A DNA stretch of 44,758 nucleotides from an uncultured Acidobacteriota bacterium (GTDB taxonomy: Bacteria; Acidobacteriota; Vicinamibacteria; Fen-336), in NCBI GenBank assembly GCA_964568755.1, contig CAZMRX010000003.1, positions 1-44,758 of the forward strand, in the 5' to 3' direction. The position numbers and the translations under genes are program-made. How positions within the stretch are numbered: position 1 is the first letter of the stretch; every line of letters starts with the position of its first letter. Shown here in pieces: positions 1 through 44,758 of this stretch. The notes under the pieces are model-generated. The model did not search any database. It was given only the letters and a program-made list of their open reading frames with translations, and had not been told where the DNA came from.

Positions 1-18
1 GGTCGTCTTGCTCGTCGC

Positions 19-360
19 TCATTTGGACACCTCGGCCGTCTTCGGCAGCTTCGTGTCCAGCGCCTCCGCGTCGGTCGAGGAGAGCACCGCCTCTGCCGCG
101 TCCGACTCGTACCGCACCGTGAAGTCGAAGGGGTCCGTAGCGTCGGCCTTCACGACGCCGCCCCACATCGGGCCACAGAAGCCCGTGAACATCGGGTGCC
201 CCTTGAGGTCGGCGCGGATCCCACGCTGCTCGCACGCTCCCAGGTTGCGCGCGCACAGGGCCGCCATGCGTTGGATCAGTGCTTCCTTCGAGAAGCAGTA
301 GGCCACGCGCAGCTCACCGCTCTCCGTCACCGTGACCACCTCGTACCGCACCTTCGCCAT
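19..360 (-). CDS. Hypothetical protein (113 aa), first gene of the leftward block
   Basis: ORF-track ORF that begins directly at the divergent spacer. Once the ends are joined, its stop overlaps (ATGA) the ATG of the 44114-44725 gene. Its last ~18 aa (TDAEAL..TKLPKTAEVSK) are repeated at the C-terminus of the pentapeptide-repeat protein. Confidence 0.7.
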   Translation of the reverse strand: MAKVRYEVVTVTESGELRVAYCFSKEALIQRMAALCARNLGACEQRGIRADLKGHPMFTGFCGPMWGGVVKADATDPFDFTVRYESDAAEAVLSSTDAEALDTKLPKTAEVSK

Positions 361-511
361 CGCTCACCTCCCGGTTGTTGTTGTTGAGAAGATTCAAGGC
401 CGGGCACGCGCCCGACCCCCCCCGCACACTAGCCCAAGACCTCAACTAAAGGGAAGAGAAAATCCGTAGAAAAGATGTCGAAGGAATGGAGGAAGAGGTA
501 GACGGTCCTCC
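361..511. promoter_or_regulatory. Divergent intergenic control region between the two strand blocks
   Basis: A 150-nt spacer lies between oppositely oriented first genes. It is visibly lower in G+C than its surroundings (e.g. ctcaactaaagggaagagaaaatccgtagaaaagatg). It contains a C8 tract at 416-423 and a GGAGGA..TCCTCC inverted repeat just upstream of ATG 512. I could not assign specific -35/-10 hexamers. Confidence 0.5.
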
Positions 512-1012
512 ATGCAAGAAGGCTACTCCGAGGTCTCGACGCTCGCCTGGGTGAATCGGCCGATCCTGGGGCGTAGGTGCAACCGCCACGGCAGCGCGCT
601 GCTCGGCGTGGCCGAGATCCTGCGGGCCGAAAGCCTGCCCTGCGTGGAGTGCTGGCGAGCCGAGGGCAACGGCGCTTCCCTGCGCGTGCCGGTCCCCGAG
701 CCGCCACGGTGCAGCAGCGCCGATCCGCTCTGCTGGCCTCAAGTCGAGATCCCGATCCTCGAGCTGATGGCCTTCGAGGTCTTGTGGGCCGCGTTCGACG
801 GGGCCTCATTCATCGACCGAGCCGGCCGCCCCTTCATCCAGCAATTCCGCGAGGTCCAAGCCGACGGCTTCGCCTGGGCGTGGAGGGTGAGGCCCTACCA
901 GGGCAGCTACGACGACTGCGAGCGCTGGGTGCGCCAGCTCTGCGTGGAGCTCGGCGAGGACCTGTTCGTTCCCCGCGCGCGCGCCCTTGCGCCGGCCGCG
1001 CCAGAGGGGTAG
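512..1012 (+). CDS. Hypothetical protein (166 aa)
   Basis: ATG-initiated ORF with almost every third codon position G/C when read by eye and normal amino-acid composition (several Cys and Trp). The overlapping 577.. frame is Arg/Pro-rich junk here. Confidence 0.7.
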   Translation: MQEGYSEVSTLAWVNRPILGRRCNRHGSALLGVAEILRAESLPCVECWRAEGNGASLRVPVPEPPRCSSADPLCWPQVEIPILELMAFEVLWAAFDGASFIDRAGRPFIQQFREVQADGFAWAWRVRPYQGSYDDCERWVRQLCVELGEDLFVPRARALAPAAPEG

Positions 1013-1047
1013 ACCAGGGCCCAGGTAGCCCCTGCCCGAGGATCCCC

Positions 1048-2421
1048 TTGGGCGATCAAGACCGAGAAGCCACCCTCCCCATCGACCCGGAGCTCGACTC
1101 CAACGCCCGCGCCGCCGCCGTGGACGGCACCGGGGCGCCAGCTCGAGCCGGCGCAGGCACCCAGGCCCCGAGTCGAGACGACGACGACGCCCTGGCCGAG
1201 ATCGAGGCCCGGCACGGGAAGCCGAAGAGCACCAGCGCCTCCGGGAAGAAGGGCTCCTCGAACGCGCGCTCGAGCGCGGCGCGCCCCGCGCCCGCACGCC
1301 GCAACCCCTTGGACGACAACAAGCCGGTCGTCTGGTCGCGCGAGGACCGCGCCAGCGGGAACGTCATCAAGAAGCCGGGCGAGCCGCGCACGCGCGAGAA
1401 GCGCCCCAACGCGCGCCAGGGCGCGAACGGGCGCTTCCTGCCGGGCGAGTCGGGCGCCGAACGCGAGTTCAACGAGGAGCCGGAGGAGGAGCTGGACGAG
1501 CTCGAGGGCGCGGACGCCGACGAAGGCGACGACGACCAGGGCGAGCAGCAAGAACACCGCGGACGCGAAGGCGCCCGCGGGGACCGTGACGAAGCACTCG
1601 CGCGCGACCTACTCGTCGCCCGTCGAGCTCTGCGTCGTGACGGGTGGTCGGAAGAGGACCTCGACGGTACGAGCGAACAGACCATCGTTCGGGTGGGACT
1701 GCACCGCGCTCGCAACCAGCAGGACCTTGACCGCAAGTTCGCGGACCGCAACCGAGACCGAGAGCGAGGTCTCTTCACCGCCACACGGAAGGACTCGCGC
1801 GCACCAGACACGCGCGACGAGCACACCGACCGGGACAACGGCGCAGGTGGAGACGACCTACAAGAGCTCGAGGCCGTACTCGGCGAGGCACACCTCGACG
1901 AGGAGCTTGGAAGGAAGGCCGCGAAGGCCGTGTCGGGCTACGTCTCGAAGCTGCTCGAGCAGCGCGCCGGAAGCGAGAGCTCCGTCGTGCTCGAGCAACT
2001 GATGGACGAGCGCGAGCGGTCGAAGCTCGGGGAGCGGTTCCCCGCGCTCATGCGCGATGGACGGCTTTGGGATGATGTCTCGGCACTCGCCGAGGGTCTC
2101 TATCAGGACGGCGTGAAGCGAGGCCACTACAGTCGTGGCCTCGCGGGCATCGACGCTGCGTTTGAGGACGCGGCGCGGGTTAAGCTCGGCGACCCCGAGC
2201 GAGCCGCAGAGCGGCGCAACGGGAGGAAGGCGGTTCACGCGGCACGCGAGAACGGATCGCCCACCACGCCCCGCGCGCACCGCGAGCAGCGCTTCGCGTC
2301 CGTGAAGACACGAGAGGAGCTGGACGACCTCTGGCTCTCCGCTCGAGAGCGTGGCGACAAGGAAGCCATGCAAGAGATCCAGGCGATGTACGAGAACCCG
2401 AGGCTGGCCGTCTTCAAGTAG
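1048..2421 (+). CDS. Scaffolding-like protein (about 457 aa; start uncertain)
   Basis: This is the 3' part of ORF 577-2421. The product is highly charged and helix-prone (DDD/EEE runs, many R/K/E), and the gene lies immediately upstream of the capsid gene. The proposed TTG at 1048 is preceded by GAGGA (1038-1042). The part of the track ORF upstream of ~1012 overlaps a better-coding frame. Confidence 0.5.
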   Translation: MGDQDREATLPIDPELDSNARAAAVDGTGAPARAGAGTQAPSRDDDDALAEIEARHGKPKSTSASGKKGSSNARSSAARPAPARRNPLDDNKPVVWSREDRASGNVIKKPGEPRTREKRPNARQGANGRFLPGESGAEREFNEEPEEELDELEGADADEGDDDQGEQQEHRGREGARGDRDEALARDLLVARRALRRDGWSEEDLDGTSEQTIVRVGLHRARNQQDLDRKFADRNRDRERGLFTATRKDSRAPDTRDEHTDRDNGAGGDDLQELEAVLGEAHLDEELGRKAAKAVSGYVSKLLEQRAGSESSVVLEQLMDERERSKLGERFPALMRDGRLWDDVSALAEGLYQDGVKRGHYSRGLAGIDAAFEDAARVKLGDPERAAERRNGRKAVHAARENGSPTTPRAHREQRFASVKTREELDDLWLSARERGDKEAMQEIQAMYENPRLAVFK

Positions 2422-2460
2422 TCCAAGCCACAGCGCGCCACTGGCGCGCGGAGTCCTCAC

Positions 2461-3651
2461 GTGTCTGGCAGCTCAATCGATGTCTTCACCGATTACATGG
2501 TGTCAACGGGGCCGTCGTTCCTGACGGGGCCCGAGGACATCGTGAATGATGCGGTGAAGACGACCTACACCCTGCCCCGCTTCATCTTCGGCAAGTCGAT
2601 GCGCGAGATGATCCAGGGCGGCAACAGCATCAAGGACAACATCTTCCTCGGTGCGGACAGCAACTCGGCCAACTACAAGCCGAACGCGGAGTTCAATTAC
2701 AGAAACCCGCAGGTGCTCACCCAGTGGAGCATCCCGTGGCGCTACACCAAGGACGAGATGGTGTGGACCGACCACGAGATCGGTCTCAACACGGGCGAAA
2801 TGAGCGACGGTGCCCGGCACCACAAGTTCAAGACGCTCAAGTACTCCAAGGAGCAAAACCTCTACACGGGGTTGATGCAATTCTTGGATGACCAATTCTG
2901 GGCGCAGCCGGACGTGGTGGAGATGGAAGCGTCGGACGGCGAAAAGCCGTACACCCTCGCGGCCTTCATCACGCAGGCCGGTTCCGGATCTCCTCCGACC
3001 GCCGGCTCGACGGGCATCGCCCCGCTCGACGGATTCGGTGGTGCGTGGAGCACGGTCATGGGGATCAACCCCACCACGAAGGTCGCCTGGCGCAACGCCG
3101 TGGAGCCCTACGACGGCATCGGACTCGCGTCGGCGGGCGGCGTCGTGGCCCACATCTTCGTGGCCATGTCGCGCATGTACTACCGGCTGCGGTTCGACCG
3201 CCTGCCCCGCCAGCCGCAGTACAGCGACCCGACGAGCGTGCCCACGTTCATCCCCTGCTCGCTGAACGGCATCTCGAAGTTTGAGGCCGCCCTGCGGATG
3301 AACCAGGACACCTTCGTGGCCGCGGGTCGCCAGGACCCGGCCTTCGACGGGCCGCAGTTCCGCGGCATCGAGCTCGTGTACGTGTCCGACCTGGACACCG
3401 CCGCGCTCTACAACAACACCGGCACGCCGGCCGCTGAGGCTGGCGCTGCGCAGATCGGCGCGCGCTTCTGGTTCGTCAACGGCCAGTACGTGCTCAAGGT
3501 CATCCACCGCGACCGCTTCTTCTACAAGAAGCCGCCGTTCTCGCCGTCGAAGCAGCCCTACACCCACATCATGATCGTGGACATCTGGCACAACAACGTG
3601 TGCCGGTCGCGCCGCCGTCACGGGATCGTGGCTCCCTCGGTCAACCTCTAG
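2461..3651 (+). CDS. Major capsid protein (396 aa), putative
   Basis: GTG start preceded by GGAG and a small GCGCGCC-act-GGCGCGC hairpin (2433-2449). The call rests on position (after the scaffold-like gene, before the decoration-like genes), size and non-biased composition. Position-based call; no fold-level evidence is available by eye. Confidence 0.65.
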   Translation: MSGSSIDVFTDYMVSTGPSFLTGPEDIVNDAVKTTYTLPRFIFGKSMREMIQGGNSIKDNIFLGADSNSANYKPNAEFNYRNPQVLTQWSIPWRYTKDEMVWTDHEIGLNTGEMSDGARHHKFKTLKYSKEQNLYTGLMQFLDDQFWAQPDVVEMEASDGEKPYTLAAFITQAGSGSPPTAGSTGIAPLDGFGGAWSTVMGINPTTKVAWRNAVEPYDGIGLASAGGVVAHIFVAMSRMYYRLRFDRLPRQPQYSDPTSVPTFIPCSLNGISKFEAALRMNQDTFVAAGRQDPAFDGPQFRGIELVYVSDLDTAALYNNTGTPAAEAGAAQIGARFWFVNGQYVLKVIHRDRFFYKKPPFSPSKQPYTHIMIVDIWHNNVCRSRRRHGIVAPSVNL

Positions 3652-3663
3652 GAAGGCACACCC

Positions 3664-4170
3664 ATGAGCTCCGGTACTGGTCCCTTCGCTGTTGGCCCCC
3701 TCGGTCTCCAAGAGGGTGGCACGGCCAAGTTTGCCATCAAGAACGTCACCGCGGTGACGCAAACAATTGGGCGCGTGGTCCAGCTGGACCTCGCGCTCGT
3801 GGACGCCGACACCACCTCCCTGCGGTTCGGTGTCCTCGGCTCGGGCTACAACCACTCGGTCCTTCCTCAGGCGGGCGCGGCCGGCGTCACCGGCCGCATG
3901 TCCATCTTCGGTGTCGTGGTGGACGCCGCGATCGTCGCGGGCGACACCGGCAAGGTCCTTCTCATGGGCAAGGTGAAGGCGCTCGCGCTCGACAGCGGAG
4001 CTGGCAACGCCTGGATCCGTGGCGAGGAAGCCATCGTTACCACGGCTGGAGTCGCGGACTTCAACCAGGTGGCGGGCCGCGTGGTCGCGCGCGCGGAGCA
4101 GGCCGCGACCTCGGCCGTCGAGGTCCTCACTGACGTGTGGTTCAACGGCCTCTGGCCGGCGACCCGGTAA
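3664..4170 (+). CDS. Capsid decoration/cement-like protein, paralog 1 of 4 (168 aa)
   Basis: Shares three elements with the next three ~165-aa ORFs: an N-terminal P-x-L-G motif at residues ~10-14, a central G-rich beta-type segment and a C-terminal F-N-G-L-[WF] motif (here VWFNGLWPATR). The architecture is reminiscent of DUF2190-type head decoration proteins (from memory, not searched). Confidence 0.6.
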   Translation: MSSGTGPFAVGPLGLQEGGTAKFAIKNVTAVTQTIGRVVQLDLALVDADTTSLRFGVLGSGYNHSVLPQAGAAGVTGRMSIFGVVVDAAIVAGDTGKVLLMGKVKALALDSGAGNAWIRGEEAIVTTAGVADFNQVAGRVVARAEQAATSAVEVLTDVWFNGLWPATR

Positions 4171-4177
4171 ATCCCCA

Positions 4178-4228
4178 GCACCCGCGCTCCGTCGGCGTTC
4201 AGTGGCTTTGCCGGCGGGGCGCGTGTGC
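4178..4228 (+). terminator. Long imperfect stem-loop after the capsid/decoration genes (possible terminator or RNA-stability element)
   Basis: gcacccgcgctccgtcgg (4178-4195) pairs with ccggcggggcgcgtgtgc (4211-4228): 18 positions with 1 mismatch and 2 G-U pairs. It is followed by a pyrimidine-rich tract, not a clean U-run. Confidence 0.3.
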
Positions 4229-4249
4229 CCTTCCCCTCTCCCTATCTCC

Positions 4250-4447
4250 ATGCCTCACGACAAGAACGGGAACGAGCTCCAGGTTGGAGACCTCGTGACC
4301 CTCACGCTGGAGGTCCGCGCCGTCCACATGACCGAGGACGCCTGCAACATCGACGCGCTCGCCGTCTCACCCTCGCGCGGCATCTACGCGCCACTCGTGA
4401 GCTGCAACTCGTCGCTCTTCTCGAAGGTCTCGAAGGTCGCGGACTAG
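4250..4447 (+). CDS. Small hypothetical protein (65 aa)
   Basis: The ATG at 4250 lies inside track ORF 4019-4447. From this ATG onward third positions are almost all G/C and composition is normal (MPHDKNGNELQVGDLV...). No clear SD. Confidence 0.55.
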   Translation: MPHDKNGNELQVGDLVTLTLEVRAVHMTEDACNIDALAVSPSRGIYAPLVSCNSSLFSKVSKVAD

Positions 4448-4460
4448 GAGCGCGCGCCCG

Positions 4461-4961
4461 GTGTCCGACTTCGTTGCCACGACCTCGCCCGGCCTGGGCT
4501 TCCAGATCACGAACCGGCCCATCCGCGTGCGCAACGTGGGAGGCACGAGCCGCGTCAAAGGGTCGGTGCTGACGTTCCTGGCCACGAGCGCCGCGGGTCA
4601 CGCCAACCCGCCGAACTTCAAGTTCGGCGACCCGGACAGCGCCTACGTGCTCGTGGGCGGACCGCCCACGGCGACCTTCTCGGACGGCTTCGGGATCGTC
4701 TGCTGTCTCGACTCGACCGTCGAGAACCAGGCCGAGGGCAAAGCCTGGCTCTGGCATCCCGAGCTCTTGGTGCTGGTCGATGGGCCGACGACCATCGGGC
4801 AGCCCCTCACCCTCACCACCACGAACAACTCGGGCGCGCTCGACGCGACGCCCACCTCGGGCGCGCGCGTCGCCGGCATCGCGCACCAGGCCGTCGGCGG
4901 GCTCGGGCTCTGCCTGGCCTCGTTCTTCGGCGTGCTCGGCATCGGCAAAGGAGGTCCCTGA
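4461..4961 (+). CDS. Decoration-like protein, paralog 2 of 4 (166 aa)
   Basis: GTG start with AGGAG upstream. N-terminal SPGLG motif and C-terminal SFFGVLGIGKG motif align with the other family members. Confidence 0.65.
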   Translation: MSDFVATTSPGLGFQITNRPIRVRNVGGTSRVKGSVLTFLATSAAGHANPPNFKFGDPDSAYVLVGGPPTATFSDGFGIVCCLDSTVENQAEGKAWLWHPELLVLVDGPTTIGQPLTLTTTNNSGALDATPTSGARVAGIAHQAVGGLGLCLASFFGVLGIGKGGP

Positions 4962-5455
4962 TGGGCGGCGTCTTCCCGGACACCTTCCCGCACCTCGGCA
5001 TCGCGTTCTCCGAGCCGAAGGCCGTGCGCGTGGTCAACCGCACGGGCGGCACGCGGATTCGCGGCGAGATGGGCATGTTCGACATCCGCCAGACCGTAGC
5101 GACGACCTGGCGCCCAGGTCGCGCGGACAGCGTGCTCTCCACGCTCGTGCTCCCCACCGTGGCCGAAGACGGCTGGGCCATCCTGGCGATCTTCGACGAG
5201 ACCGTGCCGAACGGCAGCGAGGGCCGCGCCTGGATCCACAACCCCGAGGCGCCGATCCTCTACGAGGCGGGGCAGGACCCGACCACGCCCGGCCAGTCCC
5301 TCGGGTACAACAACCTCGTGCCCCGCATGGACGGCACGGGCACCGCCGCGGCGGCCAAGGTGTGGGGCATCGCCATTGACAGCTTGGGCAACAAGCCGGC
5401 GGGGTCCATCATGCGCGCCTTGTTCAACGGCCTCTTCGGATGGGGGAAGGGATGA
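4961..5455 (+). CDS. Decoration-like protein, paralog 3 of 4 (164 aa)
   Basis: Start overlaps the previous stop (TGATG). Motifs: FPHLGIAF...AVRVVNRTGG...ALFNGLFGWGKG. Confidence 0.7.
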   Translation: MGGVFPDTFPHLGIAFSEPKAVRVVNRTGGTRIRGEMGMFDIRQTVATTWRPGRADSVLSTLVLPTVAEDGWAILAIFDETVPNGSEGRAWIHNPEAPILYEAGQDPTTPGQSLGYNNLVPRMDGTGTAAAAKVWGIAIDSLGNKPAGSIMRALFNGLFGWGKG

Positions 5456-5970
5456 GCTCCTGGATCAAGAGCACCCTGCCGCACCTGGGTCTCGACTTCG
5501 AGCTCAAGGCCGTGCGCGTCATCAACCGCGAGGCGGCCCTGCGCCCGCGCGCGAGCGTGATGCAGTTCGACACCTTCCGCAAGTCGCCAGCCACGACCAC
5601 GGTTCACCACGGTGGGCGCGACTCCTGCTGGGTGAACGTCGTCGATCCAGACTTCCAGGCCGCGGGCAACCTCGGCGGCCAGGCGTTCGCACTGCTCTGC
5701 GCGCTGCTCGAGGACATCCCGCCGGGCCAGGACGGCATGGCGATGATGTGGGGCCTGGACGTGCTCGTGCTCTCGACCGCGGACGTGATCGTCGCGGGCG
5801 ACCTGGGCGCCATCAACTCGAACCTGTCCAACGCCCTCGAGTTCTCTAGCGGCGCCACCACGCTCAACGCCGCGTCGAAGGGCGTGGCCATCGCGCAGGT
5901 AGGTCACGCGACCGGAGGCGTGGCGATCCCGTGCCTGTTCAACGGCTTTCACTTCTGGGCCAAGGTGTGA
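5452..5970 (+). CDS. Decoration-like protein, paralog 4 of 4 (172 aa)
   Basis: I chose ATG 5452 (ATGA overlap with the previous stop) rather than track start 5440. With 5452, LPHLGLDF...AVRVINREA aligns residue-for-residue with paralog 3. The product ends CLFNGFHFWAKV. Confidence 0.7.
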   Translation: MSSWIKSTLPHLGLDFELKAVRVINREAALRPRASVMQFDTFRKSPATTTVHHGGRDSCWVNVVDPDFQAAGNLGGQAFALLCALLEDIPPGQDGMAMMWGLDVLVLSTADVIVAGDLGAINSNLSNALEFSSGATTLNAASKGVAIAQVGHATGGVAIPCLFNGFHFWAKV

Positions 5971-5974
5971 CGCC

Positions 5975-7351
5975 GTGGCCCTCTCGCTCGCACGCATAGC
6001 GGCGCGCATCCGAAAGAGCCTCGGCGGCCAACCGGAGAGCTCGCTGCCGGACATCGTGAACCCGGCCGGCGAGTTCCTCGTGGCGCTGCACCCATGGGGC
6101 TGGCTCGAGCGCCAGCAGGTCGCGCTGGACTTCGTGAAGAACCAGCCCTTCGTGCGCCTGCCCTTCTTCTTCCCGCGCGAGCTGCGCCACGTCACGAGCT
6201 GGCGCTGCTCGAGCAGGAACCGCAGCTTCGCGCCGGGGACGGCCCAGGAGCTCCTCGACGTGCGCTCGGACGAGCCGCCGGCCGGGGCCTTCCGCGTGGT
6301 CGGCGCGATTGCCTTCCAGCGCCCGACGCACCCGAACCTGCTGCTGCGCACAGAGAGCCTGCACGAGGGCGCGCCCACGGGGCCGGTCTGGCTCACGACC
6401 GGGACCATCTCGGTGGCAATCGCCTCGGGCGCGAGCGATCCCCTGCACCCCGTCACGGGCGAGAAGGGCGTGGCGAAGCTGACCGCTTCATCGGGCGGCA
6501 ACTTCTTCCAGGACGTGCCCGCGGCGCGGCTCAAGGACAAGGGCGTCTACTGGCTGAGCGGCTACCTGCGCGCCGACGGCGCGGCCGGGCCGACCCGCAG
6601 CACGGTGCAGCTCGCGGTGCCCGGCTCGGGCACGCTGCGCACTTGTGCGAACATCGTATGGGGAGCCGTCCCGACCATCGTGGCGCGCGTGTCCGCGCCC
6701 GTGAGCGCGGGCGCCGGGCTTCACACCGTCTCGCTTACCCGGCTGCAGGACGGCTGGGTGCGCTTCGCGCTGGCCGTCACGCGGGACATGGTGGTGGACG
6801 CCGGGGTTCTGCGCGTGATCGTGCAGCCCGTGGACCCGGACCTGGCCGAGGTCGCCAAGATCGTCTACGTGACCGGGCTCCAGCTCGAGCTCATCGATCC
6901 CTACTTCCCCGGCGCCCCGGCGCCGGACGGGCCGGGCCCCTACCGGGCGACCATCTCGGACGAGTACCCCTCGGGTGGGGCGCCCGTGCCCGTGCTCGAG
7001 ATCGCGCCCGTGCCCGTGGCCGACGAGCCGGCGGCCCTGGTGGCGACCTTCGCCGGGGGCTGGCCCTACATCGACAACGACTCGGACCAGGTTTCCATCC
7101 CGGACTACCTGAACGGGTACTTCCTCGAGCTCTGCGTCGAGTGGGCCCGCGGGCTCGAGGAGCAAGACCGGGAGCCGCTCTCCGTGCGCCTGGCGAGCCG
7201 CATGGCGCAGGGCAACCCGATGCTCGAGGCGGCCATCATGCGCGACCTGGAGCTTCAGCCCGAGCTCGGGCCGCTGCGCAACGGCGCGATCTACACCCAG
7301 GACGCCTACTCCCACGACTGGGAGTCGGGCTCGAGCGTGGCGGGACCATGA
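5975..7351 (+). CDS. Head-tail adaptor / tail tubular protein A-like (458 aa), putative
   Basis: Occupies the gp11 position of the T7-type order (after the capsid genes, before a very large tail protein). GTG start 4 nt after the previous stop. Carries an internal beta-sandwich-like insertion (next feature). Confidence 0.4.
   Translation: MALSLARIAARIRKSLGGQPESSLPDIVNPAGEFLVALHPWGWLERQQVALDFVKNQPFVRLPFFFPRELRHVTSWRCSSRNRSFAPGTAQELLDVRSDEPPAGAFRVVGAIAFQRPTHPNLLLRTESLHEGAPTGPVWLTTGTISVAIASGASDPLHPVTGEKGVAKLTASSGGNFFQDVPAARLKDKGVYWLSGYLRADGAAGPTRSTVQLAVPGSGTLRTCANIVWGAVPTIVARVSAPVSAGAGLHTVSLTRLQDGWVRFALAVTRDMVVDAGVLRVIVQPVDPDLAEVAKIVYVTGLQLELIDPYFPGAPAPDGPGPYRATISDEYPSGGAPVPVLEIAPVPVADEPAALVATFAGGWPYIDNDSDQVSIPDYLNGYFLELCVEWARGLEEQDREPLSVRLASRMAQGNPMLEAAIMRDLELQPELGPLRNGAIYTQDAYSHDWESGSSVAGP
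6500..6889 (+). other. Jelly-roll / carbohydrate-binding-module-like insertion inside the adaptor-like protein (approximate bounds)
   Basis: The segment NFFQDVPAARLKDKGVYWLSGYLRADG...HTVSLTRLQDGWVRFALAVT...IVYVTGLQLE shows the alternating-strand pattern typical of CBM/galactose-binding-like domains. By eye only. Confidence 0.3.
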
Positions 7352-10300
7352 ACGAGCGCCTGCGCCTGGTGTCGCCCCGCAAGGGCCTCTCCGAGAACTG
7401 GTCGAAGCGTGACCAGGAGCGCGGCACCACACCCGACGAGCTCAACGCGCGCGTGCAGGACCCCGTGACTGGGCGCCTGGTGGACAGCGCGCAGCGCGCC
7501 GGCTTCCGCAAGTTCTCGACGGTCGCCATCGGGGCCTCGAAGGTCGCGGACATGATCGAGGTGCAGCTCGACCAGAAGGCCGTCACCTACTCGGTGGTGG
7601 CCGATGCCTCGATCACGGCCCTGACCGACAAGCCGCCGAGCCACGGGGCCGTGCGCGACCTGGCCATGGACGACGTGGGCAACGTCTACGTCCTCGACGG
7701 GAATCTCGGCTGGGCCAAGTACTCGGCCGACCTCAAGTTCGTGCAGGCCGTCGCGGCCCCGGTGGTCAACCGCGCCGCGGTGCTGCGCGCGCTCGAGGTG
7801 GACGAGTTCCGCAACGTGTACGTGGGCGTGGGTGAGGGTGGCTTGCAGAGCGACGCCTTCCTCGCGCGCTGGAACCCGCGCCTGGACCTCAACGGGAAAG
7901 TCGAGTACCGGCTCACCTGGACGATCAAGCCCAACCGCTTCATCGGCGAGCTGCACTACAGCCGCGGGCTGCTCTACACCGTGCAGAACGACGTGCGCCA
8001 GGGCCGCGCCTTCGCGGTCGTGTACGAGCTCCTGACCACCGAGACGCCGCGCGTGTTCCGGGAGTGGGAGATTCCTTACCCCTCGCGCTGCATCCGCGCG
8101 GCCCCCTCGGGCGCGGTCTACACGAGCTCGCCACCGAACGCGACCCGCGGCGCCAACCCGATCGCGCCCCTGACCTCGAAGGCGCTGGTCGGGGACACCG
8201 TGCAGACCTACGAGGACGCCGGCCTCATCAGCATCTACGCCCGGTACAAGACCGGGCGCCGCGACTCGCTCGAGCTCGACGAAGAGCTCAAGTGCAACCG
8301 CTGGACCTCGATCGCCAAGAACGGCGTGGATCGCTCCTGGTACGTGCCGTACGGCGAGGTCGCGCAGACGAAGACCGCGACGCCCCCGCGCTACGTGGCC
8401 GAGGGCCCGCTGTTCGGGAAGCCGGCGCTCTACTTCAACGGCCTCGACAACTTCATGCGCACGCCCGACAACCCCGGCGTGGTCGCGGGCTTCGCGGACC
8501 AGCAGCAGAGCGCGCTCCCTGGGCACCTGGGCGCGGCCTTCGCCGTCTTCGTCGTGGCGGTCCCCGTGGCGCAGGCGGCCATGAACTGCCTCTTGTCGCA
8601 GAAGACCGACAACACGCTGGGGCAAGTGGACGGCGCGGCCTTCGAGCGCGGGATCATCTTCAACCGCGACGAGGCGGACGGCCTGGGCGCGGTGGCCAGC
8701 GGGCTCGTGTCGATCAGCGACGACGGGGCCCCGACCGCGCCGGCCGCGGTGGGCGCCGGCACGGGCGGCATGCCGCGCTCCATGCGCTTCGATACGAAGA
8801 CGCACAGCGCCGTGGCGGGCGCCGCGCTCCAGCCGGCCGCGGTCCTCATCTCGTGGGTCTGCACGGGCCGGCTCTCGCCGGGCGGCACGATGGAGAGCGT
8901 GTTCCGCGTGAACGGGTGCCCGGTGGATCGCTGGGACTCGCGGCCGGTCGAGCACGCGAAGGGCACCTACCTGGGCGTGTCCCCCAACGTGAACTGGGGC
9001 TTCATGCAGGGGTACGTCTACGAGATCATCGTCCTCAAGCGGCGCTCGAGCGGGGTCGAGGCGGACCTGTTCAGCGACGAGGGCGCGCAGGCGTACGACT
9101 ACCCGGACATCGCCTTCGACGGCACGAGCGACACCGTGCTCGAGAAGATCGAGGGCGCACTCATGCGCGAGTACGGCATCGGGCACTTGCTCGACGGCGG
9201 CTCCGTGGCCAGCTTCCAGCTCTACAAGGTGGGCGACGGAGGCGCGGACTCGACCTACATCCACCCCTACGGCGACGCGACCGGCGCGCTCAAGAAGGGC
9301 CTGGTGCCGTGGAGCGGGACCGCGGGAGCGGACCCGAACCAACTGGCCACGCTCGACGGGATCCTCTGCAAGTGGGAGGCGCAGGACGGGGCCTTCGTGT
9401 GCGCGAACGCGCTCAAGGGCGGCATCGGGTACGGGCTCGAGCTGCGGCCCGACATCAGCTCGGGCCAGACGATCTACAGCGTGGGGCCGAAGAAGACCTC
9501 GGCGCCCACGAACGACGCGACCGCGGTGCAGTTCGCGGACCTCGGGTCGAGCTTCTTCTCGATCGGCGTGGACTTCGTGATGCCGAGCTCGCGCGTGCTG
9601 GTCGATCCCTTCTGCCGGATCGCGGTGGACGACCTGGCCAACCTCTACATCCCCGTGACGCCCGACTCGACCACGGGCGCGAAGTCGCTGTTCGTGCTGG
9701 CGAACGGTCTCGCCACCACGCTGGTCGCCTACCAGACCGACCCGACCATCGGGAGCGCGCAGGGATGCTTCGCTGCGCTGGTGCCGAAGAAGACGCCCAC
9801 CTACCCGCCCAGCGACATCGCCACCGGGCTCCGGCGGGCCGAGGTCGTCTACCTCGGGCGTGCGTCCTCGACGCTCTCGGGCTCGCCCGACAAGGACGGG
9901 CTCTCGCGCGAGCGCCTGGTCTCGGTGGTCGCGCTCTCCGCGGTGCCGCGCGTGACAGCCCTCTACGCGGTGTGCGGGGCCGACCTCAAGACCTTCGCCG
10001 AGCCGGCGACCGTCACGACCGTGGCCGCGGGCGTCTTCGGCGCGAGCGCGAGCATGGTCACCTCCGCGCTGCTGTTCGGCGACGTGTTCTTCACGGACGG
10101 GAACAAGTACATCGTCGCGCACACGCGCTCGGGCGTGGCCGAGGAGTTCAAGGCGTTGAAGGGCAAGCTCGCGCCGCGGCTGCGCGTGTTCGAGAGCTGG
10201 CGCGGGCGCCTGGTCGGCTTCGGCGACCCGGACGACCCCTTCAACTACATCATGTCCGCCAAGGACGACCCCTACGACCACGACACGGGGCGCCCGGATC

Positions 10301-11229
10301 GAACCCCGACGCAGGCGATCGACGGGAAGCAGTCCGACCTCGCGGGCCGCCTGGTCGAGCCCATCAACGCCTTCATCCCGCTCACGAACGAGCGCGCGAT
10401 CATCGGCACGAGCTCGAGCATCCACCTGCTCGTGGGCGACCCCGCGACGGACGGGCAGATCGACGTGCTGTCCAAGGAGTACGGCATCGCCTTCGGGCGC
10501 GCGTGGACGCAGGACGCACTGGGCAACGTGTACGCCTTCCTGAGCTCGGGCGGGGTGATCCGCATCAGCGGCGCGGGCATCGAGCGCATCTCCGAGAACC
10601 GGATCGAGAAGCGCCTGCGCGCGATCAACCAGAGCACGCACCGGGTGGTGATGGCGTTCGACCACGACACCCACACCCTGTACCTGTACGCCGTGCCCTT
10701 CGGCGCGGGCTTCGGCGGGACCATCGTGGAGTCGTACGCCTGGGAAGCGCGACTCAACGCCTGGCACCCTGACGCCTTCGCGGCTCCGACCATGCAACCC
10801 ACCTCGGTCTTCGTGACCGGGGGCCGCGTGCTGATTGGGAGCGAGGACGGCTTCGTGCGCGTGCTCGACCCGGCCGCGGTGGACGACGACGGCCAGCCGA
10901 CGCGCTGGAGCGTGACCTACGGGCCGATCCTGCCCGAGGGCGACACCGAGTACGAGTACCGGCTCAACGCCTTCCAGACCGAGCTGGCGAGCGACCAGCA
11001 GGGCGCCATGCTCGAGGTCTTCCAGAACCAGAACCCCGAGGGCCTGGGCGTGTCCATGGCGACCGCGCGGGTGCCGGCGGGCATGAGTGAGCGCGTCTTC
11101 CGCACCGTGCGAGGCGCCTACCTCTACGTGCGCGTGAGCAACCCCTTCGCCGGCCAGCGCGCGGCCCTGCATTCCACCTGGTGCGACTGGGAGCGGGCGG
11201 GCCGACGAGTACCGAGGCCAACCCCGTGA
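7348..11229 (+). CDS. Tail tubular protein B / nozzle-like large tail protein (1293 aa), putative
   Basis: The ATG at 7348 overlaps the previous stop (ATGA). The upstream part of track ORF 6094-11229 is Arg/Pro junk overlapping the adaptor gene. gp12-position gene. The C-terminal half has repeated beta-strand/turn patterns (..NVYAFLSSGGVIRISG.., ..HTLYLYAVP..) as in propeller-type tail proteins. Confidence 0.5.
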   Translation: MNERLRLVSPRKGLSENWSKRDQERGTTPDELNARVQDPVTGRLVDSAQRAGFRKFSTVAIGASKVADMIEVQLDQKAVTYSVVADASITALTDKPPSHGAVRDLAMDDVGNVYVLDGNLGWAKYSADLKFVQAVAAPVVNRAAVLRALEVDEFRNVYVGVGEGGLQSDAFLARWNPRLDLNGKVEYRLTWTIKPNRFIGELHYSRGLLYTVQNDVRQGRAFAVVYELLTTETPRVFREWEIPYPSRCIRAAPSGAVYTSSPPNATRGANPIAPLTSKALVGDTVQTYEDAGLISIYARYKTGRRDSLELDEELKCNRWTSIAKNGVDRSWYVPYGEVAQTKTATPPRYVAEGPLFGKPALYFNGLDNFMRTPDNPGVVAGFADQQQSALPGHLGAAFAVFVVAVPVAQAAMNCLLSQKTDNTLGQVDGAAFERGIIFNRDEADGLGAVASGLVSISDDGAPTAPAAVGAGTGGMPRSMRFDTKTHSAVAGAALQPAAVLISWVCTGRLSPGGTMESVFRVNGCPVDRWDSRPVEHAKGTYLGVSPNVNWGFMQGYVYEIIVLKRRSSGVEADLFSDEGAQAYDYPDIAFDGTSDTVLEKIEGALMREYGIGHLLDGGSVASFQLYKVGDGGADSTYIHPYGDATGALKKGLVPWSGTAGADPNQLATLDGILCKWEAQDGAFVCANALKGGIGYGLELRPDISSGQTIYSVGPKKTSAPTNDATAVQFADLGSSFFSIGVDFVMPSSRVLVDPFCRIAVDDLANLYIPVTPDSTTGAKSLFVLANGLATTLVAYQTDPTIGSAQGCFAALVPKKTPTYPPSDIATGLRRAEVVYLGRASSTLSGSPDKDGLSRERLVSVVALSAVPRVTALYAVCGADLKTFAEPATVTTVAAGVFGASASMVTSALLFGDVFFTDGNKYIVAHTRSGVAEEFKALKGKLAPRLRVFESWRGRLVGFGDPDDPFNYIMSAKDDPYDHDTGRPDRTPTQAIDGKQSDLAGRLVEPINAFIPLTNERAIIGTSSSIHLLVGDPATDGQIDVLSKEYGIAFGRAWTQDALGNVYAFLSSGGVIRISGAGIERISENRIEKRLRAINQSTHRVVMAFDHDTHTLYLYAVPFGAGFGGTIVESYAWEARLNAWHPDAFAAPTMQPTSVFVTGGRVLIGSEDGFVRVLDPAAVDDDGQPTRWSVTYGPILPEGDTEYEYRLNAFQTELASDQQGAMLEVFQNQNPEGLGVSMATARVPAGMSERVFRTVRGAYLYVRVSNPFAGQRAALHSTWCDWERAGRRVPRPTP
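8389..9042 (+). other. LamG / concanavalin-A-like lectin domain inserted in the nozzle-like protein (approximate bounds)
   Basis: The pattern GKPALYFNGLDNFMRTP...FAVFVVAVP...VLISWVCTG...ESVFRVNG...YLGVSPNVNWGFMQGYVYEIIVLKR matches the usual LamG signature (L.F.G....., hydrophobic strands, ..G.i.e..v). By eye. Confidence 0.45.
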
Positions 11230-11585
11230 GCGTGGCGCGCAGCGGACCGGACGGGCTCCAGGCGCGAACGGATCGGCCGTTCGAGGCGCCCATCAAGGTC
11301 GTCAACTTCAAGGTCGCGCTCGACTTCGACGGGTACTTCTCGAAGGACGGCGACGGGCGCCTGACGGTCAACCTGACGACCCTGGCCGCGGCCCTGGCGG
11401 CAAAGCTCGCGGGACGCGGCATCAAGGTTGTGGCCGGCGCGCTCGAGCTGCGCGAAGCCGCGCGTGTCACGGCGCTGACGCAGACGATCTCTGCTGTACC
11501 CACGCAGGCCGAGGTGCAGAATATCCAGGCCAAGGTGAACGAGCTCATCGCTCGTCTCGTCGCGGCAGACCACTTGCAGGAGTGA
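11226..11585 (+). CDS. Small virion-associated protein (119 aa), gp13-position
   Basis: GTG 11226 overlaps the previous stop (GTGA). The C-terminal helix ..PTQAEVQNIQAKVNELIARLVAADHLQE resembles motifs common in phage fibre/structural proteins. Confidence 0.5.
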   Translation: MSVARSGPDGLQARTDRPFEAPIKVVNFKVALDFDGYFSKDGDGRLTVNLTTLAAALAAKLAGRGIKVVAGALELREAARVTALTQTISAVPTQAEVQNIQAKVNELIARLVAADHLQE

Positions 11586-11592
11586 ATCCACC

Positions 11593-12225
11593 ATGGAGCC
11601 CCCATTCCCCTGGGCACTTGCCCTGAGCGCTGGCGCCTCGGTGGCGTCATCGTTCGCCAACAAGGGCGGCATCAGCTTGCAAACGCTCCGGCGTCGGGGC
11701 CGCTTCGTGCTCGACCAGCAGCGCCCCGTGCTGCTCCAGGCCTACGCGAAGGCGCGCGGCAAGACGCAGGAGGCGCTCGACACCGTTCGCACCGGCAACG
11801 TGAACGCGCTTCGGGCGACCGAGGACGCGCAGAACACGAGCATGCGGCTCGGGCTCGAGGCGACCCGCCAGGCGTCGCAGCAGCTCGGGCAGTCCTCGAC
11901 CTCGCGCGGGCTCGGCGGCACGAGCATCGCGGGCGCTGACCAGCGCGCCTTCTCGGAGACGAGCTCTCGCGTGCTCGACGAGATCAGCGCCCGCGGCGGG
12001 GCCGCGCGCGCGGGGATCTACCAGCAGGGCGCGGCGCAGGAAGCCGAGCTCCTCTCCGACCTCGGCCGGCTGTACCAGATGCAGTACCAATCCGAGGCGT
12101 CAGACTACTTCTCGCCCCTGTTCGACATCCTGACCGCGGGCGGCGGCGGTGGTGGCCAGCAGGGCGGCGGTGGCGTGGACATGAGCGGACTGTACGCCCT
12201 GCTGAAAGGTGCCGGCGTCTCGTGA
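11593..12225 (+). CDS. Internal virion protein-like (210 aa), gp14-position
   Basis: ATG ORF. The product is Ala/Gln/Gly-rich with an N-terminal hydrophobic segment and a GGGGGGQQGGGG tract, which is typical of ejection/core proteins. Confidence 0.5.
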   Translation: MEPPFPWALALSAGASVASSFANKGGISLQTLRRRGRFVLDQQRPVLLQAYAKARGKTQEALDTVRTGNVNALRATEDAQNTSMRLGLEATRQASQQLGQSSTSRGLGGTSIAGADQRAFSETSSRVLDEISARGGAARAGIYQQGAAQEAELLSDLGRLYQMQYQSEASDYFSPLFDILTAGGGGGGQQGGGGVDMSGLYALLKGAGVS

Positions 12226-13949
12226 GCCGCTTCGTCACGAACGACACGCCCGGCTGGGTGCGGGCCCTCTCGGGCCTATCCGCCACCGGGCACGGCATCG
12301 CGGAGTACCACCGCGGGCAGGCGCAGGACGCGCGCGCCGAGCGCGGGCTCGCTCTCCAGGAGCGGGCGGGCCAGCGCGCGGACGAGGCCAGCCAGCGCGC
12401 GCTCGAGCGCGAGCAGCAGGCGTTCATCGAGGACCAGCAGGACCGCGAGCTGCGGCGCAGCCAGGCGAAGGCCGAGCTCGAGTGGGACAGGTTCCGCTTC
12501 GACACGCAGCGACGCGTCGCGCCGCGGATCACGGGGGCCGGCTCGCTCATGGCGGCGACCGCCGGGGCCGCCCTCGAGCAGGAGCATGTGCGCCGCTCGC
12601 TCGAGACGCTCCCGCCGGGGCGCCGGCAGGAGGCCATCGACTACCTCGCGCAGCAGCAGCAGCAGCGCCAGACCGAGAAGGAGAAGCGCCAGCTCATGGG
12701 CGAGATCCAGGCGGCCATGGAGCCGCCGCCTGGCATCGAGCCCTGGCTGTCCCCCGAGCAGGGCCAGCAGATGATCGAGGACCTGGCGGACGTGAACCGC
12801 CCCGACATCGGGCCGCAGCAGATCCGCCAGGTGCTCGAGAAGCAGCGCGCCTTCGTGCGCAACCTGCGGGTCGCGCGCTCGACGTTCGCGGCGAACCACG
12901 CCATGGCGCAGCAGCTCGCCAATTCGCCCGAGCCGCCGCCCGAGCTCGGCATCTCCCGCGGCGAGTGGCTCGCGCGCCGCCGGCAGGCGAAGACCATCCT
13001 CGAGGGCTGGGCCACGGACTGGGGCGCGTTCGACCCGGACGAGAAGTACAAGGAGGTCATGGACGTGCTGCGCAGCACGCCGCGGAACGACCCGACCGAG
13101 GTGCGCCAAAGCGTGCTGCGCCAGCTCGCGGACGACCCGACCTACCAGCTCCTCGAGACGCCGGAGGAGCGCGCGCAGTACCGCGACGAGATGGTGCGGT
13201 GGGTGCTCGGCCAGGGGCAAGACAGCGAGCCTGCGGGGCCCGACGTGCAGCTCCCCTTCGAGGGAGACGGCCAGGGCTTCCAAGACTACTCCACGCAGTT
13301 CGAGAGCGAGCTCGGGCCGGACCTGGTGAAGGAGCTCGAACAAGCGGCCGGCTACGCGAAGACCCAGGAGGAGGGCGACGCGGCGGTGGTGAAGATCCTC
13401 GAACGCGAGAACATCTCGCCGGAGAGCGTGCCGCCGGAGCTCGGCGCGCGCCTGGCCCAGCGCGTAGGCACAGCCATAACGGCTCGGCTACCCCCGCGCT
13501 CCAGCGCCGAACGCGAGCAGATTCGCCAGGGCCAGAGCACCACGCGCGGGCCGACCGAGCAGGACTACCAGCGCCCGGCGCCGAAGGGCGGCCGGTTCGA
13601 CTTCCTGTCCAAGCTACTCGACGACCAGCAGGGCGCGAGCCCAGAGGCGCGCGCGCAGGGTGTGGCGCGGGGGAACAGCCAGGCGGCCATGCCTTCGGCC
13701 GCGGTCGGGCGCGGCCCGGTGGGCGCGGGCGCCGCGGCGGCGGTGATGGCGGCGGCCAAGGGAGTCGAGGCTGGCGGGAAGATCACCAAGCGCGCGCGCG
13801 GCGCGGGCACGTGGTCCCAGCTCTCCGCGATGGAGCGCGGGGTGCTGACGAGGCTCTTGCAGCGCGACCCGAAGCGCGCGCGCCTCGAGCTCGAGCGCCG
13901 GGGCATCGACCCGGCGACCGTCCCCCAAGGGCTCACGAAGAAGCGCTAG
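12222..13949 (+). CDS. Internal virion protein-like (575 aa), gp15-position
   Basis: GTG overlaps the previous stop (GTGA). The product is a long charged coiled-coil-prone protein. Position-based call. Confidence 0.5.
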   Translation: MSRFVTNDTPGWVRALSGLSATGHGIAEYHRGQAQDARAERGLALQERAGQRADEASQRALEREQQAFIEDQQDRELRRSQAKAELEWDRFRFDTQRRVAPRITGAGSLMAATAGAALEQEHVRRSLETLPPGRRQEAIDYLAQQQQQRQTEKEKRQLMGEIQAAMEPPPGIEPWLSPEQGQQMIEDLADVNRPDIGPQQIRQVLEKQRAFVRNLRVARSTFAANHAMAQQLANSPEPPPELGISRGEWLARRRQAKTILEGWATDWGAFDPDEKYKEVMDVLRSTPRNDPTEVRQSVLRQLADDPTYQLLETPEERAQYRDEMVRWVLGQGQDSEPAGPDVQLPFEGDGQGFQDYSTQFESELGPDLVKELEQAAGYAKTQEEGDAAVVKILERENISPESVPPELGARLAQRVGTAITARLPPRSSAEREQIRQGQSTTRGPTEQDYQRPAPKGGRFDFLSKLLDDQQGASPEARAQGVARGNSQAAMPSAAVGRGPVGAGAAAAVMAAAKGVEAGGKITKRARGAGTWSQLSAMERGVLTRLLQRDPKRARLELERRGIDPATVPQGLTKKR

Positions 13950-13959
13950 GCTCTCCCCC

Positions 13960-16900
13960 GTGGCCGACGAGAAGAAGCTGCGGGTGCTCCGGCCGAAGGG
14001 CCTGGGCGACAAGGCCCTGGACGTGGCCAAGGGCTTCGCGGCCGGGCTGACGCAGCTCCCCGAGGGCGTCGCTGGCGCCGCTGAGGCGGCCGGCGAGCAG
14101 ACCTCGCGCGCGCTCGAGGGCCCCTCGAACCTGCGCGTGCTGCGGCCCGGCCCGTCGGTGAGCTTCCCCGGCTCGCGCCTGGTGGGTGCGGGCGCGCGGC
14201 GCGCGGCCGGCGTGGCCGGCGGGGTGCGCCGGGCGGTGGGCGAGTTCACCCAGGAGAACCTGGCGGGCGAGGGACTCGCCTACCAGACGGGCCAGGGCCT
14301 CGGCTCCTCGGTTGGCATCGGTGGCACGGCGGCGCTGCTCACGACCGTGGGCGTGCCTCCAGTGGCGTCCGTGGCCGCGCTCGGGAGCATGCTCGAGGCG
14401 TCGAGCGCCTACCGAGAAGTGCTGAGGACGGCCAAGGACCCGAAGAGCGAAGCCGCACAGGATGCGGCCTTCGCGGCCTTCGTGGCCGGTGGGGCGATCG
14501 GCACGACCGAGGCGGTGCCTCTTGCCGGCCAGGTCGGCCGCTTCCTCGGGCGCGCGGACCGGGCCACGGGCGGGGCGCTGCGAAAGGCCCTCATCTCGGC
14601 CGGCGCGGAGGCCACCGAGGAGCTCGTCCAGGAGAACGTCCAGAACGTCCTGAGCGACGTGGCGGCCCGGTACGTGAGCAAGCACGACCAGGAGCGCGAC
14701 GTGCTCGGGGGCCTCCTTCAGCGCTGGCAGAGCGGCGAGGCGTGGCTTCCCCCGGTGGTCGCGGGCGGGCTGCTCTCGGCGGTGGCGAGCGCGGGCGAGC
14801 ACCGGCGCTCGACGACCAGCGTGGCGGGGTCAAGAACCGGCATGACCGGCCCGGAAGGGCCCGCCAGCGAGGGCGTGGCACCGAGCTCGACGACCAGCCA
14901 GAGAACGACCACGGAACGACCAGCCAGCGACCAACATGGATCGCGCGTGGATGCCCTTGGATCGATCCTGCCCGTCGAGCCGGCGCGGCCCGCATCCGAG
15001 AACGCGCGCCGGGTCGCGGCGCGCTTCATCGGCGAGCAGGGTGCCCAGGGCGCCGTGGTGCCCCCCCGCACCACGCACCAGCGCCGCGCGGCCGAGTTCT
15101 TCCGCCAGCGCGGCGCCGAGGCGGTCTTCATCGAGAGCCAGTCCGGCGAGCTCGCGGCCCCGGCCGGGTACTCATCGGGGGTGGCCGTCTTCGACGCGAA
15201 CCTCCCAGGCGAGCAGCTCGAGCGCCGGCTGGTGCTGCACGAGGCCCAGCACCACCTGCGGGCCCTGGTGGCCAAGGACGAGGAGACCTTCGCCGGCCTG
15301 GCCGCGGAGCTCGAGGGCGGCCTGCGCACGCTCGACCCCCAGGGGATGAAGAAGATCGAGGCCCGCGTCCGCGAGCAGTACGCGGCCCGCGGGCTCGACG
15401 AAGCCGGGGTCGCGGACGAGGTGGTGTCCAACTACCTCGAGGAGTTCGGGGCCCTGCTGTTCGAGGGCGCGCGCTTCGAGCAGGCCCTCGCGCAGCCCGG
15501 CCTCGGGCGCCGCCTGGTGGACGCGGTGCTGCGCCTCATCAAGAAGGCCGGGATCAAGATCGAGACCCTGACCGAGCGCCGACTGCGGAAGCTGCGCGAC
15601 CAGCTCGCGGAGACCGACATCGAGAAGGGAGCCGACCCCGCGACCATCCCGGCCATCGCCCGCACCGTGCGCAAGGTGTTCGACGAGCTTGCACAGCGGG
15701 CCGTTCCACGTGAAACTTCGCAACAACTTGACGCGCCGATCACCAGTCCGCCGGCCGAAGCCGCAGGCCCGACTCTGCTCGAGGTGCCGCCGGGCCCCGA
15801 AGCGGGGGACCAGCGGGATGTGCTCGGATTGCGTCAACGCGAACAGCCGGGAGTGGCGCCGGGCGCACCTCTGGACGTACCTGCCGCTCGAGGGCCTCAA
15901 GGTCCGCGGGTGCCAGGGGATCGGGGCGGCGCGCGCGGAGTGCGGACACCCCGCGGTGCTCTACCTGGATCCGACGCTGCGTCAGGGGCGGCGCCGCGTG
16001 CGCGTGCGCGTGGTGCCGCGGTGGTTCTGCCCGCAGCACCTCATGCTGCACCTGAGCGAGTCGCTCGGCCGGCTGGCCGAGCCGCTGCTCGACCGGCCGA
16101 GCTGAAAACCCCGGCGGCCGGTGTTCGATCCGCGCCGTCGGGCGACCGACGCGGAAAGACCGAAGCCGCCGGGGCCTCCTCCGCGGAGGTCGAGGTCGCC
16201 ACCTTCGACGAGTACGCGGCGAAGCGCGGCGTGCCGTCCAGCGCGCCATCCTTCCCAGAGGCGCACCGAGCTCCTGGCGGCGTGTCGAAGGCGTCGGCGA
16301 AGGCGATGGCAGGCCGGATCGCCAAGGCGAGCGCGGCGTGGCAGGCGCAGCGCGCCTCCATGCTGCGCGAGTACAAGGCCGCGGTGAAGGCGGGCACGGT
16401 GCGCGCTCCGAGCCGCGCCGAGAGGCTCACGGAGACCGCGCGCGGAGAAGGCCCGGCGGCCGAAGCGGCGCGGCGCCTGCTCGAGAGACAGCGACACACC
16501 CAAGCGCTGAAAGCCCTGCGCGGGCGGCTCGCCGAAGCCAAGAAGTTCGAGCCGAAGTACAACCAGGCCCTCCGGCAAATTGCGCGCAAGGTCGGGACCT
16601 CGCACCCGCCGGCCCTGCCGGGGTTGAAGAAGCTCAAGCGAGCCCTGGCGAAGGTGATGTCCGACTACGCCGGCGACGCGACCAGGATCCGCGACCTGGT
16701 GCGGGGCACGGTCGTCGTGGACACCATCGAGCAGGCCGAGCGCGCGGTGGCTCTGCTGCGCAAGCGCTTCGGGGCGCCCGTCAAGTTCCGCGACTTCTCG
16801 ATGCCGATCCCAGGCACGGGATACCGCGACATCTTCATGCAGTTCGAGCGGGCTGGCGGGCTCGCCTTCGAGGTACAGGTCAACGTGCCGGCGATGCTCG

Positions 16901-19900
16901 AGGCCAAGGAGCGCATGCACGCGCTCTACGAGGAGTGGCAGAACATCCAGCGCAGCGAAGGAGCGCGGTCCGTCGAAGATCAGGCGCGCAGCGACCAGCT
17001 CGAAGCGCAGCAGCGCGAGGTCTACGGGGAGGTTTGGGCGCGGGCCCTTGAAGCCACGCGGGCGAGCTCGACCACTACGAGGTCGCGGAAGGCTTCCTCG
17101 GAGATGGGCACGCCGTCCGAATCGACGGTCGAGCAATCAAAGCGCCGGCCGTCCTCGGAATCCCAGGCCGTGCAGACGGAGGACGCAGACCTCGACACGG
17201 GGAGGTCGTTGCAGTCCCAGAAGGTCGTCCCGGGCGGAAATGAAGAGGGGAGAGGCATCAGCAGTAGCCTAGCCGATGCATCGGCTGTAGCGAAGGAGAA
17301 AAACAAGGGAAAACCAGTAGAAATCCAGGCGCGACTCGGGCGCCAGGCCACGGTCGAGCTCGCGGACGGAGACTCCCTGCCGGTCACCTACGCCCTGGTC
17401 GAGGCGGAAGCCCTTGTCCCGAGCCACGACGCGCGCCGCGGCTTCGCCCCGAACGAGGGCGGCGACCTGAACGAGCGCCCTTACAACGATCCCGTCGAGG
17501 GCGCCCCCATGCGCGAGACCGTGCGCGGGATCGCGGACCGGCCCAAGGTCTCGCTGCTCACGACCGACACGCCTTCGCCGGTGGACGGCCCCCCGATCGT
17601 GACCACGACCGGCGTGGTGCTGGGCGGGAACGCCCGGACCATGGGGATGCAGCTCGCCTACTCCCGCGCGGACGCCCCCGCAGCGGCCCTGCGCGCGGGC
17701 ATGGTCGAGGCGGCGGCCCGGTTCGGCATCGACCCCCAGGGGATGGCAAACCCCGTCCTGGTGCGCGTGGTGGAGGCTGGACGCGAGGGCAAGCGCGGCG
17801 AGCTGTCGCGGGTCCTCAACGAGTCGCTGACCACCGGCAAGGGCGCCACGACCGAAGCGGTCTCGCGCGGGCAGAAGGTCACGCCCGAGGTGGCCACCCA
17901 GGTCGCGCGGCTGCTCGGCGACGGGACCCTGCGCGAGGCCCTCGGCGAGGCCAGCAAGGCGAACCAGGTGGCGCGGCTGATGATCCAGGCCGGCGCGCTG
18001 ACACAGCGCGACCTGGCGGAGCTCTTCAACCCGACCACCGGGATTCCGACCGCGGCCGGCAAGCAGGTGATCGAGGACGCGCTGCTCGGCTCGGTGATCC
18101 AGGACGTGCGCACCCTCTCGGAGACGCCGCCCTCCACGCGCAACGTCCTGCTGCGCTCCCTACCGTCGCTGGTGACGCTGCGCGGGCGCGTGGTGGGCTT
18201 CGACACGACCATGCGCAACGTGGCCCAGGGCGCGGCTGAGGTGGCGCAGACGGGCGCCCCGCTCAAGGACGTGCTCGGCCAGCAGGTCATGCCGGGGATC
18301 GACGTTGGCTGGAAGGGCGACGAGCTCGCGGTGGGGATCCTGCGCTCGATCCTGAGCGAGAAGCCCACGCGCATCTCCGAGCGCTTCGCCGGGCTCGCGC
18401 AGCGCGCGCGCGACATGGCGGCGGGCCAGGCGTCCTTCATCCCCGAGGATAACCTGCCGATCCGCCAGCAGCTCGAGAGCGAGTTCCGCTTCGCGCTGGC
18501 CAAGGGGGCCCGCACGCGCCCGCTCATCGAGCGGCTCGAGCGCGCCGAGACCGCAGGCGTCGGCGTGCTGGTAAGGCCCTCAAGCCCGGCCGAGCGCGCC
18601 TTCCTCGAGCACGCGGAGGAAGCCGGGCTCGCCGTGCAGGTGAAGGGCGGCGCGTGGCGCCTCGAGGCGGCGGACGTGCCCTGGGCCCTGGGCCTCGACC
18701 GAATCGAGCGCATCCTGCGCGCCAAGCGCGCGCGTGGGGTAGAGTTCGTCCATGCCCCAGGATCCCAAGCGCCGACCCTCGAAAGGCTACGCGGCGGGCC
18801 CCTCGCCCGAAGAACTGCGCGTGGACCCGCGGCATCGCCCGGTCTCGGTCTCGCGCATCAGCCGCCCGCGGCCCTCCGCACCTTCATCCAAGAAACGGTA
18901 GTCTGCGAGGGCCCCGAGCTCGCCATCGAGCCGGGGCACATCCACTCGACCCTGCCGGCGGACTACAGCGAGCCGACGGTGCCCCCGTTTGCGCTCGCTG
19001 GCCAGCGCCTCGGTCCCGACGAGATCCTCGCGCGCGTTCCGGCGTCGCCGATCATGGAACGCCTGTTCGTGGTGCAGGTCGCCAGGGACAGCACGGTGTT
19101 GTCGAGCTCGATCTTCAGCGTGGGATCCACAGCCGCGGCGCTCGTGCCGTCCACGCGCGAGCAGATGGAAGCGATGCTCGTCCCTCCGATGTCGGGCGAT
19201 CGGGTGATGTTCATCCACAACCACCCGAGCGGGGACCCGACCGTGAGCGTCGAAGACAGCATCTCGACCAACACGATGCGCCGAGCGGTGGACGCTTGGG
19301 CCCGCAGCGTCTCGGTGCCTTCGTACTTCGCGGTGGTCGGCAAAGACGCGGCGAACCACTACACGCGCACGCAAACGGTGCCCGCGACGGTCAAGACGCT
19401 CTACCCGCTCGAGCGCTTCCGTAGGCTTCTGTTCCCGCGCGGCCCCGAGCAGCTGCGGGCCATCGCGCAGCGTATCACACCGACCAACTCGAAGGCTGTC
19501 CTCGGCATCATGTTCACGGGCGACCAGCTGCGCGCCGTTGTGGCGTGGGACCGGATCCCGTCCACCGATCAGCTCCACGAGCTGATGATGGCCTACGGAG
19601 GGCACGACCTGTTCCTTGGGTCGCACGACGAAGAGACCGCGGGCCTCCTCTGGGAAACGCAGCTCCCGCCCTACGTGCGCGACGTGTTCACGCCCCAGGG
19701 CTACAGCGGGCCGCGGCGGAGCACGGGAGAACACCTCCACGACGTGCTGCTCGAATACGATCCGCGCGCTGATGCGGTGCGCTCGACGGCCAAGGCCGGC
19801 GTGCCCAAGAAGGGTGACACGCCGGGCCAGGCGATCATGTTCTCGCTGGGCTCCTCCTGGCGCCGCCAGTGGACATCCGAGGGGAACCTCCCGCGCCCCT

Positions 19901-22377
19901 TCTTCGACGCGAAGATCGCACGGGACGGCTGGATCAACGCCCACTTGCAGCGCTCCCGCGACCTCGACGTGGACCTGCGCCGGGCGATCAAGGCCGCATG
20001 GGGCCGCCCCACGCCCGCCCAGGTCGAGCAGATCGACCAGGCGTTCAAGTCGCGCGTGCAGCTCGCGGCCCTGCCGGAGGAACTCCGCGATCCCGTGCGC
20101 GCCATGCGCGAGCACGTCAAGGAGCTCTCGATGCACCTCATCGACAGCGGTGCGATCGAGGGCGAGCTCGTGCCCACGGTGCTCGCCAACCTCGACTTCT
20201 ACGCGACGCGCAGCTACCGCGTGTTCGACGACCCCAAGTGGGCCGAGCGCGTGCCTCTCGAGGTGCGCAACCGGGCGAAGGCCCTGCTGCGGATGTCGCG
20301 GCCGAAGGACACGGACAACCAGATCGAGCGCTACATCAACGCCCTGCTATACGAGGGCAAGGCCGCGCAGAACCCCATCGCCGTGCTCGCGCGCGGCGGC
20401 AAGCTGGGCTCGAAGGACCTGTCGATCACGAAGCGCCGCGAGGCGATCGCGCCCGAAATCCGCGCCCTGTTCGGCGAGTACACCGATGCGCGCGTCAACT
20501 ACGCCCGCTCGGTGGCCAAGATGGCTTTCCTCGTGGGAAACCACCAGTTCCTCGGCGAGGTCAAGGCCAAGGGCCTCGGGAAGTTCATCTGGCAGAAGGA
20601 CGACCCCAACGTCCCACCGGAGGCGAAGGCGACGCTCGCGGCCGACGAGACCAGCGTGCTCTTCCCGCTCAACGGGCTGGTGACCACGACCGACGTGGAT
20701 CAGGCGTTCCGCGACCACGCCGAGCGCGAGCAACTCCCGGCCTGGGCGCAGGCGTGGCTCACGCTCAACGCCGTGGCCAAGTACGGCAAAACCGTCGGGT
20801 CGGTGATGACCCAACTGCGCAACTGGACCGGCAACGTGCCCTTCGCCATGGCGCAGGGCCACTGGCGTGCGCATCGGCTGGTGGACGGGGTGCGCGCCGT
20901 GGCGACCACCTTCCACCGGATGAACGACCAGACCTGGCGCGACTACTACCGGAACGCTCTCCGCATGGGGGTGATCCACGAGAGCGCGAACGCGGGCGAG
21001 CTCCGAGCGGTGCTCGAGGACGTGTGGAGCGGGAGCCAGTCCATCGCACACCCGGAGAGTGCGCGCGGGCGCGTGCGCCGCGGCCTCGAGTTCCTCACGC
21101 GCGTGTACTCCGCGGGCGACGACTTCTGGAAGGTCTACGCCTGGGAGAACGAGAAGGCGCGCTACCGCAAGGCCGGCGTCTTCGCGTCCGAGGCTGAGCT
21201 CGAGCGCGAGACCGCGCGCATGGTCCGCAACACGTACCCGACCTACTCGCTCGTGCCCCGCGCCGTGCGCAAGCTGCGACGCTTCCCGCTGCTCGGCACC
21301 TTCGTCTCCTTCCCCTGGGAGGTCATGCGCACGACCAAGAACACGCTGGCGCTGATGGCGAGCGAGCTCAAGAGCTCCAACCGGCGCGTGCGGTTCATCG
21401 GCGCGCAGCGACTCGTGGGCTCCCTGGCGGCGGCCTCCTGGTCGGGCCTGCTGGCGACCTACGCGCGCCACCTGCTCGGCATGACGGACGACGAGGACGA
21501 GGAGGCGCGCGAGCTGCTCCCGGTGTGGAACAAGAACTCGGACATCCTCTGGCTCGGCCGCGACGAGAAGGGCAACCGGACCTTCGTGGACCTGTCCTAC
21601 ACGGACCCGTACAAGTACCTCAAGACCCCGCTGATGGCGCTCTTGCGCGGCGAGGACTGGCAGGAGAAGCTGACGCGCAGCGTGGGCGCGCTGCTCGAGC
21701 CCTTCATGTCCGAGGAGCTGGCGACCAAGGCGGCCATCGACCTCGCGCGCAACGCGACCAGCGAGGGCCGGCGCATCTGGAACCCGGCCGCGCCGCCCGA
21801 GGACCAGCTCGCGGACGTGGTGGCTCACATCGGCAAGGCGCTCGAACCGGGCACGCTCACGAGCCTGCGGCGGATCTACCTCGGCACGCAGGGCAAGGTG
21901 GTCGGGACGAAGGCGTACGACCCCCGCATCGAGACTCTGGCGATGACCACGGGCGTGCGCGTCTCCTCGCTCGACCTGGCGCAGGGGGTCTCCTACAAGG
22001 CGCGTGACTTCGAAGCCGCGTGGGGTGACGCCACGCGCATGCTGACGGGCGTGGTCGGGCACCGTGGCCAGGTGTCCGACGCCGAGGTCGAGGAGGCGTA
22101 CCGCGACTCCGAGCTCGTGCGCAGGAAGGCGTGGGATCGGCTCCAGAAGGCAATCAGCGCCGCGCGCGCCCTCGGGCTCGTGGATCGTGAGCTCCTCGCG
22201 CGCCTGGAACCAAACCTTGGGAAGGCGCGCGCGCTCGAAGCACTGCGCGGCAGGTACGCCGGCTACAGCCCCAGCTCCTCGTTCCTCTCGATCCAGTCTC
22301 GCGGCGCCAGCGCGTCCGAGCGGCGCGAGTTCTTGCGTCGCGGCCACTTGGTTCGCAGGTTGGCTCTATCCCGATGA
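13960..22377 (+). CDS. Giant multi-domain ('polyvalent') internal virion / ejection protein (2805 aa), gp16-position
   Basis: Single open frame of 8.4 kb with strong third-position G/C, except across ~15.69-16.10 kb and, more weakly, 18.75-18.90 kb. The N-terminal ~290 aa contain Gly/Ala-rich hydrophobic segments (GIGGTAALLTTVGVPPVASVAALGSML; AFAAFVAGGAIG; LPPVVAGGLLSAVASAG). Behind them lie HExxH, RelA/SpoT-like, ParB-like and RadC/JAB modules and a ~850-aa C-terminal region. Confidence 0.8.
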   Translation: MADEKKLRVLRPKGLGDKALDVAKGFAAGLTQLPEGVAGAAEAAGEQTSRALEGPSNLRVLRPGPSVSFPGSRLVGAGARRAAGVAGGVRRAVGEFTQENLAGEGLAYQTGQGLGSSVGIGGTAALLTTVGVPPVASVAALGSMLEASSAYREVLRTAKDPKSEAAQDAAFAAFVAGGAIGTTEAVPLAGQVGRFLGRADRATGGALRKALISAGAEATEELVQENVQNVLSDVAARYVSKHDQERDVLGGLLQRWQSGEAWLPPVVAGGLLSAVASAGEHRRSTTSVAGSRTGMTGPEGPASEGVAPSSTTSQRTTTERPASDQHGSRVDALGSILPVEPARPASENARRVAARFIGEQGAQGAVVPPRTTHQRRAAEFFRQRGAEAVFIESQSGELAAPAGYSSGVAVFDANLPGEQLERRLVLHEAQHHLRALVAKDEETFAGLAAELEGGLRTLDPQGMKKIEARVREQYAARGLDEAGVADEVVSNYLEEFGALLFEGARFEQALAQPGLGRRLVDAVLRLIKKAGIKIETLTERRLRKLRDQLAETDIEKGADPATIPAIARTVRKVFDELAQRAVPRETSQQLDAPITSPPAEAAGPTLLEVPPGPEAGDQRDVLGLRQREQPGVAPGAPLDVPAARGPQGPRVPGDRGGARGVRTPRGALPGSDAASGAAPRARARGAAVVLPAAPHAAPERVARPAGRAAARPAELKTPAAGVRSAPSGDRRGKTEAAGASSAEVEVATFDEYAAKRGVPSSAPSFPEAHRAPGGVSKASAKAMAGRIAKASAAWQAQRASMLREYKAAVKAGTVRAPSRAERLTETARGEGPAAEAARRLLERQRHTQALKALRGRLAEAKKFEPKYNQALRQIARKVGTSHPPALPGLKKLKRALAKVMSDYAGDATRIRDLVRGTVVVDTIEQAERAVALLRKRFGAPVKFRDFSMPIPGTGYRDIFMQFERAGGLAFEVQVNVPAMLEAKERMHALYEEWQNIQRSEGARSVEDQARSDQLEAQQREVYGEVWARALEATRASSTTTRSRKASSEMGTPSESTVEQSKRRPSSESQAVQTEDADLDTGRSLQSQKVVPGGNEEGRGISSSLADASAVAKEKNKGKPVEIQARLGRQATVELADGDSLPVTYALVEAEALVPSHDARRGFAPNEGGDLNERPYNDPVEGAPMRETVRGIADRPKVSLLTTDTPSPVDGPPIVTTTGVVLGGNARTMGMQLAYSRADAPAAALRAGMVEAAARFGIDPQGMANPVLVRVVEAGREGKRGELSRVLNESLTTGKGATTEAVSRGQKVTPEVATQVARLLGDGTLREALGEASKANQVARLMIQAGALTQRDLAELFNPTTGIPTAAGKQVIEDALLGSVIQDVRTLSETPPSTRNVLLRSLPSLVTLRGRVVGFDTTMRNVAQGAAEVAQTGAPLKDVLGQQVMPGIDVGWKGDELAVGILRSILSEKPTRISERFAGLAQRARDMAAGQASFIPEDNLPIRQQLESEFRFALAKGARTRPLIERLERAETAGVGVLVRPSSPAERAFLEHAEEAGLAVQVKGGAWRLEAADVPWALGLDRIERILRAKRARGVEFVHAPGSQAPTLERLRGGPLARRTARGPAASPGLGLAHQPPAALRTFIQETVVCEGPELAIEPGHIHSTLPADYSEPTVPPFALAGQRLGPDEILARVPASPIMERLFVVQVARDSTVLSSSIFSVGSTAAALVPSTREQMEAMLVPPMSGDRVMFIHNHPSGDPTVSVEDSISTNTMRRAVDAWARSVSVPSYFAVVGKDAANHYTRTQTVPATVKTLYPLERFRRLLFPRGPEQLRAIAQRITPTNSKAVLGIMFTGDQLRAVVAWDRIPSTDQLHELMMAYGGHDLFLGSHDEETAGLLWETQLPPYVRDVFTPQGYSGPRRSTGEHLHDVLLEYDPRADAVRSTAKAGVPKKGDTPGQAIMFSLGSSWRRQWTSEGNLPRPFFDAKIARDGWINAHLQRSRDLDVDLRRAIKAAWGRPTPAQVEQIDQAFKSRVQLAALPEELRDPVRAMREHVKELSMHLIDSGAIEGELVPTVLANLDFYATRSYRVFDDPKWAERVPLEVRNRAKALLRMSRPKDTDNQIERYINALLYEGKAAQNPIAVLARGGKLGSKDLSITKRREAIAPEIRALFGEYTDARVNYARSVAKMAFLVGNHQFLGEVKAKGLGKFIWQKDDPNVPPEAKATLAADETSVLFPLNGLVTTTDVDQAFRDHAEREQLPAWAQAWLTLNAVAKYGKTVGSVMTQLRNWTGNVPFAMAQGHWRAHRLVDGVRAVATTFHRMNDQTWRDYYRNALRMGVIHESANAGELRAVLEDVWSGSQSIAHPESARGRVRRGLEFLTRVYSAGDDFWKVYAWENEKARYRKAGVFASEAELERETARMVRNTYPTYSLVPRAVRKLRRFPLLGTFVSFPWEVMRTTKNTLALMASELKSSNRRVRFIGAQRLVGSLAAASWSGLLATYARHLLGMTDDEDEEARELLPVWNKNSDILWLGRDEKGNRTFVDLSYTDPYKYLKTPLMALLRGEDWQEKLTRSVGALLEPFMSEELATKAAIDLARNATSEGRRIWNPAAPPEDQLADVVAHIGKALEPGTLTSLRRIYLGTQGKVVGTKAYDPRIETLAMTTGVRVSSLDLAQGVSYKARDFEAAWGDATRMLTGVVGHRGQVSDAEVEEAYRDSELVRRKAWDRLQKAISAARALGLVDRELLARLEPNLGKARALEALRGRYAGYSPSSSFLSIQSRGASASERREFLRRGHLVRRLALSR
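15082..15489 (+). other. Possible zincin-like metallopeptidase module (HExxH at 15238-15252)
   Basis: The motif VLHEAQHHL (H427-E-A-Q-H431) lies in a helical context. This is a motif-only call; a short HExxH can occur by chance. Confidence 0.3.
15689..16105 (+). CDS. Nested +1-frame ORF encoding a Cys-rich zinc-ribbon protein (up to 138 aa; alternative ATG at 15818 gives 95 aa)
   Basis: Between ~15.78 and 16.10 kb nearly every third position of this frame is G/C (4 exceptions in the last 96 codons by my count). Over the same span the giant-ORF frame drops to roughly 60% and encodes Pro/Gly/Arg-rich low-complexity sequence. The product contains CSRC-x11-CSDC plus further C/H pairs (ECGH.., FCPQH). 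Start codon uncertain (TTG 15689, GTG 15710, TTG 15728 or ATG 15818). Confidence 0.6.
   Translation: MHSGPFHVKLRNNLTRRSPVRRPKPQARLCSRCRRAPKRGTSGMCSDCVNANSREWRRAHLWTYLPLEGLKVRGCQGIGAARAECGHPAVLYLDPTLRQGRRRVRVRVVPRWFCPQHLMLHLSESLGRLAEPLLDRPS
16612..16944 (+). other. RelA/SpoT-homologue (small alarmone synthetase / toxSAS-like) nucleotidyltransferase domain
   Basis: Residues ~885-995 read LPGLKKLKRALAKV..IRDLVRGTVVVD..PGTGYRDIFMQF..LAFEVQVNVP..RMHALYEE. This reproduces, in order and spacing, the basic patch, the D-x-x-[GR]-x-x-V strand, the G-Y-R-x-x motif, the E-[IV]-Q-[IV] motif and the H-x-x-Y-[KE] motif of RSH synthetase domains. Confidence 0.6.
17362..17784 (+). other. ParB/sulfiredoxin-like domain (tentative)
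   Basis: The segment ..YALVEAEALVPSHD..NERPYND..IADRPKVSLL..DGPPIVTTTGVVLGGNARTMGMQLAY.. resembles the ParB-nuclease core, with GGNAR in place of the usual GxHR. Confidence 0.3.
19027..19359 (+). other. RadC-like JAB/MPN domain
   Basis: Contains the classic RadC signature FIHNHPSGDPTVSVEDSISTNTMRRA (HNHPSG at 19216 onward). Confidence 0.8.
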
Positions 22378-22673
22378 ATGGAAGGCACGGCATGTCCGAT
22401 CGCTCGATTGACCTCTGGAAGATGGTAGGCACGGGCCTCTTCGGCGCGTGTCTCTCCGGCGTGGTGTTCTTCGTGCGCGAGGGCAATACCCACGCGACGC
22501 ACGACGAGCTGCGCGCCGCCTTGATCGAGGCCAAGGACTTTGCCGAGAAGGCGGGCCCCTACGTGCGCGACAAGGGAACGCTGTTCACCCGGCTGGATTC
22601 GATCGACGCGAACCTCGCGGACATCAAGGCGAAGCTCGACCGAGGAGAGCGCGCCGACCGGGGGGAGCGATGA
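22374..22673 (+). CDS. Membrane protein with one N-terminal TM helix and a coiled-coil tail (99 aa); holin- or i-spanin-like
   Basis: ATG overlaps the giant-gene stop (ATGA). The TM segment is MVGTGLFGACLSGVVFFV, followed by a charged helical region (..LADIKAKLDRGE..). Confidence 0.5.
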   Translation: MNGRHGMSDRSIDLWKMVGTGLFGACLSGVVFFVREGNTHATHDELRAALIEAKDFAEKAGPYVRDKGTLFTRLDSIDANLADIKAKLDRGERADRGER

Positions 22674-22870
22674 ACCTCCGCGGGGTTGAGGCGCTCTTCG
22701 CCAGCCGCAAGGGGACCGTGTTCGGCGGAACCTCAGCGATCGTGCTCGGCCTGATGGGGGACGGCGCCCTGCCGGTCCCTCTCGGGTCCAAGATGCTCGT
22801 CTTGTTGGCGTGCGTCCACATGCTTGGGCAGGGCATTGCGGACTTCGGTAGAGGTCCAGAGAGACAGTGA
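22670..22870 (+). CDS. Small two-TM membrane protein (66 aa); holin-like
   Basis: The ATG at 22670 (ATGA overlap) lies inside track ORF 22448-22870. Hydrophobic segments: GGTSAIVLGLMG and MLVLLACVHMLG. Confidence 0.5.
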   Translation: MNLRGVEALFASRKGTVFGGTSAIVLGLMGDGALPVPLGSKMLVLLACVHMLGQGIADFGRGPERQ

Positions 22871-23322
22871 TGGGAAACAGAATCCGAATCCTGGCGGCAT
22901 GCCTCGCGCTCGCGGGCTGCTCAGGGCCTGGAAACCACGATGTTGATGTCGAGTTCATCCACGGGATCGTGGCCGACACGAAGATCGCGGTGGAGCAGAC
23001 GGCGCTCGCGCTCGTCCCGGACGACCCGAAGCTGGCGGCCCGGCTCGGCGAGCTCGTGGTCAAGCTCGATTTGGTCGAGACGCAACTCGCCAACGCGATT
23101 GCCACCGGGGGCTCCCCGCAGGACGCCGTGGCCGCGATCGACACGGCGCTGGGCATGACGGCTTCGCTGGCCGAATTCTTCTCGATGGACCCCGCCAAGC
23201 AGGCCCGCGTTCGAGCTCTCGCCTACCTCGCGCAGGGGGCGCTGCGGATCATCCGCCGCCGCGTTGCGGATGACGGACAGCCAGCGGGAGGTTCTCCACC
23301 GGGGTCAACCCCTCCGGGCTGA
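22867..23322 (+). CDS. Lipoprotein (151 aa); o-spanin-like or exclusion lipoprotein
   Basis: The signal peptide carries a lipobox (ILAACLALAG-C). The start overlaps the previous stop. The 3' end overlaps the convergent gene 23249-23746 by 74 nt, and its third-position G/C decays there. Confidence 0.6.
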   Translation: MMGNRIRILAACLALAGCSGPGNHDVDVEFIHGIVADTKIAVEQTALALVPDDPKLAARLGELVVKLDLVETQLANAIATGGSPQDAVAAIDTALGMTASLAEFFSMDPAKQARVRALAYLAQGALRIIRRRVADDGQPAGGSPPGSTPPG

Positions 23323-23746
23323 GCACGTCGGGGGCCAGGTCCTCGGGCCGAACCTGGTCCCCGTCCACCACCGGGATCTTGTCCCACGCCTTCGCCTTCT
23401 GGTCGGCTCGGTAGCGGCCCTCGCATTCGGGCGGCAGGCCGTCGTAGGTGTAGCCCGCGCGCCGCGCGAACGCTTCGGCCTCGGCGCGGCCCTTGAACTT
23501 CGGTTGCCCGTAGAAAGGGCTCGAGGGGTCTTGCTCGTAGCGTGGTGCTCCGGGCGCCCACGCCGGCAGGGACACCGAGACGAAGGGTTCGACCGTGCGC
23601 TTGGCCACGGCCAGGTGGTCCGAGATGACGCGCACGCACGGAACGCCGTCGAGCTCCACCGTCTCCCCCAGGTGCGGCGCCTGGCCGAAGGGGTAGTCGC
23701 GCTCGACCAGCGACCCGTCGGGGGACTCGAACTGATACGTGGGCAA
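23249..23746 (-). CDS. Hypothetical protein (165 aa), last gene of the leftward block
   Basis: ATG ORF (MPTYQFESPDGS...) with good third-position G/C through its 3' end. Confidence 0.65.
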   Translation of the reverse strand: MPTYQFESPDGSLVERDYPFGQAPHLGETVELDGVPCVRVISDHLAVAKRTVEPFVSVSLPAWAPGAPRYEQDPSSPFYGQPKFKGRAEAEAFARRAGYTYDGLPPECEGRYRADQKAKAWDKIPVVDGDQVRPEDLAPDVLSPEGLTPVENLPLAVRHPQRGGG

Positions 23747-23766
23747 CCTCTAGCTCCAGTCGAGGC

Positions 23767-23952
23767 TCACGCCTCGCACTCCGAGAGGCGCTTCCGCAGG
23801 CGCTCGACGCGCCGCACGCGCCGGAGCTCGGCCATGTCCTGGCGCCACTCGTTGGCGAGGCGCAGCAGGTTCCAGGTGGCGTAGCTCACGGCCACGAAGG
23901 CGACCGCGAGCAGCTGGCCGACGAAGGATTCGAGGATGCGGGTGGTGGTCAT
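23767..23952 (-). CDS. Small membrane protein (61 aa)
   Basis: ATG ORF with a single TM helix (FVGQLLAVAFVAVSYATW) and a basic tail. Very high third-position G/C. Confidence 0.65.
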   Translation of the reverse strand: MTTTRILESFVGQLLAVAFVAVSYATWNLLRLANEWRQDMAELRRVRRVERLRKRLSECEA

Positions 23953-23991
23953 GGGAGTGGGGGGGGGTCGAGGGGCGGTGTCCAGATAAGC

Positions 23992-25998
23992 CTACACGGC
24001 CGCCAGGCCCGCGCCCACGCGCTGGGAGGCGCCGCTGGCCTTGCCGGCCGACTTGCCCGACCCCCGCCCGCGGCCCCCGCCCACGAGCCCCTGAGGGCCC
24101 TTCCCACCCGCGACCTTGAACGGGCCCGCGGGGACCTTGCCGGGCTTCGCCGATGGGCTGGTGGCGCCCGTGCGCGGGTTCTGGAGCCCGGGGCCGGCGA
24201 GCACCATGTCCTGATTTGGGCCCTCCTGCGTCGCGCGCTGCCAGTCCACGATCGTCTCGAGCGCGGGGGCGGCGAAAGCCTCGGCCGCGGCGCGGAAGTG
24301 GCTCTGCCAGCGGACCCACGGGAAGACCGGGATCATCGGCAGGTACGTGCTGAGGAACTGGCTCGCGGCCATGAACTGCTCGCGCATCTCGGCTTCGTTC
24401 GGGCGCCGCGTCGAGAAGGGCTCGACGGTGACCTCGAGCGCGTTGAAGGGCGGGCTGTTCGGGTTCGAGCCGGCACCGCCCCGGAAGGACAGGGACGGCT
24501 GGATGTCGATCACGCGCCCATCGGAAAGGCTCACGCGCTGCGGAGGGATCCCCATCTCCTCAGCGCCCTCGGCCCCCATCGGCCAGACCGAGCGGTTGTC
24601 CATGAACATGAACCAGAGCGCCTTCGTGAGGAGCTCGGCGTGCCCCTCGTCGGCCTTCTTGGCGATCCACTCGGTGCGCGTCTCCGTCGAGCGGTTGGCG
24701 AGCTGGGCCTCGAAGGCCGTCGAGCCCGTGGTCTTGCCACGCGTCGGGTCGTCCATGTGGCTGTTCCGGTTAAGCCGGTCCAGCAGGATCGTGCGGTAGG
24801 CGATCATCTGGTCGCTGATGCCGCCGACCTCCACCTCCATCAGGTTCTCGCGCTTGAAGCCCTTGACTGGGATCACCCCGTGGTGCTGCCCGTCGCGCAC
24901 TAGGCGAGCGATCCGAGGGTCGCTGTTCTCGACGAACGCCATCTTCTTGTAGTCGGCCGCGCTGCGCGACATCACGCGCGTGTGCGCGTTGAGCTCAAGA
25001 ACCTGCTCCTCGATCGCTATGAGCGGCGCCAGAGACTTCGTGGAGCCAGGCACGCCGAAGCAGCCGAAGACCGTGTAGGGCCCGTCCGGCGGAACGTACG
25101 CTGGGCGCGGTGCGCGCACCCACTCATCGCTCCCGGAGCTGGACACGGTGAGGATCAGCCCGTTGAAGCCGTTGGCCCTCCACCCGCCCTCGGGCGCGGG
25201 CGTGCCGTCCATGTACTCCTCGAGCTCGGCCTCGGGAACCCACAGCTCGCGGAAGGTGACCTCATCGCGGTCCGTCGCGTAGCGCGTGTCGCGGCGCATG
25301 CGCTCGTGCGTGTCCGCGGCCGGCATCGAGCGCAGCATGTTCAGGTTCCACCCGCGCTCGGGGTGCGCGCGCGCCTCCTCGATCAGGAGCCCGCGGTCGC
25401 GCGCGAGAACGTGCCCGCGGAAGCGGATGTCGCTCCGCTGGCGCGCGAGTGCGTCGTCGAAGTACAGGTCTTGCAGCACGCGGTAGATGGCGGGCGCGTT
25501 CGGGACGCCGATCTCGTCGGGGTCGTCGGGGTTGAGCCCCTCGACCGGCTTCGCGCCTGGGATCGGCTGCTGGCTCACGTAGCCGACCGACCAGTTGAAC
25601 TGCATGTCGATCGCCACGTCCTCCGAGAAGCGCTCGTAGGAGTGATCGCGGATCCAGCGATTCAGCCCGGCCTGTAGGGCCTTGGCATCCTCGCCGAACA
25701 CGGACGCGATCTTACTCCGCACGCGCGCGCGGGGCGCGGTGTACGCGATCTTCGGAACGATGTAGGTGACCCAATCGTAGTAGTGATTCTCGAGGAAGCT
25801 CTCGCCTCCGGCGCCGGCCGCGCCGCGCCGCCGGAAGTGCCTCGAATGGAATCGCTGGACCTGGTGCTCGAAGGCGTCGAGGTGGTCGCGCGTGCTCTCG
25901 AGGGCCGCCTCGCTCTCCAGGTACGCCTTGACGGGAGTGCCGTACCACTGGTGGCGCAGCTTGCGAGCCGCGCGCGCGGTAGCGGAGCGATCAGGCAT
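23992..25998 (-). CDS. Portal protein (668 aa), putative
   Basis: Large protein two genes downstream of TerL in the same operon. The size is typical of portals, and it has a Gly/Lys-rich C-terminal tail. Position and size call. Confidence 0.65.
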   Translation of the reverse strand: MPDRSATARAARKLRHQWYGTPVKAYLESEAALESTRDHLDAFEHQVQRFHSRHFRRRGAAGAGGESFLENHYYDWVTYIVPKIAYTAPRARVRSKIASVFGEDAKALQAGLNRWIRDHSYERFSEDVAIDMQFNWSVGYVSQQPIPGAKPVEGLNPDDPDEIGVPNAPAIYRVLQDLYFDDALARQRSDIRFRGHVLARDRGLLIEEARAHPERGWNLNMLRSMPAADTHERMRRDTRYATDRDEVTFRELWVPEAELEEYMDGTPAPEGGWRANGFNGLILTVSSSGSDEWVRAPRPAYVPPDGPYTVFGCFGVPGSTKSLAPLIAIEEQVLELNAHTRVMSRSAADYKKMAFVENSDPRIARLVRDGQHHGVIPVKGFKRENLMEVEVGGISDQMIAYRTILLDRLNRNSHMDDPTRGKTTGSTAFEAQLANRSTETRTEWIAKKADEGHAELLTKALWFMFMDNRSVWPMGAEGAEEMGIPPQRVSLSDGRVIDIQPSLSFRGGAGSNPNSPPFNALEVTVEPFSTRRPNEAEMREQFMAASQFLSTYLPMIPVFPWVRWQSHFRAAAEAFAAPALETIVDWQRATQEGPNQDMVLAGPGLQNPRTGATSPSAKPGKVPAGPFKVAGGKGPQGLVGGGRGRGSGKSAGKASGASQRVGAGLAAV

Positions 25999-26494
25999 GC
26001 GCGCGCCGGAAATGCACGCGTACGCGCACGTCGGCGTCCTCGAGCTTCACGCCCCACGGGACCAGGATGGCGAGCGGCTGCGGAAAGCGCACCACGATCG
26101 GCAAGGCCAGGGCCGCGTTGGCCGCGGGCGCGAGCACCTCATAGATGCTCGTGGCGTCGTCGGCCGTGCGGATGTCGATCTTCTTGGCCGCGGCGTCCAG
26201 CTTGTCGATGACCAGCCCGTCGATGAGCGTGTACTCGTCGGACGCGAGCAGGCTCTCGGCCGCGATGGCCGTGGTCTCGCCGTAGCCGCCCAGCGGGTAG
26301 GCGATGGCCGTGCCTCCGGTGAAGGTGGCCCAGCAGGCGAGGTCGCTGGGCAAGACGATCGCGGGCGCCGCTGCGGGGTTCTCGTCACGGCCCGCGGGGT
26401 CGTAGCCCGTCAGGGTCGTGCCGAGCCCCAGCGAGATGGCGGGATCGAATGCGTCGGCGGGGATGACAACTCGGGGTTCCGGGGTTGCTTGCAT
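25991..26494 (-). CDS. Hypothetical protein (167 aa) between TerL and portal
   Basis: Start overlaps the TerL stop (ATGA), and its 3' end overlaps the portal start by 8 nt. Normal composition. Confidence 0.65.
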   Translation of the reverse strand: MQATPEPRVVIPADAFDPAISLGLGTTLTGYDPAGRDENPAAAPAIVLPSDLACWATFTGGTAIAYPLGGYGETTAIAAESLLASDEYTLIDGLVIDKLDAAAKKIDIRTADDATSIYEVLAPAANAALALPIVVRFPQPLAILVPWGVKLEDADVRVRVHFRRAHA

Positions 26495-28104
26495 CAGGCG
26501 GCCTCGTCGAAGCGGACATCACCATGGGCCAGCACTTGGCCCATGGAGCCGGCCTCGAATCTCGGCTTCTCGGTGGGGTCCGTCAAGTCCCTGCCCCAGG
26601 CGAACATCGCGGCGTACCGCATGGCGTCACAACCGTGGTCCTCGACCAGCGGATTCGACTCCTCCTTGATGGCCTGGCCGTCCTTGGACGCCTTCCAGAC
26701 GTACCCGGGAATCTCGTCCTCGGTACAGGTCGGAAGCCTCGAGGCCAGGATCTCCTGGTCCAGGTACTCCATCGCGTCCGAGCACAGGTAGAGCCGCGGG
26801 GCAAGCAGGGGTGCGGTCTCGCCCGTCTTCTCGGCGATGGCCCGCAGGGCCGCGCTCGGGTCCAGGCCCCAGCGCACCATGTCCCAGCCGGCTTCTCGCG
26901 CGTTCTGCGCCTCGATGACGATCCGCGCCGAGCTCCGGCCGCGCCACTCCATGATCCGGTCGTTGAGGGCCTCGATCAGATCCGGGCGCGCGGGGTCCGC
27001 CACGACCTGGCGCAGGCTGTAGCGGCGATCGAACTGGGCCACGTGCTCGGCCCACCACTCGAGCTGCTTCTCCTTCGCGTAGACCTCGTGGACGCGGTAC
27101 ATGCGCTCGAAGGCCCCGAGCACGCCCCACACCTGGAGCACGCCGGCCTTGCGGTGACCCCAGTCCATCGAGCCGAAGTACCAGTCCAGCTTGAGCTCCC
27201 CGCGGCGCTCGCCGTCCAGGTGGCGCAGGTGCTTGTCGGCCTTGAGCATCGCGGCCGGCGCGTCCCACTTGCGGTAGGTCATGTGTCGCGCGCGGTCGAA
27301 CTCGGGCCAGATTTGCCCCTCGCTCCCACACCACTCACCATCGAGCAGGCGCCGCTTTCGGGCCCCGGTGAGACCTCCGATCTTCATCAGGTACGCGGCC
27401 CCGATGGCGCTCGGGCGGTTGTTCGCGCGATCCCAGAAGACCGGGTTGTCGTCGTGGCGCGTGATGATGCGCGCCATCTGGAGCTGCCCCGGGCGCGGCT
27501 TCGGCACGAGTCCGCGCAGGATCTCGGGCACCTTCATCTCGCGCTTAGCTCGGCGATTCAGCCAATGCGAGATGTCGTCCGGGTTGGTGTCCGCGATGGC
27601 CTGATTCCAGGGCATGCGGAAGCTCCGGTTGCGCGTGAGGAGCCCTTCCCAATCGTCTTCCGTGATCTCGCGCGCCTCGAACACCACGATGATGTCGAAC
27701 TGGGTCGAAAAAAACCTCGACACCTTGTCCAGGCCGCCACAGACGATGTGGCTGGAGCCCGAGTAGGTGCGACCGTTGTAGGTCTTCGTCGCGTACGGGA
27801 ACGTGTAGCTGCGCCGGTTCTCGGGCGCCGCCGTGCCTGTCACGCACGGATGCTCGGGCCCGCCGGGGAGCACCTCCTGCTCCCAGGTCACCAGCACCGA
27901 TTCGGTCAGAGAGGCGCGCGTCTTGCGCACGAACAGGACGCGGATCCCGGGGTACGTCTCGCACAGGCCGAGCACGTACTGGAGAATCGAGCGCGTCTTG
28001 CCGGTGCCGACCGGGCCCTCAACGAGGACCTCGGAGTCTCGGCAATAGAAGAGCTGGGTGTGGCGCCCCGTTACTCGGAAGGGGTGAGCAACGAGGGCGC
28101 CCAC
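26494..28104 (-). CDS. terL: Terminase large subunit (536 aa)
   Basis: Walker A is EGPVGTGKT and Walker B-like is FDIIVVFEARE. The C-terminal RNaseH-like nuclease motifs are GSMDWG ... EDHGCDAMRYA. Confidence 0.9.
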   Translation of the reverse strand: MGALVAHPFRVTGRHTQLFYCRDSEVLVEGPVGTGKTRSILQYVLGLCETYPGIRVLFVRKTRASLTESVLVTWEQEVLPGGPEHPCVTGTAAPENRRSYTFPYATKTYNGRTYSGSSHIVCGGLDKVSRFFSTQFDIIVVFEAREITEDDWEGLLTRNRSFRMPWNQAIADTNPDDISHWLNRRAKREMKVPEILRGLVPKPRPGQLQMARIITRHDDNPVFWDRANNRPSAIGAAYLMKIGGLTGARKRRLLDGEWCGSEGQIWPEFDRARHMTYRKWDAPAAMLKADKHLRHLDGERRGELKLDWYFGSMDWGHRKAGVLQVWGVLGAFERMYRVHEVYAKEKQLEWWAEHVAQFDRRYSLRQVVADPARPDLIEALNDRIMEWRGRSSARIVIEAQNAREAGWDMVRWGLDPSAALRAIAEKTGETAPLLAPRLYLCSDAMEYLDQEILASRLPTCTEDEIPGYVWKASKDGQAIKEESNPLVEDHGCDAMRYAAMFAWGRDLTDPTEKPRFEAGSMGQVLAHGDVRFDEAA

Positions 28105-28119
28105 GTCAGCGTGCGCGCG

Positions 28120-28338
28120 CTACTTGCGCTCGTGGCGCGCGATCGAGGCGTTGGCCCAAAAGACCGCCTCTTCGAGCGCCGTCACGGCGAGGGACTGCTC
28201 GCGGCTCTCCGCGGTCTGCTCGATCAGGAACCGCGCGAACTCCAGCGCCTTCGAACGGATGGCCTCGTAGCGCACGGGCTGGTCCCCGAAGGGCGGATGG
28301 TAGACGAAGCGCTTTTGCAGGTCGCCAGGGGTAATCAC
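28120..28338 (-). CDS. Small two-helix protein (72 aa) immediately upstream of terL; possible Acb2/Tad1-hairpin-like nucleotide sponge
   Basis: The sequence ..FVYHPPFGDQPVRYEAIRSKALEFARFLIEQTAESREQSLAVTALEEAVFWANASIARHE fits a widespread phage helix-turn-helix-hairpin family (Y.PP..Q..Y..IR....A..I....SRE.SLA.T.LEEA..WANA.IAR). I recall this family as being annotated Acb2/Tad1 hairpin. Not verified. Confidence 0.6.
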   Translation of the reverse strand: MITPGDLQKRFVYHPPFGDQPVRYEAIRSKALEFARFLIEQTAESREQSLAVTALEEAVFWANASIARHERK

Positions 28339-28535
28339 GCGGGCTCGCTCTTTCCGGCGTTGGACGCCATCACGGTGGCCTTGTTGTTCAGGGCCGCGCG
28401 GAGAAGCATAAACACGGCCGGGGCCTGATCGTACAGCTCCTCGGCGAGCGGCTCCACGTCGAGGATCTGCATGCGGCAGAGCTGGCGCACGAGAGTCTCG
28501 GGGCGGGTCAGTCTGGTGGATTCAGCATTGGGCAT
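28335..28535 (-). CDS. Small hypothetical protein (66 aa)
   Basis: The ATG at 28535 lies inside track ORF 28335-28592. GTGA coupling to the next gene. Confidence 0.5.
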   Translation of the reverse strand: MPNAESTRLTRPETLVRQLCRMQILDVEPLAEELYDQAPAVFMLLRAALNNKATVMASNAGKSEPA

Positions 28536-28788
28536 CGGAGTGGCTTTCGGGATTGGGTCCAGGGTCGATCCGACCGGAAGCGTAGAACCCACGCTTCACC
28601 AGGCGGATGGTCTTGTTCACGGTGAGCCCTTCGAGCTCCTCTTCGTGCCAGCGGTGCAGACACGCCTCGCACACCGTCTTGTCCTCGGCGGTGCAGAAGT
28701 TCACGTCGGCGCCCTTGATCTTGCCGAAGCAGAGGTCGCAATGCAGCGGCATCGCCCCCATCTCCGGAGGGTCGAGCGCGCCGCTCAT
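28522..28788 (-). CDS. Small zinc-ribbon protein (88 aa)
   Basis: ATG 28788 overlaps the previous stop (ATGA). Cys motifs: CDLC...C...CEAC. Confidence 0.6.
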   Translation of the reverse strand: MSGALDPPEMGAMPLHCDLCFGKIKGADVNFCTAEDKTVCEACLHRWHEEELEGLTVNKTIRLVKRGFYASGRIDPGPNPESHSDAQC

Positions 28789-29018
28789 TCCTCGAAATCC
28801 TCGCCCTCGATCGGCAGCAGCATGTCGCGCGGCGGCGCGTCGCCCTCGAGCGTCCAGCCGCCGAGCGTCGCGCCGACGGCCGAGCAGCGCAGCGCGAACT
28901 CGAGCGCGTCCTCGCAGCTCTGCCGTTGCAGCACCGTCACGGGGCGCAAGGACACGCACACGTCGTAGCTGCGCGGCGGGTAGAGCGTCATGCGGTAAGG
29001 CATACCAAGAGGCTTCAC
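28785..29018 (-). CDS. Small acidic hypothetical protein (77 aa)
   Basis: GTG 29018 overlaps the previous stop (GTGA); alternative ATGs lie 15 and 27 nt downstream. High third-position G/C. Confidence 0.55.
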   Translation of the reverse strand: MKPLGMPYRMTLYPPRSYDVCVSLRPVTVLQRQSCEDALEFALRCSAVGATLGGWTLEGDAPPRDMLLPIEGEDFEE

Positions 29019-30106
29019 GTCGCGTCCACGCCGTGCTGCGGGCAGGCGCGGCGCGTCCGCAGCACGGGAGAGCCAGGGGCGGCCGGGGCCAGGTGCTCCT
29101 TGTGAGACTCGAACACGGAGCCGCAGTTGAGACAGAGGGTCGAGTCGGCGCTCGGGGCGAACTCGGTGCGCTCCTCCAGGGACAGAACCTCGAGCGCCGC
29201 CATCGAATCCTCGCGCATGGCGCCGGGAACCTCGGGGCGGGCGATCTGTTCCTGGACCAGCGCGTGCCGTGCGGCGTGGCGCCCTTCGTCGAGCTCGGCT
29301 AGCCTGCCCCGCGGGAGCATGAACGATGCCTGCCCCGCCTCGAGCTGCTGGAACATCCGCTGCGCCCTGGTGGTCTTGTAGGCGCCCACCTCGTGCATCC
29401 GGCCGTCGCGCAGGTTCCAAAGGCCAATCGAAGCCTCGAGCCCGCACAGGCATTCCCAGGAACCCTGTCCAGGGACCTTCATCCAGTCGTGCCCGCGCGC
29501 GTCGATCGGCATCCCCTGGCACGGGGCGCGCCCCTTGAACTTGCTCCGCTTCTTCCACAGCTTCTCGGCCGCGCGCAGCTCGCGCCAGCGCGCCAGATCC
29601 TCCTCCGAGCTGATGTCCGCGGGGATGATCTCGCCGAGGTACTCGTCCATCCGCGGAACGAAGGAGCCGCGTTCGATCGGCGTCAGGGCCTCGCCGGGGC
29701 CGGGGGCCTCGCCGTGCGGGGTCTTCATGTCCTCGGGCACGGGGAGGTCGGCCTCGAGCGCGCGCAGCACGAGCTCGTCGCGCTGATCGTTCGAGGGGTG
29801 CGGCGGCGGCTGGGTCGGGTTGGAGACAAGCGACTCCCCCTGCGGAGCTCCCATCCCCTCCGACGCCAGCCGCCGCTGCTCTGCTGCGCGCTCGAGGGCC
29901 TTCCGGTAGGTCAGGCCGCGCTCGCCGCGCTCGTTCTTGTCGGCACGTGTGAACCTGTCGAGCGCCCAGTTGATCTGCCGCCGCTGGAGGCGCGTCTCGA
30001 GCGCCTCACGCTTCTCCCGGATCCTCTCCTGCTGGTCCCTCTCGGCCTTCGTGGGAAGGCCGGTGACCTTCGACAGTAGCTCCAAGGCTTTGCTCTTGAG
30101 CGTCAT
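29015..30106 (-). CDS. Hypothetical protein (363 aa)
   Basis: ATG ORF with consistently G/C third positions. It has a coiled-coil N-terminus and a Cys/His-containing C-terminal half (..CLCG.., ..CLNCG..H..H.., ..CPQH). Confidence 0.7.
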   Translation of the reverse strand: MTLKSKALELLSKVTGLPTKAERDQQERIREKREALETRLQRRQINWALDRFTRADKNERGERGLTYRKALERAAEQRRLASEGMGAPQGESLVSNPTQPPPHPSNDQRDELVLRALEADLPVPEDMKTPHGEAPGPGEALTPIERGSFVPRMDEYLGEIIPADISSEEDLARWRELRAAEKLWKKRSKFKGRAPCQGMPIDARGHDWMKVPGQGSWECLCGLEASIGLWNLRDGRMHEVGAYKTTRAQRMFQQLEAGQASFMLPRGRLAELDEGRHAARHALVQEQIARPEVPGAMREDSMAALEVLSLEERTEFAPSADSTLCLNCGSVFESHKEHLAPAAPGSPVLRTRRACPQHGVDAT

Positions 30107-30605
30107 GTGGCTTCTCGCTGAGGTTTCCGCCCACGAAGAGGAAGGGGTTGTCCCCCTCCACGATGAAGCGGGTTACGTGCTTGTCGGGATCGTCGAGCGA
30201 GGCGTCGCGCGAGGATGCCCAGCGCTCGGGGAAGCGCCGCTGGAGGAAGTCGGCCGCGGCCTTCCAGTCGAACTTGTTGATGGTCGTGCGCTTCGTGACG
30301 GCCGAAGGCTCGCCTTCCTTGCCGGGCGTGAACTCCTCCTCGACCTTCTGCTCCGTCCATCCGACGATGGCCTGATGGATGCACTTCACGGCCACGCGCT
30401 CGATCAGCGCCTCGGCCGCCGCGACCTCATCGAAGAAGACGCCGAACTTGCCCTCGGGCTCTTCGTGCGCGCGCGCCTGCCAGTCCGTGAACGTGCGCCC
30501 AGCGACTCCCACGATCGACGCTGCGCTGCGGGCCGGCAGGCCGTCCGCGACCAGCGCCAGGATCCGCGCGCGCTTGTCGATGTCGTCGATGACCGTTGCG
30601 CTCAC
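30006..30605 (-). CDS. Terminase small subunit-like HTH protein (199 aa), tentative
   Basis: The N-terminal HTH (ILALVADGLPARSAASIVGVAGRTFTDW) plus ..DWKAAADFLQRRFPERW resembles motifs I associate with phage TerS proteins. The last ~100 nt overlap the next gene and lose codon bias there. The gene is not adjacent to terL. Confidence 0.4.
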   Translation of the reverse strand: MSATVIDDIDKRARILALVADGLPARSAASIVGVAGRTFTDWQARAHEEPEGKFGVFFDEVAAAEALIERVAVKCIHQAIVGWTEQKVEEEFTPGKEGEPSAVTKRTTINKFDWKAAADFLQRRFPERWASSRDASLDDPDKHVTRFIVEGDNPFLFVGGNLSEKPHDAQEQSLGATVEGHRPSHEGREGPAGEDPGEA

Positions 30606-31093
30606 ACGATCCTCGTCGCCCCGATCGGGGCCATGGTGGCGTCGTGGCGGGCGTGCATCTCGCCCCAGGTCGTCACGAAGGCGTACTCGAGGCGGTAGGT
30701 GTGGCCGCCCTTGGGGTTGAACGGTCGCACGTAGGCGTCCATCCCGTCCCCCACGCGCACGTTGTTCCCCAGGCGCCGGAGGAAGTGCAGGAAGTTGTAG
30801 CCGACGGACGGCGCCGGAAGGGGCCAGAAGCCATCGAGGCGGACGGTGTCCGAGATGACCAGCGGGGTGCCGGGCACGGCGCCGTTCGTGTTCTCGGTCG
30901 CTGGGTTCACGGCGTCCAGGGCGTAGACCGCACGGGCCCGCAGCACCTCGTCGAGCTCGTCGAGGTCGTAGACGCGCAACTGCCACTTGGTGACATCGGC
31001 CTTGACCAGCGCCACGCCGTTGGGCGCGCGCAGGAGGATCGCCGTACCGATGTCAGCGCCCTCCGCAACCGTGCTCGAGACGAAGGCTTCCAT
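30602..31093 (-). CDS. Hypothetical protein (163 aa)
   Basis: ATG 31093 with AGGAG 5 nt upstream. This is an internal start of track ORF 30602-31150. Confidence 0.65.
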   Translation of the reverse strand: MEAFVSSTVAEGADIGTAILLRAPNGVALVKADVTKWQLRVYDLDELDEVLRARAVYALDAVNPATENTNGAVPGTPLVISDTVRLDGFWPLPAPSVGYNFLHFLRRLGNNVRVGDGMDAYVRPFNPKGGHTYRLEYAFVTTWGEMHARHDATMAPIGATRIV

Positions 31094-31106
31094 GGTGCTC
31101 CTGAGG

Positions 31107-31979
31107 CTACGCGCCCTCGCTCTGCGCGTCCACGGCGGCGGCGGGCGCATCGGAAGATGGGGCCTCGGTGGCCGCGGAGGGCCGCGCGGCTGCCCCCTCG
31201 AGCGCGCCGTCCGCCGCAGCGAGTGCGAGGCTCGGGCGCGGAGCGCCGCCCTGCTGCGGCACGCCGGGCGGCGCGGCCTGCGCGCGCGCCAGGGCCGGGA
31301 GGATGAGCTGCGGAGGCACGCCGCACGCGGCGCCCCGGGCGCGCGCCAGCGCGTCGAGCGCGGCCAGCGTCGGCGATGAGCCCTGGACGACCGGGCGAGC
31401 GAGCACGGGTGCTATGGCGCTCTCGCGCGGGAGTGGAAGGGCGGGCACCGGGAGCAGGATCGGCGTGTCGAGCACCTGATCGCACCGCACCGCGACGTTG
31501 CGGTTGGCCGCCGCCGCCGCCTTCTTGAAGCCGAAGACGACGTAGATGGAATCGGTGGGGTCGCCGAGGTGTGAGATGCCTGGGATCGTGACCGCGTACA
31601 CGGTCTCCGGGGTGAGCAGCTGCGAGCCCACGGCGCTGGCGATGGTCACGATCGAGGTGCAAAGCGCGTCCACGCGGCAGACGTACACGCTGGTCCAGCT
31701 CATGCCGCTCTGCGTGCCCGTGATGACGTGCAGGCGGATGGTCCAGTCGCCAGCGGCCCAAAACGCCACGCCTGGCTCGCCGAGGATCGTCTGCGCGCAG
31801 AACAGGGTGCGCTCGATCGGAAATCCGCTGTACCCCCCAACCACGTCCTTGGGGCCGCCCGGCGCCGCCATCTGCATCGAGCAGTTGACGTTGACGCTGC
31901 CCAGGGGAAGACCGCTGCACGCGGAGATGTTGCCGCACGGGGCCGCGCCGAGCTCCTGCGTGGGCAGGTAGAGCGCCAT
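31107..31979 (-). CDS. Hypothetical protein (290 aa) with a Cys-containing beta-rich N-domain and an Ala/Pro-rich tail
   Basis: ATG 31979 overlaps the zinc-finger gene stop (TGATG). The first 10 codons (MALYLPTQEL) lie inside repeat copy 1. Confidence 0.65.
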   Translation of the reverse strand: MALYLPTQELGAAPCGNISACSGLPLGSVNVNCSMQMAAPGGPKDVVGGYSGFPIERTLFCAQTILGEPGVAFWAAGDWTIRLHVITGTQSGMSWTSVYVCRVDALCTSIVTIASAVGSQLLTPETVYAVTIPGISHLGDPTDSIYVVFGFKKAAAAANRNVAVRCDQVLDTPILLPVPALPLPRESAIAPVLARPVVQGSSPTLAALDALARARGAACGVPPQLILPALARAQAAPPGVPQQGGAPRPSLALAAADGALEGAAARPSAATEAPSSDAPAAAVDAQSEGA

Positions 31980-32164
31980 CAGCGGCCCCCGAACCTCTTG
32001 GCGTCCGGGCAGTCCGCATGGTGCGCGCCCATGTAGACCTGCGAACCGTCGCGGCGCGAGAGCGCCTCGGAGAGCGGCATCCGCTTCGTGGTGCCGTCCT
32101 TCTTCTCGATCACGACCCAGTAGATGGCCGCCCCGCACCCCGAGCAGTTGCTTTGCCGGTCGCG
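31949..32164. repeat. 216-bp perfect direct repeat, copy 1
   Basis: Identical base-for-base (checked by eye) to 33448-33663, offset 1499 bp. It spans the 3' 186 nt of the zinc-finger gene, the TGATG junction and the first 31 nt of the next gene. Confidence 0.9.
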
Positions 32165-32224
32165 CGCCAGGTCCACAGGCCAGCCGTAGTCGCGGCGGAA
32201 CTCGCGGGGCTCGTCGGGCTTCAC
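31979..32224 (-). CDS. Small zinc-finger protein (81 aa)
   Basis: GTG 32224 overlaps the previous stop (GTGA). Motif: ..NCSGCGAAIYWVVIEKKDGTTKRMPL...HHADCPDAK (CxxC ... HxxxC). Confidence 0.65.
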   Translation of the reverse strand: MKPDEPREFRRDYGWPVDLARDRQSNCSGCGAAIYWVVIEKKDGTTKRMPLSEALSRRDGSQVYMGAHHADCPDAKRFGGR

Positions 32225-32592
32225 GGCCTCGCCTCGCGCGCCTCGGACATGGCGGCGTCGATGGTTTCGCGCGAAATCGGCACGTTTCGTCGGAAGAGCG
32301 AAAGTGGGCGCGAGCTCAGGCGCCCCGAGTCGCGCCACGCGTTCTCTGCTGCCCACTCGCCTTCGAGGTAGTCGAGCCGCTGCTTGTCGGCGCGGAGTCG
32401 CTCGATCTCGGCGCGAAGCAGATCGCGCTCCGTCTCAGCAGAGCGCAGCATCGAAGCCAGCATGGCCGCGTTGCCGTGGATCGTCTTGACCGTCCGCGCG
32501 TGCTCGTCTTCGTGCGGGTCAATGGCCTTGATCCGTTGCTCGTCCTTGTCCCAGGTCAGGCGAGAGTGCCCTTCGCGCCGTTCTTCGGTCAT
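32221..32592 (-). CDS. Hypothetical coiled-coil protein (123 aa)
   Basis: ATG 32592 overlaps the previous stop (ATGA). Sequence begins MTEERREGHSRLTWDKDEQRIKAIDPH... Confidence 0.6.
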   Translation of the reverse strand: MTEERREGHSRLTWDKDEQRIKAIDPHEDEHARTVKTIHGNAAMLASMLRSAETERDLLRAEIERLRADKQRLDYLEGEWAAENAWRDSGRLSSRPLSLFRRNVPISRETIDAAMSEAREARP

Positions 32593-33341
32593 GGTGTTGC
32601 TCCGTGGCTCAGGTGGGTTTGCAGTTTGAGGACGAGGGCGAGCGCCTCGTTTCGTTCCGCCCGCGCCTGCTCCAGCTCCGCGCGCATGGCGTCTCGCTCC
32701 TGCTCGACCTCGTGCATGTCGCGGCACTCCATCGAGCAGTACCCGTCGTGGCGGAACTCGCCGATCGGCCCGTAGTGGCACTCGACGGGCCTGGCGCAAA
32801 TCCGCTGGCCGTTCTCCACGACGATCGGCCATCCGTGGTGGTCCCGCTTCGCGCGCGCTTCGTCGCCCGGGGCGGGGGAGGCGGACGGAGGCGTTGAGCA
32901 ATCCGGCCGAGACACCGAATCGAACGGCGTCTCCTTCGCCAAACCAGGCGAGCCGGTCGCGCTTGCTTGCGCTGGCGCCTCCGTCCGTTGTCGCTGTTCC
33001 GTGTTCTCGCCGCCCGCCGCGAGGGCGTCGAGCGCGTGCGCAAAGTTGAAGAGCGGCGTGGCTCGGATCAAGTCATGCTCGCGCTCTCCTCGTTCGCGCG
33101 CGGCGATCGCCGTGAGGCGGTAGGTGTCGGCTCGTGCCCGTGCCTCGGCGTCGCGCAGGGCGGACTCGATCAAGGCGCGGCTCTCGTGGGCATCCGCGTT
33201 GGATTGGCTCATCAGGCCCACTAGTCGCTCCGCCGTTTCGCGAGCCGCATGAGCGCGGCTTCGCGGTCCATCCAACCCGGCGCCGCAGTACGGGCAGAAC
33301 TCGCGCTTGCGTTTCGGCGGGGTGGGCGGGGGAAGGCTCAC
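32589..33341 (-). CDS. Hypothetical protein (250 aa) with an N-terminal CPYC zinc ribbon and a C-terminal Cys/His cluster
   Basis: GTG 33341 overlaps the stop of the 46-codon ORF (GTGA). The upstream part of track ORF 32589-33518 is repeat sequence read in a non-coding frame. Confidence 0.55.
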   Translation of the reverse strand: MSLPPPTPPKRKREFCPYCGAGLDGPRSRAHAARETAERLVGLMSQSNADAHESRALIESALRDAEARARADTYRLTAIAARERGEREHDLIRATPLFNFAHALDALAAGGENTEQRQRTEAPAQASATGSPGLAKETPFDSVSRPDCSTPPSASPAPGDEARAKRDHHGWPIVVENGQRICARPVECHYGPIGEFRHDGYCSMECRDMHEVEQERDAMRAELEQARAERNEALALVLKLQTHLSHGATP

Positions 33342-33478
33342 GGAAGCACCTGCCCGATCGCCGGGCACGAGAGCTGGCGCCCAGGCCCCATCACCTGGAA
33401 CGCCGTCGTCATGCCGAGCAGCGCGAGATCGTTCGGCACCTGCACCTCGAGCTCCTGCGTGGGCAGGTAGAGCGCCAT
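33338..33478 (-). CDS. 46-codon ORF starting with the duplicated MALYLPTQEL leader (possible gene remnant)
   Basis: The start lies in repeat copy 2 at the same TGATG junction as in copy 1. It diverges after codon 10. Confidence 0.35.
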   Translation of the reverse strand: MALYLPTQELEVQVPNDLALLGMTTAFQVMGPGRQLSCPAIGQVLP

Positions 33479-33871
33479 CAGCGGCCCCCGAACCTCTTGG
33501 CGTCCGGGCAGTCCGCATGGTGCGCGCCCATGTAGACCTGCGAACCGTCGCGGCGCGAGAGCGCCTCGGAGAGCGGCATCCGCTTCGTGGTGCCGTCCTT
33601 CTTCTCGATCACGACCCAGTAGATGGCCGCCCCGCACCCCGAGCAGTTGCTTTGCCGGTCGCGGGCAAAGCACGACCTCGAGAAGATCCTTGCCGGTCTC
33701 GTCTGTCCGCGGAACGAGCGAGCACTCGAGGGTGACGCTGCGCGCCTTGGCGAGGCTCGGTCTATCGCGGCAGTCCGCTTCACAGCGGCGCAGCGCGTGC
33801 TCGAAGGCGACGCCGACTCGGCCGTCGTCGATGGTGGAGAGGCAGGCGAGGTCGAAGGGCTGGAGAGCCAT
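33338..33871 (-). CDS. Hypothetical protein whose native coding signal covers only ~69 codons (33871 to ~33664), after which the open frame runs out of frame through repeat copy 2
   Basis: The sequence MALQPFDLACLSTIDDGRVGVAFEHALRRCEADCRDRP... has good codon bias up to the repeat boundary. From there the ORF product turns Arg/Gly/His-rich (..GGHLLGRDREEGRHHEAD..), which is typical of a wrong frame. Confidence 0.5.
   Translation of the reverse strand: MALQPFDLACLSTIDDGRVGVAFEHALRRCEADCRDRPSLAKARSVTLECSLVPRTDETGKDLLEVVLCPRPAKQLLGVRGGHLLGRDREEGRHHEADAALRGALAPRRFAGLHGRAPCGLPGRQEVRGPLMALYLPTQELEVQVPNDLALLGMTTAFQVMGPGRQLSCPAIGQVLP
33448..33663. repeat. 216-bp perfect direct repeat, copy 2
   Basis: See copy 1 (31949-32164). 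Confidence 0.9.
33478..33663 (-). pseudogene. Duplicated 3' portion of the zinc-finger gene without an in-frame start of its own
   Basis: It encodes RDRQSNCSGCGAAIYW...KRFGGR, identical to 31979-32164. Upstream of the repeat boundary this frame has poorer codon bias and no convincing initiator. The upstream gene enters the repeat shifted by one nucleotide. Confidence 0.5.
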
Positions 33872-33878
33872 AGGGGTT

Positions 33879-34154
33879 TCAGGGCTTGGGGTCTGGGGGT
33901 AGGGCTTGGGTCGTTCCTGCCGGCGCGGGGGCGATTGCCCCGCCCAGCGCGTCCTTGATCGTGATGCGTCCGCGCATCATCAGCGACGGTCCGCCGAGCC
34001 CGGCCGGGCCCAGCGGGATCGCCACCAGCATGTCGGCCCCGTTCATCAGGAGGCGTTGCGCGTGCGGGGGGATCTCCACGACCACGCCGATGGTCTCGTG
34101 GCCCGCCGCGTCCGTCGTCAGCGAGGCGTCGCCGAGTCGGGCGTTGATCTTCAT
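33879..34154 (-). CDS. Hypothetical protein (91 aa)
   Basis: ATG ORF with normal composition. Confidence 0.55.
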   Translation of the reverse strand: MKINARLGDASLTTDAAGHETIGVVVEIPPHAQRLLMNGADMLVAIPLGPAGLGGPSLMMRGRITIKDALGGAIAPAPAGTTQALPPDPKP

Positions 34155-34200
34155 GGGGTTGAGCGCCGCGAGGCGGGCCTCGGCTCGAGAAGCCCCGTCA

Positions 34201-34572
34201 TCAGGGAATCCTCCAGAGGTTCATGCCAGGGGGGAGGTCGGGAGGCGCGCTCGGCGGCTGCTTGAAGAAGCCCTCGGAGGCGTTGGCCTGCATCGTCTCC
34301 TTGATGAGGTCGAACAGGCGCACCCACTCGACGGCCGAGTAGGTGCCGGCCTCGAGCGACTGCGCATAGGTCCGCGCCTCGATCTCGTCCGCGAAGAAGG
34401 TGGCGAGCTCGAGCGACTTGTAGGCGACCGTGCCGTGCGCCCGCGACACCAGGAAGCGGCGGTCGCGCGTGCGCAGCACCCAAAGGCGCTGTGCCACGCG
34501 CACGGTCATGGTCAGCAGGCCCAGCGTGATGAAGCGGGGTCCTAGCGGCTGGGCTTTCTCGGCGATGTCCAT
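34201..34572 (-). CDS. Hypothetical protein (123 aa)
   Basis: ATG ORF (MDIAEKAQPLGPRFITLG...). No SD visible. Confidence 0.6.
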   Translation of the reverse strand: MDIAEKAQPLGPRFITLGLLTMTVRVAQRLWVLRTRDRRFLVSRAHGTVAYKSLELATFFADEIEARTYAQSLEAGTYSAVEWVRLFDLIKETMQANASEGFFKQPPSAPPDLPPGMNLWRIP

Positions 34573-34684
34573 TGGTGGTGGTGGGTTGGTGGAAGAGGAA
34601 GGAGAGGGCCCAGGCTAAGGGCCCTCGGCCGCGGGGAGGAGGGTACGCGGCGAGGAACAACCGAAGGCCCTCTCCTTTGTCGGG
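34573..34684 (-). promoter_or_regulatory. Structured 112-nt intergenic spacer with mutually exclusive stems
   Basis: ggagagggcc (34601-34610) is perfectly complementary to ggccctctcc (34666-34675). agggccc (34605-34611) can instead pair with gggccct (34619-34625). An inner stem, cctcggccgcg/cgcggcgagg (34623-34655), is also present. Confidence 0.4.
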
Positions 34685-35818
34685 TCAGCGAATGCCGTCG
34701 TCCACGAGCGTGTGGACGCGGCCATCGTGGATCATCGCCAAAAACTCGTCGGCCTGGGCGCCGGTCATCTTGGCACCCTTGCCTAGTCCGCAGCGCTTGC
34801 GGTACTCGTGAACGTGCGCCTCGGCGATCTTGCCATCGACCACGGCGGCCTGGATCGCCTGATTCTGCGCGCCAGTGATCCACGGCTCAACGACGCGCTG
34901 GACCTCGGCCGGCGTCTCGACGGCGGCGGCCACCTTGGCCTTCAATCCCTCGACGATGGACTGGCCTTCGATCGAGGCCCCGCTCTTGAGCGCGAAGAAG
35001 TCCTCGCGCGCAGCCTGGCCCTGGTCGATCGCGGTCTTGATGCCGCGCAGGGTGGTCAACTCCTCGGCCGAGAGCACATCGAGCGGGTGCCCGAGGAAGC
35101 CCTCGACGAGCTCGGGCGTCACGCCCAGCTTCCCAAACTCGAACAGCATGCGGTGTGTGGCGTCCTGGCGGTTCTCGCGCAGCGCCTTCTCGGCCACGGC
35201 GCGCTTCGTCTGCGCGCAGGTCGCCAGGGCCTTGTCCACCACGTCCGGCGGGATCAGCGCGAGCAGGGCGTTGCGCACGAGCAGCCCGCCCCAGCGCGCG
35301 GTCATCTCGCGCAGCTCGCGCTCGTCCTCGGTGAGGATCCATTCGGTGGCCTGGCCGGTCTTGCGGCTCTTGCGCTGGATCTTCTTCGAGAAGGTGTGCT
35401 CGTAGGCGCACATCACGTTGGTCTGGAGGTCGTGCGCCCAGCCGCGCACCTGGCGCTTCTCGGGCGAGTCCTCGATCACGTCGATGGCGTAGCGTAGGTT
35501 CCCCCACTGAGCGGCCAGGAAGCGCGCGAAGGTGGCGCTCGGGCCCGTGACGCGCTCGCCCGCGCGCGGGAAGTCGTAGATGCTCTCTTCGGCGAGGGCC
35601 GGGCGCTGGCACGCAGCGGCGATCCGCTGCACGCACGCAAACTCGTCCCGCGGGCGCGACTGCGCGGCGGTGACCATGGCTCCGATGGTCCCGAGCTCGC
35701 GCGCCGCGGCGGCGACTTGATTCGGGCTCTGCATCTGCAAACCGCTGTTCGGACTGGTGAAGCCCCAGCTCTCGGCGCTGTCCAGGCGCTCGGGCTCGAG
35801 GGCGGTCGCTTCGGTCAT
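34685..35818 (-). CDS. Single-strand annealing protein-like recombinase (377 aa), tentative
   Basis: The ATG at 35818 lies inside track ORF 34685-36430, directly downstream of the PD-(D/E)XK exonuclease gene, which is the usual RecE/RecT or Exo/Beta arrangement. The core segment ..SIYDFPRAGERVTGPSATFARFLAAQWGN.. is loosely Red-beta/RecT-like. Confidence 0.45.
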   Translation of the reverse strand: MTEATALEPERLDSAESWGFTSPNSGLQMQSPNQVAAAARELGTIGAMVTAAQSRPRDEFACVQRIAAACQRPALAEESIYDFPRAGERVTGPSATFARFLAAQWGNLRYAIDVIEDSPEKRQVRGWAHDLQTNVMCAYEHTFSKKIQRKSRKTGQATEWILTEDERELREMTARWGGLLVRNALLALIPPDVVDKALATCAQTKRAVAEKALRENRQDATHRMLFEFGKLGVTPELVEGFLGHPLDVLSAEELTTLRGIKTAIDQGQAAREDFFALKSGASIEGQSIVEGLKAKVAAAVETPAEVQRVVEPWITGAQNQAIQAAVVDGKIAEAHVHEYRKRCGLGKGAKMTGAQADEFLAMIHDGRVHTLVDDGIR

Positions 35819-35850
35819 GGGCGTGGCTTTCGGTTGTTGTTGGGGGAGAG

Positions 35851-36684
35851 TCAGATGCCGAGCCCGAGAAGGTCGAGCTCGTGCCAGGCGGGGAGACCGA
35901 TCGGCATCACGATGCCGCTGCGGTCCTCCCAGGTGTTCGTCTTCACGCAGCGGACGTACAACTCGAGCAGCTTCTCGTACTCGATGCGGCCCTTGACGAT
36001 GGCTTCCTGCGAGAGGTGGTACACGGCCGAGGCGTAGGGCGCGGACTGCTCGTAGACCACGAACAGCCAGGTCTCGAAGCGCCGGCCGGTCGCCAGCGTC
36101 AACCCGTCGCAGTAGAAGGCCGCCTGAAGGTGCAGGCTGTAGCTGGAGATGGTGCGCGCGAAGGCGTGCGGGCTGCTCTCGCCGGTCGTGCTCTTGATGT
36201 CCACGATGATCCCCTCGTCGGCGAGCACGCGGTCCGCGCGGCCCTTGCAGCGCACGCCGGTGGCGGGGTGCCGCCAGAAAAAGGAGAGCTCGTTCTGCCC
36301 CTTGGCGTCCTCGAGCAGCACGCGCACGTTGGGGCGCGAGCGCACCGATTCGGCCAGCTCCTTCGTGGCGCGCCCCTGGTCCTCGGTGAGGCAGGTCCGC
36401 TCGGTGATGGTGTCGCGCCATTCCTTCCACACCTTCGTGCGCCGGTCGGACGTGGGCCCGATCGCGTAGGCGCGCTCGAAGCGCTCGGGTTCGAGGATCG
36501 CACAGTGCGCGGCCTTGCCGGCCAGCATGGCGTCCGTCTCTTCCTGCGGGTTCTTGCGCCGGTGGCGCAGGTGCAGGGGCGAGCGCGCGAGCTCGAGCAG
36601 GTCGGAGCGGCTGATGGCGTCGCTCTTGAGGTAGGTGGCGAAGTCGAGGTCGGGGGCGGTGCCCTGTTCAGGGATCAGATCCAA
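35851..36684 (-). CDS. PD-(D/E)XK exonuclease (RecE/YqaJ/exonuclease VIII-like, 277 aa)
   Basis: The motifs ..GKAAHCAILEP.. and ..KGRADRVLADEGIIVDIKST.. give the D...D/E-x-K signature. The proposed TTG start at 36684 is preceded by AAGGAGGAG. The upstream part of the track ORF is junk. Confidence 0.7.
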   Translation of the reverse strand: MDLIPEQGTAPDLDFATYLKSDAISRSDLLELARSPLHLRHRRKNPQEETDAMLAGKAAHCAILEPERFERAYAIGPTSDRRTKVWKEWRDTITERTCLTEDQGRATKELAESVRSRPNVRVLLEDAKGQNELSFFWRHPATGVRCKGRADRVLADEGIIVDIKSTTGESSPHAFARTISSYSLHLQAAFYCDGLTLATGRRFETWLFVVYEQSAPYASAVYHLSQEAIVKGRIEYEKLLELYVRCVKTNTWEDRSGIVMPIGLPAWHELDLLGLGI

Positions 36685-36941
36685 AGTTGCTCCTCCTTGA
36701 GGTTCACGACGCGCGCGAGGTAGGCGCCCAGGGAGCGGTCCACAGGACCGCGGCACCCACGCGCGTCGCATTGGCGGTAGAGGTAGGCAAGGCATGGGAT
36801 CTTGGGCGCGGTCAGCCCTTGCGACTGGGCCTCTTCGGCCAGCTCGATAAGCTCCTCGCGGATCTCACGCATCGACAGGCGCAGCGCCCGACGACGCCGG
36901 GCAAACACCCCGCGGTTCCAAGCCTTGCGGTCTGAGCGCAT
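36675..36941 (-). CDS. Small basic protein (88 aa), first gene of the 36.9->23.2 kb leftward operon; possible DNA-binding regulator
   Basis: ATG ORF with good codon bias. An HTH-like stretch (FARRRRALRLSMREIREEL) and its position next to a divergent spacer suggest a regulator. Confidence 0.5.
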   Translation of the reverse strand: MRSDRKAWNRGVFARRRRALRLSMREIREELIELAEEAQSQGLTAPKIPCLAYLYRQCDARGCRGPVDRSLGAYLARVVNLKEEQLWI

Positions 36942-37189
36942 GGCCTCATCCTGCCGCGCGACGGAGGCCTTTTCTACTCATTTTCGCCTTTCGCTCGGCG
37001 CCTCCTCTTGCTCGGGCCCGGCCCCTGCGGCAGCGTGGCGCCTTCTTCTCCCCCCTCGGCGGGGCGTGGGAGGACGGCGCGCGCGCGCGACGGACGGCTA
37101 CCAGACCGCGCGGGCGCCTTCCAACCGAGGCGTGAGCCTCGACCGCGCCGCGGGGGGAGGCCCCCACTTCTTCCATTCGGAGCCTCCCG
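36942..37189. promoter_or_regulatory. Divergent intergenic region between the leftward operon and the inverted 769-aa gene
   Basis: A 248-nt non-coding gap containing a T-rich patch (ccttttctactcattttcgcctttcgc). GGAG lies 7 nt before ATG 37190. Confidence 0.45.
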
Positions 37190-39499
37190 ATGTCGTTCAA
37201 GTTCCAGATCCCGAACCCCCCGCTGGACCGCCCCTTCGTCGCGCGCGTTGTCACCAGCCGCTACGGGATCAACGCGCCGGGCACGATCGTGAACGAGGTC
37301 CCGGTCACGGGGGTGCGCTTCGCCGAGGCGCTGGACGAGGACTACGCCCAGTATCGCACGCTGGGCGCGTGGCAGAACGCGGCCGTCGCCACCGAACTGA
37401 TCGAGCTCGCGCAGACGGTCCCCGCCGGCACGACCGAGGTGAACGTGGACAACTACGTGCAGCCGGACGAGTGGGGTGCCGAGAAGGTGCCCTCGTTCGC
37501 CCACAGGATCGAGCGCGCGCTGCGCATCCCCAACAAGATCCGCCTGCGCTGGGAGAACACGAACTCCGGCGCGTCGGAGACTCTCTCGCTGACGGGGCGC
37601 TCCGCGATCGGCTCTCCGCGCTCGGGGCGCTACGTGCGCACTAACGCCTTTCACGAGAACACCCTCAACTTCGGCTCGGTTCACTTCTGGTTCACGCTCT
37701 CCGAGTACGACCCGCGCCTGTTCCTCACGATCAACTGGCACAACGGCATCCCGCGGAGCGACATCCTCTTCAACTCGCTCCAGCTCCTTCTCCCGGCCGG
37801 CTGGAAGTGGAAGCCGGTCATCGCCGAAGACCGCGCCTACGACATCGCCGGCAACTACCTCGCGCGCCCGACGGATCCAGTCACGGGCGTGCTGGTCAAC
37901 CACATGCTCGGCAAGCGCTGCGAGCGCCCCTTCCGTGTGGTGATCTACCTCGAGGACCAGGGCGAGCCGGCGGTCACTTACGACGACGGGCTGGGCTACC
38001 GCAACACCGACAGCGACGCGGGCGATCCTCCCTACTTCGGCCCGAGCGCGGTCCGCTTCCCTTCGCTCGCCTACATGGCGGGTCTCGCGGCCAACGTCGA
38101 AGCCTCCTACCAGGCGCAGAAGGGCTACCTCTTCAACCTGACGAACGACCCTGAGCTGTCCGCGCGCACTCCGCAGAACTACCTGTTCCCGACGCTCGGC
38201 GACACCTACGGCGGTGTGTCCGGCGGCCTGGGGATAGACTGGCACAACGGCTGTCGCTGGCTCGGATCCAAGGCCCCGAACGGGCTCATGCTCCACTACA
38301 TCCAGCAGCTCCGCTGGCGCTCGCGCCCGAGCGGAGCGATGTACTGCGATGTCGTCAACGGCGTGGTGACCAGGCCGGGCGAGCCCTGCACTCCCGAGGC
38401 GAACCTTACGGCCGGCTTCGCGCCCTGGTACCTCGGCGTCTTCCGGCGCTTCGTGGGCGGCAACCCAGTGAAGGACCAACCCTGGAACTGGCGCACGTAC
38501 CCGCGCCCTGCCGGCCCGTTCTCGTATCAGAACTCGATCGACACCGACGGATTCAACGGTGGCTGGGACCCCGTGGACGACCAGCACTACATCCGCGCGA
38601 TGCGCGACAATATCGCGCTCGCCTACATCGCGGCCGACGACTTGGCCATCCTCTACCTGACGGTGGACGCCGAGCTCGCGCGCATGATCGCCTGGAACAA
38701 GCCGGGGGCAGGGAGGGCACTCTTCGACGTGGGCACTCCAAACCTCGGCGTCGGCTGGGGTCGCGGCCAGGGCTGGTCTCTCTGGCTCGTGGCGGCGGCC
38801 GGGCTCTTCTCCACAGGCACGGCGCGCGGCACGCGGTTGAAGGCGTGGGCGTCGTACGTCTGTCGCCAGCGCAGCCGCGCCAAGATGCCGAGCGGGCTGA
38901 TGTTGGCCTCCAATGCCTCGGCCAAGGCTCAGACCGCGCCGCCGTTCGGGGACAACACCACGGCCGACTACTACGTCGCGCAGAACTTCGAGGAGATCAT
39001 CATGACCTCGGGGATGTGGGCGACCTCGCGGGTCTTCGGCGAGTTCACCTACGAGGGGGGCGTCACCTTGATGTCGCAGCTTATCGGGGGAGTCGTGAAC
39101 GGCATGCGCGACCTTGCCTGGCACACTGACGCCGATGGAGTCTCGATCACGGGCACGAGCCACAAGGGCCCATGGAAGCGCTACCCGCTGGACGTGAACC
39201 CGAGCGCCGGCCCGCGCTACACGAACCGGCTCGACTTCGTTCCGCAGAACATCTGCGTGGTCGATCCCGAGGGGGACCCCGGGTACGACAACACTCTCGA
39301 CTCCTTCTATATCGGCCAGGTGATCGGCATGCTCGGTGGGAGCTCCATCGACATGATCTGCTTCAACCGCATGATGGGCCTCAACGGGCAAAGCCTGGCG
39401 ACGTGCCAGGCCGCGCTCCAGGCGGTCGGCGTGCAGTTCAGCGGTGGAGGCTCGAAGATCGAGACCTTCCTGCCGCTACTCCAGACCGACCCGAGCTAG
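37190..39499 (+). CDS. Large orphan rightward gene (769 aa); candidate glycan-degrading / receptor-binding (tailspike-like) protein
   Basis: Clean ATG ORF with SD. The product is Trp/Tyr/Gly/Asn-rich and enzyme-like (..GIDWHNGCRW.., ..DDQHYIRAMRDNIALAY.., ..GWGRGQGWSLWL..), suggestive of an alpha/alpha-toroid polysaccharide lyase or hydrolase. Functional call is weak. Confidence 0.75.
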   Translation: MSFKFQIPNPPLDRPFVARVVTSRYGINAPGTIVNEVPVTGVRFAEALDEDYAQYRTLGAWQNAAVATELIELAQTVPAGTTEVNVDNYVQPDEWGAEKVPSFAHRIERALRIPNKIRLRWENTNSGASETLSLTGRSAIGSPRSGRYVRTNAFHENTLNFGSVHFWFTLSEYDPRLFLTINWHNGIPRSDILFNSLQLLLPAGWKWKPVIAEDRAYDIAGNYLARPTDPVTGVLVNHMLGKRCERPFRVVIYLEDQGEPAVTYDDGLGYRNTDSDAGDPPYFGPSAVRFPSLAYMAGLAANVEASYQAQKGYLFNLTNDPELSARTPQNYLFPTLGDTYGGVSGGLGIDWHNGCRWLGSKAPNGLMLHYIQQLRWRSRPSGAMYCDVVNGVVTRPGEPCTPEANLTAGFAPWYLGVFRRFVGGNPVKDQPWNWRTYPRPAGPFSYQNSIDTDGFNGGWDPVDDQHYIRAMRDNIALAYIAADDLAILYLTVDAELARMIAWNKPGAGRALFDVGTPNLGVGWGRGQGWSLWLVAAAGLFSTGTARGTRLKAWASYVCRQRSRAKMPSGLMLASNASAKAQTAPPFGDNTTADYYVAQNFEEIIMTSGMWATSRVFGEFTYEGGVTLMSQLIGGVVNGMRDLAWHTDADGVSITGTSHKGPWKRYPLDVNPSAGPRYTNRLDFVPQNICVVDPEGDPGYDNTLDSFYIGQVIGMLGGSSIDMICFNRMMGLNGQSLATCQAALQAVGVQFSGGGSKIETFLPLLQTDPS

Positions 39500-39705
39500 C
39501 GCTTCGACTGCGGCCGAGCCCACAAGGCGCCGTCGATGGCGTCCTTGTCGGTCGGCTGCGGGTTGTACCAGTCGGGGATGTAGAGCACCTCACCCTCCCG
39601 GTATTCCTGGCGGCAGCAGCAGCACGTCCCGCGCGCGGCCCGCGGCAACTCGCTCACGGTCGGCACGCACCAGTCCCGAGTCTTGGCGCATCCGTGGCAG
39701 ATCAT
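39496..39705 (-). CDS. Small Cys-rich protein (69 aa)
   Basis: The ATG at 39705 lies inside track ORF 39496-40422. Sequence: MICHGCAKTRDWC...GTCCCCRQEY.. The stop overlaps the stop of the convergent 769-aa gene (CTAG, 39496-39499). Confidence 0.55.
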   Translation of the reverse strand: MICHGCAKTRDWCVPTVSELPRAARGTCCCCRQEYREGEVLYIPDWYNPQPTDKDAIDGALWARPQSKR

Positions 39706-39710
39706 CCGAG

Positions 39711-40226
39711 TCACGGCGCGGCCTCGGCTTCCTTGGCCACCCGGCGCGCGGCTTCCTTGCGCAGCTCGTGCCGGAGCTGCTCGATGCCTTCCTCGAGCGT
39801 GCCACCCAGCATCCAGGGGGGCGGGTCGATGAACTCCTCGCGCTGGCGCGGACGGGCCAGCACCACGTAGAGCTCGATGCCGTTCGTGGGCCGCAGGACC
39901 AGCACGAGCCGGCAGAAGGTCTCGGGCATCGGCAAAAAGCCGGGCAGCTCGAGCTGGCCGCGGCTGGCGAGCACCACGATCTCGACCTGCTGGCCGTCGA
40001 GGAGCCCGACGCCTGGGCCGCGGACCCGGAACGAGAAGCCCGCGGCGCAGAGCGCGACCGCGAGCGCGTCGGCCGCCATCGTGACGGCGCACTCGTCCGC
40101 TTCGCTCACCCCGCGGAGGTACGCGAAGCGGCAGTCCGTCCAGGGGTCGGGCTCGGCCGCCTGCGCCTGTAGGAGCGCCATGGCGTGGAACGCCAGGCGC
40201 GGGAGCTCGTCGGCGCCCGCGCTCAC
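39711..40226 (-). CDS. Hypothetical protein (171 aa)
   Basis: I preferred GTG 40226, which overlaps the GroES-like stop (GTGA), over the track start at 40244. Confidence 0.55.
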   Translation of the reverse strand: MSAGADELPRLAFHAMALLQAQAAEPDPWTDCRFAYLRGVSEADECAVTMAADALAVALCAAGFSFRVRGPGVGLLDGQQVEIVVLASRGQLELPGFLPMPETFCRLVLVLRPTNGIELYVVLARPRQREEFIDPPPWMLGGTLEEGIEQLRHELRKEAARRVAKEAEAAP

Positions 40227-40630
40227 GAGCGCCGGCCGTCGCACGGAGCCACGGGCTCGGTAGGCTCGAGCTCGGCGTCCGCTTCCTCCAGGTCTTCGAC
40301 GCCGGCCTCGTCCTCGAGCAGCACCGGGCCGTCGGCGGACACGACGCAGTAGTCGCGCACCAGCACGTACCCGTCGCCGAGCTCCACCATGTCCGGCGCC
40401 GCGGTGAACAGCACGACCTCACCCTTCTTGGTGTGCATGGGGGCGAACCTCTGCCCGGCCACGTCCCACAGGCCGGGCCCGACCGCGAGCACGCGGCCCA
40501 TGCGCGCGTTCATGCTCGAGCGCTCGGGCAGGAGGATGCCCCCCTCGGTCACGGTGTCGCTGAATCTCTCGATGAGCACGTAGTCGTGCTTCATCCTCTG
40601 CCGGCGTGCGTCGATCGTGCGGACGCTCAT
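40223..40630 (-). CDS. groES: GroES/Cpn10-like co-chaperonin (135 aa) with an acidic C-terminal extension
   Basis: The sequence ..DYVLIERFSDTVTEGGILLPERSSMNARMGRVLAVGPGLWDVAGQRFAPMHTKKGEVVLF...GDGYVLVRDYCVV follows the Cpn10 pattern (V.V......T.GGI.LP......G.V.AVG.G..........V..GD.VLF). ATG 40630 overlaps the RuvC stop. Confidence 0.75.
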   Translation of the reverse strand: MSVRTIDARRQRMKHDYVLIERFSDTVTEGGILLPERSSMNARMGRVLAVGPGLWDVAGQRFAPMHTKKGEVVLFTAAPDMVELGDGYVLVRDYCVVSADGPVLLEDEAGVEDLEEADAELEPTEPVAPCDGRRS

Positions 40631-41184
40631 GTGGTGGCTTTCGTTGTGGGGTTGCGAAGGTTCCACAGCAGGCGGGCGTACTCCGCGAGGAGCACGGCGT
40701 CCGCGGTGGCGAGCGTGAGGTGGGCCGTGGGGAAGAGCTGCTGGGCGCGGCCCTTCAGTCGGTTCTTGTGGTCCTTGCGGCTCTCTCCCTTGATGTGGGG
40801 ACAGCCGATCGCGGTCTGCCACTTGCGCGGCACGACCTGCTCGAAGGGGATGTCGGCGGCGATCAGGAACGCGCGCAGGGCGCCGTAGCTCGAGCCGACC
40901 TTGAAGTTGGCGACAGACCCGCGCATGGTCTCACTTCGGGGCGCCAGCGCAAGGTTGCGCGCGTAGGGCTGACGCGGGGTGAGTGTTTCGCTCTGCGGCC
41001 GGATCGCCGGCATCGGCCCAAGCTGTTCGATCATGCACCAGTTCGCGCCGCTGTCCTTGATGGCGAGCCAGCGGTCGCGCTCGGTCTCGGGCATGCGCAT
41101 GGTCGAGAGAAACACGCTCTGGTCGTGCGTGTCGAGGATGGCGAAGCCGCCGCTCGCGCCGGGGTCGATACCTAGAAGCCTCAC
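40627..41184 (-). CDS. ruvC: RuvC-like Holliday-junction resolvase (185 aa)
   Basis: The motifs are VRLLGIDPGASGGFAIL (first catalytic Asp), ..VVPRKWQ.., and ..RAQQLFPTAHLTLATADAVLLAEYA (terminal Asp). GTG 41184 overlaps the previous stop (GTGA). Confidence 0.75.
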   Translation of the reverse strand: MRLLGIDPGASGGFAILDTHDQSVFLSTMRMPETERDRWLAIKDSGANWCMIEQLGPMPAIRPQSETLTPRQPYARNLALAPRSETMRGSVANFKVGSSYGALRAFLIAADIPFEQVVPRKWQTAIGCPHIKGESRKDHKNRLKGRAQQLFPTAHLTLATADAVLLAEYARLLWNLRNPTTKATT

Positions 41185-41570
41185 GCGCGAGCCTCCGGCG
41201 CGCGGTGGACGTGCAGGCGGTACGACCAGATCCCGGTGGCGATGTACCGGCGCTCGATCGTGTGCCCACCGAACCGCGGCTTCCGCAGGTCGCGCAGGCG
41301 CGCGCTCACGCCGGCCTCGCTCCCGCCTACGGCCTTGGCCAGGTTGTAGAGCGTGCGCCACTCGCCGTCTTCCATGAGCTCGCGCACGGCCTGGAGCTGG
41401 CTCCCTAGGCGCGCGGCGTCGCGCTCTGGCTCGTAGGTCTCTCCATCGAAGACGGGATCGGGAGGCGAGCCATAGGGAGCGGGGTCGAGCGGCGCGTGGC
41501 AACGCTCGGGGTCTCCCTGGCCGTGCGGCTCGGGGAACAGCGCAAGTTGAGTCGGATGGGCGCGACGCAT
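41181..41570 (-). CDS. Winged-helix DNA-binding protein (129 aa)
   Basis: ATG 41570 has GGAG 6 nt upstream. The sequence ..QLQAVRELMEDGEWRTLYNLAKAVGGSEAGVSARLRDLRKPRFGGHTIERR..IWSYRL is a common phage/plasmid wHTH pattern. Confidence 0.65.
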   Translation of the reverse strand: MRRAHPTQLALFPEPHGQGDPERCHAPLDPAPYGSPPDPVFDGETYEPERDAARLGSQLQAVRELMEDGEWRTLYNLAKAVGGSEAGVSARLRDLRKPRFGGHTIERRYIATGIWSYRLHVHRAPEARA

Positions 41571-41588
41571 CGAGTTCTCCAAGGATGT

Positions 41589-41624
41589 GGGCCGCCCGGG
41601 GAGAAACCCTGCCCGGGGCGGCCC
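41589..41624 (-). promoter_or_regulatory. GC-rich intergenic stem-loop (12 bp, one bulge)
   Basis: gggccgcccggg / cccggg(g)cggccc around an 11-nt loop, between the 72-aa gene and the wHTH gene. No U-tract follows; the SD and ATG of the next gene follow within 20 nt. Confidence 0.45.
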
Positions 41625-41673
41625 GAGGCGTCACAACAACCGACAGGGATTGTGCCTCGCGCGGAGGCGCCGC

Positions 41674-41892
41674 TCAAGATGCCGGCGCGGGTTCTTTCGA
41701 AGCCGCGAGGTCGCGCTCGCGCTGTTTCTGCCTCTCGTAGGACTGGCGCAGCTTCGCCTGCTTTGGGCACGTCCACCAGTGCCATTCGCCGTTGCGGTTC
41801 TGGAGGGCGGACCTCCCTTGCCCGTTCAGGGCCCACCAGCAGCGCGCTCGGCAATCGGGGCAGCGGACTCCAGGGTTCTTCTTGTGGCTCAT
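41674..41892 (-). CDS. Small zinc-finger protein (72 aa)
   Basis: The ATG at 41892 lies inside track ORF 41674-42009. Sequence: MSHKKNPGVRCPDCRARCWW...WTCPKQAKLRQSYERQKQRER. Good third-position G/C from this ATG. Confidence 0.6.
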   Translation of the reverse strand: MSHKKNPGVRCPDCRARCWWALNGQGRSALQNRNGEWHWWTCPKQAKLRQSYERQKQRERDLAASKEPAPAS

Positions 41893-42450
41893 CAGGAAGA
41901 AGGAGAGTTTGGTGAGGCCCCGGCCGGTTCTCGGCCGAGGCCCCTTGACCGGAGTACCCATTCCTAGGTACACCGCGCTCGGACCAACAAGCAGGCCATA
42001 GCGTACCACCCGACGCGTCGCCGATCATCACGACACCCGATACTCGGGAAGAGCCCTGCGGGGCCTGGCGGGCGGACGAGAAGGGACCACGCACAGTCCA
42101 CCGCCCTGGCCGGGTGGTGGCCGGCGCAAAGCCGGGCTCCAGGGAGTGTCAGAAGCCGCGCAGGTCGTCAAAATGGTGAAACGCTCCCACCTTCATGCCG
42201 ACCCCTCCGAACGAGGGCTGAGCGCCGGAAGGGCCCGTGGTAGGCCCTTCTTCCGCCCCAACCCACCGAAGAACTGAGCAGGCTCGGAGGCGAGGCCCCA
42301 AGGCCGAGCCGCATCCGGGCCCGAAGAAGGAGCCACCGGCGACCAAGCCCCCGCCGGCCGCGAGCGCGCAGCGCGTGAGGCTTCCCTCTGGCCGCCAGGT
42401 TCGGGCCCTTGCCCGACAGGACCCGGAGGTTCTGATCGAGGAGCCCTGCC

Positions 42451-42496
42451 TGGAAAAGGAGCTGGGCGGCCCCCCTCGGTGAAGGGGACCGCCCAG
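42451..42496 (-). terminator. Intrinsic terminator-like hairpin for the leftward early operon
   Basis: A 13-bp GC stem (ctgggcggccccc / ggggaccgcccag, one mismatch) with a 9-nt loop. On the minus strand it is followed by CUCCUUUUCC. It lies 31 nt downstream of the beta-helix gene stop. Confidence 0.6.
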
Positions 42497-42526
42497 CGAC
42501 GGGTTCCAGGGCTCAGCCGCTCTCGT

Positions 42527-43342
42527 TCAGCGAGCCCCGCCCGTGGTCTCGACCCACGCGGGCCCTTGATCGGCCGTTCGGCACAGGGCTCCGTTCGTGT
42601 CGTACCAGGAGGCCCCCGCGCCGCCGCGGGCACGGGAGGCGAGGACGCGCACCGTCGCGGCGTACAGTCCTGGCCCGCCGTTCCCGCCGTAGGTGTCGGC
42701 GTAGCCGCAAGCCCACGACATCGAGAGGTTCTGCACCCCGCCGCCGACGATCGCGCTCCGCAGCGCGAACACGTGAGCCGCGGGCGCGCGCACGGCCGGC
42801 GCTCCGGTTGGACCGTCGAAATAGAGCGGGTCCCAGGGAAAGACATCGGACGCGCGAAGGCTCGAATCCTGGAGGCGCACCACGCACGGCCCCCCTTCGA
42901 GGTCGAGCGCCGAGGCGCCAGGAACCAGACTGTCAGCAGTAAACGGTCTCCCCGGCTCGACCTTGCAGCGCTCGAGCACGAGCTCCGTGAAGCCAGATCC
43001 GGCGATGGCGGGCGTGGCCGTGCCGAACTGGTGTGCGTCGAACGAACCGAAGCCGATCTCGAGCCCGGACAGGGTGACCGTGCCGGCGCCCGGCCCGTCG
43101 AGGATGATCGGGCTCTGCCAGGTGCAACACCCAAGAGGCGCGTGGCGCACCGCGCCGCCGTTCCTGCCGATCAGAGCGACCGGCTTGCGCACGTGGATCG
43201 GGCCGTGCTCGCCGATCACCATCACGAGCGCGCCGGGCGCGGCTGCGTCGAGCGCCGCCTGCAGATCATCGCCGGGGCGGACCTTCACCTGGCTGGGGGG
43301 TGTTAGTAGAGAGAGCAGGAGCGAGAAGAGAGGCAACAGCAT
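42527..43342 (-). CDS. Secreted right-handed beta-helix-like protein (271 aa)
   Basis: Signal-peptide-like N-terminus (MLLPLFSLLLSLLTPPSQV). It is followed by VRPGDDLQAALDAAAPGALVMVIGEHGP, the usual opening of pectate-lyase-fold/NosD-type proteins, and by repetitive G-x-x-V/L strands. GAGGGA SD lies 5 nt upstream. Confidence 0.7.
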   Translation of the reverse strand: MLLPLFSLLLSLLTPPSQVKVRPGDDLQAALDAAAPGALVMVIGEHGPIHVRKPVALIGRNGGAVRHAPLGCCTWQSPIILDGPGAGTVTLSGLEIGFGSFDAHQFGTATPAIAGSGFTELVLERCKVEPGRPFTADSLVPGASALDLEGGPCVVRLQDSSLRASDVFPWDPLYFDGPTGAPAVRAPAAHVFALRSAIVGGGVQNLSMSWACGYADTYGGNGGPGLYAATVRVLASRARGGAGASWYDTNGALCRTADQGPAWVETTGGAR

Positions 43343-43523
43343 GGGATCCCTCGTAAGTGGGTGCGCGCCGTTCGATCAGCCCGTCCTCGCGCGCGCGTGC
43401 GAGGAGCAGGTGGAAGGCTTCGGATTGTAGGCGCTCGGCCGCTCGGGGGCCCAGAGGCTCCGCGATTCGCTGGTAGGCGGACAGGACCGCCGCGGCGAAC
43501 TCCTCGAAGGGTTCGCGGCTCAT
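43266..43523 (-). CDS. Small hypothetical protein (85 aa); 3' end overlaps the next gene by 77 nt
   Basis: The ATG at 43523 lies inside track ORF 43266-43685 (MSREPFEEFAAAVLSAYQRIAEPLG...). Codon bias fades in the overlap. Confidence 0.5.
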   Translation of the reverse strand: MSREPFEEFAAAVLSAYQRIAEPLGPRAAERLQSEAFHLLLARAREDGLIERRAPTYEGSHAVASLLAPALSTNTPQPGEGPPRR

Positions 43524-43572
43524 GCCTGGTGCGGCCACCACTGAGGAACTCACGAGCCTCGGCTCCTCACGA

Positions 43573-43689
43573 TCACGAGCCTCCCCCCGCGTCCTCGACG
43601 GGATCGACGATCCGAGCGAAGCGCGCGCCCAGCACGAAGCCGAGCGCGCACGAGAGAGAGCACAGGATGTAGACGGTGAGGGCACTCAC
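43573..43689 (-). CDS. Mini membrane protein (38 aa)
   Basis: Below the ORF-track size cut-off as a separate gene. GTG 43689 overlaps the previous stop (GTGA). The product, VSALTVYILCSLSCALGFVLGARFARIVDPVEDAGGGS, has far better third-position G/C than the alternative GTG-43685 frame. Confidence 0.5.
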   Translation of the reverse strand: MSALTVYILCSLSCALGFVLGARFARIVDPVEDAGGGS

Positions 43690-44117
43690 GGCAGCACCTT
43701 GAGCTCGCGGGCCTTGCGGAGGATCAGCCAGATAGGCTCGTCGCCAACCCCGGCTATGGCCTGGGTCACGATCTCCTCGCACGCGCGGCCGAAGAGCAGC
43801 GAGCGCAGCGTCGAGGCAAGAAACTGCTGGTCGCAGATGCTGCACTCGAAGCAGTCCGCGCCGTCGTGTCGCGAGTAGTCCTTGCCGCGCAGCGCTCCGC
43901 CGCAGCCGACGATGATGCACTCCGGCGGCCTGCACCCCAGCTCGGTGCAGGGCGGGCAGTCGCGCGTCAGGATCTCAAGCAGCCGCTCGCCGGGGTGGCC
44001 TTCGGCCTCGCGCGCCTGGGCGTTGAAGCGCCCGCCGCAGCTCTCACACGTCGCGCGCGTGAGCACGGTGCCGGGCGCGTAGCTGTCGGCGCGCGGGTCG
44101 TCTTGCTCGTCGCTCAT
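43686..44117 (-). CDS. Cys-rich protein (143 aa)
   Basis: ATG 44117 overlaps the pentapeptide-gene stop (ATGA). The N-terminal MSDEQDDPRA is duplicated from the junction cassette. There are 12+ Cys in CxxC/CxC-type pairs (CESCGG.., CPPC.., CIIVGC.., CFECSIC). Confidence 0.65.
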   Translation of the reverse strand: MSDEQDDPRADSYAPGTVLTRATCESCGGRFNAQAREAEGHPGERLLEILTRDCPPCTELGCRPPECIIVGCGGALRGKDYSRHDGADCFECSICDQQFLASTLRSLLFGRACEEIVTQAIAGVGDEPIWLILRKARELKVLP

Positions 44118-44150
44118 TTGGACACCTCGGCCGTCTTCGGCAGCTTCGTG
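44088..44150. repeat. 63-nt gene-junction repeat, internal copy
   Basis: ggcgcgcgggtcgtcttgctcgtcgctcatttggacacctcggccgtcttcggcagcttcgtg is identical to 44696-44758 (the last 55 nt of that copy also equal nt 1-55). On the minus strand it encodes ..TKLPKTAEVSK-stop overlapping ATG-SDEQDDPRA. Confidence 0.9.
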
Positions 44151-44725
44151 CGCAGGAACTCCAGCGCTTCCGCGTCGGTCTTGCGAAACATGTGTGCTGC
44201 GGTCGGGATCAGCATGATCCCAGCGCGCTCCGGATCCATCCTGCGGATCAGCGGCACAGGACAAAGCGCTTGCGCCCAACCGGCGAGGCAGTGCGCGGTT
44301 CCACATGAGTGCTCTTCCTCGGGCGGTGTGTGCGTCGCGTCCCAACTCTGACCGTGCCAATGCGCCATATTGAGGCGCTTAGGTTGCGACAGCACCACCT
44401 CGGCGATCTTCGCCAGCATGGCCTCGGACTCCTCTGGAGTGGCCAGGTCGAGCCCATGAGCCCCGCGCAGGTCGGCCCCGCGCAGGTCGGCCCCGCTCAG
44501 GTTGGCCGCGTTCAGGTCGGCCCCGCGCAGGTCGGCCGCGCTCAGGTTGGCGCGGGCCTCTACCGCGGCCTCGACGCAAACTTTCAGCGAGGCGCACTCC
44601 TTGGCAAACAGGACGGCGCCGGTCCATCGGTGCTTGATCTCGCACAGCATGGGCATGGTCTCCAGGGAAGGGAGTCGGTTGGGGGGGGGGTGCAAGGCGC
44701 GCGGGTCGTCTTGCTCGTCGCTCAT
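44114..44725 (-). CDS. Pentapeptide-repeat protein with a C-terminal Cys/His domain (203 aa)
   Basis: Contains ANLSAADLRGADLNAANLSGADLRGADLRGAHGLDL (A[DN]LxG-type pentapeptides), followed by ..LNMAHWHGQSW...HSCGTAHCLAGWA... The leader MSDEQDDPRALHPPPN contains a 10-nt homopolymer. An alternative internal ATG (MPMLCEIKHRW) is at 44656. Confidence 0.8.
   Translation of the reverse strand: MSDEQDDPRALHPPPNRLPSLETMPMLCEIKHRWTGAVLFAKECASLKVCVEAAVEARANLSAADLRGADLNAANLSGADLRGADLRGAHGLDLATPEESEAMLAKIAEVVLSQPKRLNMAHWHGQSWDATHTPPEEEHSCGTAHCLAGWAQALCPVPLIRRMDPERAGIMLIPTAAHMFRKTDAEALEFLRTKLPKTAEVSK
44459..44548 (-). repeat. Six tandem 15-bp units (coding for the pentapeptide repeats)
   Basis: ggccccgcgcaggtc-like units repeat head to tail with a few substitutions, and they are in frame with the CDS. 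Confidence 0.85.
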
Positions 44726-44758
44726 TTGGACACCTCGGCCGTCTTCGGCAGCTTCGTG
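44696..44758. repeat. 63-nt gene-junction repeat, terminal copy (its last 55 nt equal nt 1-55, closing the genome)
   Basis: Read directly. See 44088-44150. Confidence 0.9.

What the first reader, a model, noticed from the sequence alone, without database searches (positions are those of the whole stretch)
13960..22377. 2,805-aa 'polyvalent' ejection protein combining membrane-insertion segments with at least four enzyme-like modules
At the position where T7-like phages encode the ejected core protein gp16, this phage has an 8.4-kb ORF. Its N-terminus carries Gly/Ala-rich hydrophobic segments of the ejection-protein type. Its body strings together an HExxH module (15238), a RelA/SpoT-like module (16.6-16.9 kb), a ParB-like module (17.4-17.8 kb) and an unmistakable RadC/JAB module (HNHPSGDP, 19216), followed by ~850 aa of unknown function. 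Giant multi-domain polyvalent proteins are known from phages and conjugative elements as delivered counter-defence toolkits. This domain combination in a capsid-internal protein of a 45-kb podovirus-like genome appears unusual. The genome lacks a recognisable endolysin or transglycosylase, so one unknown segment may provide wall-degrading activity.
Basis: partly seen in the sequence, partly recalled or inferred. Interest (0 to 1): 0.75.

Follow-up and report, generated by a model that had tools for sequence, protein, structure and literature searches.

The report
Giant multi-enzyme phage virion protein
A 45-kb phage genome encodes one 2,805-residue protein that strings four enzyme-like modules between two conserved carrier regions. 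It belongs to the known class of "polyvalent" proteins that phages are thought to pack into the virion and inject with their DNA.

Summary
ORF 13960-22377 (+) is real: 2,805 aa, GC3 0.90, and a syntenic 2,229-aa orthologue in a sister phage. All four proposed modules are supported:
- DdrB-type ParB (Pfam E 1e-16).
- RadC/JAB (E 2e-6, complete HxHx7Sx2D motif).
- A RelA/SpoT-type module whose only solved relative is the (p)ppApp-synthetase toxin Tas1 (E 1e-9).
- An HExxH...E zincin-like module with no Pfam model, but with H427/E428/H431/E487 invariant in 20 homologues and a confident zincin-like AF2 model.

The "850 aa of unknown function" is the most conserved part. It is an all-alpha domain found in at least 162 protein clusters. 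It usually sits in ~1,300-aa proteins at the same end-of-late-operon position. It is homologous to Cellulophaga phage phi18:3 gp123, which mass spectrometry detected in virions. The N-terminal Gly/Ala-rich region is also a recurrent module (124 representatives).

The protein is therefore a conserved carrier with about 1,650 aa of effector cargo inserted. The sister phage carries different cargo between the same ends.

This is a new member of the polyvalent-protein class (Iyer 2017). The Stx phage phi24B gp47 is a direct functional precedent.

Not supported: T7 likeness, gp16 homology and wall-degrading activity.

A conserved Cys-rich +1-frame ORF inside the linker is unexplained.

The parts
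13960..22377 (+). Giant gene, 2,805 aa, GTG start, TAG-terminated upstream gene 10 nt before
   Evidence: orthologue P0002 in L002
13960..14949 (+). N-terminal carrier module (aa 1-330). It has the LRVLRP motif twice (13978-13995, 14131-14148) and three Gly/Ala-rich moderately hydrophobic segments (14299-14385, 14467-14523, 14740-14796).
   Evidence: Kyte-Doolittle peaks 1.3-1.6. Region aa ~80-300 recurs at the N-terminus of 124 representative large proteins and of ~1,300-aa C-terminal-family members. No Pfam model.
14950..15729 (+). Zincin-like metallopeptidase module (aa 331-590): HEAQH at 15238-15252, putative third ligand E487 at 15418-15420
   Evidence: G385, H427, E428, H431 and E487 invariant in 20-21 homologues. 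AF2 pLDDT 86.5: beta-sheet, then the HExxH helix, then the E157 helix. Best but non-significant hits are IrrE (E 0.08-0.11), PrpR and ZMPSTE24 (E 0.3-0.55). No Pfam hit.
15730..16515 (+). Pro/Gly/Ala/Arg-rich low-complexity linker (aa 591-852). The left boundary of the cargo that differs from the sister phage lies here (aa ~662-715).
   Evidence: Composition. BLAST breakpoints. Flat substitution pattern and GC3 0.58 in codons 601-700.
15710..16105 (+). Embedded +1-frame ORF, 131 aa, Cys-rich (CxxC-x11-CxxC ... C ... CG.P ... CPQH). Status uncertain.
   Evidence: Carries the genome's coding GC signature where frame 0 does not. Conserved +1 ORF in L002: 53-55% identity against 42-44% in the other frames. 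Absent from L009. No family or other relative found.
16516..16989 (+). RelA/SpoT-homologue (toxSAS/Tas1-like) nucleotide pyrophosphokinase module (aa 853-1010). Motifs: IRDLVRGT 16687-16710, GYRDIF 16819-16836, FEVQVN 16867-16884.
   Evidence: Tas1 6OX6 E 2.9e-8 / 1e-9. Pfam RelA_SpoT E 5.4e-4 over profile positions 4-108 of 113, below cut-off. Homologous stretches in P0008, P0129 and P0238.
17335..18429 (+). DdrB-type ParB module with C-terminal extension (aa 1126-1490). Pfam core 17365-17772; GGNARTMG at 17623-17646.
   Evidence: PF18763 E 1.2e-16. phrog_5143 and phrog_2299. The whole 365-aa block is shared with P0006, P0007 and P0208.
18430..18999 (+). Orphan segment U1 (aa 1491-1680)
   Evidence: No Pfam, PHROG or PDB hit and no homologue among 248 collected proteins
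19000..19359 (+). RadC-type JAB module (aa 1681-1800): E1700, and HNHPSGDPTVSVED = HxHx7Sx2D starting at 19216
   Evidence: PF04002 E 2.4e-6. RadC 2QLC E 8e-4. NCBIfam RadC models match only sub-threshold, 23.7 bits against a cut-off of 180. One other carrier protein, P0133, has a RadC module.
19360..19839 (+). Orphan segment U2 (aa 1801-1960)
   Evidence: No hits
19840..22374 (+). C-terminal carrier domain, 845 aa, all-alpha, begins at FSLGSSWRRQW
   Evidence: phrog_22602 E 3.9e-46. At least 162 clusters. 23 invariant residues in 77 sequences. AF2 pLDDT 87.8, pTM 0.86. No PDB fold or profile hit. 77 BFVD hits in C-terminal pieces of phage polyvalent proteins. Homologue phi18:3 gp123 is a virion protein by MS/MS.
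11593..13949 (+). Two upstream genes (210 aa and 575 aa). With the giant gene they form a small/medium/large triad, conserved in position among relatives. They are candidate partner ejection proteins.
   Evidence: Synteny in L002, L004, L005, L009 and phi18:3. Weak homology of the 210-aa protein to L004. Sizes fit the gp14/gp15/gp16 ranges in PMC8954989. No family hits.

Best explanation
The gene encodes a phage-type polyvalent protein: one polypeptide that carries several effector enzymes on a conserved virion-protein carrier.

**Carrier (shown).** The carrier has two parts:
- an N-terminal Gly/Ala-rich module (aa ~80-300);
- an 845-aa all-alpha C-terminal domain.
In most relatives these two parts make up a ~1,000-1,500-aa protein encoded as the last large gene of the late operon.

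**Cargo (shown).** In this phage about 1,650 aa lie between the two carrier parts:
- a zincin-like HExxH...E module;
- a Tas1-like RelA/SpoT nucleotide pyrophosphokinase;
- a DdrB-type ParB module;
- a RadC/JAB module;
- two orphan segments.
The modules are separated by low-complexity linkers. The sister phage keeps both carrier ends and the zincin but carries different cargo.

**Mechanism (inferred, not shown).**
1. The carrier directs a few copies into the capsid.
2. At infection the protein is ejected through the short tail with or ahead of the DNA, together with the 210-aa and 575-aa proteins encoded just upstream.
3. The hydrophobic N-terminal segments engage the envelope.
4. The zincin may cut the linkers and release the modules.
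5. The released enzymes act before any phage gene is expressed. The RSH module makes (p)ppApp-type nucleotides, which deplete ATP or rewire host metabolism. The ParB and RadC modules act on nucleotides or DNA to blunt host defence against the incoming genome.
For: - **Module identities.**
- **Class membership.** ddrB-ParB is a signature domain of phage polyvalent proteins. Homologues that share parts of this protein carry ART-PolyVal, LPD1, LPD5, LPD38, Zeta toxin, SNF2 helicase and GNAT domains. Iyer et al. 2017 (PMC5512222) define the class and place such genes next to virion genes.
- **Carrier idea.**
  - P0002 shares aa 1-662 (61% identity) and aa 1959-2803 (71%) but not the middle.
  - P0003, P0004 and P0005 share only the C-terminal domain, behind quite different cargo.
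  - A size series runs from P0010 (N+C, 1,298 aa) through P0135, P0136 and P0134 to P0205 (3,938 aa).
  - BFVD fold hits are C-terminal pieces of phage proteins annotated with ART, Zeta toxin, helicase, LT_GEWL, RelA/SpoT or methylase domains.
- **Virion association.**
  - phi18:3 gp123 and its neighbours gp120 and gp121 are annotated from MS/MS of virions.
  - The gene sits last in the late operon in the window, L002, L004, L005, L009 and phage Y3.
  - The major capsid protein matches NCBIfam capsid_maj_Podo.
- **Precedent.** phi24B gp47 is a 2,811-aa polyvalent protein that is abundant in virions but invisible in cryo-EM, and has been proposed as an ejection protein.
- **Gene order.** The small/medium/large order and sizes match podovirus ejection-protein operons (PMC8954989).
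Against: - No experiment exists on this phage. Packaging is inferred from a homologue that is only 23.6% identical over the C-terminal domain.
- The C-terminal domain shows no similarity to any solved ejection or core protein. The best PDB hit with a phage link, T7 core 9jyy_I, has probability 0.25 and TM-score 0.16, and the profile search found nothing.
- The N-terminal segments are only marginally hydrophobic.
- The zincin has no significant family or fold match, so both its activity and its substrate are unknown.
- The RSH match to Pfam is below threshold, and the module's product cannot be read from sequence.
- A relative, Anabaena phage A-4L, is annotated 'tail protein'.
- The +1-frame coding signature in the linker raises the possibility that expression of this region is more complex than a single read-through.
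Confidence: 0.7

Rival explanations
1. It is an external tail or tail-associated structural protein, not capsid cargo. In this reading it forms a fibre, needle or nozzle extension whose enzyme modules act on the cell surface.
For: A structural relative in BFVD is annotated 'Tail protein [Anabaena phage A-4L]'. One homologue is named 'head-tail adaptor' by JGI. The gene follows large tail-like genes: the 458-aa protein hits the GTA_spike_fiber domain and the 1,293-aa protein hits phrog_578.
Against: The conserved domain is all-alpha and globular, unlike the beta-rich fibres and spikes. The cargo enzymes (RSH, ParB, RadC) have cytoplasmic substrates. phi24B gp47 was abundant by MS but absent from the resolved tail and capsid density. 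Database names here are unverified.
Confidence: 0.1
2. It is a non-packaged intracellular protein. In this reading it is a late-expressed anti-defence or inter-element conflict hub that works in the producing cell or the lysogen, and is not delivered with the DNA.
For: Iyer et al. note that some polyvalent proteins lie outside virion contexts. There is no direct evidence of packaging for this phage. The genome already encodes a soluble anti-defence protein, an Acb2/Tad1-like sponge.
Against: A homologue of the conserved domain was detected in virions by MS/MS. The gene always ends the structural operon. A Tas1-like toxin domain expressed freely late in infection has no obvious benefit.
Confidence: 0.1
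3. The 2,805-aa ORF is partly an artefact of a high-GC 'shadow' frame. In this reading the locus is really two or three genes: N-terminal module plus zincin; a small Cys-rich +1-frame gene; and RSH-ParB-RadC-C-terminal domain. Frame 0 would merely be stop-free across the middle gene.
For: Codons 601-700 have GC1/2/3 of 0.95/0.71/0.58, so the +1 frame carries the coding signature. The +1 ORF is conserved in the sister phage, with all Cys residues kept. Substitutions are not concentrated at frame-0 third positions there. The same shadow effect demonstrably extends ORF 6094-11229 over the real gene 5975-7351.
Against: A ribosome that starts at 13960 meets no stop until 22377, in either phage. Many homologues from other lineages join the same N-terminal module and zincin to further domains in one polypeptide with a similar low-complexity linker; L009 does so with a normal frame signature. 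The C-terminal domain is fused to upstream cargo in P0003-P0005, P0134, P0136, P0205 and P0234.
Confidence: 0.08

Closest known systems
Phage-type polyvalent proteins (Iyer, Burroughs, Anand, de Souza & Aravind 2017, J Bacteriol; PMC5512222)
   Same: - One polypeptide with several unrelated effector domains.
- Contains the signature DdrB-like ParB domain, a RelA/SpoT domain and a zincin-type HExxH module.
- Encoded beside virion genes.
- Mosaic cargo differs between close relatives.
- Relatives carry ART-PolyVal, LPD1, LPD5, LPD38, Zeta toxin and SNF2 domains.
   Different: - RadC was reported there only in conjugative-element polyvalent proteins. Here it sits with the 'phage-only' DdrB-ParB and RelA/SpoT domains.
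- The zincin does not match Pfam MPTase-type models, and neither carrier region has a Pfam model.
- The fixed N-terminal plus C-terminal carrier with cargo inserted between them is not, to my knowledge, described in that paper.
Stx podophage phi24B gp47 (vb_24B_48, 2,807-2,811 aa), proposed encapsidated ejection protein (bioRxiv 10.64898/2026.04.10.717836)
   Same: - Nearly the same size.
- Last gene of the late operon, after small and medium genes.
- A polyvalent protein with a metallopeptidase module.
- Found in virions by proteomics, invisible in cryo-EM, and proposed to form or extend the ejection conduit.
   Different: No detectable sequence or profile similarity to the window protein. 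It has different domains (LPD5, LPD1, LPD38, MuF-C). It is a functional and positional analogue, not a demonstrated homologue.
Cellulophaga phage phi18:3 gp123 (1,935 aa; Pachyviridae) and PHROG 22602 'virion structural protein'
   Same: Homologous over 89% of the C-terminal domain (tblastn E 2e-50; PHROG E 3.9e-46). It is the last gene of the structural block and was detected in virions by MS/MS.
   Different: Only 23.6% identical. It has a different N-terminal two-thirds. Its function and its location in the virion are unknown.
T7 gp16 and the gp14/gp15/gp16 ejection-protein operon of podoviruses (PMC8954989)
   Same: - A small (~200 aa), medium (431-982 aa) and large ORF in a row.
- The large protein is mostly alpha-helical, has hydrophobic segments and carries an accessory enzyme domain.
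   Different: - No sequence, profile or fold similarity.
- No lytic transglycosylase domain.
- Twice the size.
- The hydrophobic segments are N-terminal rather than C-terminal.
- The genome is not T7-like.
Tas1, type VI secretion (p)ppApp synthetase toxin of Pseudomonas aeruginosa (PDB 6OX6)
   Same: It is the only solved structure matched by the RSH module (E 1e-9, ~32% identity over ~100 aa). The two share the motifs D-L-x-R-x-T, G-Y and E-[VI]-Q-V-N-x-P-x-M. Both are delivered toxin-type domains.
   Different: The delivery route differs (phage virion against T6SS). No immunity gene was identified. The product and acceptor specificity are untested; other toxSAS enzymes pyrophosphorylate tRNA (PMC11782079).
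Phage N4 virion RNA polymerase (~3,500 aa)
   Same: A giant, encapsidated, ejected protein that acts enzymatically in the host before phage gene expression. It also contains a metallopeptidase-like region, according to Iyer et al..
   Different: It carries a single dedicated function, transcription. There is no homology.

Membership tests
Polyvalent proteins (Iyer et al. 2017) | Two to fifteen unrelated effector domains in one polypeptide | tested here: met
   Four enzyme-type modules plus two carrier modules in one ORF
Polyvalent proteins (Iyer et al. 2017) | Contains domains characteristic of the class (DdrB-ParB, MPTase, RelA/SpoT, LPDs and others) | tested here: met
   PF18763 at 61.4 bits. 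RelA/SpoT-type module. Partial homologues carry ART-PolyVal, LPD1, LPD5, LPD38 and Zeta toxin. No LPD or MPTase-PolyVal Pfam model hits the window protein itself.
Polyvalent proteins (Iyer et al. 2017) | Encoded in a mobile element, next to late or virion genes for the phage type | tested here: met
   Circular 44.7-kb contig with TerL and a podovirus-type major capsid protein. The gene ends the plus-strand late block.
Polyvalent proteins (Iyer et al. 2017) | Delivered into the new host with the DNA | not testable with these tools
   Only indirect evidence: a homologue in phi18:3 virions by MS/MS and the phi24B precedent
T7 gp16-type internal core / ejection protein | Sequence or fold similarity to gp16 | tested here: not met
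   Foldseek of the C-terminal model against PDB: 9jyy_I at E 0.52, probability 0.25, TM-score 0.16. Profile A1 against PDB sequences found nothing. Whole-protein phmmer against PDB found only Tas1 and RadC.
T7 gp16-type internal core / ejection protein | N-terminal lytic transglycosylase domain (T7-like subgroup) | tested here: not met
   No SLT or lysozyme hit in Pfam, PHROGs or NCBIfam
T7 gp16-type internal core / ejection protein | Third and largest ORF of a gp14-like / gp15-like / gp16-like operon | tested here: inconclusive
   Sizes of 210, 575 and 2,805 aa and the gene order fit. The two upstream proteins have no detectable family.
RelA/SpoT homologue synthetase (toxSAS, Tas1-like) | Match to the RSH synthetase domain | tested here: inconclusive
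   Tas1 E 1e-9. Pfam PF04607 covers positions 4-108 of 113 but scores 20.6 bits, below the cut-off of 27.
RelA/SpoT homologue synthetase (toxSAS, Tas1-like) | Catalytic motifs: Mg-binding Asp, G-loop Tyr, and E-x-Q | tested here: met
   By inspection of the Tas1 alignment: D912 in IRDLVRGT, G953-Y954, and E971-V-Q973. Residue roles are taken from FaRel2 in PMC11782079 and were not mapped structurally here.
RelA/SpoT homologue synthetase (toxSAS, Tas1-like) | Makes (p)ppApp | not testable with these tools
   Needs an enzyme assay
DdrB-like ParB (PF18763) | Score above the Pfam gathering threshold over the full domain | tested here: met
   61.4 bits against 27.6, profile positions 2-120 of 121. 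GGNAR motif present.
RadC-type JAB (PF04002) | Pfam threshold, and the JAMM metal site E ... HxHx7Sx2D | tested here: met
   27.9 bits against 22.1. E1700 and H1753-N-H-PSGDPTV-S-VE-D are read directly from the sequence. 2QLC E 8e-4.
Zincin (gluzincin-like) metallopeptidase | HExxH on a helix after a beta-sheet, with a downstream Glu ligand, all conserved | tested here: met
   H427, E428, H431 and E487 invariant in 20-21 homologues. The AF2 model shows strands 34-82, helix 87-109 with HExxH, and helix 151-171 with E157.
Zincin (gluzincin-like) metallopeptidase | Significant match to a described peptidase family or fold | tested here: inconclusive
   No Pfam hit. IrrE E 0.08-0.11. PrpR (6d2s) E 0.29 and ZMPSTE24 E 0.55.
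PHROG 22602 / C-terminal carrier family | Full-length match to the conserved ~800-aa domain | tested here: met
   E 3.9e-46. 32-72% identity to 76 relatives, with 23 invariant residues.

The most novel reading that the evidence does not exclude
The N-terminal Gly/Ala-rich module plus the 845-aa all-alpha C-terminal domain form a previously undescribed and widespread family of podovirus ejection proteins. The family would be a functional counterpart of T7 gp16 with no detectable homology to it. It would serve as a general carrier into which phages insert exchangeable effector cargo between two fixed ends. Accretion of cargo may be helped, in high-GC genomes, by read-through across small genes in stop-free 'shadow' frames; the conserved Cys-rich +1 ORF in the linker would be a surviving example.
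Probability: 0.35. Interest if true: 0.7.

Novelty: new member of a known kind. Interest (0 to 1): 0.5.

Why it matters
Polyvalent proteins are predicted to be the first phage-made molecules to act in an infected cell, yet almost none has been studied experimentally. This example is useful for four reasons.
- **Separable carrier and cargo.** It separates a conserved carrier from exchangeable cargo, and a sister phage carries different cargo between the same ends. That points to a general rule for how phages load effectors into virions, and it identifies three domain families that still lack models.
- **A toxin-type module in a virion protein.** It places a Tas1-like alarmone-synthetase toxin domain in a likely injected protein. 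This makes the idea that phages inject nucleotide-depleting enzymes directly testable.
- **RadC in a phage carrier.** It puts RadC, which has no agreed biochemical function, in a defined phage-entry context.
- **Cultured relatives exist.** Cellulophaga phi18:3, Pseudoalteromonas phage Y3, Pelagibacter HTVC027P and Anabaena A-4L allow experiments on the carrier.

It does not change the current picture. It fills it in.

Tried and rejected
- **Close phage relatives by DNA.** Megablast of the gene against 50,697 phage records found nothing.
- **T7 gp16 or any solved ejection protein.** Foldseek against PDB and the A1 profile against PDB sequences gave nothing significant. The idea was rejected as homology and kept only as an analogy.
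- **Homology to phi24B gp47.** BLASTP and hhalign were both negative.
- **LPD38 identity of the C-terminal domain.** There is no Pfam hit, and hhalign of A1 against the LPD38-bearing P0006 and P0008 was negative. BFVD fold hits do include LPD38-annotated proteins, so this stays unresolved.
- **A wasted search.** The third homologous-protein search used a chimeric query (zincin + RSH + aa 1491-1960). It returned one weak hit and did not even recover P0002. The exhaustive representative search later supplied the zincin homologues.
- **Wall-degrading module.** None was found in any library.
- **Defence-system similarity.** PADLOC gave no hits.
- **Typing the neighbours** (210, 575, 1,293 and 668 aa). 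Pfam, PHROGs, NCBIfam and PDB gave nothing beyond weak spike-fibre and Hc3 hints.
- **More copies of the +1 ORF.**
  - The 17-mer scan of viral contigs gave 70 chance hits and no relative.
  - The metagenome scan gave one hit, which lies antisense to an RCC1-repeat gene.
  - Phage tblastn, Pfam and PDB found nothing.
- **Frameshift in ORF 6094-11229.** Rejected. It is a shadow-frame extension over the real genes 5975-7351 and ~7348-11229, as shown by synteny.


Full report
**1. The observation**

ORF 13960-22377 on the plus strand is in the sequence as described: GTG start, 2,805 codons. The window is 70% GC, and in such DNA long open frames arise by chance; a 1,288-aa antisense ORF lies at 7306-11172. 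ORF length therefore proves nothing, but three other results show this one is coding.
- GC at codon positions 1/2/3 is 0.72/0.52/0.90, the signature of the other real genes here. GC3 stays at 0.79-1.0 in 27 of 28 hundred-codon windows.
- A sister phage contig (L002) has a syntenic 2,229-aa orthologue, P0002, that begins with the same MAD(E/D)KKLRVLRP.
- Differences between the two genes concentrate at third positions in codons 1-600.

The contig ends overlap by exactly 55 bp. The window is therefore a complete, circularly assembled genome of 44,703 bp.

**2. The four proposed modules**

- *DdrB-type ParB.* Pfam PF18763 matches aa 1136-1271 at E 1.2e-16 (61.4 bits, cut-off 27.6). The homologous block shared with P0006, P0007 and P0208 extends to aa ~1490.
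- *RadC/JAB.* Pfam PF04002 matches aa 1700-1778 at E 2.4e-6 (27.9 bits, cut-off 22.1), and PDB RadC 2QLC at E 8e-4. The full JAMM signature can be read from the sequence: E1700 and HNH-PSGDPTV-S-VE-D.
- *RelA/SpoT-like.* The only solved structure matched is Tas1, the (p)ppApp-synthetase T6SS toxin (6OX6; E 2.9e-8 for the whole protein, 1e-9 for the segment). Pfam RelA_SpoT covers 105 of 113 profile positions at E 5.4e-4 but is sub-threshold. The Tas1 alignment keeps the Asp motif (IRDLVRGT against IKDLARNT), the Gly-Tyr of the acceptor loop, and E-V-Q-V-N-x-P-x-M against E-I-Q-V-N-x-P-x-M. Residue roles are taken from FaRel2 in PMC11782079.
  - The exhaustive search of 1.84 billion representatives with aa 1-620 found 124 proteins. 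About 15-20 of them carry this module.
  - In two independent alignments G385, H427, E428, H431 and E487 are the only invariant columns, at 23-37% identity.
  - An AF2 model built on that alignment is confident (pLDDT 86.5, pTM 0.79). It has the zincin layout: a small beta-sheet, a long helix carrying HExxH, and a later helix carrying the invariant Glu.
  - The best profile hits in PDB are the IrrE/ImmA-type zinc proteases (E 0.08-0.11). The best fold hits are 6d2s/6cz6, which from my own knowledge are PrpR with an IrrE-like domain, and the zinc protease ZMPSTE24. None is significant (E of at least 0.29).
  - I conclude that this is a real, conserved zincin-like module of a family without a model. 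Its substrate is unknown.

**3. The rest of the protein**

*C-terminal domain.* The "~850 aa of unknown function" (aa 1961-2805) is the best conserved part.
- It matches phrog_22602 'virion structural protein' at E 3.9e-46.
- It has at least 162 relatives among the 8,000 candidates scored. Most are 750-1,480-aa proteins on 45-55-kb contigs.
- 77 aligned sequences share 23 invariant residues, many of them charged.
- The AF2 model is confident (pLDDT 87.8, pTM 0.86) and entirely alpha-helical.
- No solved structure resembles it by fold or profile.
- In the viral predicted-structure library it matches 77 entries. Most are C-terminal pieces of large phage proteins annotated as polyvalent-protein-associated or as carrying ART, Zeta toxin, helicase, LT_GEWL, RelA/SpoT or methylase domains.
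- Among cultured phages it occurs in Cellulophaga phages phi18:3, phi13:2 and phi19:3, Pelagibacter HTVC027P and Pseudoalteromonas vB_Pun_Y3, with a weaker partial match in Xanthomonas DES1. phi18:3 gp123 is annotated 'virion structural protein ... based on experimental MS/MS proteomics'.

*N-terminal region.* The segment aa ~80-300, which holds the three Gly/Ala-rich segments (Kyte-Doolittle 1.3-1.6), is also a recurrent module. It sits at the N-terminus of most of the 124 representatives (1.2-4.3 kaa) and of ~1,300-aa members of the C-terminal family.

*Orphan segments.* aa 1491-1680 and aa 1801-1960 have no relatives at all.

**4. Architecture: carrier plus cargo**

- P0002 shares aa 1-662 (61% identity) and aa 1959-2803 (71%) with the window protein, but has an unrelated 740-aa middle.
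- P0003 (Zeta toxin + DdrB-ParB), P0004 (SNF2/DEAD helicase) and P0005 (LPD1, LPD5) share only the C-terminal domain.
- A size series exists: P0010 is N-terminal module + C-terminal domain (1,298 aa); P0135 is zincin + C-terminal domain; P0136 and P0134 are N-terminal module + zincin + 500-1,100 aa + C-terminal domain; P0234 and P0205 exceed 3,000 aa.
- In phage Y3 a 3,421-aa DdrB-ParB giant and a 1,027-aa protein holding the C-terminal domain (annotated ADP-ribosyltransferase) are adjacent separate genes.
- Proteins sharing the N-terminal module and zincin carry ART-PolyVal (11 of 20), LPD38 (10 of 20), GNAT (3) and RadC (2).

The window protein is therefore a conserved two-ended carrier with about 1,650 aa of cargo between the ends, and the cargo is exchanged between close relatives.

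**5. Genomic context**

The gene is the last large gene of the plus-strand late block. Upstream lie:
- a major capsid protein matching NCBIfam capsid_maj_Podo (76.7 bits, cut-off 80);
- a 458-aa protein with a spike-fibre domain hint;
- a 1,293-aa protein;
- genes of 119, 210 and 575 aa.

TerL and a 668-aa protein lie on the minus strand. The order small (~200 aa), medium (390-575 aa), giant recurs in L002, L004, L005, L009 and phi18:3. Those sizes fall in the ranges of the gp14-, gp15- and gp16-like ejection proteins of podoviruses reviewed in PMC8954989.

This is an analogy of order and size only. The 210-aa and 575-aa proteins match no family, and the genome is not T7-like: TerL is at most 30% identical to Streptomyces, Thermobifida and haloarchaeal phage terminases.

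**6. Mechanism**

*Shown:* the module identities, the carrier/cargo architecture, the late-operon position, and homology to a virion protein detected by MS.

*Inferred:*
- The carrier brings the protein into the capsid.
- It leaves through the tail at infection, with the two upstream proteins.
- The hydrophobic N-terminal segments engage the envelope.
- The zincin cuts the linkers, which is the role Iyer et al. propose for MPTases in polyvalent proteins.
- The RSH, ParB and RadC modules act in the cytoplasm before phage genes are expressed.

By similarity to Tas1, the RSH module would pyrophosphorylate adenine nucleotides and lower ATP. tRNA-modifying toxSAS enzymes show that the acceptor cannot be inferred from sequence. 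DdrB of P1 is a head-packaged protein; Iyer et al. favour nucleotide sensing or degradation as the role of such ParB domains.

I put 0.7 on the overall reading, about 0.9 on class membership and about 0.55 on actual ejection into the cell.

**7. Comparison with what is known**

- The class was defined in 2017 (PMC5512222).
- A 2026 preprint reports that the 2,811-aa polyvalent protein gp47 of the Stx podophage phi24B is abundant in virions by proteomics and absent from cryo-EM density, and proposes it as an ejection protein. That protein occupies the same genomic position but shows no detectable similarity to the window protein.
- The finding is therefore a new member of a known kind.
- Three departures are modest but real:
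  - RadC occurs together with DdrB-ParB and RelA/SpoT, which the 2017 census assigned to different element types.
  - Three recurrent modules lack any family model.
  - The insertion-between-fixed-ends architecture is explicit here.

**8. The linker anomaly**

- In codons 601-700 the ORF has GC1/2/3 of 0.95/0.71/0.58. The +1 frame therefore has the genome's coding signature there.
- That frame is open from 15572 to 16105. From a GTG at 15710, inside a 17-nt stretch identical in both phages, it encodes 131 aa with CxxC-x11-CxxC, further Cys residues and a CPQH motif.
- The sister phage has the same +1 ORF, with every Cys conserved. Identity is 53-55%, against 42-44% in the other two frames and 65% at nucleotide level.
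- A more distant relative of similar GC content (L009) has a normal frame signature and no such ORF in its linker.
- The region of similarity between the window and the sister phage ends close to the stop of this ORF.
- Frame 0 has no stop in either phage. That is expected by chance when its first codon position coincides with the GC-rich third position of another frame. The giant polypeptide therefore still stands.
- A small overprinted or captured gene is likely present. No relative or family was found for it.

**9. Verdict**

The protein is an informative new member of the polyvalent-protein class, with interest about 0.5. The most novel reading still open is this: the two carrier modules define a widespread, undescribed ejection-protein family that serves as a general cargo carrier.

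Noticed in passing
window 15710-16105 (+), +1 frame inside the giant gene; L002 11667-12086: A conserved Cys-rich 131-aa ORF is overprinted on the low-complexity linker. It carries the genome's codon-position GC signature where the giant ORF's frame does not. All Cys residues are conserved in the sister phage. It is absent from the more distant L009, and no family or other relative was found.
   Followed up: partly
window 13978-13995 and 14131-14148; N-termini of P0139, P0143, P0152, P0171, P0172, P0182, P0186, P0190 and others: The extreme N-terminus carries a short peptide twice (LRVLRP here). 25 of 101 proteins sharing the N-terminal module have a duplicated 9-mer (at least 7 of 9 identical) within their first 110 aa. 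The count is 0 of 101 after shuffling and 1 of 101 in an internal region. The repeat sequence differs between lineages. It may be a binding or packaging signal.
   Followed up: partly
window 28120-28338 (-): A 72-aa protein with an Acb2/Tad1 hairpin domain (PF24729, E 1.6e-17). This is the family of cyclic-nucleotide sponges that counter CBASS and Thoeris. It lies next to the large terminase gene.
   Followed up: no
window 22374-22673 (+) and 22867-23322 (+): Directly after the giant gene lie a 99-aa protein with one strongly hydrophobic segment and a 151-aa protein with a lipoprotein-type signal (LAGC). These are possible holin/spanin-type lysis genes. No endolysin was recognised by Pfam in the ORFs scanned.
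   Followed up: partly
window 6094-11229 (+) versus 5975-7351 (+): The 1,711-aa ORF is a shadow-frame 5' extension. By synteny with L002 the real genes are 5975-7351 (458 aa, GTA_spike_fiber domain hint) and ~7348-11229 (~1,293 aa).
   Followed up: yes
window 1-55 = 44704-44758; also 44088-44150: The contig ends overlap by exactly 55 bp, giving a circular assembly of 44,703 bp. A 63-bp exact direct repeat lies 608 bp apart (44088-44150 and 44696-55). It spans the start of the minus-strand gene at 44114-44725 and the sequence upstream of that start.
   Followed up: partly
window 44114-44725 (-): Pentapeptide-repeat protein (PF00805, E 1.6e-10).
   Followed up: no
window 35851-36795 (-) and 2461-3651 (+): A PD-(D/E)XK exonuclease VIII-like recombination nuclease (DUF3799 E 6.5e-29; phrog_412 E 1.4e-76). 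Also a major capsid protein matching NCBIfam capsid_maj_Podo just below its cut-off.
   Followed up: no
L001 (Pseudoalteromonas phage vB_Pun_Y3) 4191-17565: In this cultured 48.9-kb phage the cargo and the carrier domain are split into two adjacent genes. One is a 3,421-aa 'DdrB-like ParB' giant. The other is a 1,027-aa 'ADP-ribosyltransferase' that holds the C-terminal carrier domain (33% identity). It is a natural system for testing the carrier idea.
   Followed up: no

Follow-up and report, generated by a model that had tools for sequence, protein, structure and literature searches.

A Tas1/Apk1-like RSH synthetase domain within a 2,805-residue phage protein

An alarmone-synthetase domain is confirmed as a real component of a 2,805-residue protein encoded by a phage of about 44.7 kb, which constitutes the whole 44,758-nucleotide stretch of DNA analysed here (the window) and also encodes TerL, an ExoVIII-like nuclease and structural genes. 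The initial annotation drew attention to positions 16612-16944 of the forward strand, corresponding to residues 885-995 of the open reading frame (ORF) at 13960-22377, with a translation exactly as then quoted. Its proposal of a synthetase fold of the RSH/toxSAS type, in which the catalytic motifs are intact, is borne out by matches to Tas1, a family profile, residue conservation and AlphaFold and Foldseek analyses, although the full domain exceeds that interval, spanning residues ~847-1042 (nucleotides 16498-17085). The protein that bears the domain is polyvalent and is probably packaged in virions. The relevant features are as follows.

13960..22377, + strand: giant gene for a 2,805-residue, polyvalent virion-type protein (single ORF; several distinct segments have homologues, each in this one frame)
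14299..14871, + strand: N-terminal conserved region, residues 114-304, Gly/Ala-rich and hydrophobic (BLASTP to P0177, a syntenic relative)
15238..15252, + strand: HExxH motif (HEAQH, residues 427-431), possible zincin-type processing peptidase (motif only)
15730..16359, + strand: Ala/Pro/Gly/Arg-rich low-complexity linker, residues 591-800 (composition; GC3 falls to 0.70)
16498..17085, + strand: Tas1/Apk1-like RSH synthetase domain, residues 847-1042 (phmmer, HMMER, family profile, Pfam, AF2, Foldseek, BFVD)
16693..16695, 16822..16824 and 16870..16872, + strand: key residues D912, Y955 and E971, respectively
17365..17772, + strand: DdrB-like ParB superfamily domain, residues 1136-1271 (Pfam PF18763, E 1.2e-16, 61 bits against a gathering score of 27.6)
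19057..19293, + strand: RadC-like JAB domain, residues 1700-1778 (Pfam PF04002, E 1.3e-6 to 2.4e-6, 27.9-28.7 bits against a gathering score of 22.1)
19747..22356, + strand: C-terminal all-alpha module of ~850 residues (1930-2799), proposed virion-incorporation module or carrier (phrog_22602, tblastn homologues)
22374..22673, + strand: 99-residue ORF with one transmembrane helix, holin-like (sequence)
22867..23322, + strand: 151-residue, spanin-like ORF whose lipoprotein signal has the lipobox LAGC (sequence)

The resemblance of the domain to RSH synthetases is well beyond chance. When residues 818-1047 were compared with all PDB sequences using phmmer, Tas1 (6ox6_A) was matched at E 1.8e-9; scanned exhaustively with HMMER, 1.84 billion representatives yielded 1,812 relatives at E<=1e-3, 527 of them at E<=1e-10; the family is also present in Helicobacter ailurogastricus phages. 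A profile built from 45 family sequences retrieved Tas1 from the PDB at 8.6e-27, followed by SaEAS (8vx3; 1e-5), RelA (6e-4) and Rel (0.012). The RelA_SpoT profile, proposed as a check in the initial annotation, aligned over 4-108 of its 113 positions, yet scored 19.5-20.1 bits (E 8e-4 to 1.2e-3), short of the gathering threshold of 27; among the 45 family members, 18 match this Pfam entry, with a best E of 3.3e-8. Matches in BFVD are large phage proteins annotated as DdrB, RelA/SpoT or ART-PolyVal.

Structural modelling gave a consistent picture. The AF2 model of the domain (pLDDT 90.8, pTM 0.82) resembles Tas1, SaEAS, RelP, RelQ, Rel and CapRel, and its top PDB matches in Foldseek, the second suggested check, are solely RSH synthetases (Tas1 at 5.4e-9). 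The fold does match the RelQ/RelP/CapRel types first invoked, but its nearest relatives are the Tas1/Apk1-like exported synthetases. All 21 family-conserved residues are retained, comprising ten near-invariant positions and eleven invariant ones, the latter being the motif residues already named: K890, R894, K898, D912, R915, G954, Y955, D957, E971, Q973 and Y990.

Tas1/Apk1, the Pseudomonas aeruginosa T6SS (p)ppApp synthetase (PDB 6OX6), is the closest solved relative by both sequence and fold, with an identity of only ~24%. Each protein has a SYNTH domain of the monomer type with a helical extension behind it, each carries that domain as cargo on a delivery module, and they share Syn1 K..R..K, Syn2 D..R-x-T and Syn4 E-x-Q-V-N motifs; in phmmer and profile alignments the Syn2 RGT and the Syn4 motif agree with the RNT and EIQVN of Tas1. 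They differ on the acceptor side, where Syn3 reads GYRD, with an invariant D, as opposed to GY-x-G-x-N in Tas1 (GYSGVN) and SaEAS, and to the G-x-N reported for Apk2. In Tas1, moreover, the N-terminus is of the PAAR/T6SS kind and the Tis1 immunity gene lies alongside, whereas the domain described here is joined to a phage virion-type carrier with no immunity gene found.

The remainder of the protein is modular. Its N-terminal region aligns with residues 114-283 of P0177 (32% identity, E 3e-20, BLASTP) and is also common to P0188, P0208, P0211 and P0223, while the C-terminal module matches phrog_22602, 'virion structural protein' (E 3.9e-46), and has 131 homologues at E<=1e-10, some of which carry ART-PolyVal. 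Among those found by tblastn are proteins of Pseudoalteromonas phage Y3, Pelagibacter phage HTVC027P and Cellulophaga phage phi18:3, the last of these (gp123) being annotated from MS/MS as a virion protein. Hence the claim that the domain lies inside a virion protein is upheld to the extent that its carrier is homologous to a verified one, virion presence itself being indicated by homology. The N-terminal anchor and C-terminal module together are common to phage proteins of 1,000-1,500 residues; in P0177, encoded on a 46-kb contig, both ends are shared and ~170 residues replace the central ~1,660. This central variable region harbours the HExxH motif, for which a Pfam search of residues 331-600 gave no match, the synthetase, the DdrB-ParB domain and the RadC/JAB domain, in which the HxHx7SxxD motif at residue 1753 is intact. 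About 26 of the 149 synthetase-domain relatives also match the DdrB-ParB region, and the synthetase, DdrB-ParB and RadC occur in identical order in P0015, which has LPD38. No MPTase-PolyVal, LPD or MuF domain was detected by Pfam in the 2,805-residue protein. GC3 is 0.88-0.94 across every folded segment, including 0.90 for the synthetase.

The giant gene is the last of the late structural block, directly preceding genes that, by their sequences, look like holin and spanin lysis genes. Neither the 99-residue ORF, searched against Pfam and the PDB, nor the 151-residue ORF, searched against Pfam, gave a significant match, and the former is no recognisable immunity protein. The lack of an adjacent antitoxin-like gene, remarked upon initially, holds more widely: an immunity, antitoxin or hydrolase gene was sought both beside the domain and across the window, and none was detectable.

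These observations are probably best accounted for, in our moderately confident view, by a catalytically intact RSH pyrophosphokinase of the Tas1/Apk1-like 'exported synthetase' group that forms one module of a polyvalent protein, is packaged and ejected with the DNA, and acts at entry. The protein would have three parts: an N-terminal anchor, the ~850-residue C-terminal carrier that places it in the virion, and an expanded central effector region. One or a few copies would be packaged, as homology suggests, and would leave the capsid with the DNA; cleavage at flexible linkers, for which the HExxH or JAB peptidase of the protein itself is a candidate, might then free the domains. The released synthetase would pyrophosphorylate purine nucleotides at the 3'-OH, with ATP as donor, yielding most likely (p)ppApp, although (p)ppGpp or both are possible, such that ATP would be drained and purine synthesis, transcription and translation perturbed prior to phage gene expression. 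The lack of an immunity gene counts against this scheme, since an ATP-draining enzyme would have to be silenced during ATP-dependent DNA packaging.

Product specificity within the Apk1-like group, whether (p)ppApp, (p)ppGpp or both, is unreadable from sequence (PMC12691689), and the GYRD Syn3, together with the Apk1-like enzymes that make solely (p)ppGpp or both, makes (p)ppApp a tentative assignment. It is conceivable, if unlikely, that the domain makes (p)ppGpp alone, as VpEAS or AaEAS does, and puts the newly infected cell into a stringent-response-like state instead of depleting its ATP through (p)ppApp. Some Apk1-like homologues do produce (p)ppGpp exclusively, with toxicity in the cytoplasm (PMC12691689), GYRD departs from the Apk G-x-N signature, and an alarmone-like response was proposed for phage polyvalent proteins by Iyer et al. 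2017 (PMC5512222). By contrast, Tas1 is much the closest match (97.5 bits in the family-profile search, against 28.7 for the promiscuous SaEAS), and Syn2 and Syn4 bear Tas1-like signatures; efforts to recode specificity by way of the Syn motifs were unsuccessful, making them poor predictors in either direction.

That the domain instead pyrophosphorylates the tRNA 3'-CCA end in the manner of CapRel, FaRel2 and PhRel, stopping host translation at entry with no free alarmones, appears quite improbable. The G-loop Tyr and donor-site residues are common to all toxSAS enzymes, and Syn3 is unlike that of proven (p)ppApp makers. CapRel (7ztb, 9erv) is among the Foldseek matches at E 4e-5 to 2e-4, yet with alignment rmsd above 10 A, and CapRel and FaRel2 are absent at E<=1 from a family-profile search of the PDB that finds Tas1, SaEAS, RelA, Rel and RelP. 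The N-terminus is modelled as one long helix, with no predicted tRNA-anchoring extension folded back on the core, and the nearly invariant R956, adjoining the G-loop Tyr, would fit a nucleotide-phosphate pocket. The toxSAS modules (FaRel, FaRel2, PhRel, CapRel) share the fold and are likewise toxic effectors, but are small, stand-alone defence toxins with an adjacent or fused antitoxin, whereas no antitoxin and no PADLOC match was found here. In Bordetella phage PHB04, downstream of a family member of 33-38% identity, there is a small ORF and then a SpoT-type HD hydrolase, which is how toxin, immunity and Aph genes are arranged in the case of Apk2 (PMC10083569, PMC12226406) and favours the Tas1/Apk1-like identity; SAH-type hydrolases can, however, neutralise both kinds of product (PMC11782079), so this neighbour does not discriminate between alarmone and tRNA activity.

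Returning to an ejected Tas1/Apk1-like synthetase, there is little likelihood that the domain is never delivered, whether because it works solely in the cell that produces the phage, at a late stage (for example arresting host metabolism), or because it is a passenger without activity in a protein of purely structural role. In favour of this, the case for packaging and ejection in this phage is indirect, the AF2 model of the C-terminal module (pLDDT 82) has no structural match in the PDB, known ejection proteins included, and an absent immunity gene would be unimportant in a doomed cell. Against it, every family-conserved catalytic residue is kept, the GC3 of 0.90 points to long residence under selection, the homologous module is MS/MS-verified in virions, ART-PolyVal and similar entry-type effectors occur on the same scaffold, and in a late structural operon an unrestrained ATP drain would hurt packaging, suggesting latency until ejection.

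The initial annotation's belief that this delivery mode was undescribed does not stand, as the toxin-on-phage-protein arrangement was already predicted in 2017 and has been partly characterised since. RelA/SpoT domains were found in phage polyvalent proteins, and the same role proposed, by Iyer, Burroughs, Anand, de Souza and Aravind (2017; PMC5512222); the concept, the partners (RelA/SpoT with DdrB-like ParB) and the entry role are shared, but the present protein has a C-terminal carrier module resembling phi18:3 gp123. Similarly, RelA-like MuF toxins were proposed to be head-loaded and co-injected (Jamet 2017, PMC5576092), and MuF-fused Apk2 of temperate phages makes (p)ppApp (Ahmad 2023, PMC10083569; Paulet 2025, PMC12226406; see also Bartoli 2023). 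Apk2 and the present domain are both phage-encoded, Tas1-like synthetases on head- or virion-associated carriers, hypothesised to be co-injected with DNA; however, Apk2 is reported as a two-domain protein, with an N-terminal MuF and C-terminal toxin, followed by iapK/tis1-like and often aph1 genes, whereas here the synthetase lies mid-protein among effector domains. The exported alarmone synthetases SaEAS, VpEAS and AaEAS (PDB 8VX3) are also Apk1-like SYNTH domains on export or delivery signals, SaEAS being the second-best solved relative with far weaker sequence similarity than Tas1, but they are exported from bacteria by Sec or T7SS and produce (p)ppGpp or both alarmones. A precedent for a capsid enzyme modifying the host before gene expression is Alt of phage T4, a packaged and injected ADP-ribosyltransferase (cited in PMC5512222), which differs in enzyme class and carrier, although relatives of the present scaffold carry ART-PolyVal.

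The translation of nucleotides 16612-16944 (+), which the initial annotation had attributed to a RelA/SpoT-type alarmone synthetase, matches the peptide quoted there; within one open reading frame of 2,805 codons (ORF; 13960-22377, +) it makes up residues 885-995. The attribution was right, and the domain extends beyond that stretch:

about 16498-17085, + strand: RSH synthetase domain, residues 847-1042 of 2,805

A single-sequence search of PDB sequences with the 230 residues around the interval returned Tas1, the type VI (p)ppApp-synthetase toxin, as the top match (6ox6_A, E 1.8e-9). When 1.84 billion cluster representatives were scanned exhaustively with HMMER, 1,812 relatives passed E<=1e-3, of which 527 also passed E<=1e-10; 45 of the relatives were taken for a family alignment and profile. 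Against the PDB, this profile again placed Tas1 first (8.6e-27), ahead of the exported synthetase of Streptomyces, SaEAS (1e-5), RelA (6e-4), Rel (0.012) and RelP (0.074); the Tas1 toxin domain is hence the nearest sequence relative in the PDB by both routes. The Pfam RelA_SpoT profile (PF04607), suggested as a check on the assignment, gave a more mixed result: the match spans profile positions 4-108 of 113, and 18 of the 45 family members match individually (best E 3.3e-8), but the window sequence alone scores 19.5-20.1 bits (E 8e-4 to 1.2e-3), under the gathering score of 27. Structural comparison, the second check, supported the assignment. An AlphaFold2 model of residues 847-1042, made from an independent alignment of 26 sequences, has a pLDDT of 90.8, and Foldseek comparison of it with the PDB returned nothing but RSH synthetases among the best 50 matches (E 5e-9 to 3e-4), in the order Tas1 (5.4e-9), SaEAS, RelP, RelQ, Rel, CapRel, SpoT and RelA; model and matches together assign the domain to the SYNTH fold, which is characterised by a mixed beta-sheet, a G-loop and, after beta1, a basic helix. 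A weak NCBIfam XopAD match is explained by the modularity of Apk1-like domains, which serve as cargo on Sec, T3SS (XopAD), T4SS, T6SS, T7SS, eCIS and MuF carriers (Ahmad et al. 2025). In IMG/VR, neither the domain alignment nor the sequence led to a close relative or offered a conserved stretch that could be used, and megablast of the whole gene against cultured phages found no match.

The RSH motif residues named in the initial annotation are present and invariant, or nearly so, across the family. All of the residues that are invariant in the 45-member alignment (K890, R894, K898, D912, R915, G954, Y955, D957, E971, Q973 and Y990) are kept in the window protein, as are ten near-invariant positions. 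These include the full Syn1-Syn5 set, comprising basic donor-site residues, the Mg-binding Asp, the stacking Arg, the G-loop Tyr and E-x-Q, with H987..Y990 included, FaRel2 and RelP serving as the analogues from which roles are assigned; judged by these residues, the domain appears to be catalytically intact. Tas1-like sequences are seen at Syn2 (R-x-T) and at Syn4 (E-x-Q-V-N). On the acceptor side, Syn3 reads GYRDIF, against a family consensus of GYRD-x-(K/N) in which the Asp is invariant; the G-x-N signature that follows the G-loop Tyr in Tas1 (GYSGVN), and is also found in SaEAS and Apk2 (PMC12226406), is absent from the window domain. Right after the synthetase domain, many relatives conserve a tail motif, ..R-x-N-x-SSE-x-x-(A/S)-P, that precedes a low-complexity linker; its counterpart in the window is RASSTTTRS (17056-17085, residues about 1033-1042; columns about 215-227 of alignment A1). 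A role as a processing or linker signal is possible.

The remainder of the giant protein consists of the following features, all on the + strand:

residue 427, +: HExxH motif, recognised as a motif only
residues 591-800 and 1041-1135, +: low-complexity linkers flanking the synthetase
residues 1136-1271, +: DdrB-like ParB domain (Pfam 1.2e-16)
19057-19293, +: RadC/JAB domain, residues 1700-1778 (Pfam 2e-6), HxHx7SxxD motif intact
19747-22356, +: C-terminal module, residues 1930-2799, about 850 residues, 131 homologues, 25 invariant columns

The HExxH region matched nothing in Pfam, leaving a putative, motif-only peptidase, and neither the N-terminal 647 nor the C-terminal 876 residues matched a PDB sequence. 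The closest syntenic relative (P0177, encoded on a 46-kb contig) aligns to residues 114-304 and 1968-2770 of the window protein, and between these conserved ends has about 170 residues, against about 1,660 in the window protein. The synthetase therefore sits, together with the HExxH motif, ParB and RadC, in a greatly expanded central cassette occupying the variable centre of a conserved scaffold of virion proteins. Apk, DdrB-ParB and RadC recur in that order in P0015, an unrelated protein of 2,837 residues that has RadC/JAB at residues 1495-1603 and ends in the 'large polyvalent protein' domain LPD38; another relative, P0021, carries LPD22, and the ParB region is also matched by about 26 of 149 synthetase relatives. 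Third-position GC (GC3) stays within 0.88-0.94 across all folded segments of the gene, so the central cassette is neither newly acquired nor chimeric. A chimeric assembly of the ORF was likewise rejected, as it would need two in-frame junctions in a gene of uniform GC3 whose Apk-ParB-RadC order recurs elsewhere.

The C-terminal module is the proposed link between this protein and the virion. Its ~850 residues match phrog_22602, 'virion structural protein' (E 3.9e-46), and tblastn with the module found gp123 of Cellulophaga phage phi18:3, the record of which bases its annotation on MS/MS of virions, as well as an annotated ADP-ribosyltransferase of a Pseudoalteromonas phage and a structural protein of a Pelagibacter podophage. 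The 131 homologues at E<=1e-10 are mostly proteins of 1,000-1,500 residues, a few of which have Pfam ART-PolyVal; the synthetase domain was found in none of the 120 that were listed. The module is confidently modelled as all-alpha (pLDDT 82) and has no significant match among PDB structures, and is accordingly a structurally uncharacterised but widespread virion-protein family. A likeness to known ejection proteins was considered and rejected, the T7 core protein reaching only E 0.73 and TM 0.06. Packaging of the giant protein is thus predicted indirectly, from homology to the MS-verified phi18:3 gp123 and from position in the structural operon, and we infer that it would be ejected with the DNA.

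The window has the content of a phage genome, with a large terminase, an ExoVIII/PDDEXK nuclease and a block of large + strand genes that the giant gene closes; the putative portal and terminase genes lie on the other strand and are not adjacent to it. The terminase is as follows:

26494-28101, - strand: large terminase subunit TerL (phrog_2, 9e-34)

No host was assigned from TerL because its tblastn matches, to actinophage terminases, are only about 30% identical. The genome of about 44.7 kb is probably complete, since an exact 55-bp repeat is common to both ends of the window and related contigs are 45-46 kb long. The terminal repeat (1-55) also suggests a circularly closed genome, but closure is not certain: the 63-bp sequence at the window end (44696-44758) has an internal copy at 44088-44150, about 608 bp upstream, and covers the stop of one gene together with the MSDEQDDPRA start of its neighbour, so that it is a repeated gene-boundary element. 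A tRNA scan found no tRNA.

Homologues of the synthetase in other settings are accompanied by putative neutralising partners. In the cultured, 94-kb Bordetella phage PHB04 (L001 7071-10031), a portal gene is followed by a 493-residue protein, annotated 'hypothetical', that ends in the synthetase domain, then by a 69-residue ORF, a SpoT-type HD hydrolase and a Ser/Thr phosphatase, resembling the toxin/immunity/hydrolase layout of Apk2, the MuF-fused (p)ppApp synthetase. Downstream of each of two free-standing relatives lie homologous ORFs of ~75 residues with a Y-x-x-GTRP motif, which form a candidate immunity family lacking a Pfam annotation:

L008 6775-6996: GTRP ORF beside the first free-standing relative
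L009 2181-2411 and 2417-2638: GTRP ORFs beside the second (pairwise E 7e-9 to 2e-6; 5e-19 between the two L009 copies)

In this, the synthetase family resembles a toxin in need of neutralisation when alone. The initial annotation had pointed to the lack of an adjacent antitoxin-like gene, and the searches of the window agree: no HD-type hydrolase was found by Pfam among its plausible ORFs, its small ORFs had no phmmer match of any kind, Tis1-like or SAH-like, among PDB sequences, where the Tis1 chain of 6OX6 and SAH-type hydrolase chains should be represented, and neither homologues of the PHB04 hydrolase or small ORF nor, with a profile of the GTRP family, relatives of the ~75-residue proteins were detected. 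No immunity candidate is thus apparent anywhere in the window, though fast-evolving small immunity proteins might escape such searches. The ORFs 3' of the giant gene encode a 99-residue protein with one transmembrane helix and then a 151-residue lipoprotein, and look like a lysis cassette. As the giant protein, unlike its relatives, lacks an immunity partner, its enzyme would be latent within the precursor until unfolded, ejected or processed.

Among known systems, the protein falls outside both characterised phage and secretion-associated classes. Apk1 has a PAAR/Rhs domain and an adjacent tis1, whereas the window protein has no PAAR or Rhs match in Pfam and no Tis1-like ORF was found. Apk2 has an N-terminal MuF domain (SPP1 gp7) encoded next to the portal gene, a C-terminal toxin, and downstream genes for IapK/Tis1-like proteins and/or the HD hydrolase Aph1; by contrast, the window protein has no Pfam Phage_Mu_F match, its synthetase is internal and none of these downstream genes was found. 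Similarly, toxSAS and CapRel systems are small toxins whose antitoxin (pZFD, Tis1-like or SAH) lies next to them or is fused to them, unlike this phage structural gene, for which no antitoxin and no PADLOC match were found. The protein instead fits the class of polyvalent proteins, defined by Iyer et al. (2017), in which several unrelated effector domains occupy one huge polypeptide, as do synthetase, DdrB-ParB and RadC-JAB here; as to the zincin-like MPTase hub and/or LPD domains of that class, it has an HExxH motif at residue 427 and no Pfam match to MPTase-PolyVal or LPD. RelA/SpoT and DdrB-ParB are among the domains found only in the phage type of polyvalent protein (PMC5512222), and both occur together in prophages of non-pylori Helicobacter; the RelA/SpoT domain was proposed to set off an alarmone-like response on entry (Iyer et al. 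2017, PMC5512222). The family consensus, used in tblastn, recovered Helicobacter ailurogastricus phages of exactly that kind. BFVD also contains large phage proteins with this synthetase domain, annotated as RelA/SpoT, DdrB-like or ART-PolyVal. The suggestion that this mode of delivery had not been described consequently does not hold, being preceded by Iyer et al. (2017, PMC5512222) and by the proposal that RelA-like MuF toxins are head-loaded and co-injected (Jamet et al. 2017, PMC5576092). MuF-fused Apk2 makes (p)ppApp and is paired with IapK/Tis1-like and Aph1 immunity, with injection left open (Ahmad et al. 2023, PMC10083569; Paulet et al. 2025, PMC12226406).

Delivery of the synthetase domain with the DNA is plausible. 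In the most likely course of events, a few copies of the giant protein would be packaged via the C-terminal module and would exit with the DNA, the domains would be freed at the low-complexity linkers (residues 591-800 and 1041-1135), with the HExxH or JAB module as a possible agent, and the synthetase would then move pyrophosphate from ATP onto the 3'-OH of purine nucleotides. The favoured product is (p)ppApp, with depletion of ATP, because of the similarity to Tas1 and the Tas1-like Syn2 and Syn4. This is weakened by Syn3, which is GYRD rather than the G-x-N of Tas1, SaEAS and Apk2, and by the diversity of products among Apk1-like enzymes: some make (p)ppGpp alone or both products (PMC12691689), and motif swaps left specificity unchanged (PMC12226406), sequence being non-predictive in both studies. 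Pyrophosphorylation directed at tRNA is less likely, given that the family profile detects neither CapRel nor FaRel2 at E<=1 and that PADLOC returned no match. A different acceptor is conceivable, if improbable. The GYRD clade, about 1,800 clusters mostly of metagenomic phage giant proteins, has an invariant Asp in its acceptor-side G-loop motif and might use an acceptor used by none of the characterised RSH enzymes; for instance, it might 3'-pyrophosphorylate or consume nucleotides that serve CBASS, Thoeris or type III CRISPR immunity as substrates or signals, which would make a synthetase ejected with the DNA, and lacking an immunity partner, a first-minute anti-defence enzyme.

The protein represents a Tas1-like synthetase as swappable cargo in the variable centre of a virion-protein scaffold that is widespread, occurs in marine and soil phages and has Cellulophaga phi18:3 gp123 as a relative. 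Ahmad et al. (2023) explicitly raised the question of whether phage-borne alarmone synthetases are injected and how they act early in infection. No new principle is revealed, and what is new is modest: another carrier scaffold, RadC/JAB in a phage polyvalent protein, the absence of a detectable immunity gene, implying latency built into the precursor, and a large uncharacterised clade (1,812 representative clusters) defined by a distinctive G-loop motif. Residues ~840-1045 offer a clean construct for biochemistry.

Several other genes merit mention. Directly upstream of the terminase gene, a 72-residue ORF (28120-28338, -) matches Pfam Acb2_Tad1_hairpin (PF24729; E 1.2e-16; 61 bits, gathering score 27) and likely encodes an anti-CBASS/anti-Thoeris cyclic-nucleotide sponge, which is thus found in the same genome as a GYRD synthetase. 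The structural block includes three tandem paralogues of 166, 164 and 176 residues (4461-5970, +; pairwise E 1e-9 to 1e-15). An ORF at about 40223-40630 (-) matches Cpn10/GroES (PF00166, E 1.5e-9) and may be a phage co-chaperonin, and a pentapeptide-repeat protein (44114-44725, -; PF00805, E 1.6e-10) has homologues in two related IMG/VR contigs (L004 and L007).

Follow-up and report, generated by a model that had tools for sequence, protein, structure and literature searches.

A probable out-of-frame gene inside an unconstrained linker of a polyvalent phage virion-protein gene

Positions 15689-16105 of the window (the whole 44,758-nucleotide stretch of DNA analysed here) probably hold a genuine gene, translated independently and out of frame inside an unconstrained linker of a gene for a polyvalent virion protein. 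Internal initiation at one of three close start codons would yield a basic protein of ~125-138 aa with seven conserved Cys, and ribosomes in the giant frame would cross the same DNA to produce a Pro/Gly/Ala/Arg-rich spacer of arbitrary sequence. That spacer would be placed between the conserved N-terminal module of the giant protein and its variable effector modules, and the embedded frame alone would dictate DNA composition across the overlap. An initial annotation of this DNA had preferred a continuous giant protein with a nested +1 gene, and that reading is now favoured by conservation of the arrangement in a divergent relative and by frame-specific evolution. The features of the locus are collected in Table 1.

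Table 1. Features of the embedded gene and its host gene (window coordinates; SD, Shine-Dalgarno)
Feature	Positions	Strand	Description
Host gene	13960..22377	+	2805-aa polyvalent-type virion protein of a high-GC phage
Giant-frame reading of the overlap	15688..16107	+	Giant aa ~577-716; low-complexity linker, open, sequence-unconstrained
Embedded ORF	15689..16105	+	Maximal extent, with TTG start, 138 codons and TGA stop; frame +1 relative to the giant gene
Candidate start 1	15689..15691	+	TTG common to both genomes; SD-like AGGTG at 15674-15678, ~10 nt upstream
Conserved lower-GC block	15703..15727	+	GTTCCACGTGAAACTTCGCAACAAC; 24/25 identical in L001; unique in the window
Candidate start 2	15710..15712	+	GTG kept in both genomes, within the conserved 25-nt block; weak SD
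Candidate start 3	15728..15730	+	TTG in the window; ATG 11691 in L001, two codons downstream; no SD
CxxC-x11-CxxC pair	15776..15832	+	C30, C33, C45 and C48 of the 138-aa ORF; putative zinc-knuckle pair
Second Cys/His cluster	15911..16039	+	C75, C85, C114 and H117, with CPQHL; invariant columns
Embedded stop TGA	16103..16105	+	Giant-frame GC3 signal back directly 3' of it

The first line of evidence is a switch in frame-specific composition. Between ~15700 and 16105 the G/C-rich position moves from position 3 of the giant codons to position 1, which is position 3 of the +1 frame, and then reverts. The jump that the initial annotation had described at ~15.69-16.10 kb is seen in the position-specific GC of both the window and its relative L001. 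Embedded-frame GC at codon positions 1, 2 and 3 is 0.75, 0.53 and 0.96 over 15818-16102 (the last 95 codons), in agreement with the ~96% G/C first reported for third positions at the end of the +1 frame; the corresponding values for the whole ORF are 0.70, 0.57 and 0.93. The GC difference (position 1 minus position 3) reaches 0.43 in the overlap, whereas it never exceeds 0.05 in the 7362 other 96-codon windows taken from 14 confident genes of the window. Synonymous codon usage follows the same pattern: the mean ln p(codon|aa) of the embedded frame is -0.85 in the window and -0.95 in L001, within the range of real genes (minimum -1.25), whereas the values for the giant frame over these positions, -1.77 and -2.00, fall outside it. 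The length and openness of the ORF are not significant by themselves. Open +1-frame runs of at least 138 codons occur seven times inside confident genes, and synonymous resampling of the embedded gene leaves the giant frame open across it by chance with P = 0.40 in the window and 0.34 in L001. It is the composition switch together with its conservation that is significant.

The second line of evidence comes from the sole relative found, L001 (Logan SRR28285667), an independent assembly with a protein identity of about 60-71% to the window phage. A homologous +1 ORF lies at 11646-12086 of L001 (tblastn E = 9e-36), on the same strand as the giant ORF and wholly inside it but in a different frame, exactly as in the window. 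The homologous site displays the same frame switch and the same stop-bounded +1 ORF, and the giant frame is likewise open. Within the embedded frame 7/7 Cys and 3/3 Trp are kept (P ~7e-6 for such retention if change were neutral at the divergence seen per position), and all indels between the two overlaps are multiples of 3.

For an overlap nucleotide identity of 64%, calibration predicts an aa identity of 53% (sd 3%) in a coding frame and of 39% (sd 3.6%) in an off-frame reading; the observed values are 56% for the embedded frame and 38% for the giant frame. On the question of which frame a homologue would conserve, raised when the locus was first annotated, the answer is therefore the +1 frame, with the giant frame behaving as an off-frame reading. 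NG dN/dS, computed with saturated dS, comes to 0.75 in the embedded frame; real genes give 0.28-0.63, and the giant frame across the overlap 1.76. Because the locus is carried by two genomes only, these selection tests amount to one pairwise comparison of the window with L001, at saturated synonymous sites. In that single comparison the +1 frame evolves like a coding frame and the giant frame in the overlap like an off-frame, a pattern that indicates protein-level selection on the embedded frame.

The host gene has the features of a polyvalent protein gene: its product is giant and multidomain, carries unrelated effector domains and is encoded among virion and late genes. An N-terminal module with a HExxH motif is followed by ddrB-ParB (aa 1136-1271), RadC/JAB (aa 1700-1778) and a C-terminal module that matches virion-structural phrog_22602 (E = 2e-47) and phage structural proteins. 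Relatives bear Zeta toxin, SNF2, LPD and InPase domains, and the middle modules are swapped between relatives. The ddrB-ParB, RadC/JAB and HExxH elements and the late-gene setting fit the polyvalent proteins described by Iyer et al. (2017, PMC5512222); the words "frameshift" and "overlapping" are both absent from the text of that paper. In the N-terminal module, HEAQH is invariant at giant aa 427-431 and could belong to a zincin-like metallopeptidase domain for self-processing; it has no Pfam match, and a model of the module (pLDDT 67) finds its best PDB match in the Zn-protease ZMPSTE24 at a non-significant E = 0.19. Searches for more relatives of this module found none beyond L001, and DNA-pattern scans of viral contigs (a back-translation of HLWTYLP and a conserved 16-mer) gave chance matches only.

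Across the overlap the giant frame is 64% Pro/Gly/Ala/Arg, compared with 38% in the rest of the giant. GC3 of 0.9-1.0 returns in the giant frame directly after the embedded stop in both genomes, which bears out the earlier description of a low-complexity yet open frame that resumes normal coding. For the downstream half, where no SD-bearing start had been noticed, the first in-frame ATG/GTG/TTG lies 42-45 codons 3' of the point where giant-frame GC3 resumes, with a weak SD, in both genomes. As the giant-frame periodicity is back before any start codon, the giant ORF is probably read through rather than restarted. An intein was rejected as an explanation of this segment: its giant-frame reading is low complexity and has no domain match.

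The product predicted from the embedded ORF is basic (pI 11.5), 14-16 kDa in size and contains 7 Cys. The motifs LCSRC-x11-CSDC, ECGH and FCPQH and the TGA at 16103-16105, all named in the initial annotation, are present in the ORF. C30, C33, C45 and C48 are invariant in L001, and the protein is, judging by these motifs, probably zinc-binding; the second Cys/His cluster may form a second metal site. A zinc ribbon has two CxxC knuckles that coordinate one Zn on a beta-hairpin scaffold. The term "zinc ribbon" that had been applied to the product stands as a description of the invariant CxxC-x11-CxxC motif but not as a family assignment, as no sequence match was found in Pfam, NCBIfam or PDB and the single-sequence AF2 model is poor (pLDDT 46). 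The N-terminus is Arg/Lys/Pro-rich and lacks a hydrophobic segment, signal peptide or lipobox. Neither the window genome nor L001 has a paralogue of the gene.

By sequence comparison the embedded protein is an orphan without detectable homologues. None was found in ~5.8 billion clustered proteins or 1.84 billion representatives, and a phmmer search of the latter returned only repeat-inflated NHL-repeat matches. Profile searches against Pfam, NCBIfam and PDB gave no match, tblastn against 50,697 phage records gave nothing, and a word-indexed protein search was empty or spurious. Pattern and tblastn scans of viral, genome and metagenome contigs yielded no true homologue; the single metagenome match (L002) comes from an RCC1-repeat gene read on its antisense strand. 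Matches to PHROG 1035 (the endonuclease VII zinc region) are weak (E = 0.088 and 0.0031) and confined to the Cys region. An endonuclease VII/HNH identity was rejected, given 11 residues between the CxxC pairs, no DH/HNH motif and no Pfam match, and so was an o-spanin identity, given no lipobox or hydrophobic segment and a host gene that encodes a virion protein and is not part of a lysis cassette. At the RNA level, the locus has no terminator or promoter consensus and no intron or other RNA family; a group I/II intron was dismissed, as there is no Rfam match at E <= 1 except for two at chance level.

In the +1 frame the nearest upstream stops are at 15569-15571 in the window and 11625-11627 in L001. 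The L001 counterpart of the SD-like AGGTG upstream of start 1 is GAGGAAGG, and the SD duplex energy at this start is -3.9 kcal/mol in the window and -8.0 kcal/mol in L001, compared with a mean of -4.3 for the genes of this phage. Start 3 lies directly 3' of an A-rich (CAA)n stretch and has the most accessible RNA of the region, with unpaired probabilities of 0.46 and 0.50 against a background of 0.32 (95th percentile 0.48). The conserved block 15703..15727 begins with a near-palindrome of 14 nt and reads FHVKL(R/H)NN in the +1 frame; in the giant frame it comprises 8 consecutive codons, of which 7 in the window and all 8 in L001 end in A/T. A strong Shine-Dalgarno sequence is absent before all three conserved candidate starts. 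The best SD (-10.8) belongs instead to ATG 15818, the start of a 96-codon version of the gene. As a conserved gene this version fails, because L001 has Trp at that position and the first conserved CxxC, being upstream, would be lost. Taken together, the conserved codons make internal initiation at 15689, 15710 or 15728 the most likely route to the embedded protein.

Alternatively, a fraction of ribosomes could enter the +1 frame by programmed frameshifting at ~15680-15775. The product, made beside the full-length giant, would be a protein of ~700 aa with the Cys-rich domain at the end of the N-terminal HExxH module. This mechanism would do without the strong SD that independent initiation lacks, and several features are compatible with it: both genomes have an open +1 frame 5' of the conserved core, they share at 15688-15691 a rare Leu codon, CTT, with a G behind it (read as TTG once ribosomes slip by +1), and the rare A/T-ending giant-frame codons of the 25-nt block could slow ribosomes. 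The prfB-type +1 frameshift occurs at CUU-UGA, with a spacing of roughly 3 nt between the SD and the frameshift site; +1 sites also occur in phage structural genes. Like prfB, the present locus changes frame by +1 within a long ORF, conserves CTT-G and has an SD-like element 5' of it. It differs in lacking the stop or conserved rare codon in the A site, which here is GCA in the window and the common GCC in L001 (no conserved hungry codon), and in placing the SD-like element ~10 nt 5' of CTT-G, a spacing appropriate for initiation. Moreover, in-frame +1 start codons are conserved at three places, and no Rfam recoding element or other canonical signal is present. A +1 frameshift, one of the options offered by the initial annotation, is therefore disfavoured and appears unlikely.

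The giant ORF might also represent two proteins, with the effector and C-terminal part a separate gene and the open overlap a tolerated accident of GC3-rich sequence. The giant frame is under no sequence constraint in the overlap and stays open by chance in 34-40% of synonymous resamplings, and homology between the window and L001 stops exactly at the end of the embedded gene, as at a gene or module boundary. However, both genomes lack a stop codon that would end the upstream part, which leaves ribosomes no choice but to go on; GC3 periodicity returns at once, well ahead of the next start with its weak SD; and the arrangement has persisted in two lineages with about 35-40% of residues different between them. 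These observations make two separate proteins quite improbable. A third possibility is that the +1 ORF is an untranslated relic, for example a fossil gene, or a once in-frame domain that compensating indels moved out of frame. It has no homologues and no strong RBS, and long ORFs in alternative frames are common at 70% GC. A relic would nonetheless be expected to decay to off-frame behaviour, yet after 36% nucleotide divergence the ORF, its 7 Cys and 3 Trp, its coding-type identity and a GC3 of 0.85-0.97 across the two genomes are all retained, and a relic is accordingly very hard to credit. Finally, the window is a single metagenomic-type contig in which two compensating indels could have shifted a true in-frame domain, but such an artefact is effectively refuted, and the sequencing indels named as a possible refutation at the outset are excluded, because the clearly different, separately assembled L001 has the same switch, +1 ORF and open giant frame.

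With an independently translated nested gene as the preferred reading, the two frames can be compared for age. In overprinted pairs one frame is typically structured with native codon usage and the other disordered with aberrant usage (PMC3744397, PMC3494269), and by this codon-usage criterion the embedded frame is ancestral-like. Since it is the embedded frame alone that sets the base composition of the overlap, the embedded gene is probably the older of the two, and the giant ORF would have come to read across it later, for example by loss of a stop codon that fused flanking genes. A fusion of former genes, another option of the initial annotation, thus survives as an evolutionary origin and not as an alternative reading of the present locus. 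More tentatively, stop-codon loss may have let an upstream gene run across an older, free-standing zinc-protein gene in another frame and join in phase with the effector modules beyond it, the engulfed gene being still translated from a start of its own and its product partnering the giant. Conceivable partner roles, as speculative as the stop-loss reading itself, include an assembly or packaging chaperone and an antidote to the toxin-like domains of the giant in the producer cell. Equally tentative is a role as a regulator that binds its own 5' near-palindromic block, for which GTTCCACGTGAAAC would be a candidate target. If the stop-loss reading is true, giant fusion proteins can arise across intervening genes in high-GC (GC3-rich) genomes, since stop codons are almost absent from the -1 frame of GC3-rich genes.

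As far as its sequence goes, the locus belongs with the embedded overlapping genes that phages are already known to carry. A close parallel is Rz1 in Rz of phage lambda, where a small phage gene, usually unannotated, also occupies the +1 frame of a larger gene that contains it completely, and the host-frame segment of the overlap is likewise a flexible low-complexity linker. For spanins, one proposed origin is stop-codon loss in the upstream gene, which then comes to run across the gene 3' of it (PMC6139136). Spanins differ in that the embedded protein here is basic, Cys-rich and without a lipobox, and the host encodes a 2805-aa virion protein, not a membrane protein. Among small viruses, overprinting is exemplified by phiX174 E in D and B in A and by MS2 L. 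These genes likewise derive two proteins from one DNA stretch in different frames. Here, unlike in those cases, the native signature belongs to the short embedded gene, the long host ORF is probably the derived, disordered frame, and the dsDNA phage genome, at ~45 kb, is under no obvious size pressure. The comparison suggests an unusual polarity, relevant to the way in which neighbouring genes are joined into giant multidomain phage proteins.

The locus would add a well-supported unannotated gene to a phage genome, as well as a clean case, from a large dsDNA phage, of dual coding on one strand. In high-GC phages gene callers throw out such embedded genes, which a frame-specific GC3 plot and one relative are enough to find. 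Whatever the orphan embedded protein does, alone or in partnership with the injected polyvalent protein, would be new biology. Four distant polyvalent relatives have no frame switch, and their GC3 dips are linkers without ORFs. Other GC3 dips at 18670-18940 of the window and 13871-14110 of L001 are likewise plain linkers that contain no ORF.

The +1-frame ORF nested in the giant ORF appears, on sequence evidence, to be a real, conserved coding sequence. The most fitting description is an embedded gene in a sequence-unconstrained linker of the gene for a polyvalent virion protein. The initial annotation had proposed such a gene from a jump in codon-position composition, and both ORF and jump are borne out. 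In 120-nt windows, giant-frame position 3 is G/C-rich up to ~15700, giant-frame position 1 (position 3 of the +1 frame) is G/C-rich from there to 16105, and position 3 is so again beyond 16105. Embedded-frame GC3 is 0.96 over the last 95 codons, and the position-1-minus-position-3 GC difference reaches 0.43 in the overlap but does not exceed 0.05 across the other 7362 windows of 96 codons taken from 14 confident genes. The length and openness of the embedded ORF carry no weight alone, because other genes contain seven +1-frame open stretches of 138 codons or more and the giant frame has a 40% chance (34% in the relative described below) of staying open across the embedded gene, given the embedded protein and genome codon usage.

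Features of the window and their counterparts at L001, the locus of the sole close relative
Feature	Window	L001	Remarks
Giant ORF	13960-22377 (+)		2805-aa protein
HEAQH (HExxH) motif	15238-15252		giant aa 427-431; invariant in both phages
Embedded ORF	15689-16105 (+)	11646-12086	+1 frame; TGA stop
Candidate start TTG	15689		conserved; SD-like AGGTG (window) / GAGGAAGG (L001) ~10 nt upstream
Candidate start GTG	15710		conserved; SD weak
Candidate start TTG (ATG in L001)	15728	11691	no SD; after A-rich (CAA)n stretch
Conserved block GTTCCACGTGAAACTTCGCAACAAC	15703-15727	11660-11684	between candidate starts
ddrB-ParB domain			giant aa 1136-1271
RadC/JAB domain			giant aa 1700-1778
Large terminase	26494-28104 (-)
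Exonuclease VIII-like gene	35851-36795 (-)

A single close relative of the giant protein, P0002 (2229 aa), comes from an independent assembly (Logan SRR28285667, locus L001). The two share homology over ~660 N-terminal aa (61% identical) and ~850 C-terminal aa (71%), the middle being replaced. L001 shares the frame switch at the homologous site and a homologous +1 ORF (tblastn E = 9e-36), so the sequencing indels that had been a worry are excluded. The embedded proteins are 51-56% identical, and all indels between their ORFs are multiples of three. All seven Cys and all three Trp of the window protein are invariant, the Cys forming CxxC-x11-CxxC and then another cluster made up of C, C, C and H in CPQHL; retention of these ten residues by neutral change has P ~7e-6 at the observed position-specific divergence.

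Comparison of the two genomes also identifies the frame under selection. Saturation of synonymous sites (pS = 0.41-0.48 in every gene) compresses dN/dS, which is 0.28-0.63 for bona fide genes, 0.75 for the embedded frame, and 1.76 for the giant frame read from the same nucleotides. In 48 calibration windows, each 102 codons long and taken from homologous regions with a single coding frame, amino acid identity follows nucleotide identity in a tight linear relation, both for the coding frame and for the two off-frames. At the overlap's 64% nucleotide identity, a coding frame should accordingly show 53% (sd 3%) and an off-frame 39% (sd 3.6%); the observed values are 56% for the embedded, 38% for the giant, and 41% for the third frame. 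The homologue thus conserves the +1 frame, the alternative weighed in the initial annotation being the giant frame. Embedded-frame position 2 (giant-frame position 3) has the fewest substitutions, the opposite of the expectation for giant-frame coding, and in both genomes synonymous codon usage lies within the range of real genes for the embedded frame and far outside it for the giant frame. In the overlap, therefore, only the embedded frame shapes the DNA; the giant-frame reading, 64% Pro/Gly/Ala/Arg, is a passive by-product.

The embedded gene is probably translated independently, alongside read-through of the giant frame. Three in-frame candidate starts lie within 40 nt. The SD duplex of TTG 15689 has an energy of -3.9 kcal/mol (-8.0 in L001) versus a phage-gene mean of -4.3, and TTG 15728 and its L001 counterpart lie in the region's most accessible RNA (unpaired probability 0.46 and 0.50 versus a background of 0.32). 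ATG 15818 is rejected despite having the strongest SD, since L001 has Trp at that position and a start there would remove the first CxxC. Entry by a +1 frameshift from the giant frame could draw on the rare CTT-G kept at 15688-15691, but is unlikely given the initiation-like SD spacing and the lack of a conserved slow A-site codon. Searches detected no recoding RNA, nor any intron, promoter, or terminator.

Separate translation of the downstream part of the giant ORF is a still more doubtful alternative. The upstream module contains no stop in either genome, and giant-frame GC3 is back at 0.9-1.0 within ~20 codons of the embedded stop in the window and at once in L001. The first in-frame ATG/GTG/TTG comes 42 codons (45 in L001) after that stop, with a poor SD. 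Coding periodicity that precedes any possible start argues that ribosomes would reach the downstream part in frame from upstream; together with +1 conservation, it favors the previously preferred continuous giant ORF with a nested gene. Relic and artefact explanations are, even jointly, highly improbable. In the continuous protein the overlap would act as a spacer of immaterial sequence, and it lies precisely where the conserved N-terminal module gives way to the swapped effector modules. Weaker giant-frame GC3 dips (position 1 above position 3) occur at 18670-18940 and at L001 13871-14110; three-frame translations of both reveal no plausible alternative-frame ORF, and they look like ordinary low-complexity inter-domain linkers.

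The 25-nt block among the candidate starts occurs once in the window and is identical at 24 of 25 positions in L001, with flanks ~65-70% identical. Its giant-frame reading is an eight-codon run ending in A/T at seven codons (eight in L001) in a genome with 93% GC3; the +1 frame reads FHVKL(R/H)NN in mostly preferred codons. The block could reflect dual-coding constraint, which would favor the start at 15689, or an unstructured ribosome-loading site, which would favor 15728. Alternatively, its first 14 nt, a near-palindrome (GTTCCAC/GTGAAAC), could be a protein-binding site or operator.

The embedded protein is basic (pI 11.5; 10.0 in L001) and 14-16 kDa, with an Arg/Lys/Pro-rich N terminus and two conserved Cys clusters. 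Zinc binding is a reasonable reading of the invariant CxxC pairs. Of the proposed zinc ribbon, the Cys motif stands and the fold is putative. Both orthologues match the zinc-binding part of PHROG 1035 (endonuclease VII) weakly (E = 0.088 and 0.0031), and the model built from a single sequence has low reliability (pLDDT 46). An HNH catalytic motif cannot be placed between the two CxxC pairs, which speaks against endonuclease VII/HNH identity. Homologues were detectable in none of the databases searched, nor is there a paralogue in either genome. The sole metagenome match (contig L002, 5751-6938, minus strand) is spurious, an antisense translation of an RCC1-repeat gene whose reverse complement yields a PRWFCPQHL-like string.

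The window, a complete contig of 44,758 bp with 69.7% G+C, is a phage and carries the large terminase, the exonuclease VIII-like gene, and a head-closure-like domain. The C-terminal ~850 aa of the giant protein match both phrog_22602, a virion-structural family (E = 2e-47), and giant structural proteins from Cellulophaga, Pelagibacter, and Pseudoalteromonas phages; Zeta-toxin, SNF2, LPD, and InPase domains occur in distant relatives. By its domains and these relatives the giant protein fits the class of phage "polyvalent proteins", which are multidomain and injected (PMC5512222). Upstream of the embedded gene, the HEAQH motif lies in a helical module and may mark a zincin-like self-processing peptidase typical of this class; the module has no Pfam match, a moderate-confidence model did not confirm the fold, and the top-ranking fold match, to ZMPSTE24, fell short of significance. 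Among 50,697 GenBank phage records there are no DNA-level or N-terminal-module relatives, and only the C-terminal module finds distant matches, in marine podovirus-type phages; the window thus belongs to a poorly sampled high-GC lineage with just one metagenomic relative.

Embedded genes of the Rz/Rz1 and phiX174 types are already known and of the same kind; what is new here is the class of the host gene, the Cys-rich orphan as product, and the apparent polarity. Codon usage, as applied to overprinted genes of viruses (PMC3744397, PMC3494269), would make the embedded frame ancestral-like and the giant frame derived, judging from two genomes that both have the arrangement. From the same two genomes, the giant ORF may have arisen when an upstream gene lost its stop codon, read across its small neighbor, and joined the next gene in phase. 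In keeping with this route, a GC3-rich gene has hardly any stop codons in its -1 frame, and the route has likewise been proposed for embedded spanins (PMC6139136). Four distant polyvalent genes contain no comparable embedded frame.

Homology of the giant proteins breaks off where the conserved core of the embedded gene ends (~16075, aa ~705; L001 ~12030) and restarts at the C-terminal virion module (~19834, aa 1959; L001 ~14110). Everything in between, the ParB and RadC/JAB modules among others, is swapped between the phages, which puts the embedded gene at a boundary of module exchange. The embedded TGA lies in a CTGA context in both genomes (16102-16105; L001 12083-12086), a giant-frame CTG codon overlapping the stop even though the C-terminal tails share no homology; the match is probably due to chance (roughly 0.1).
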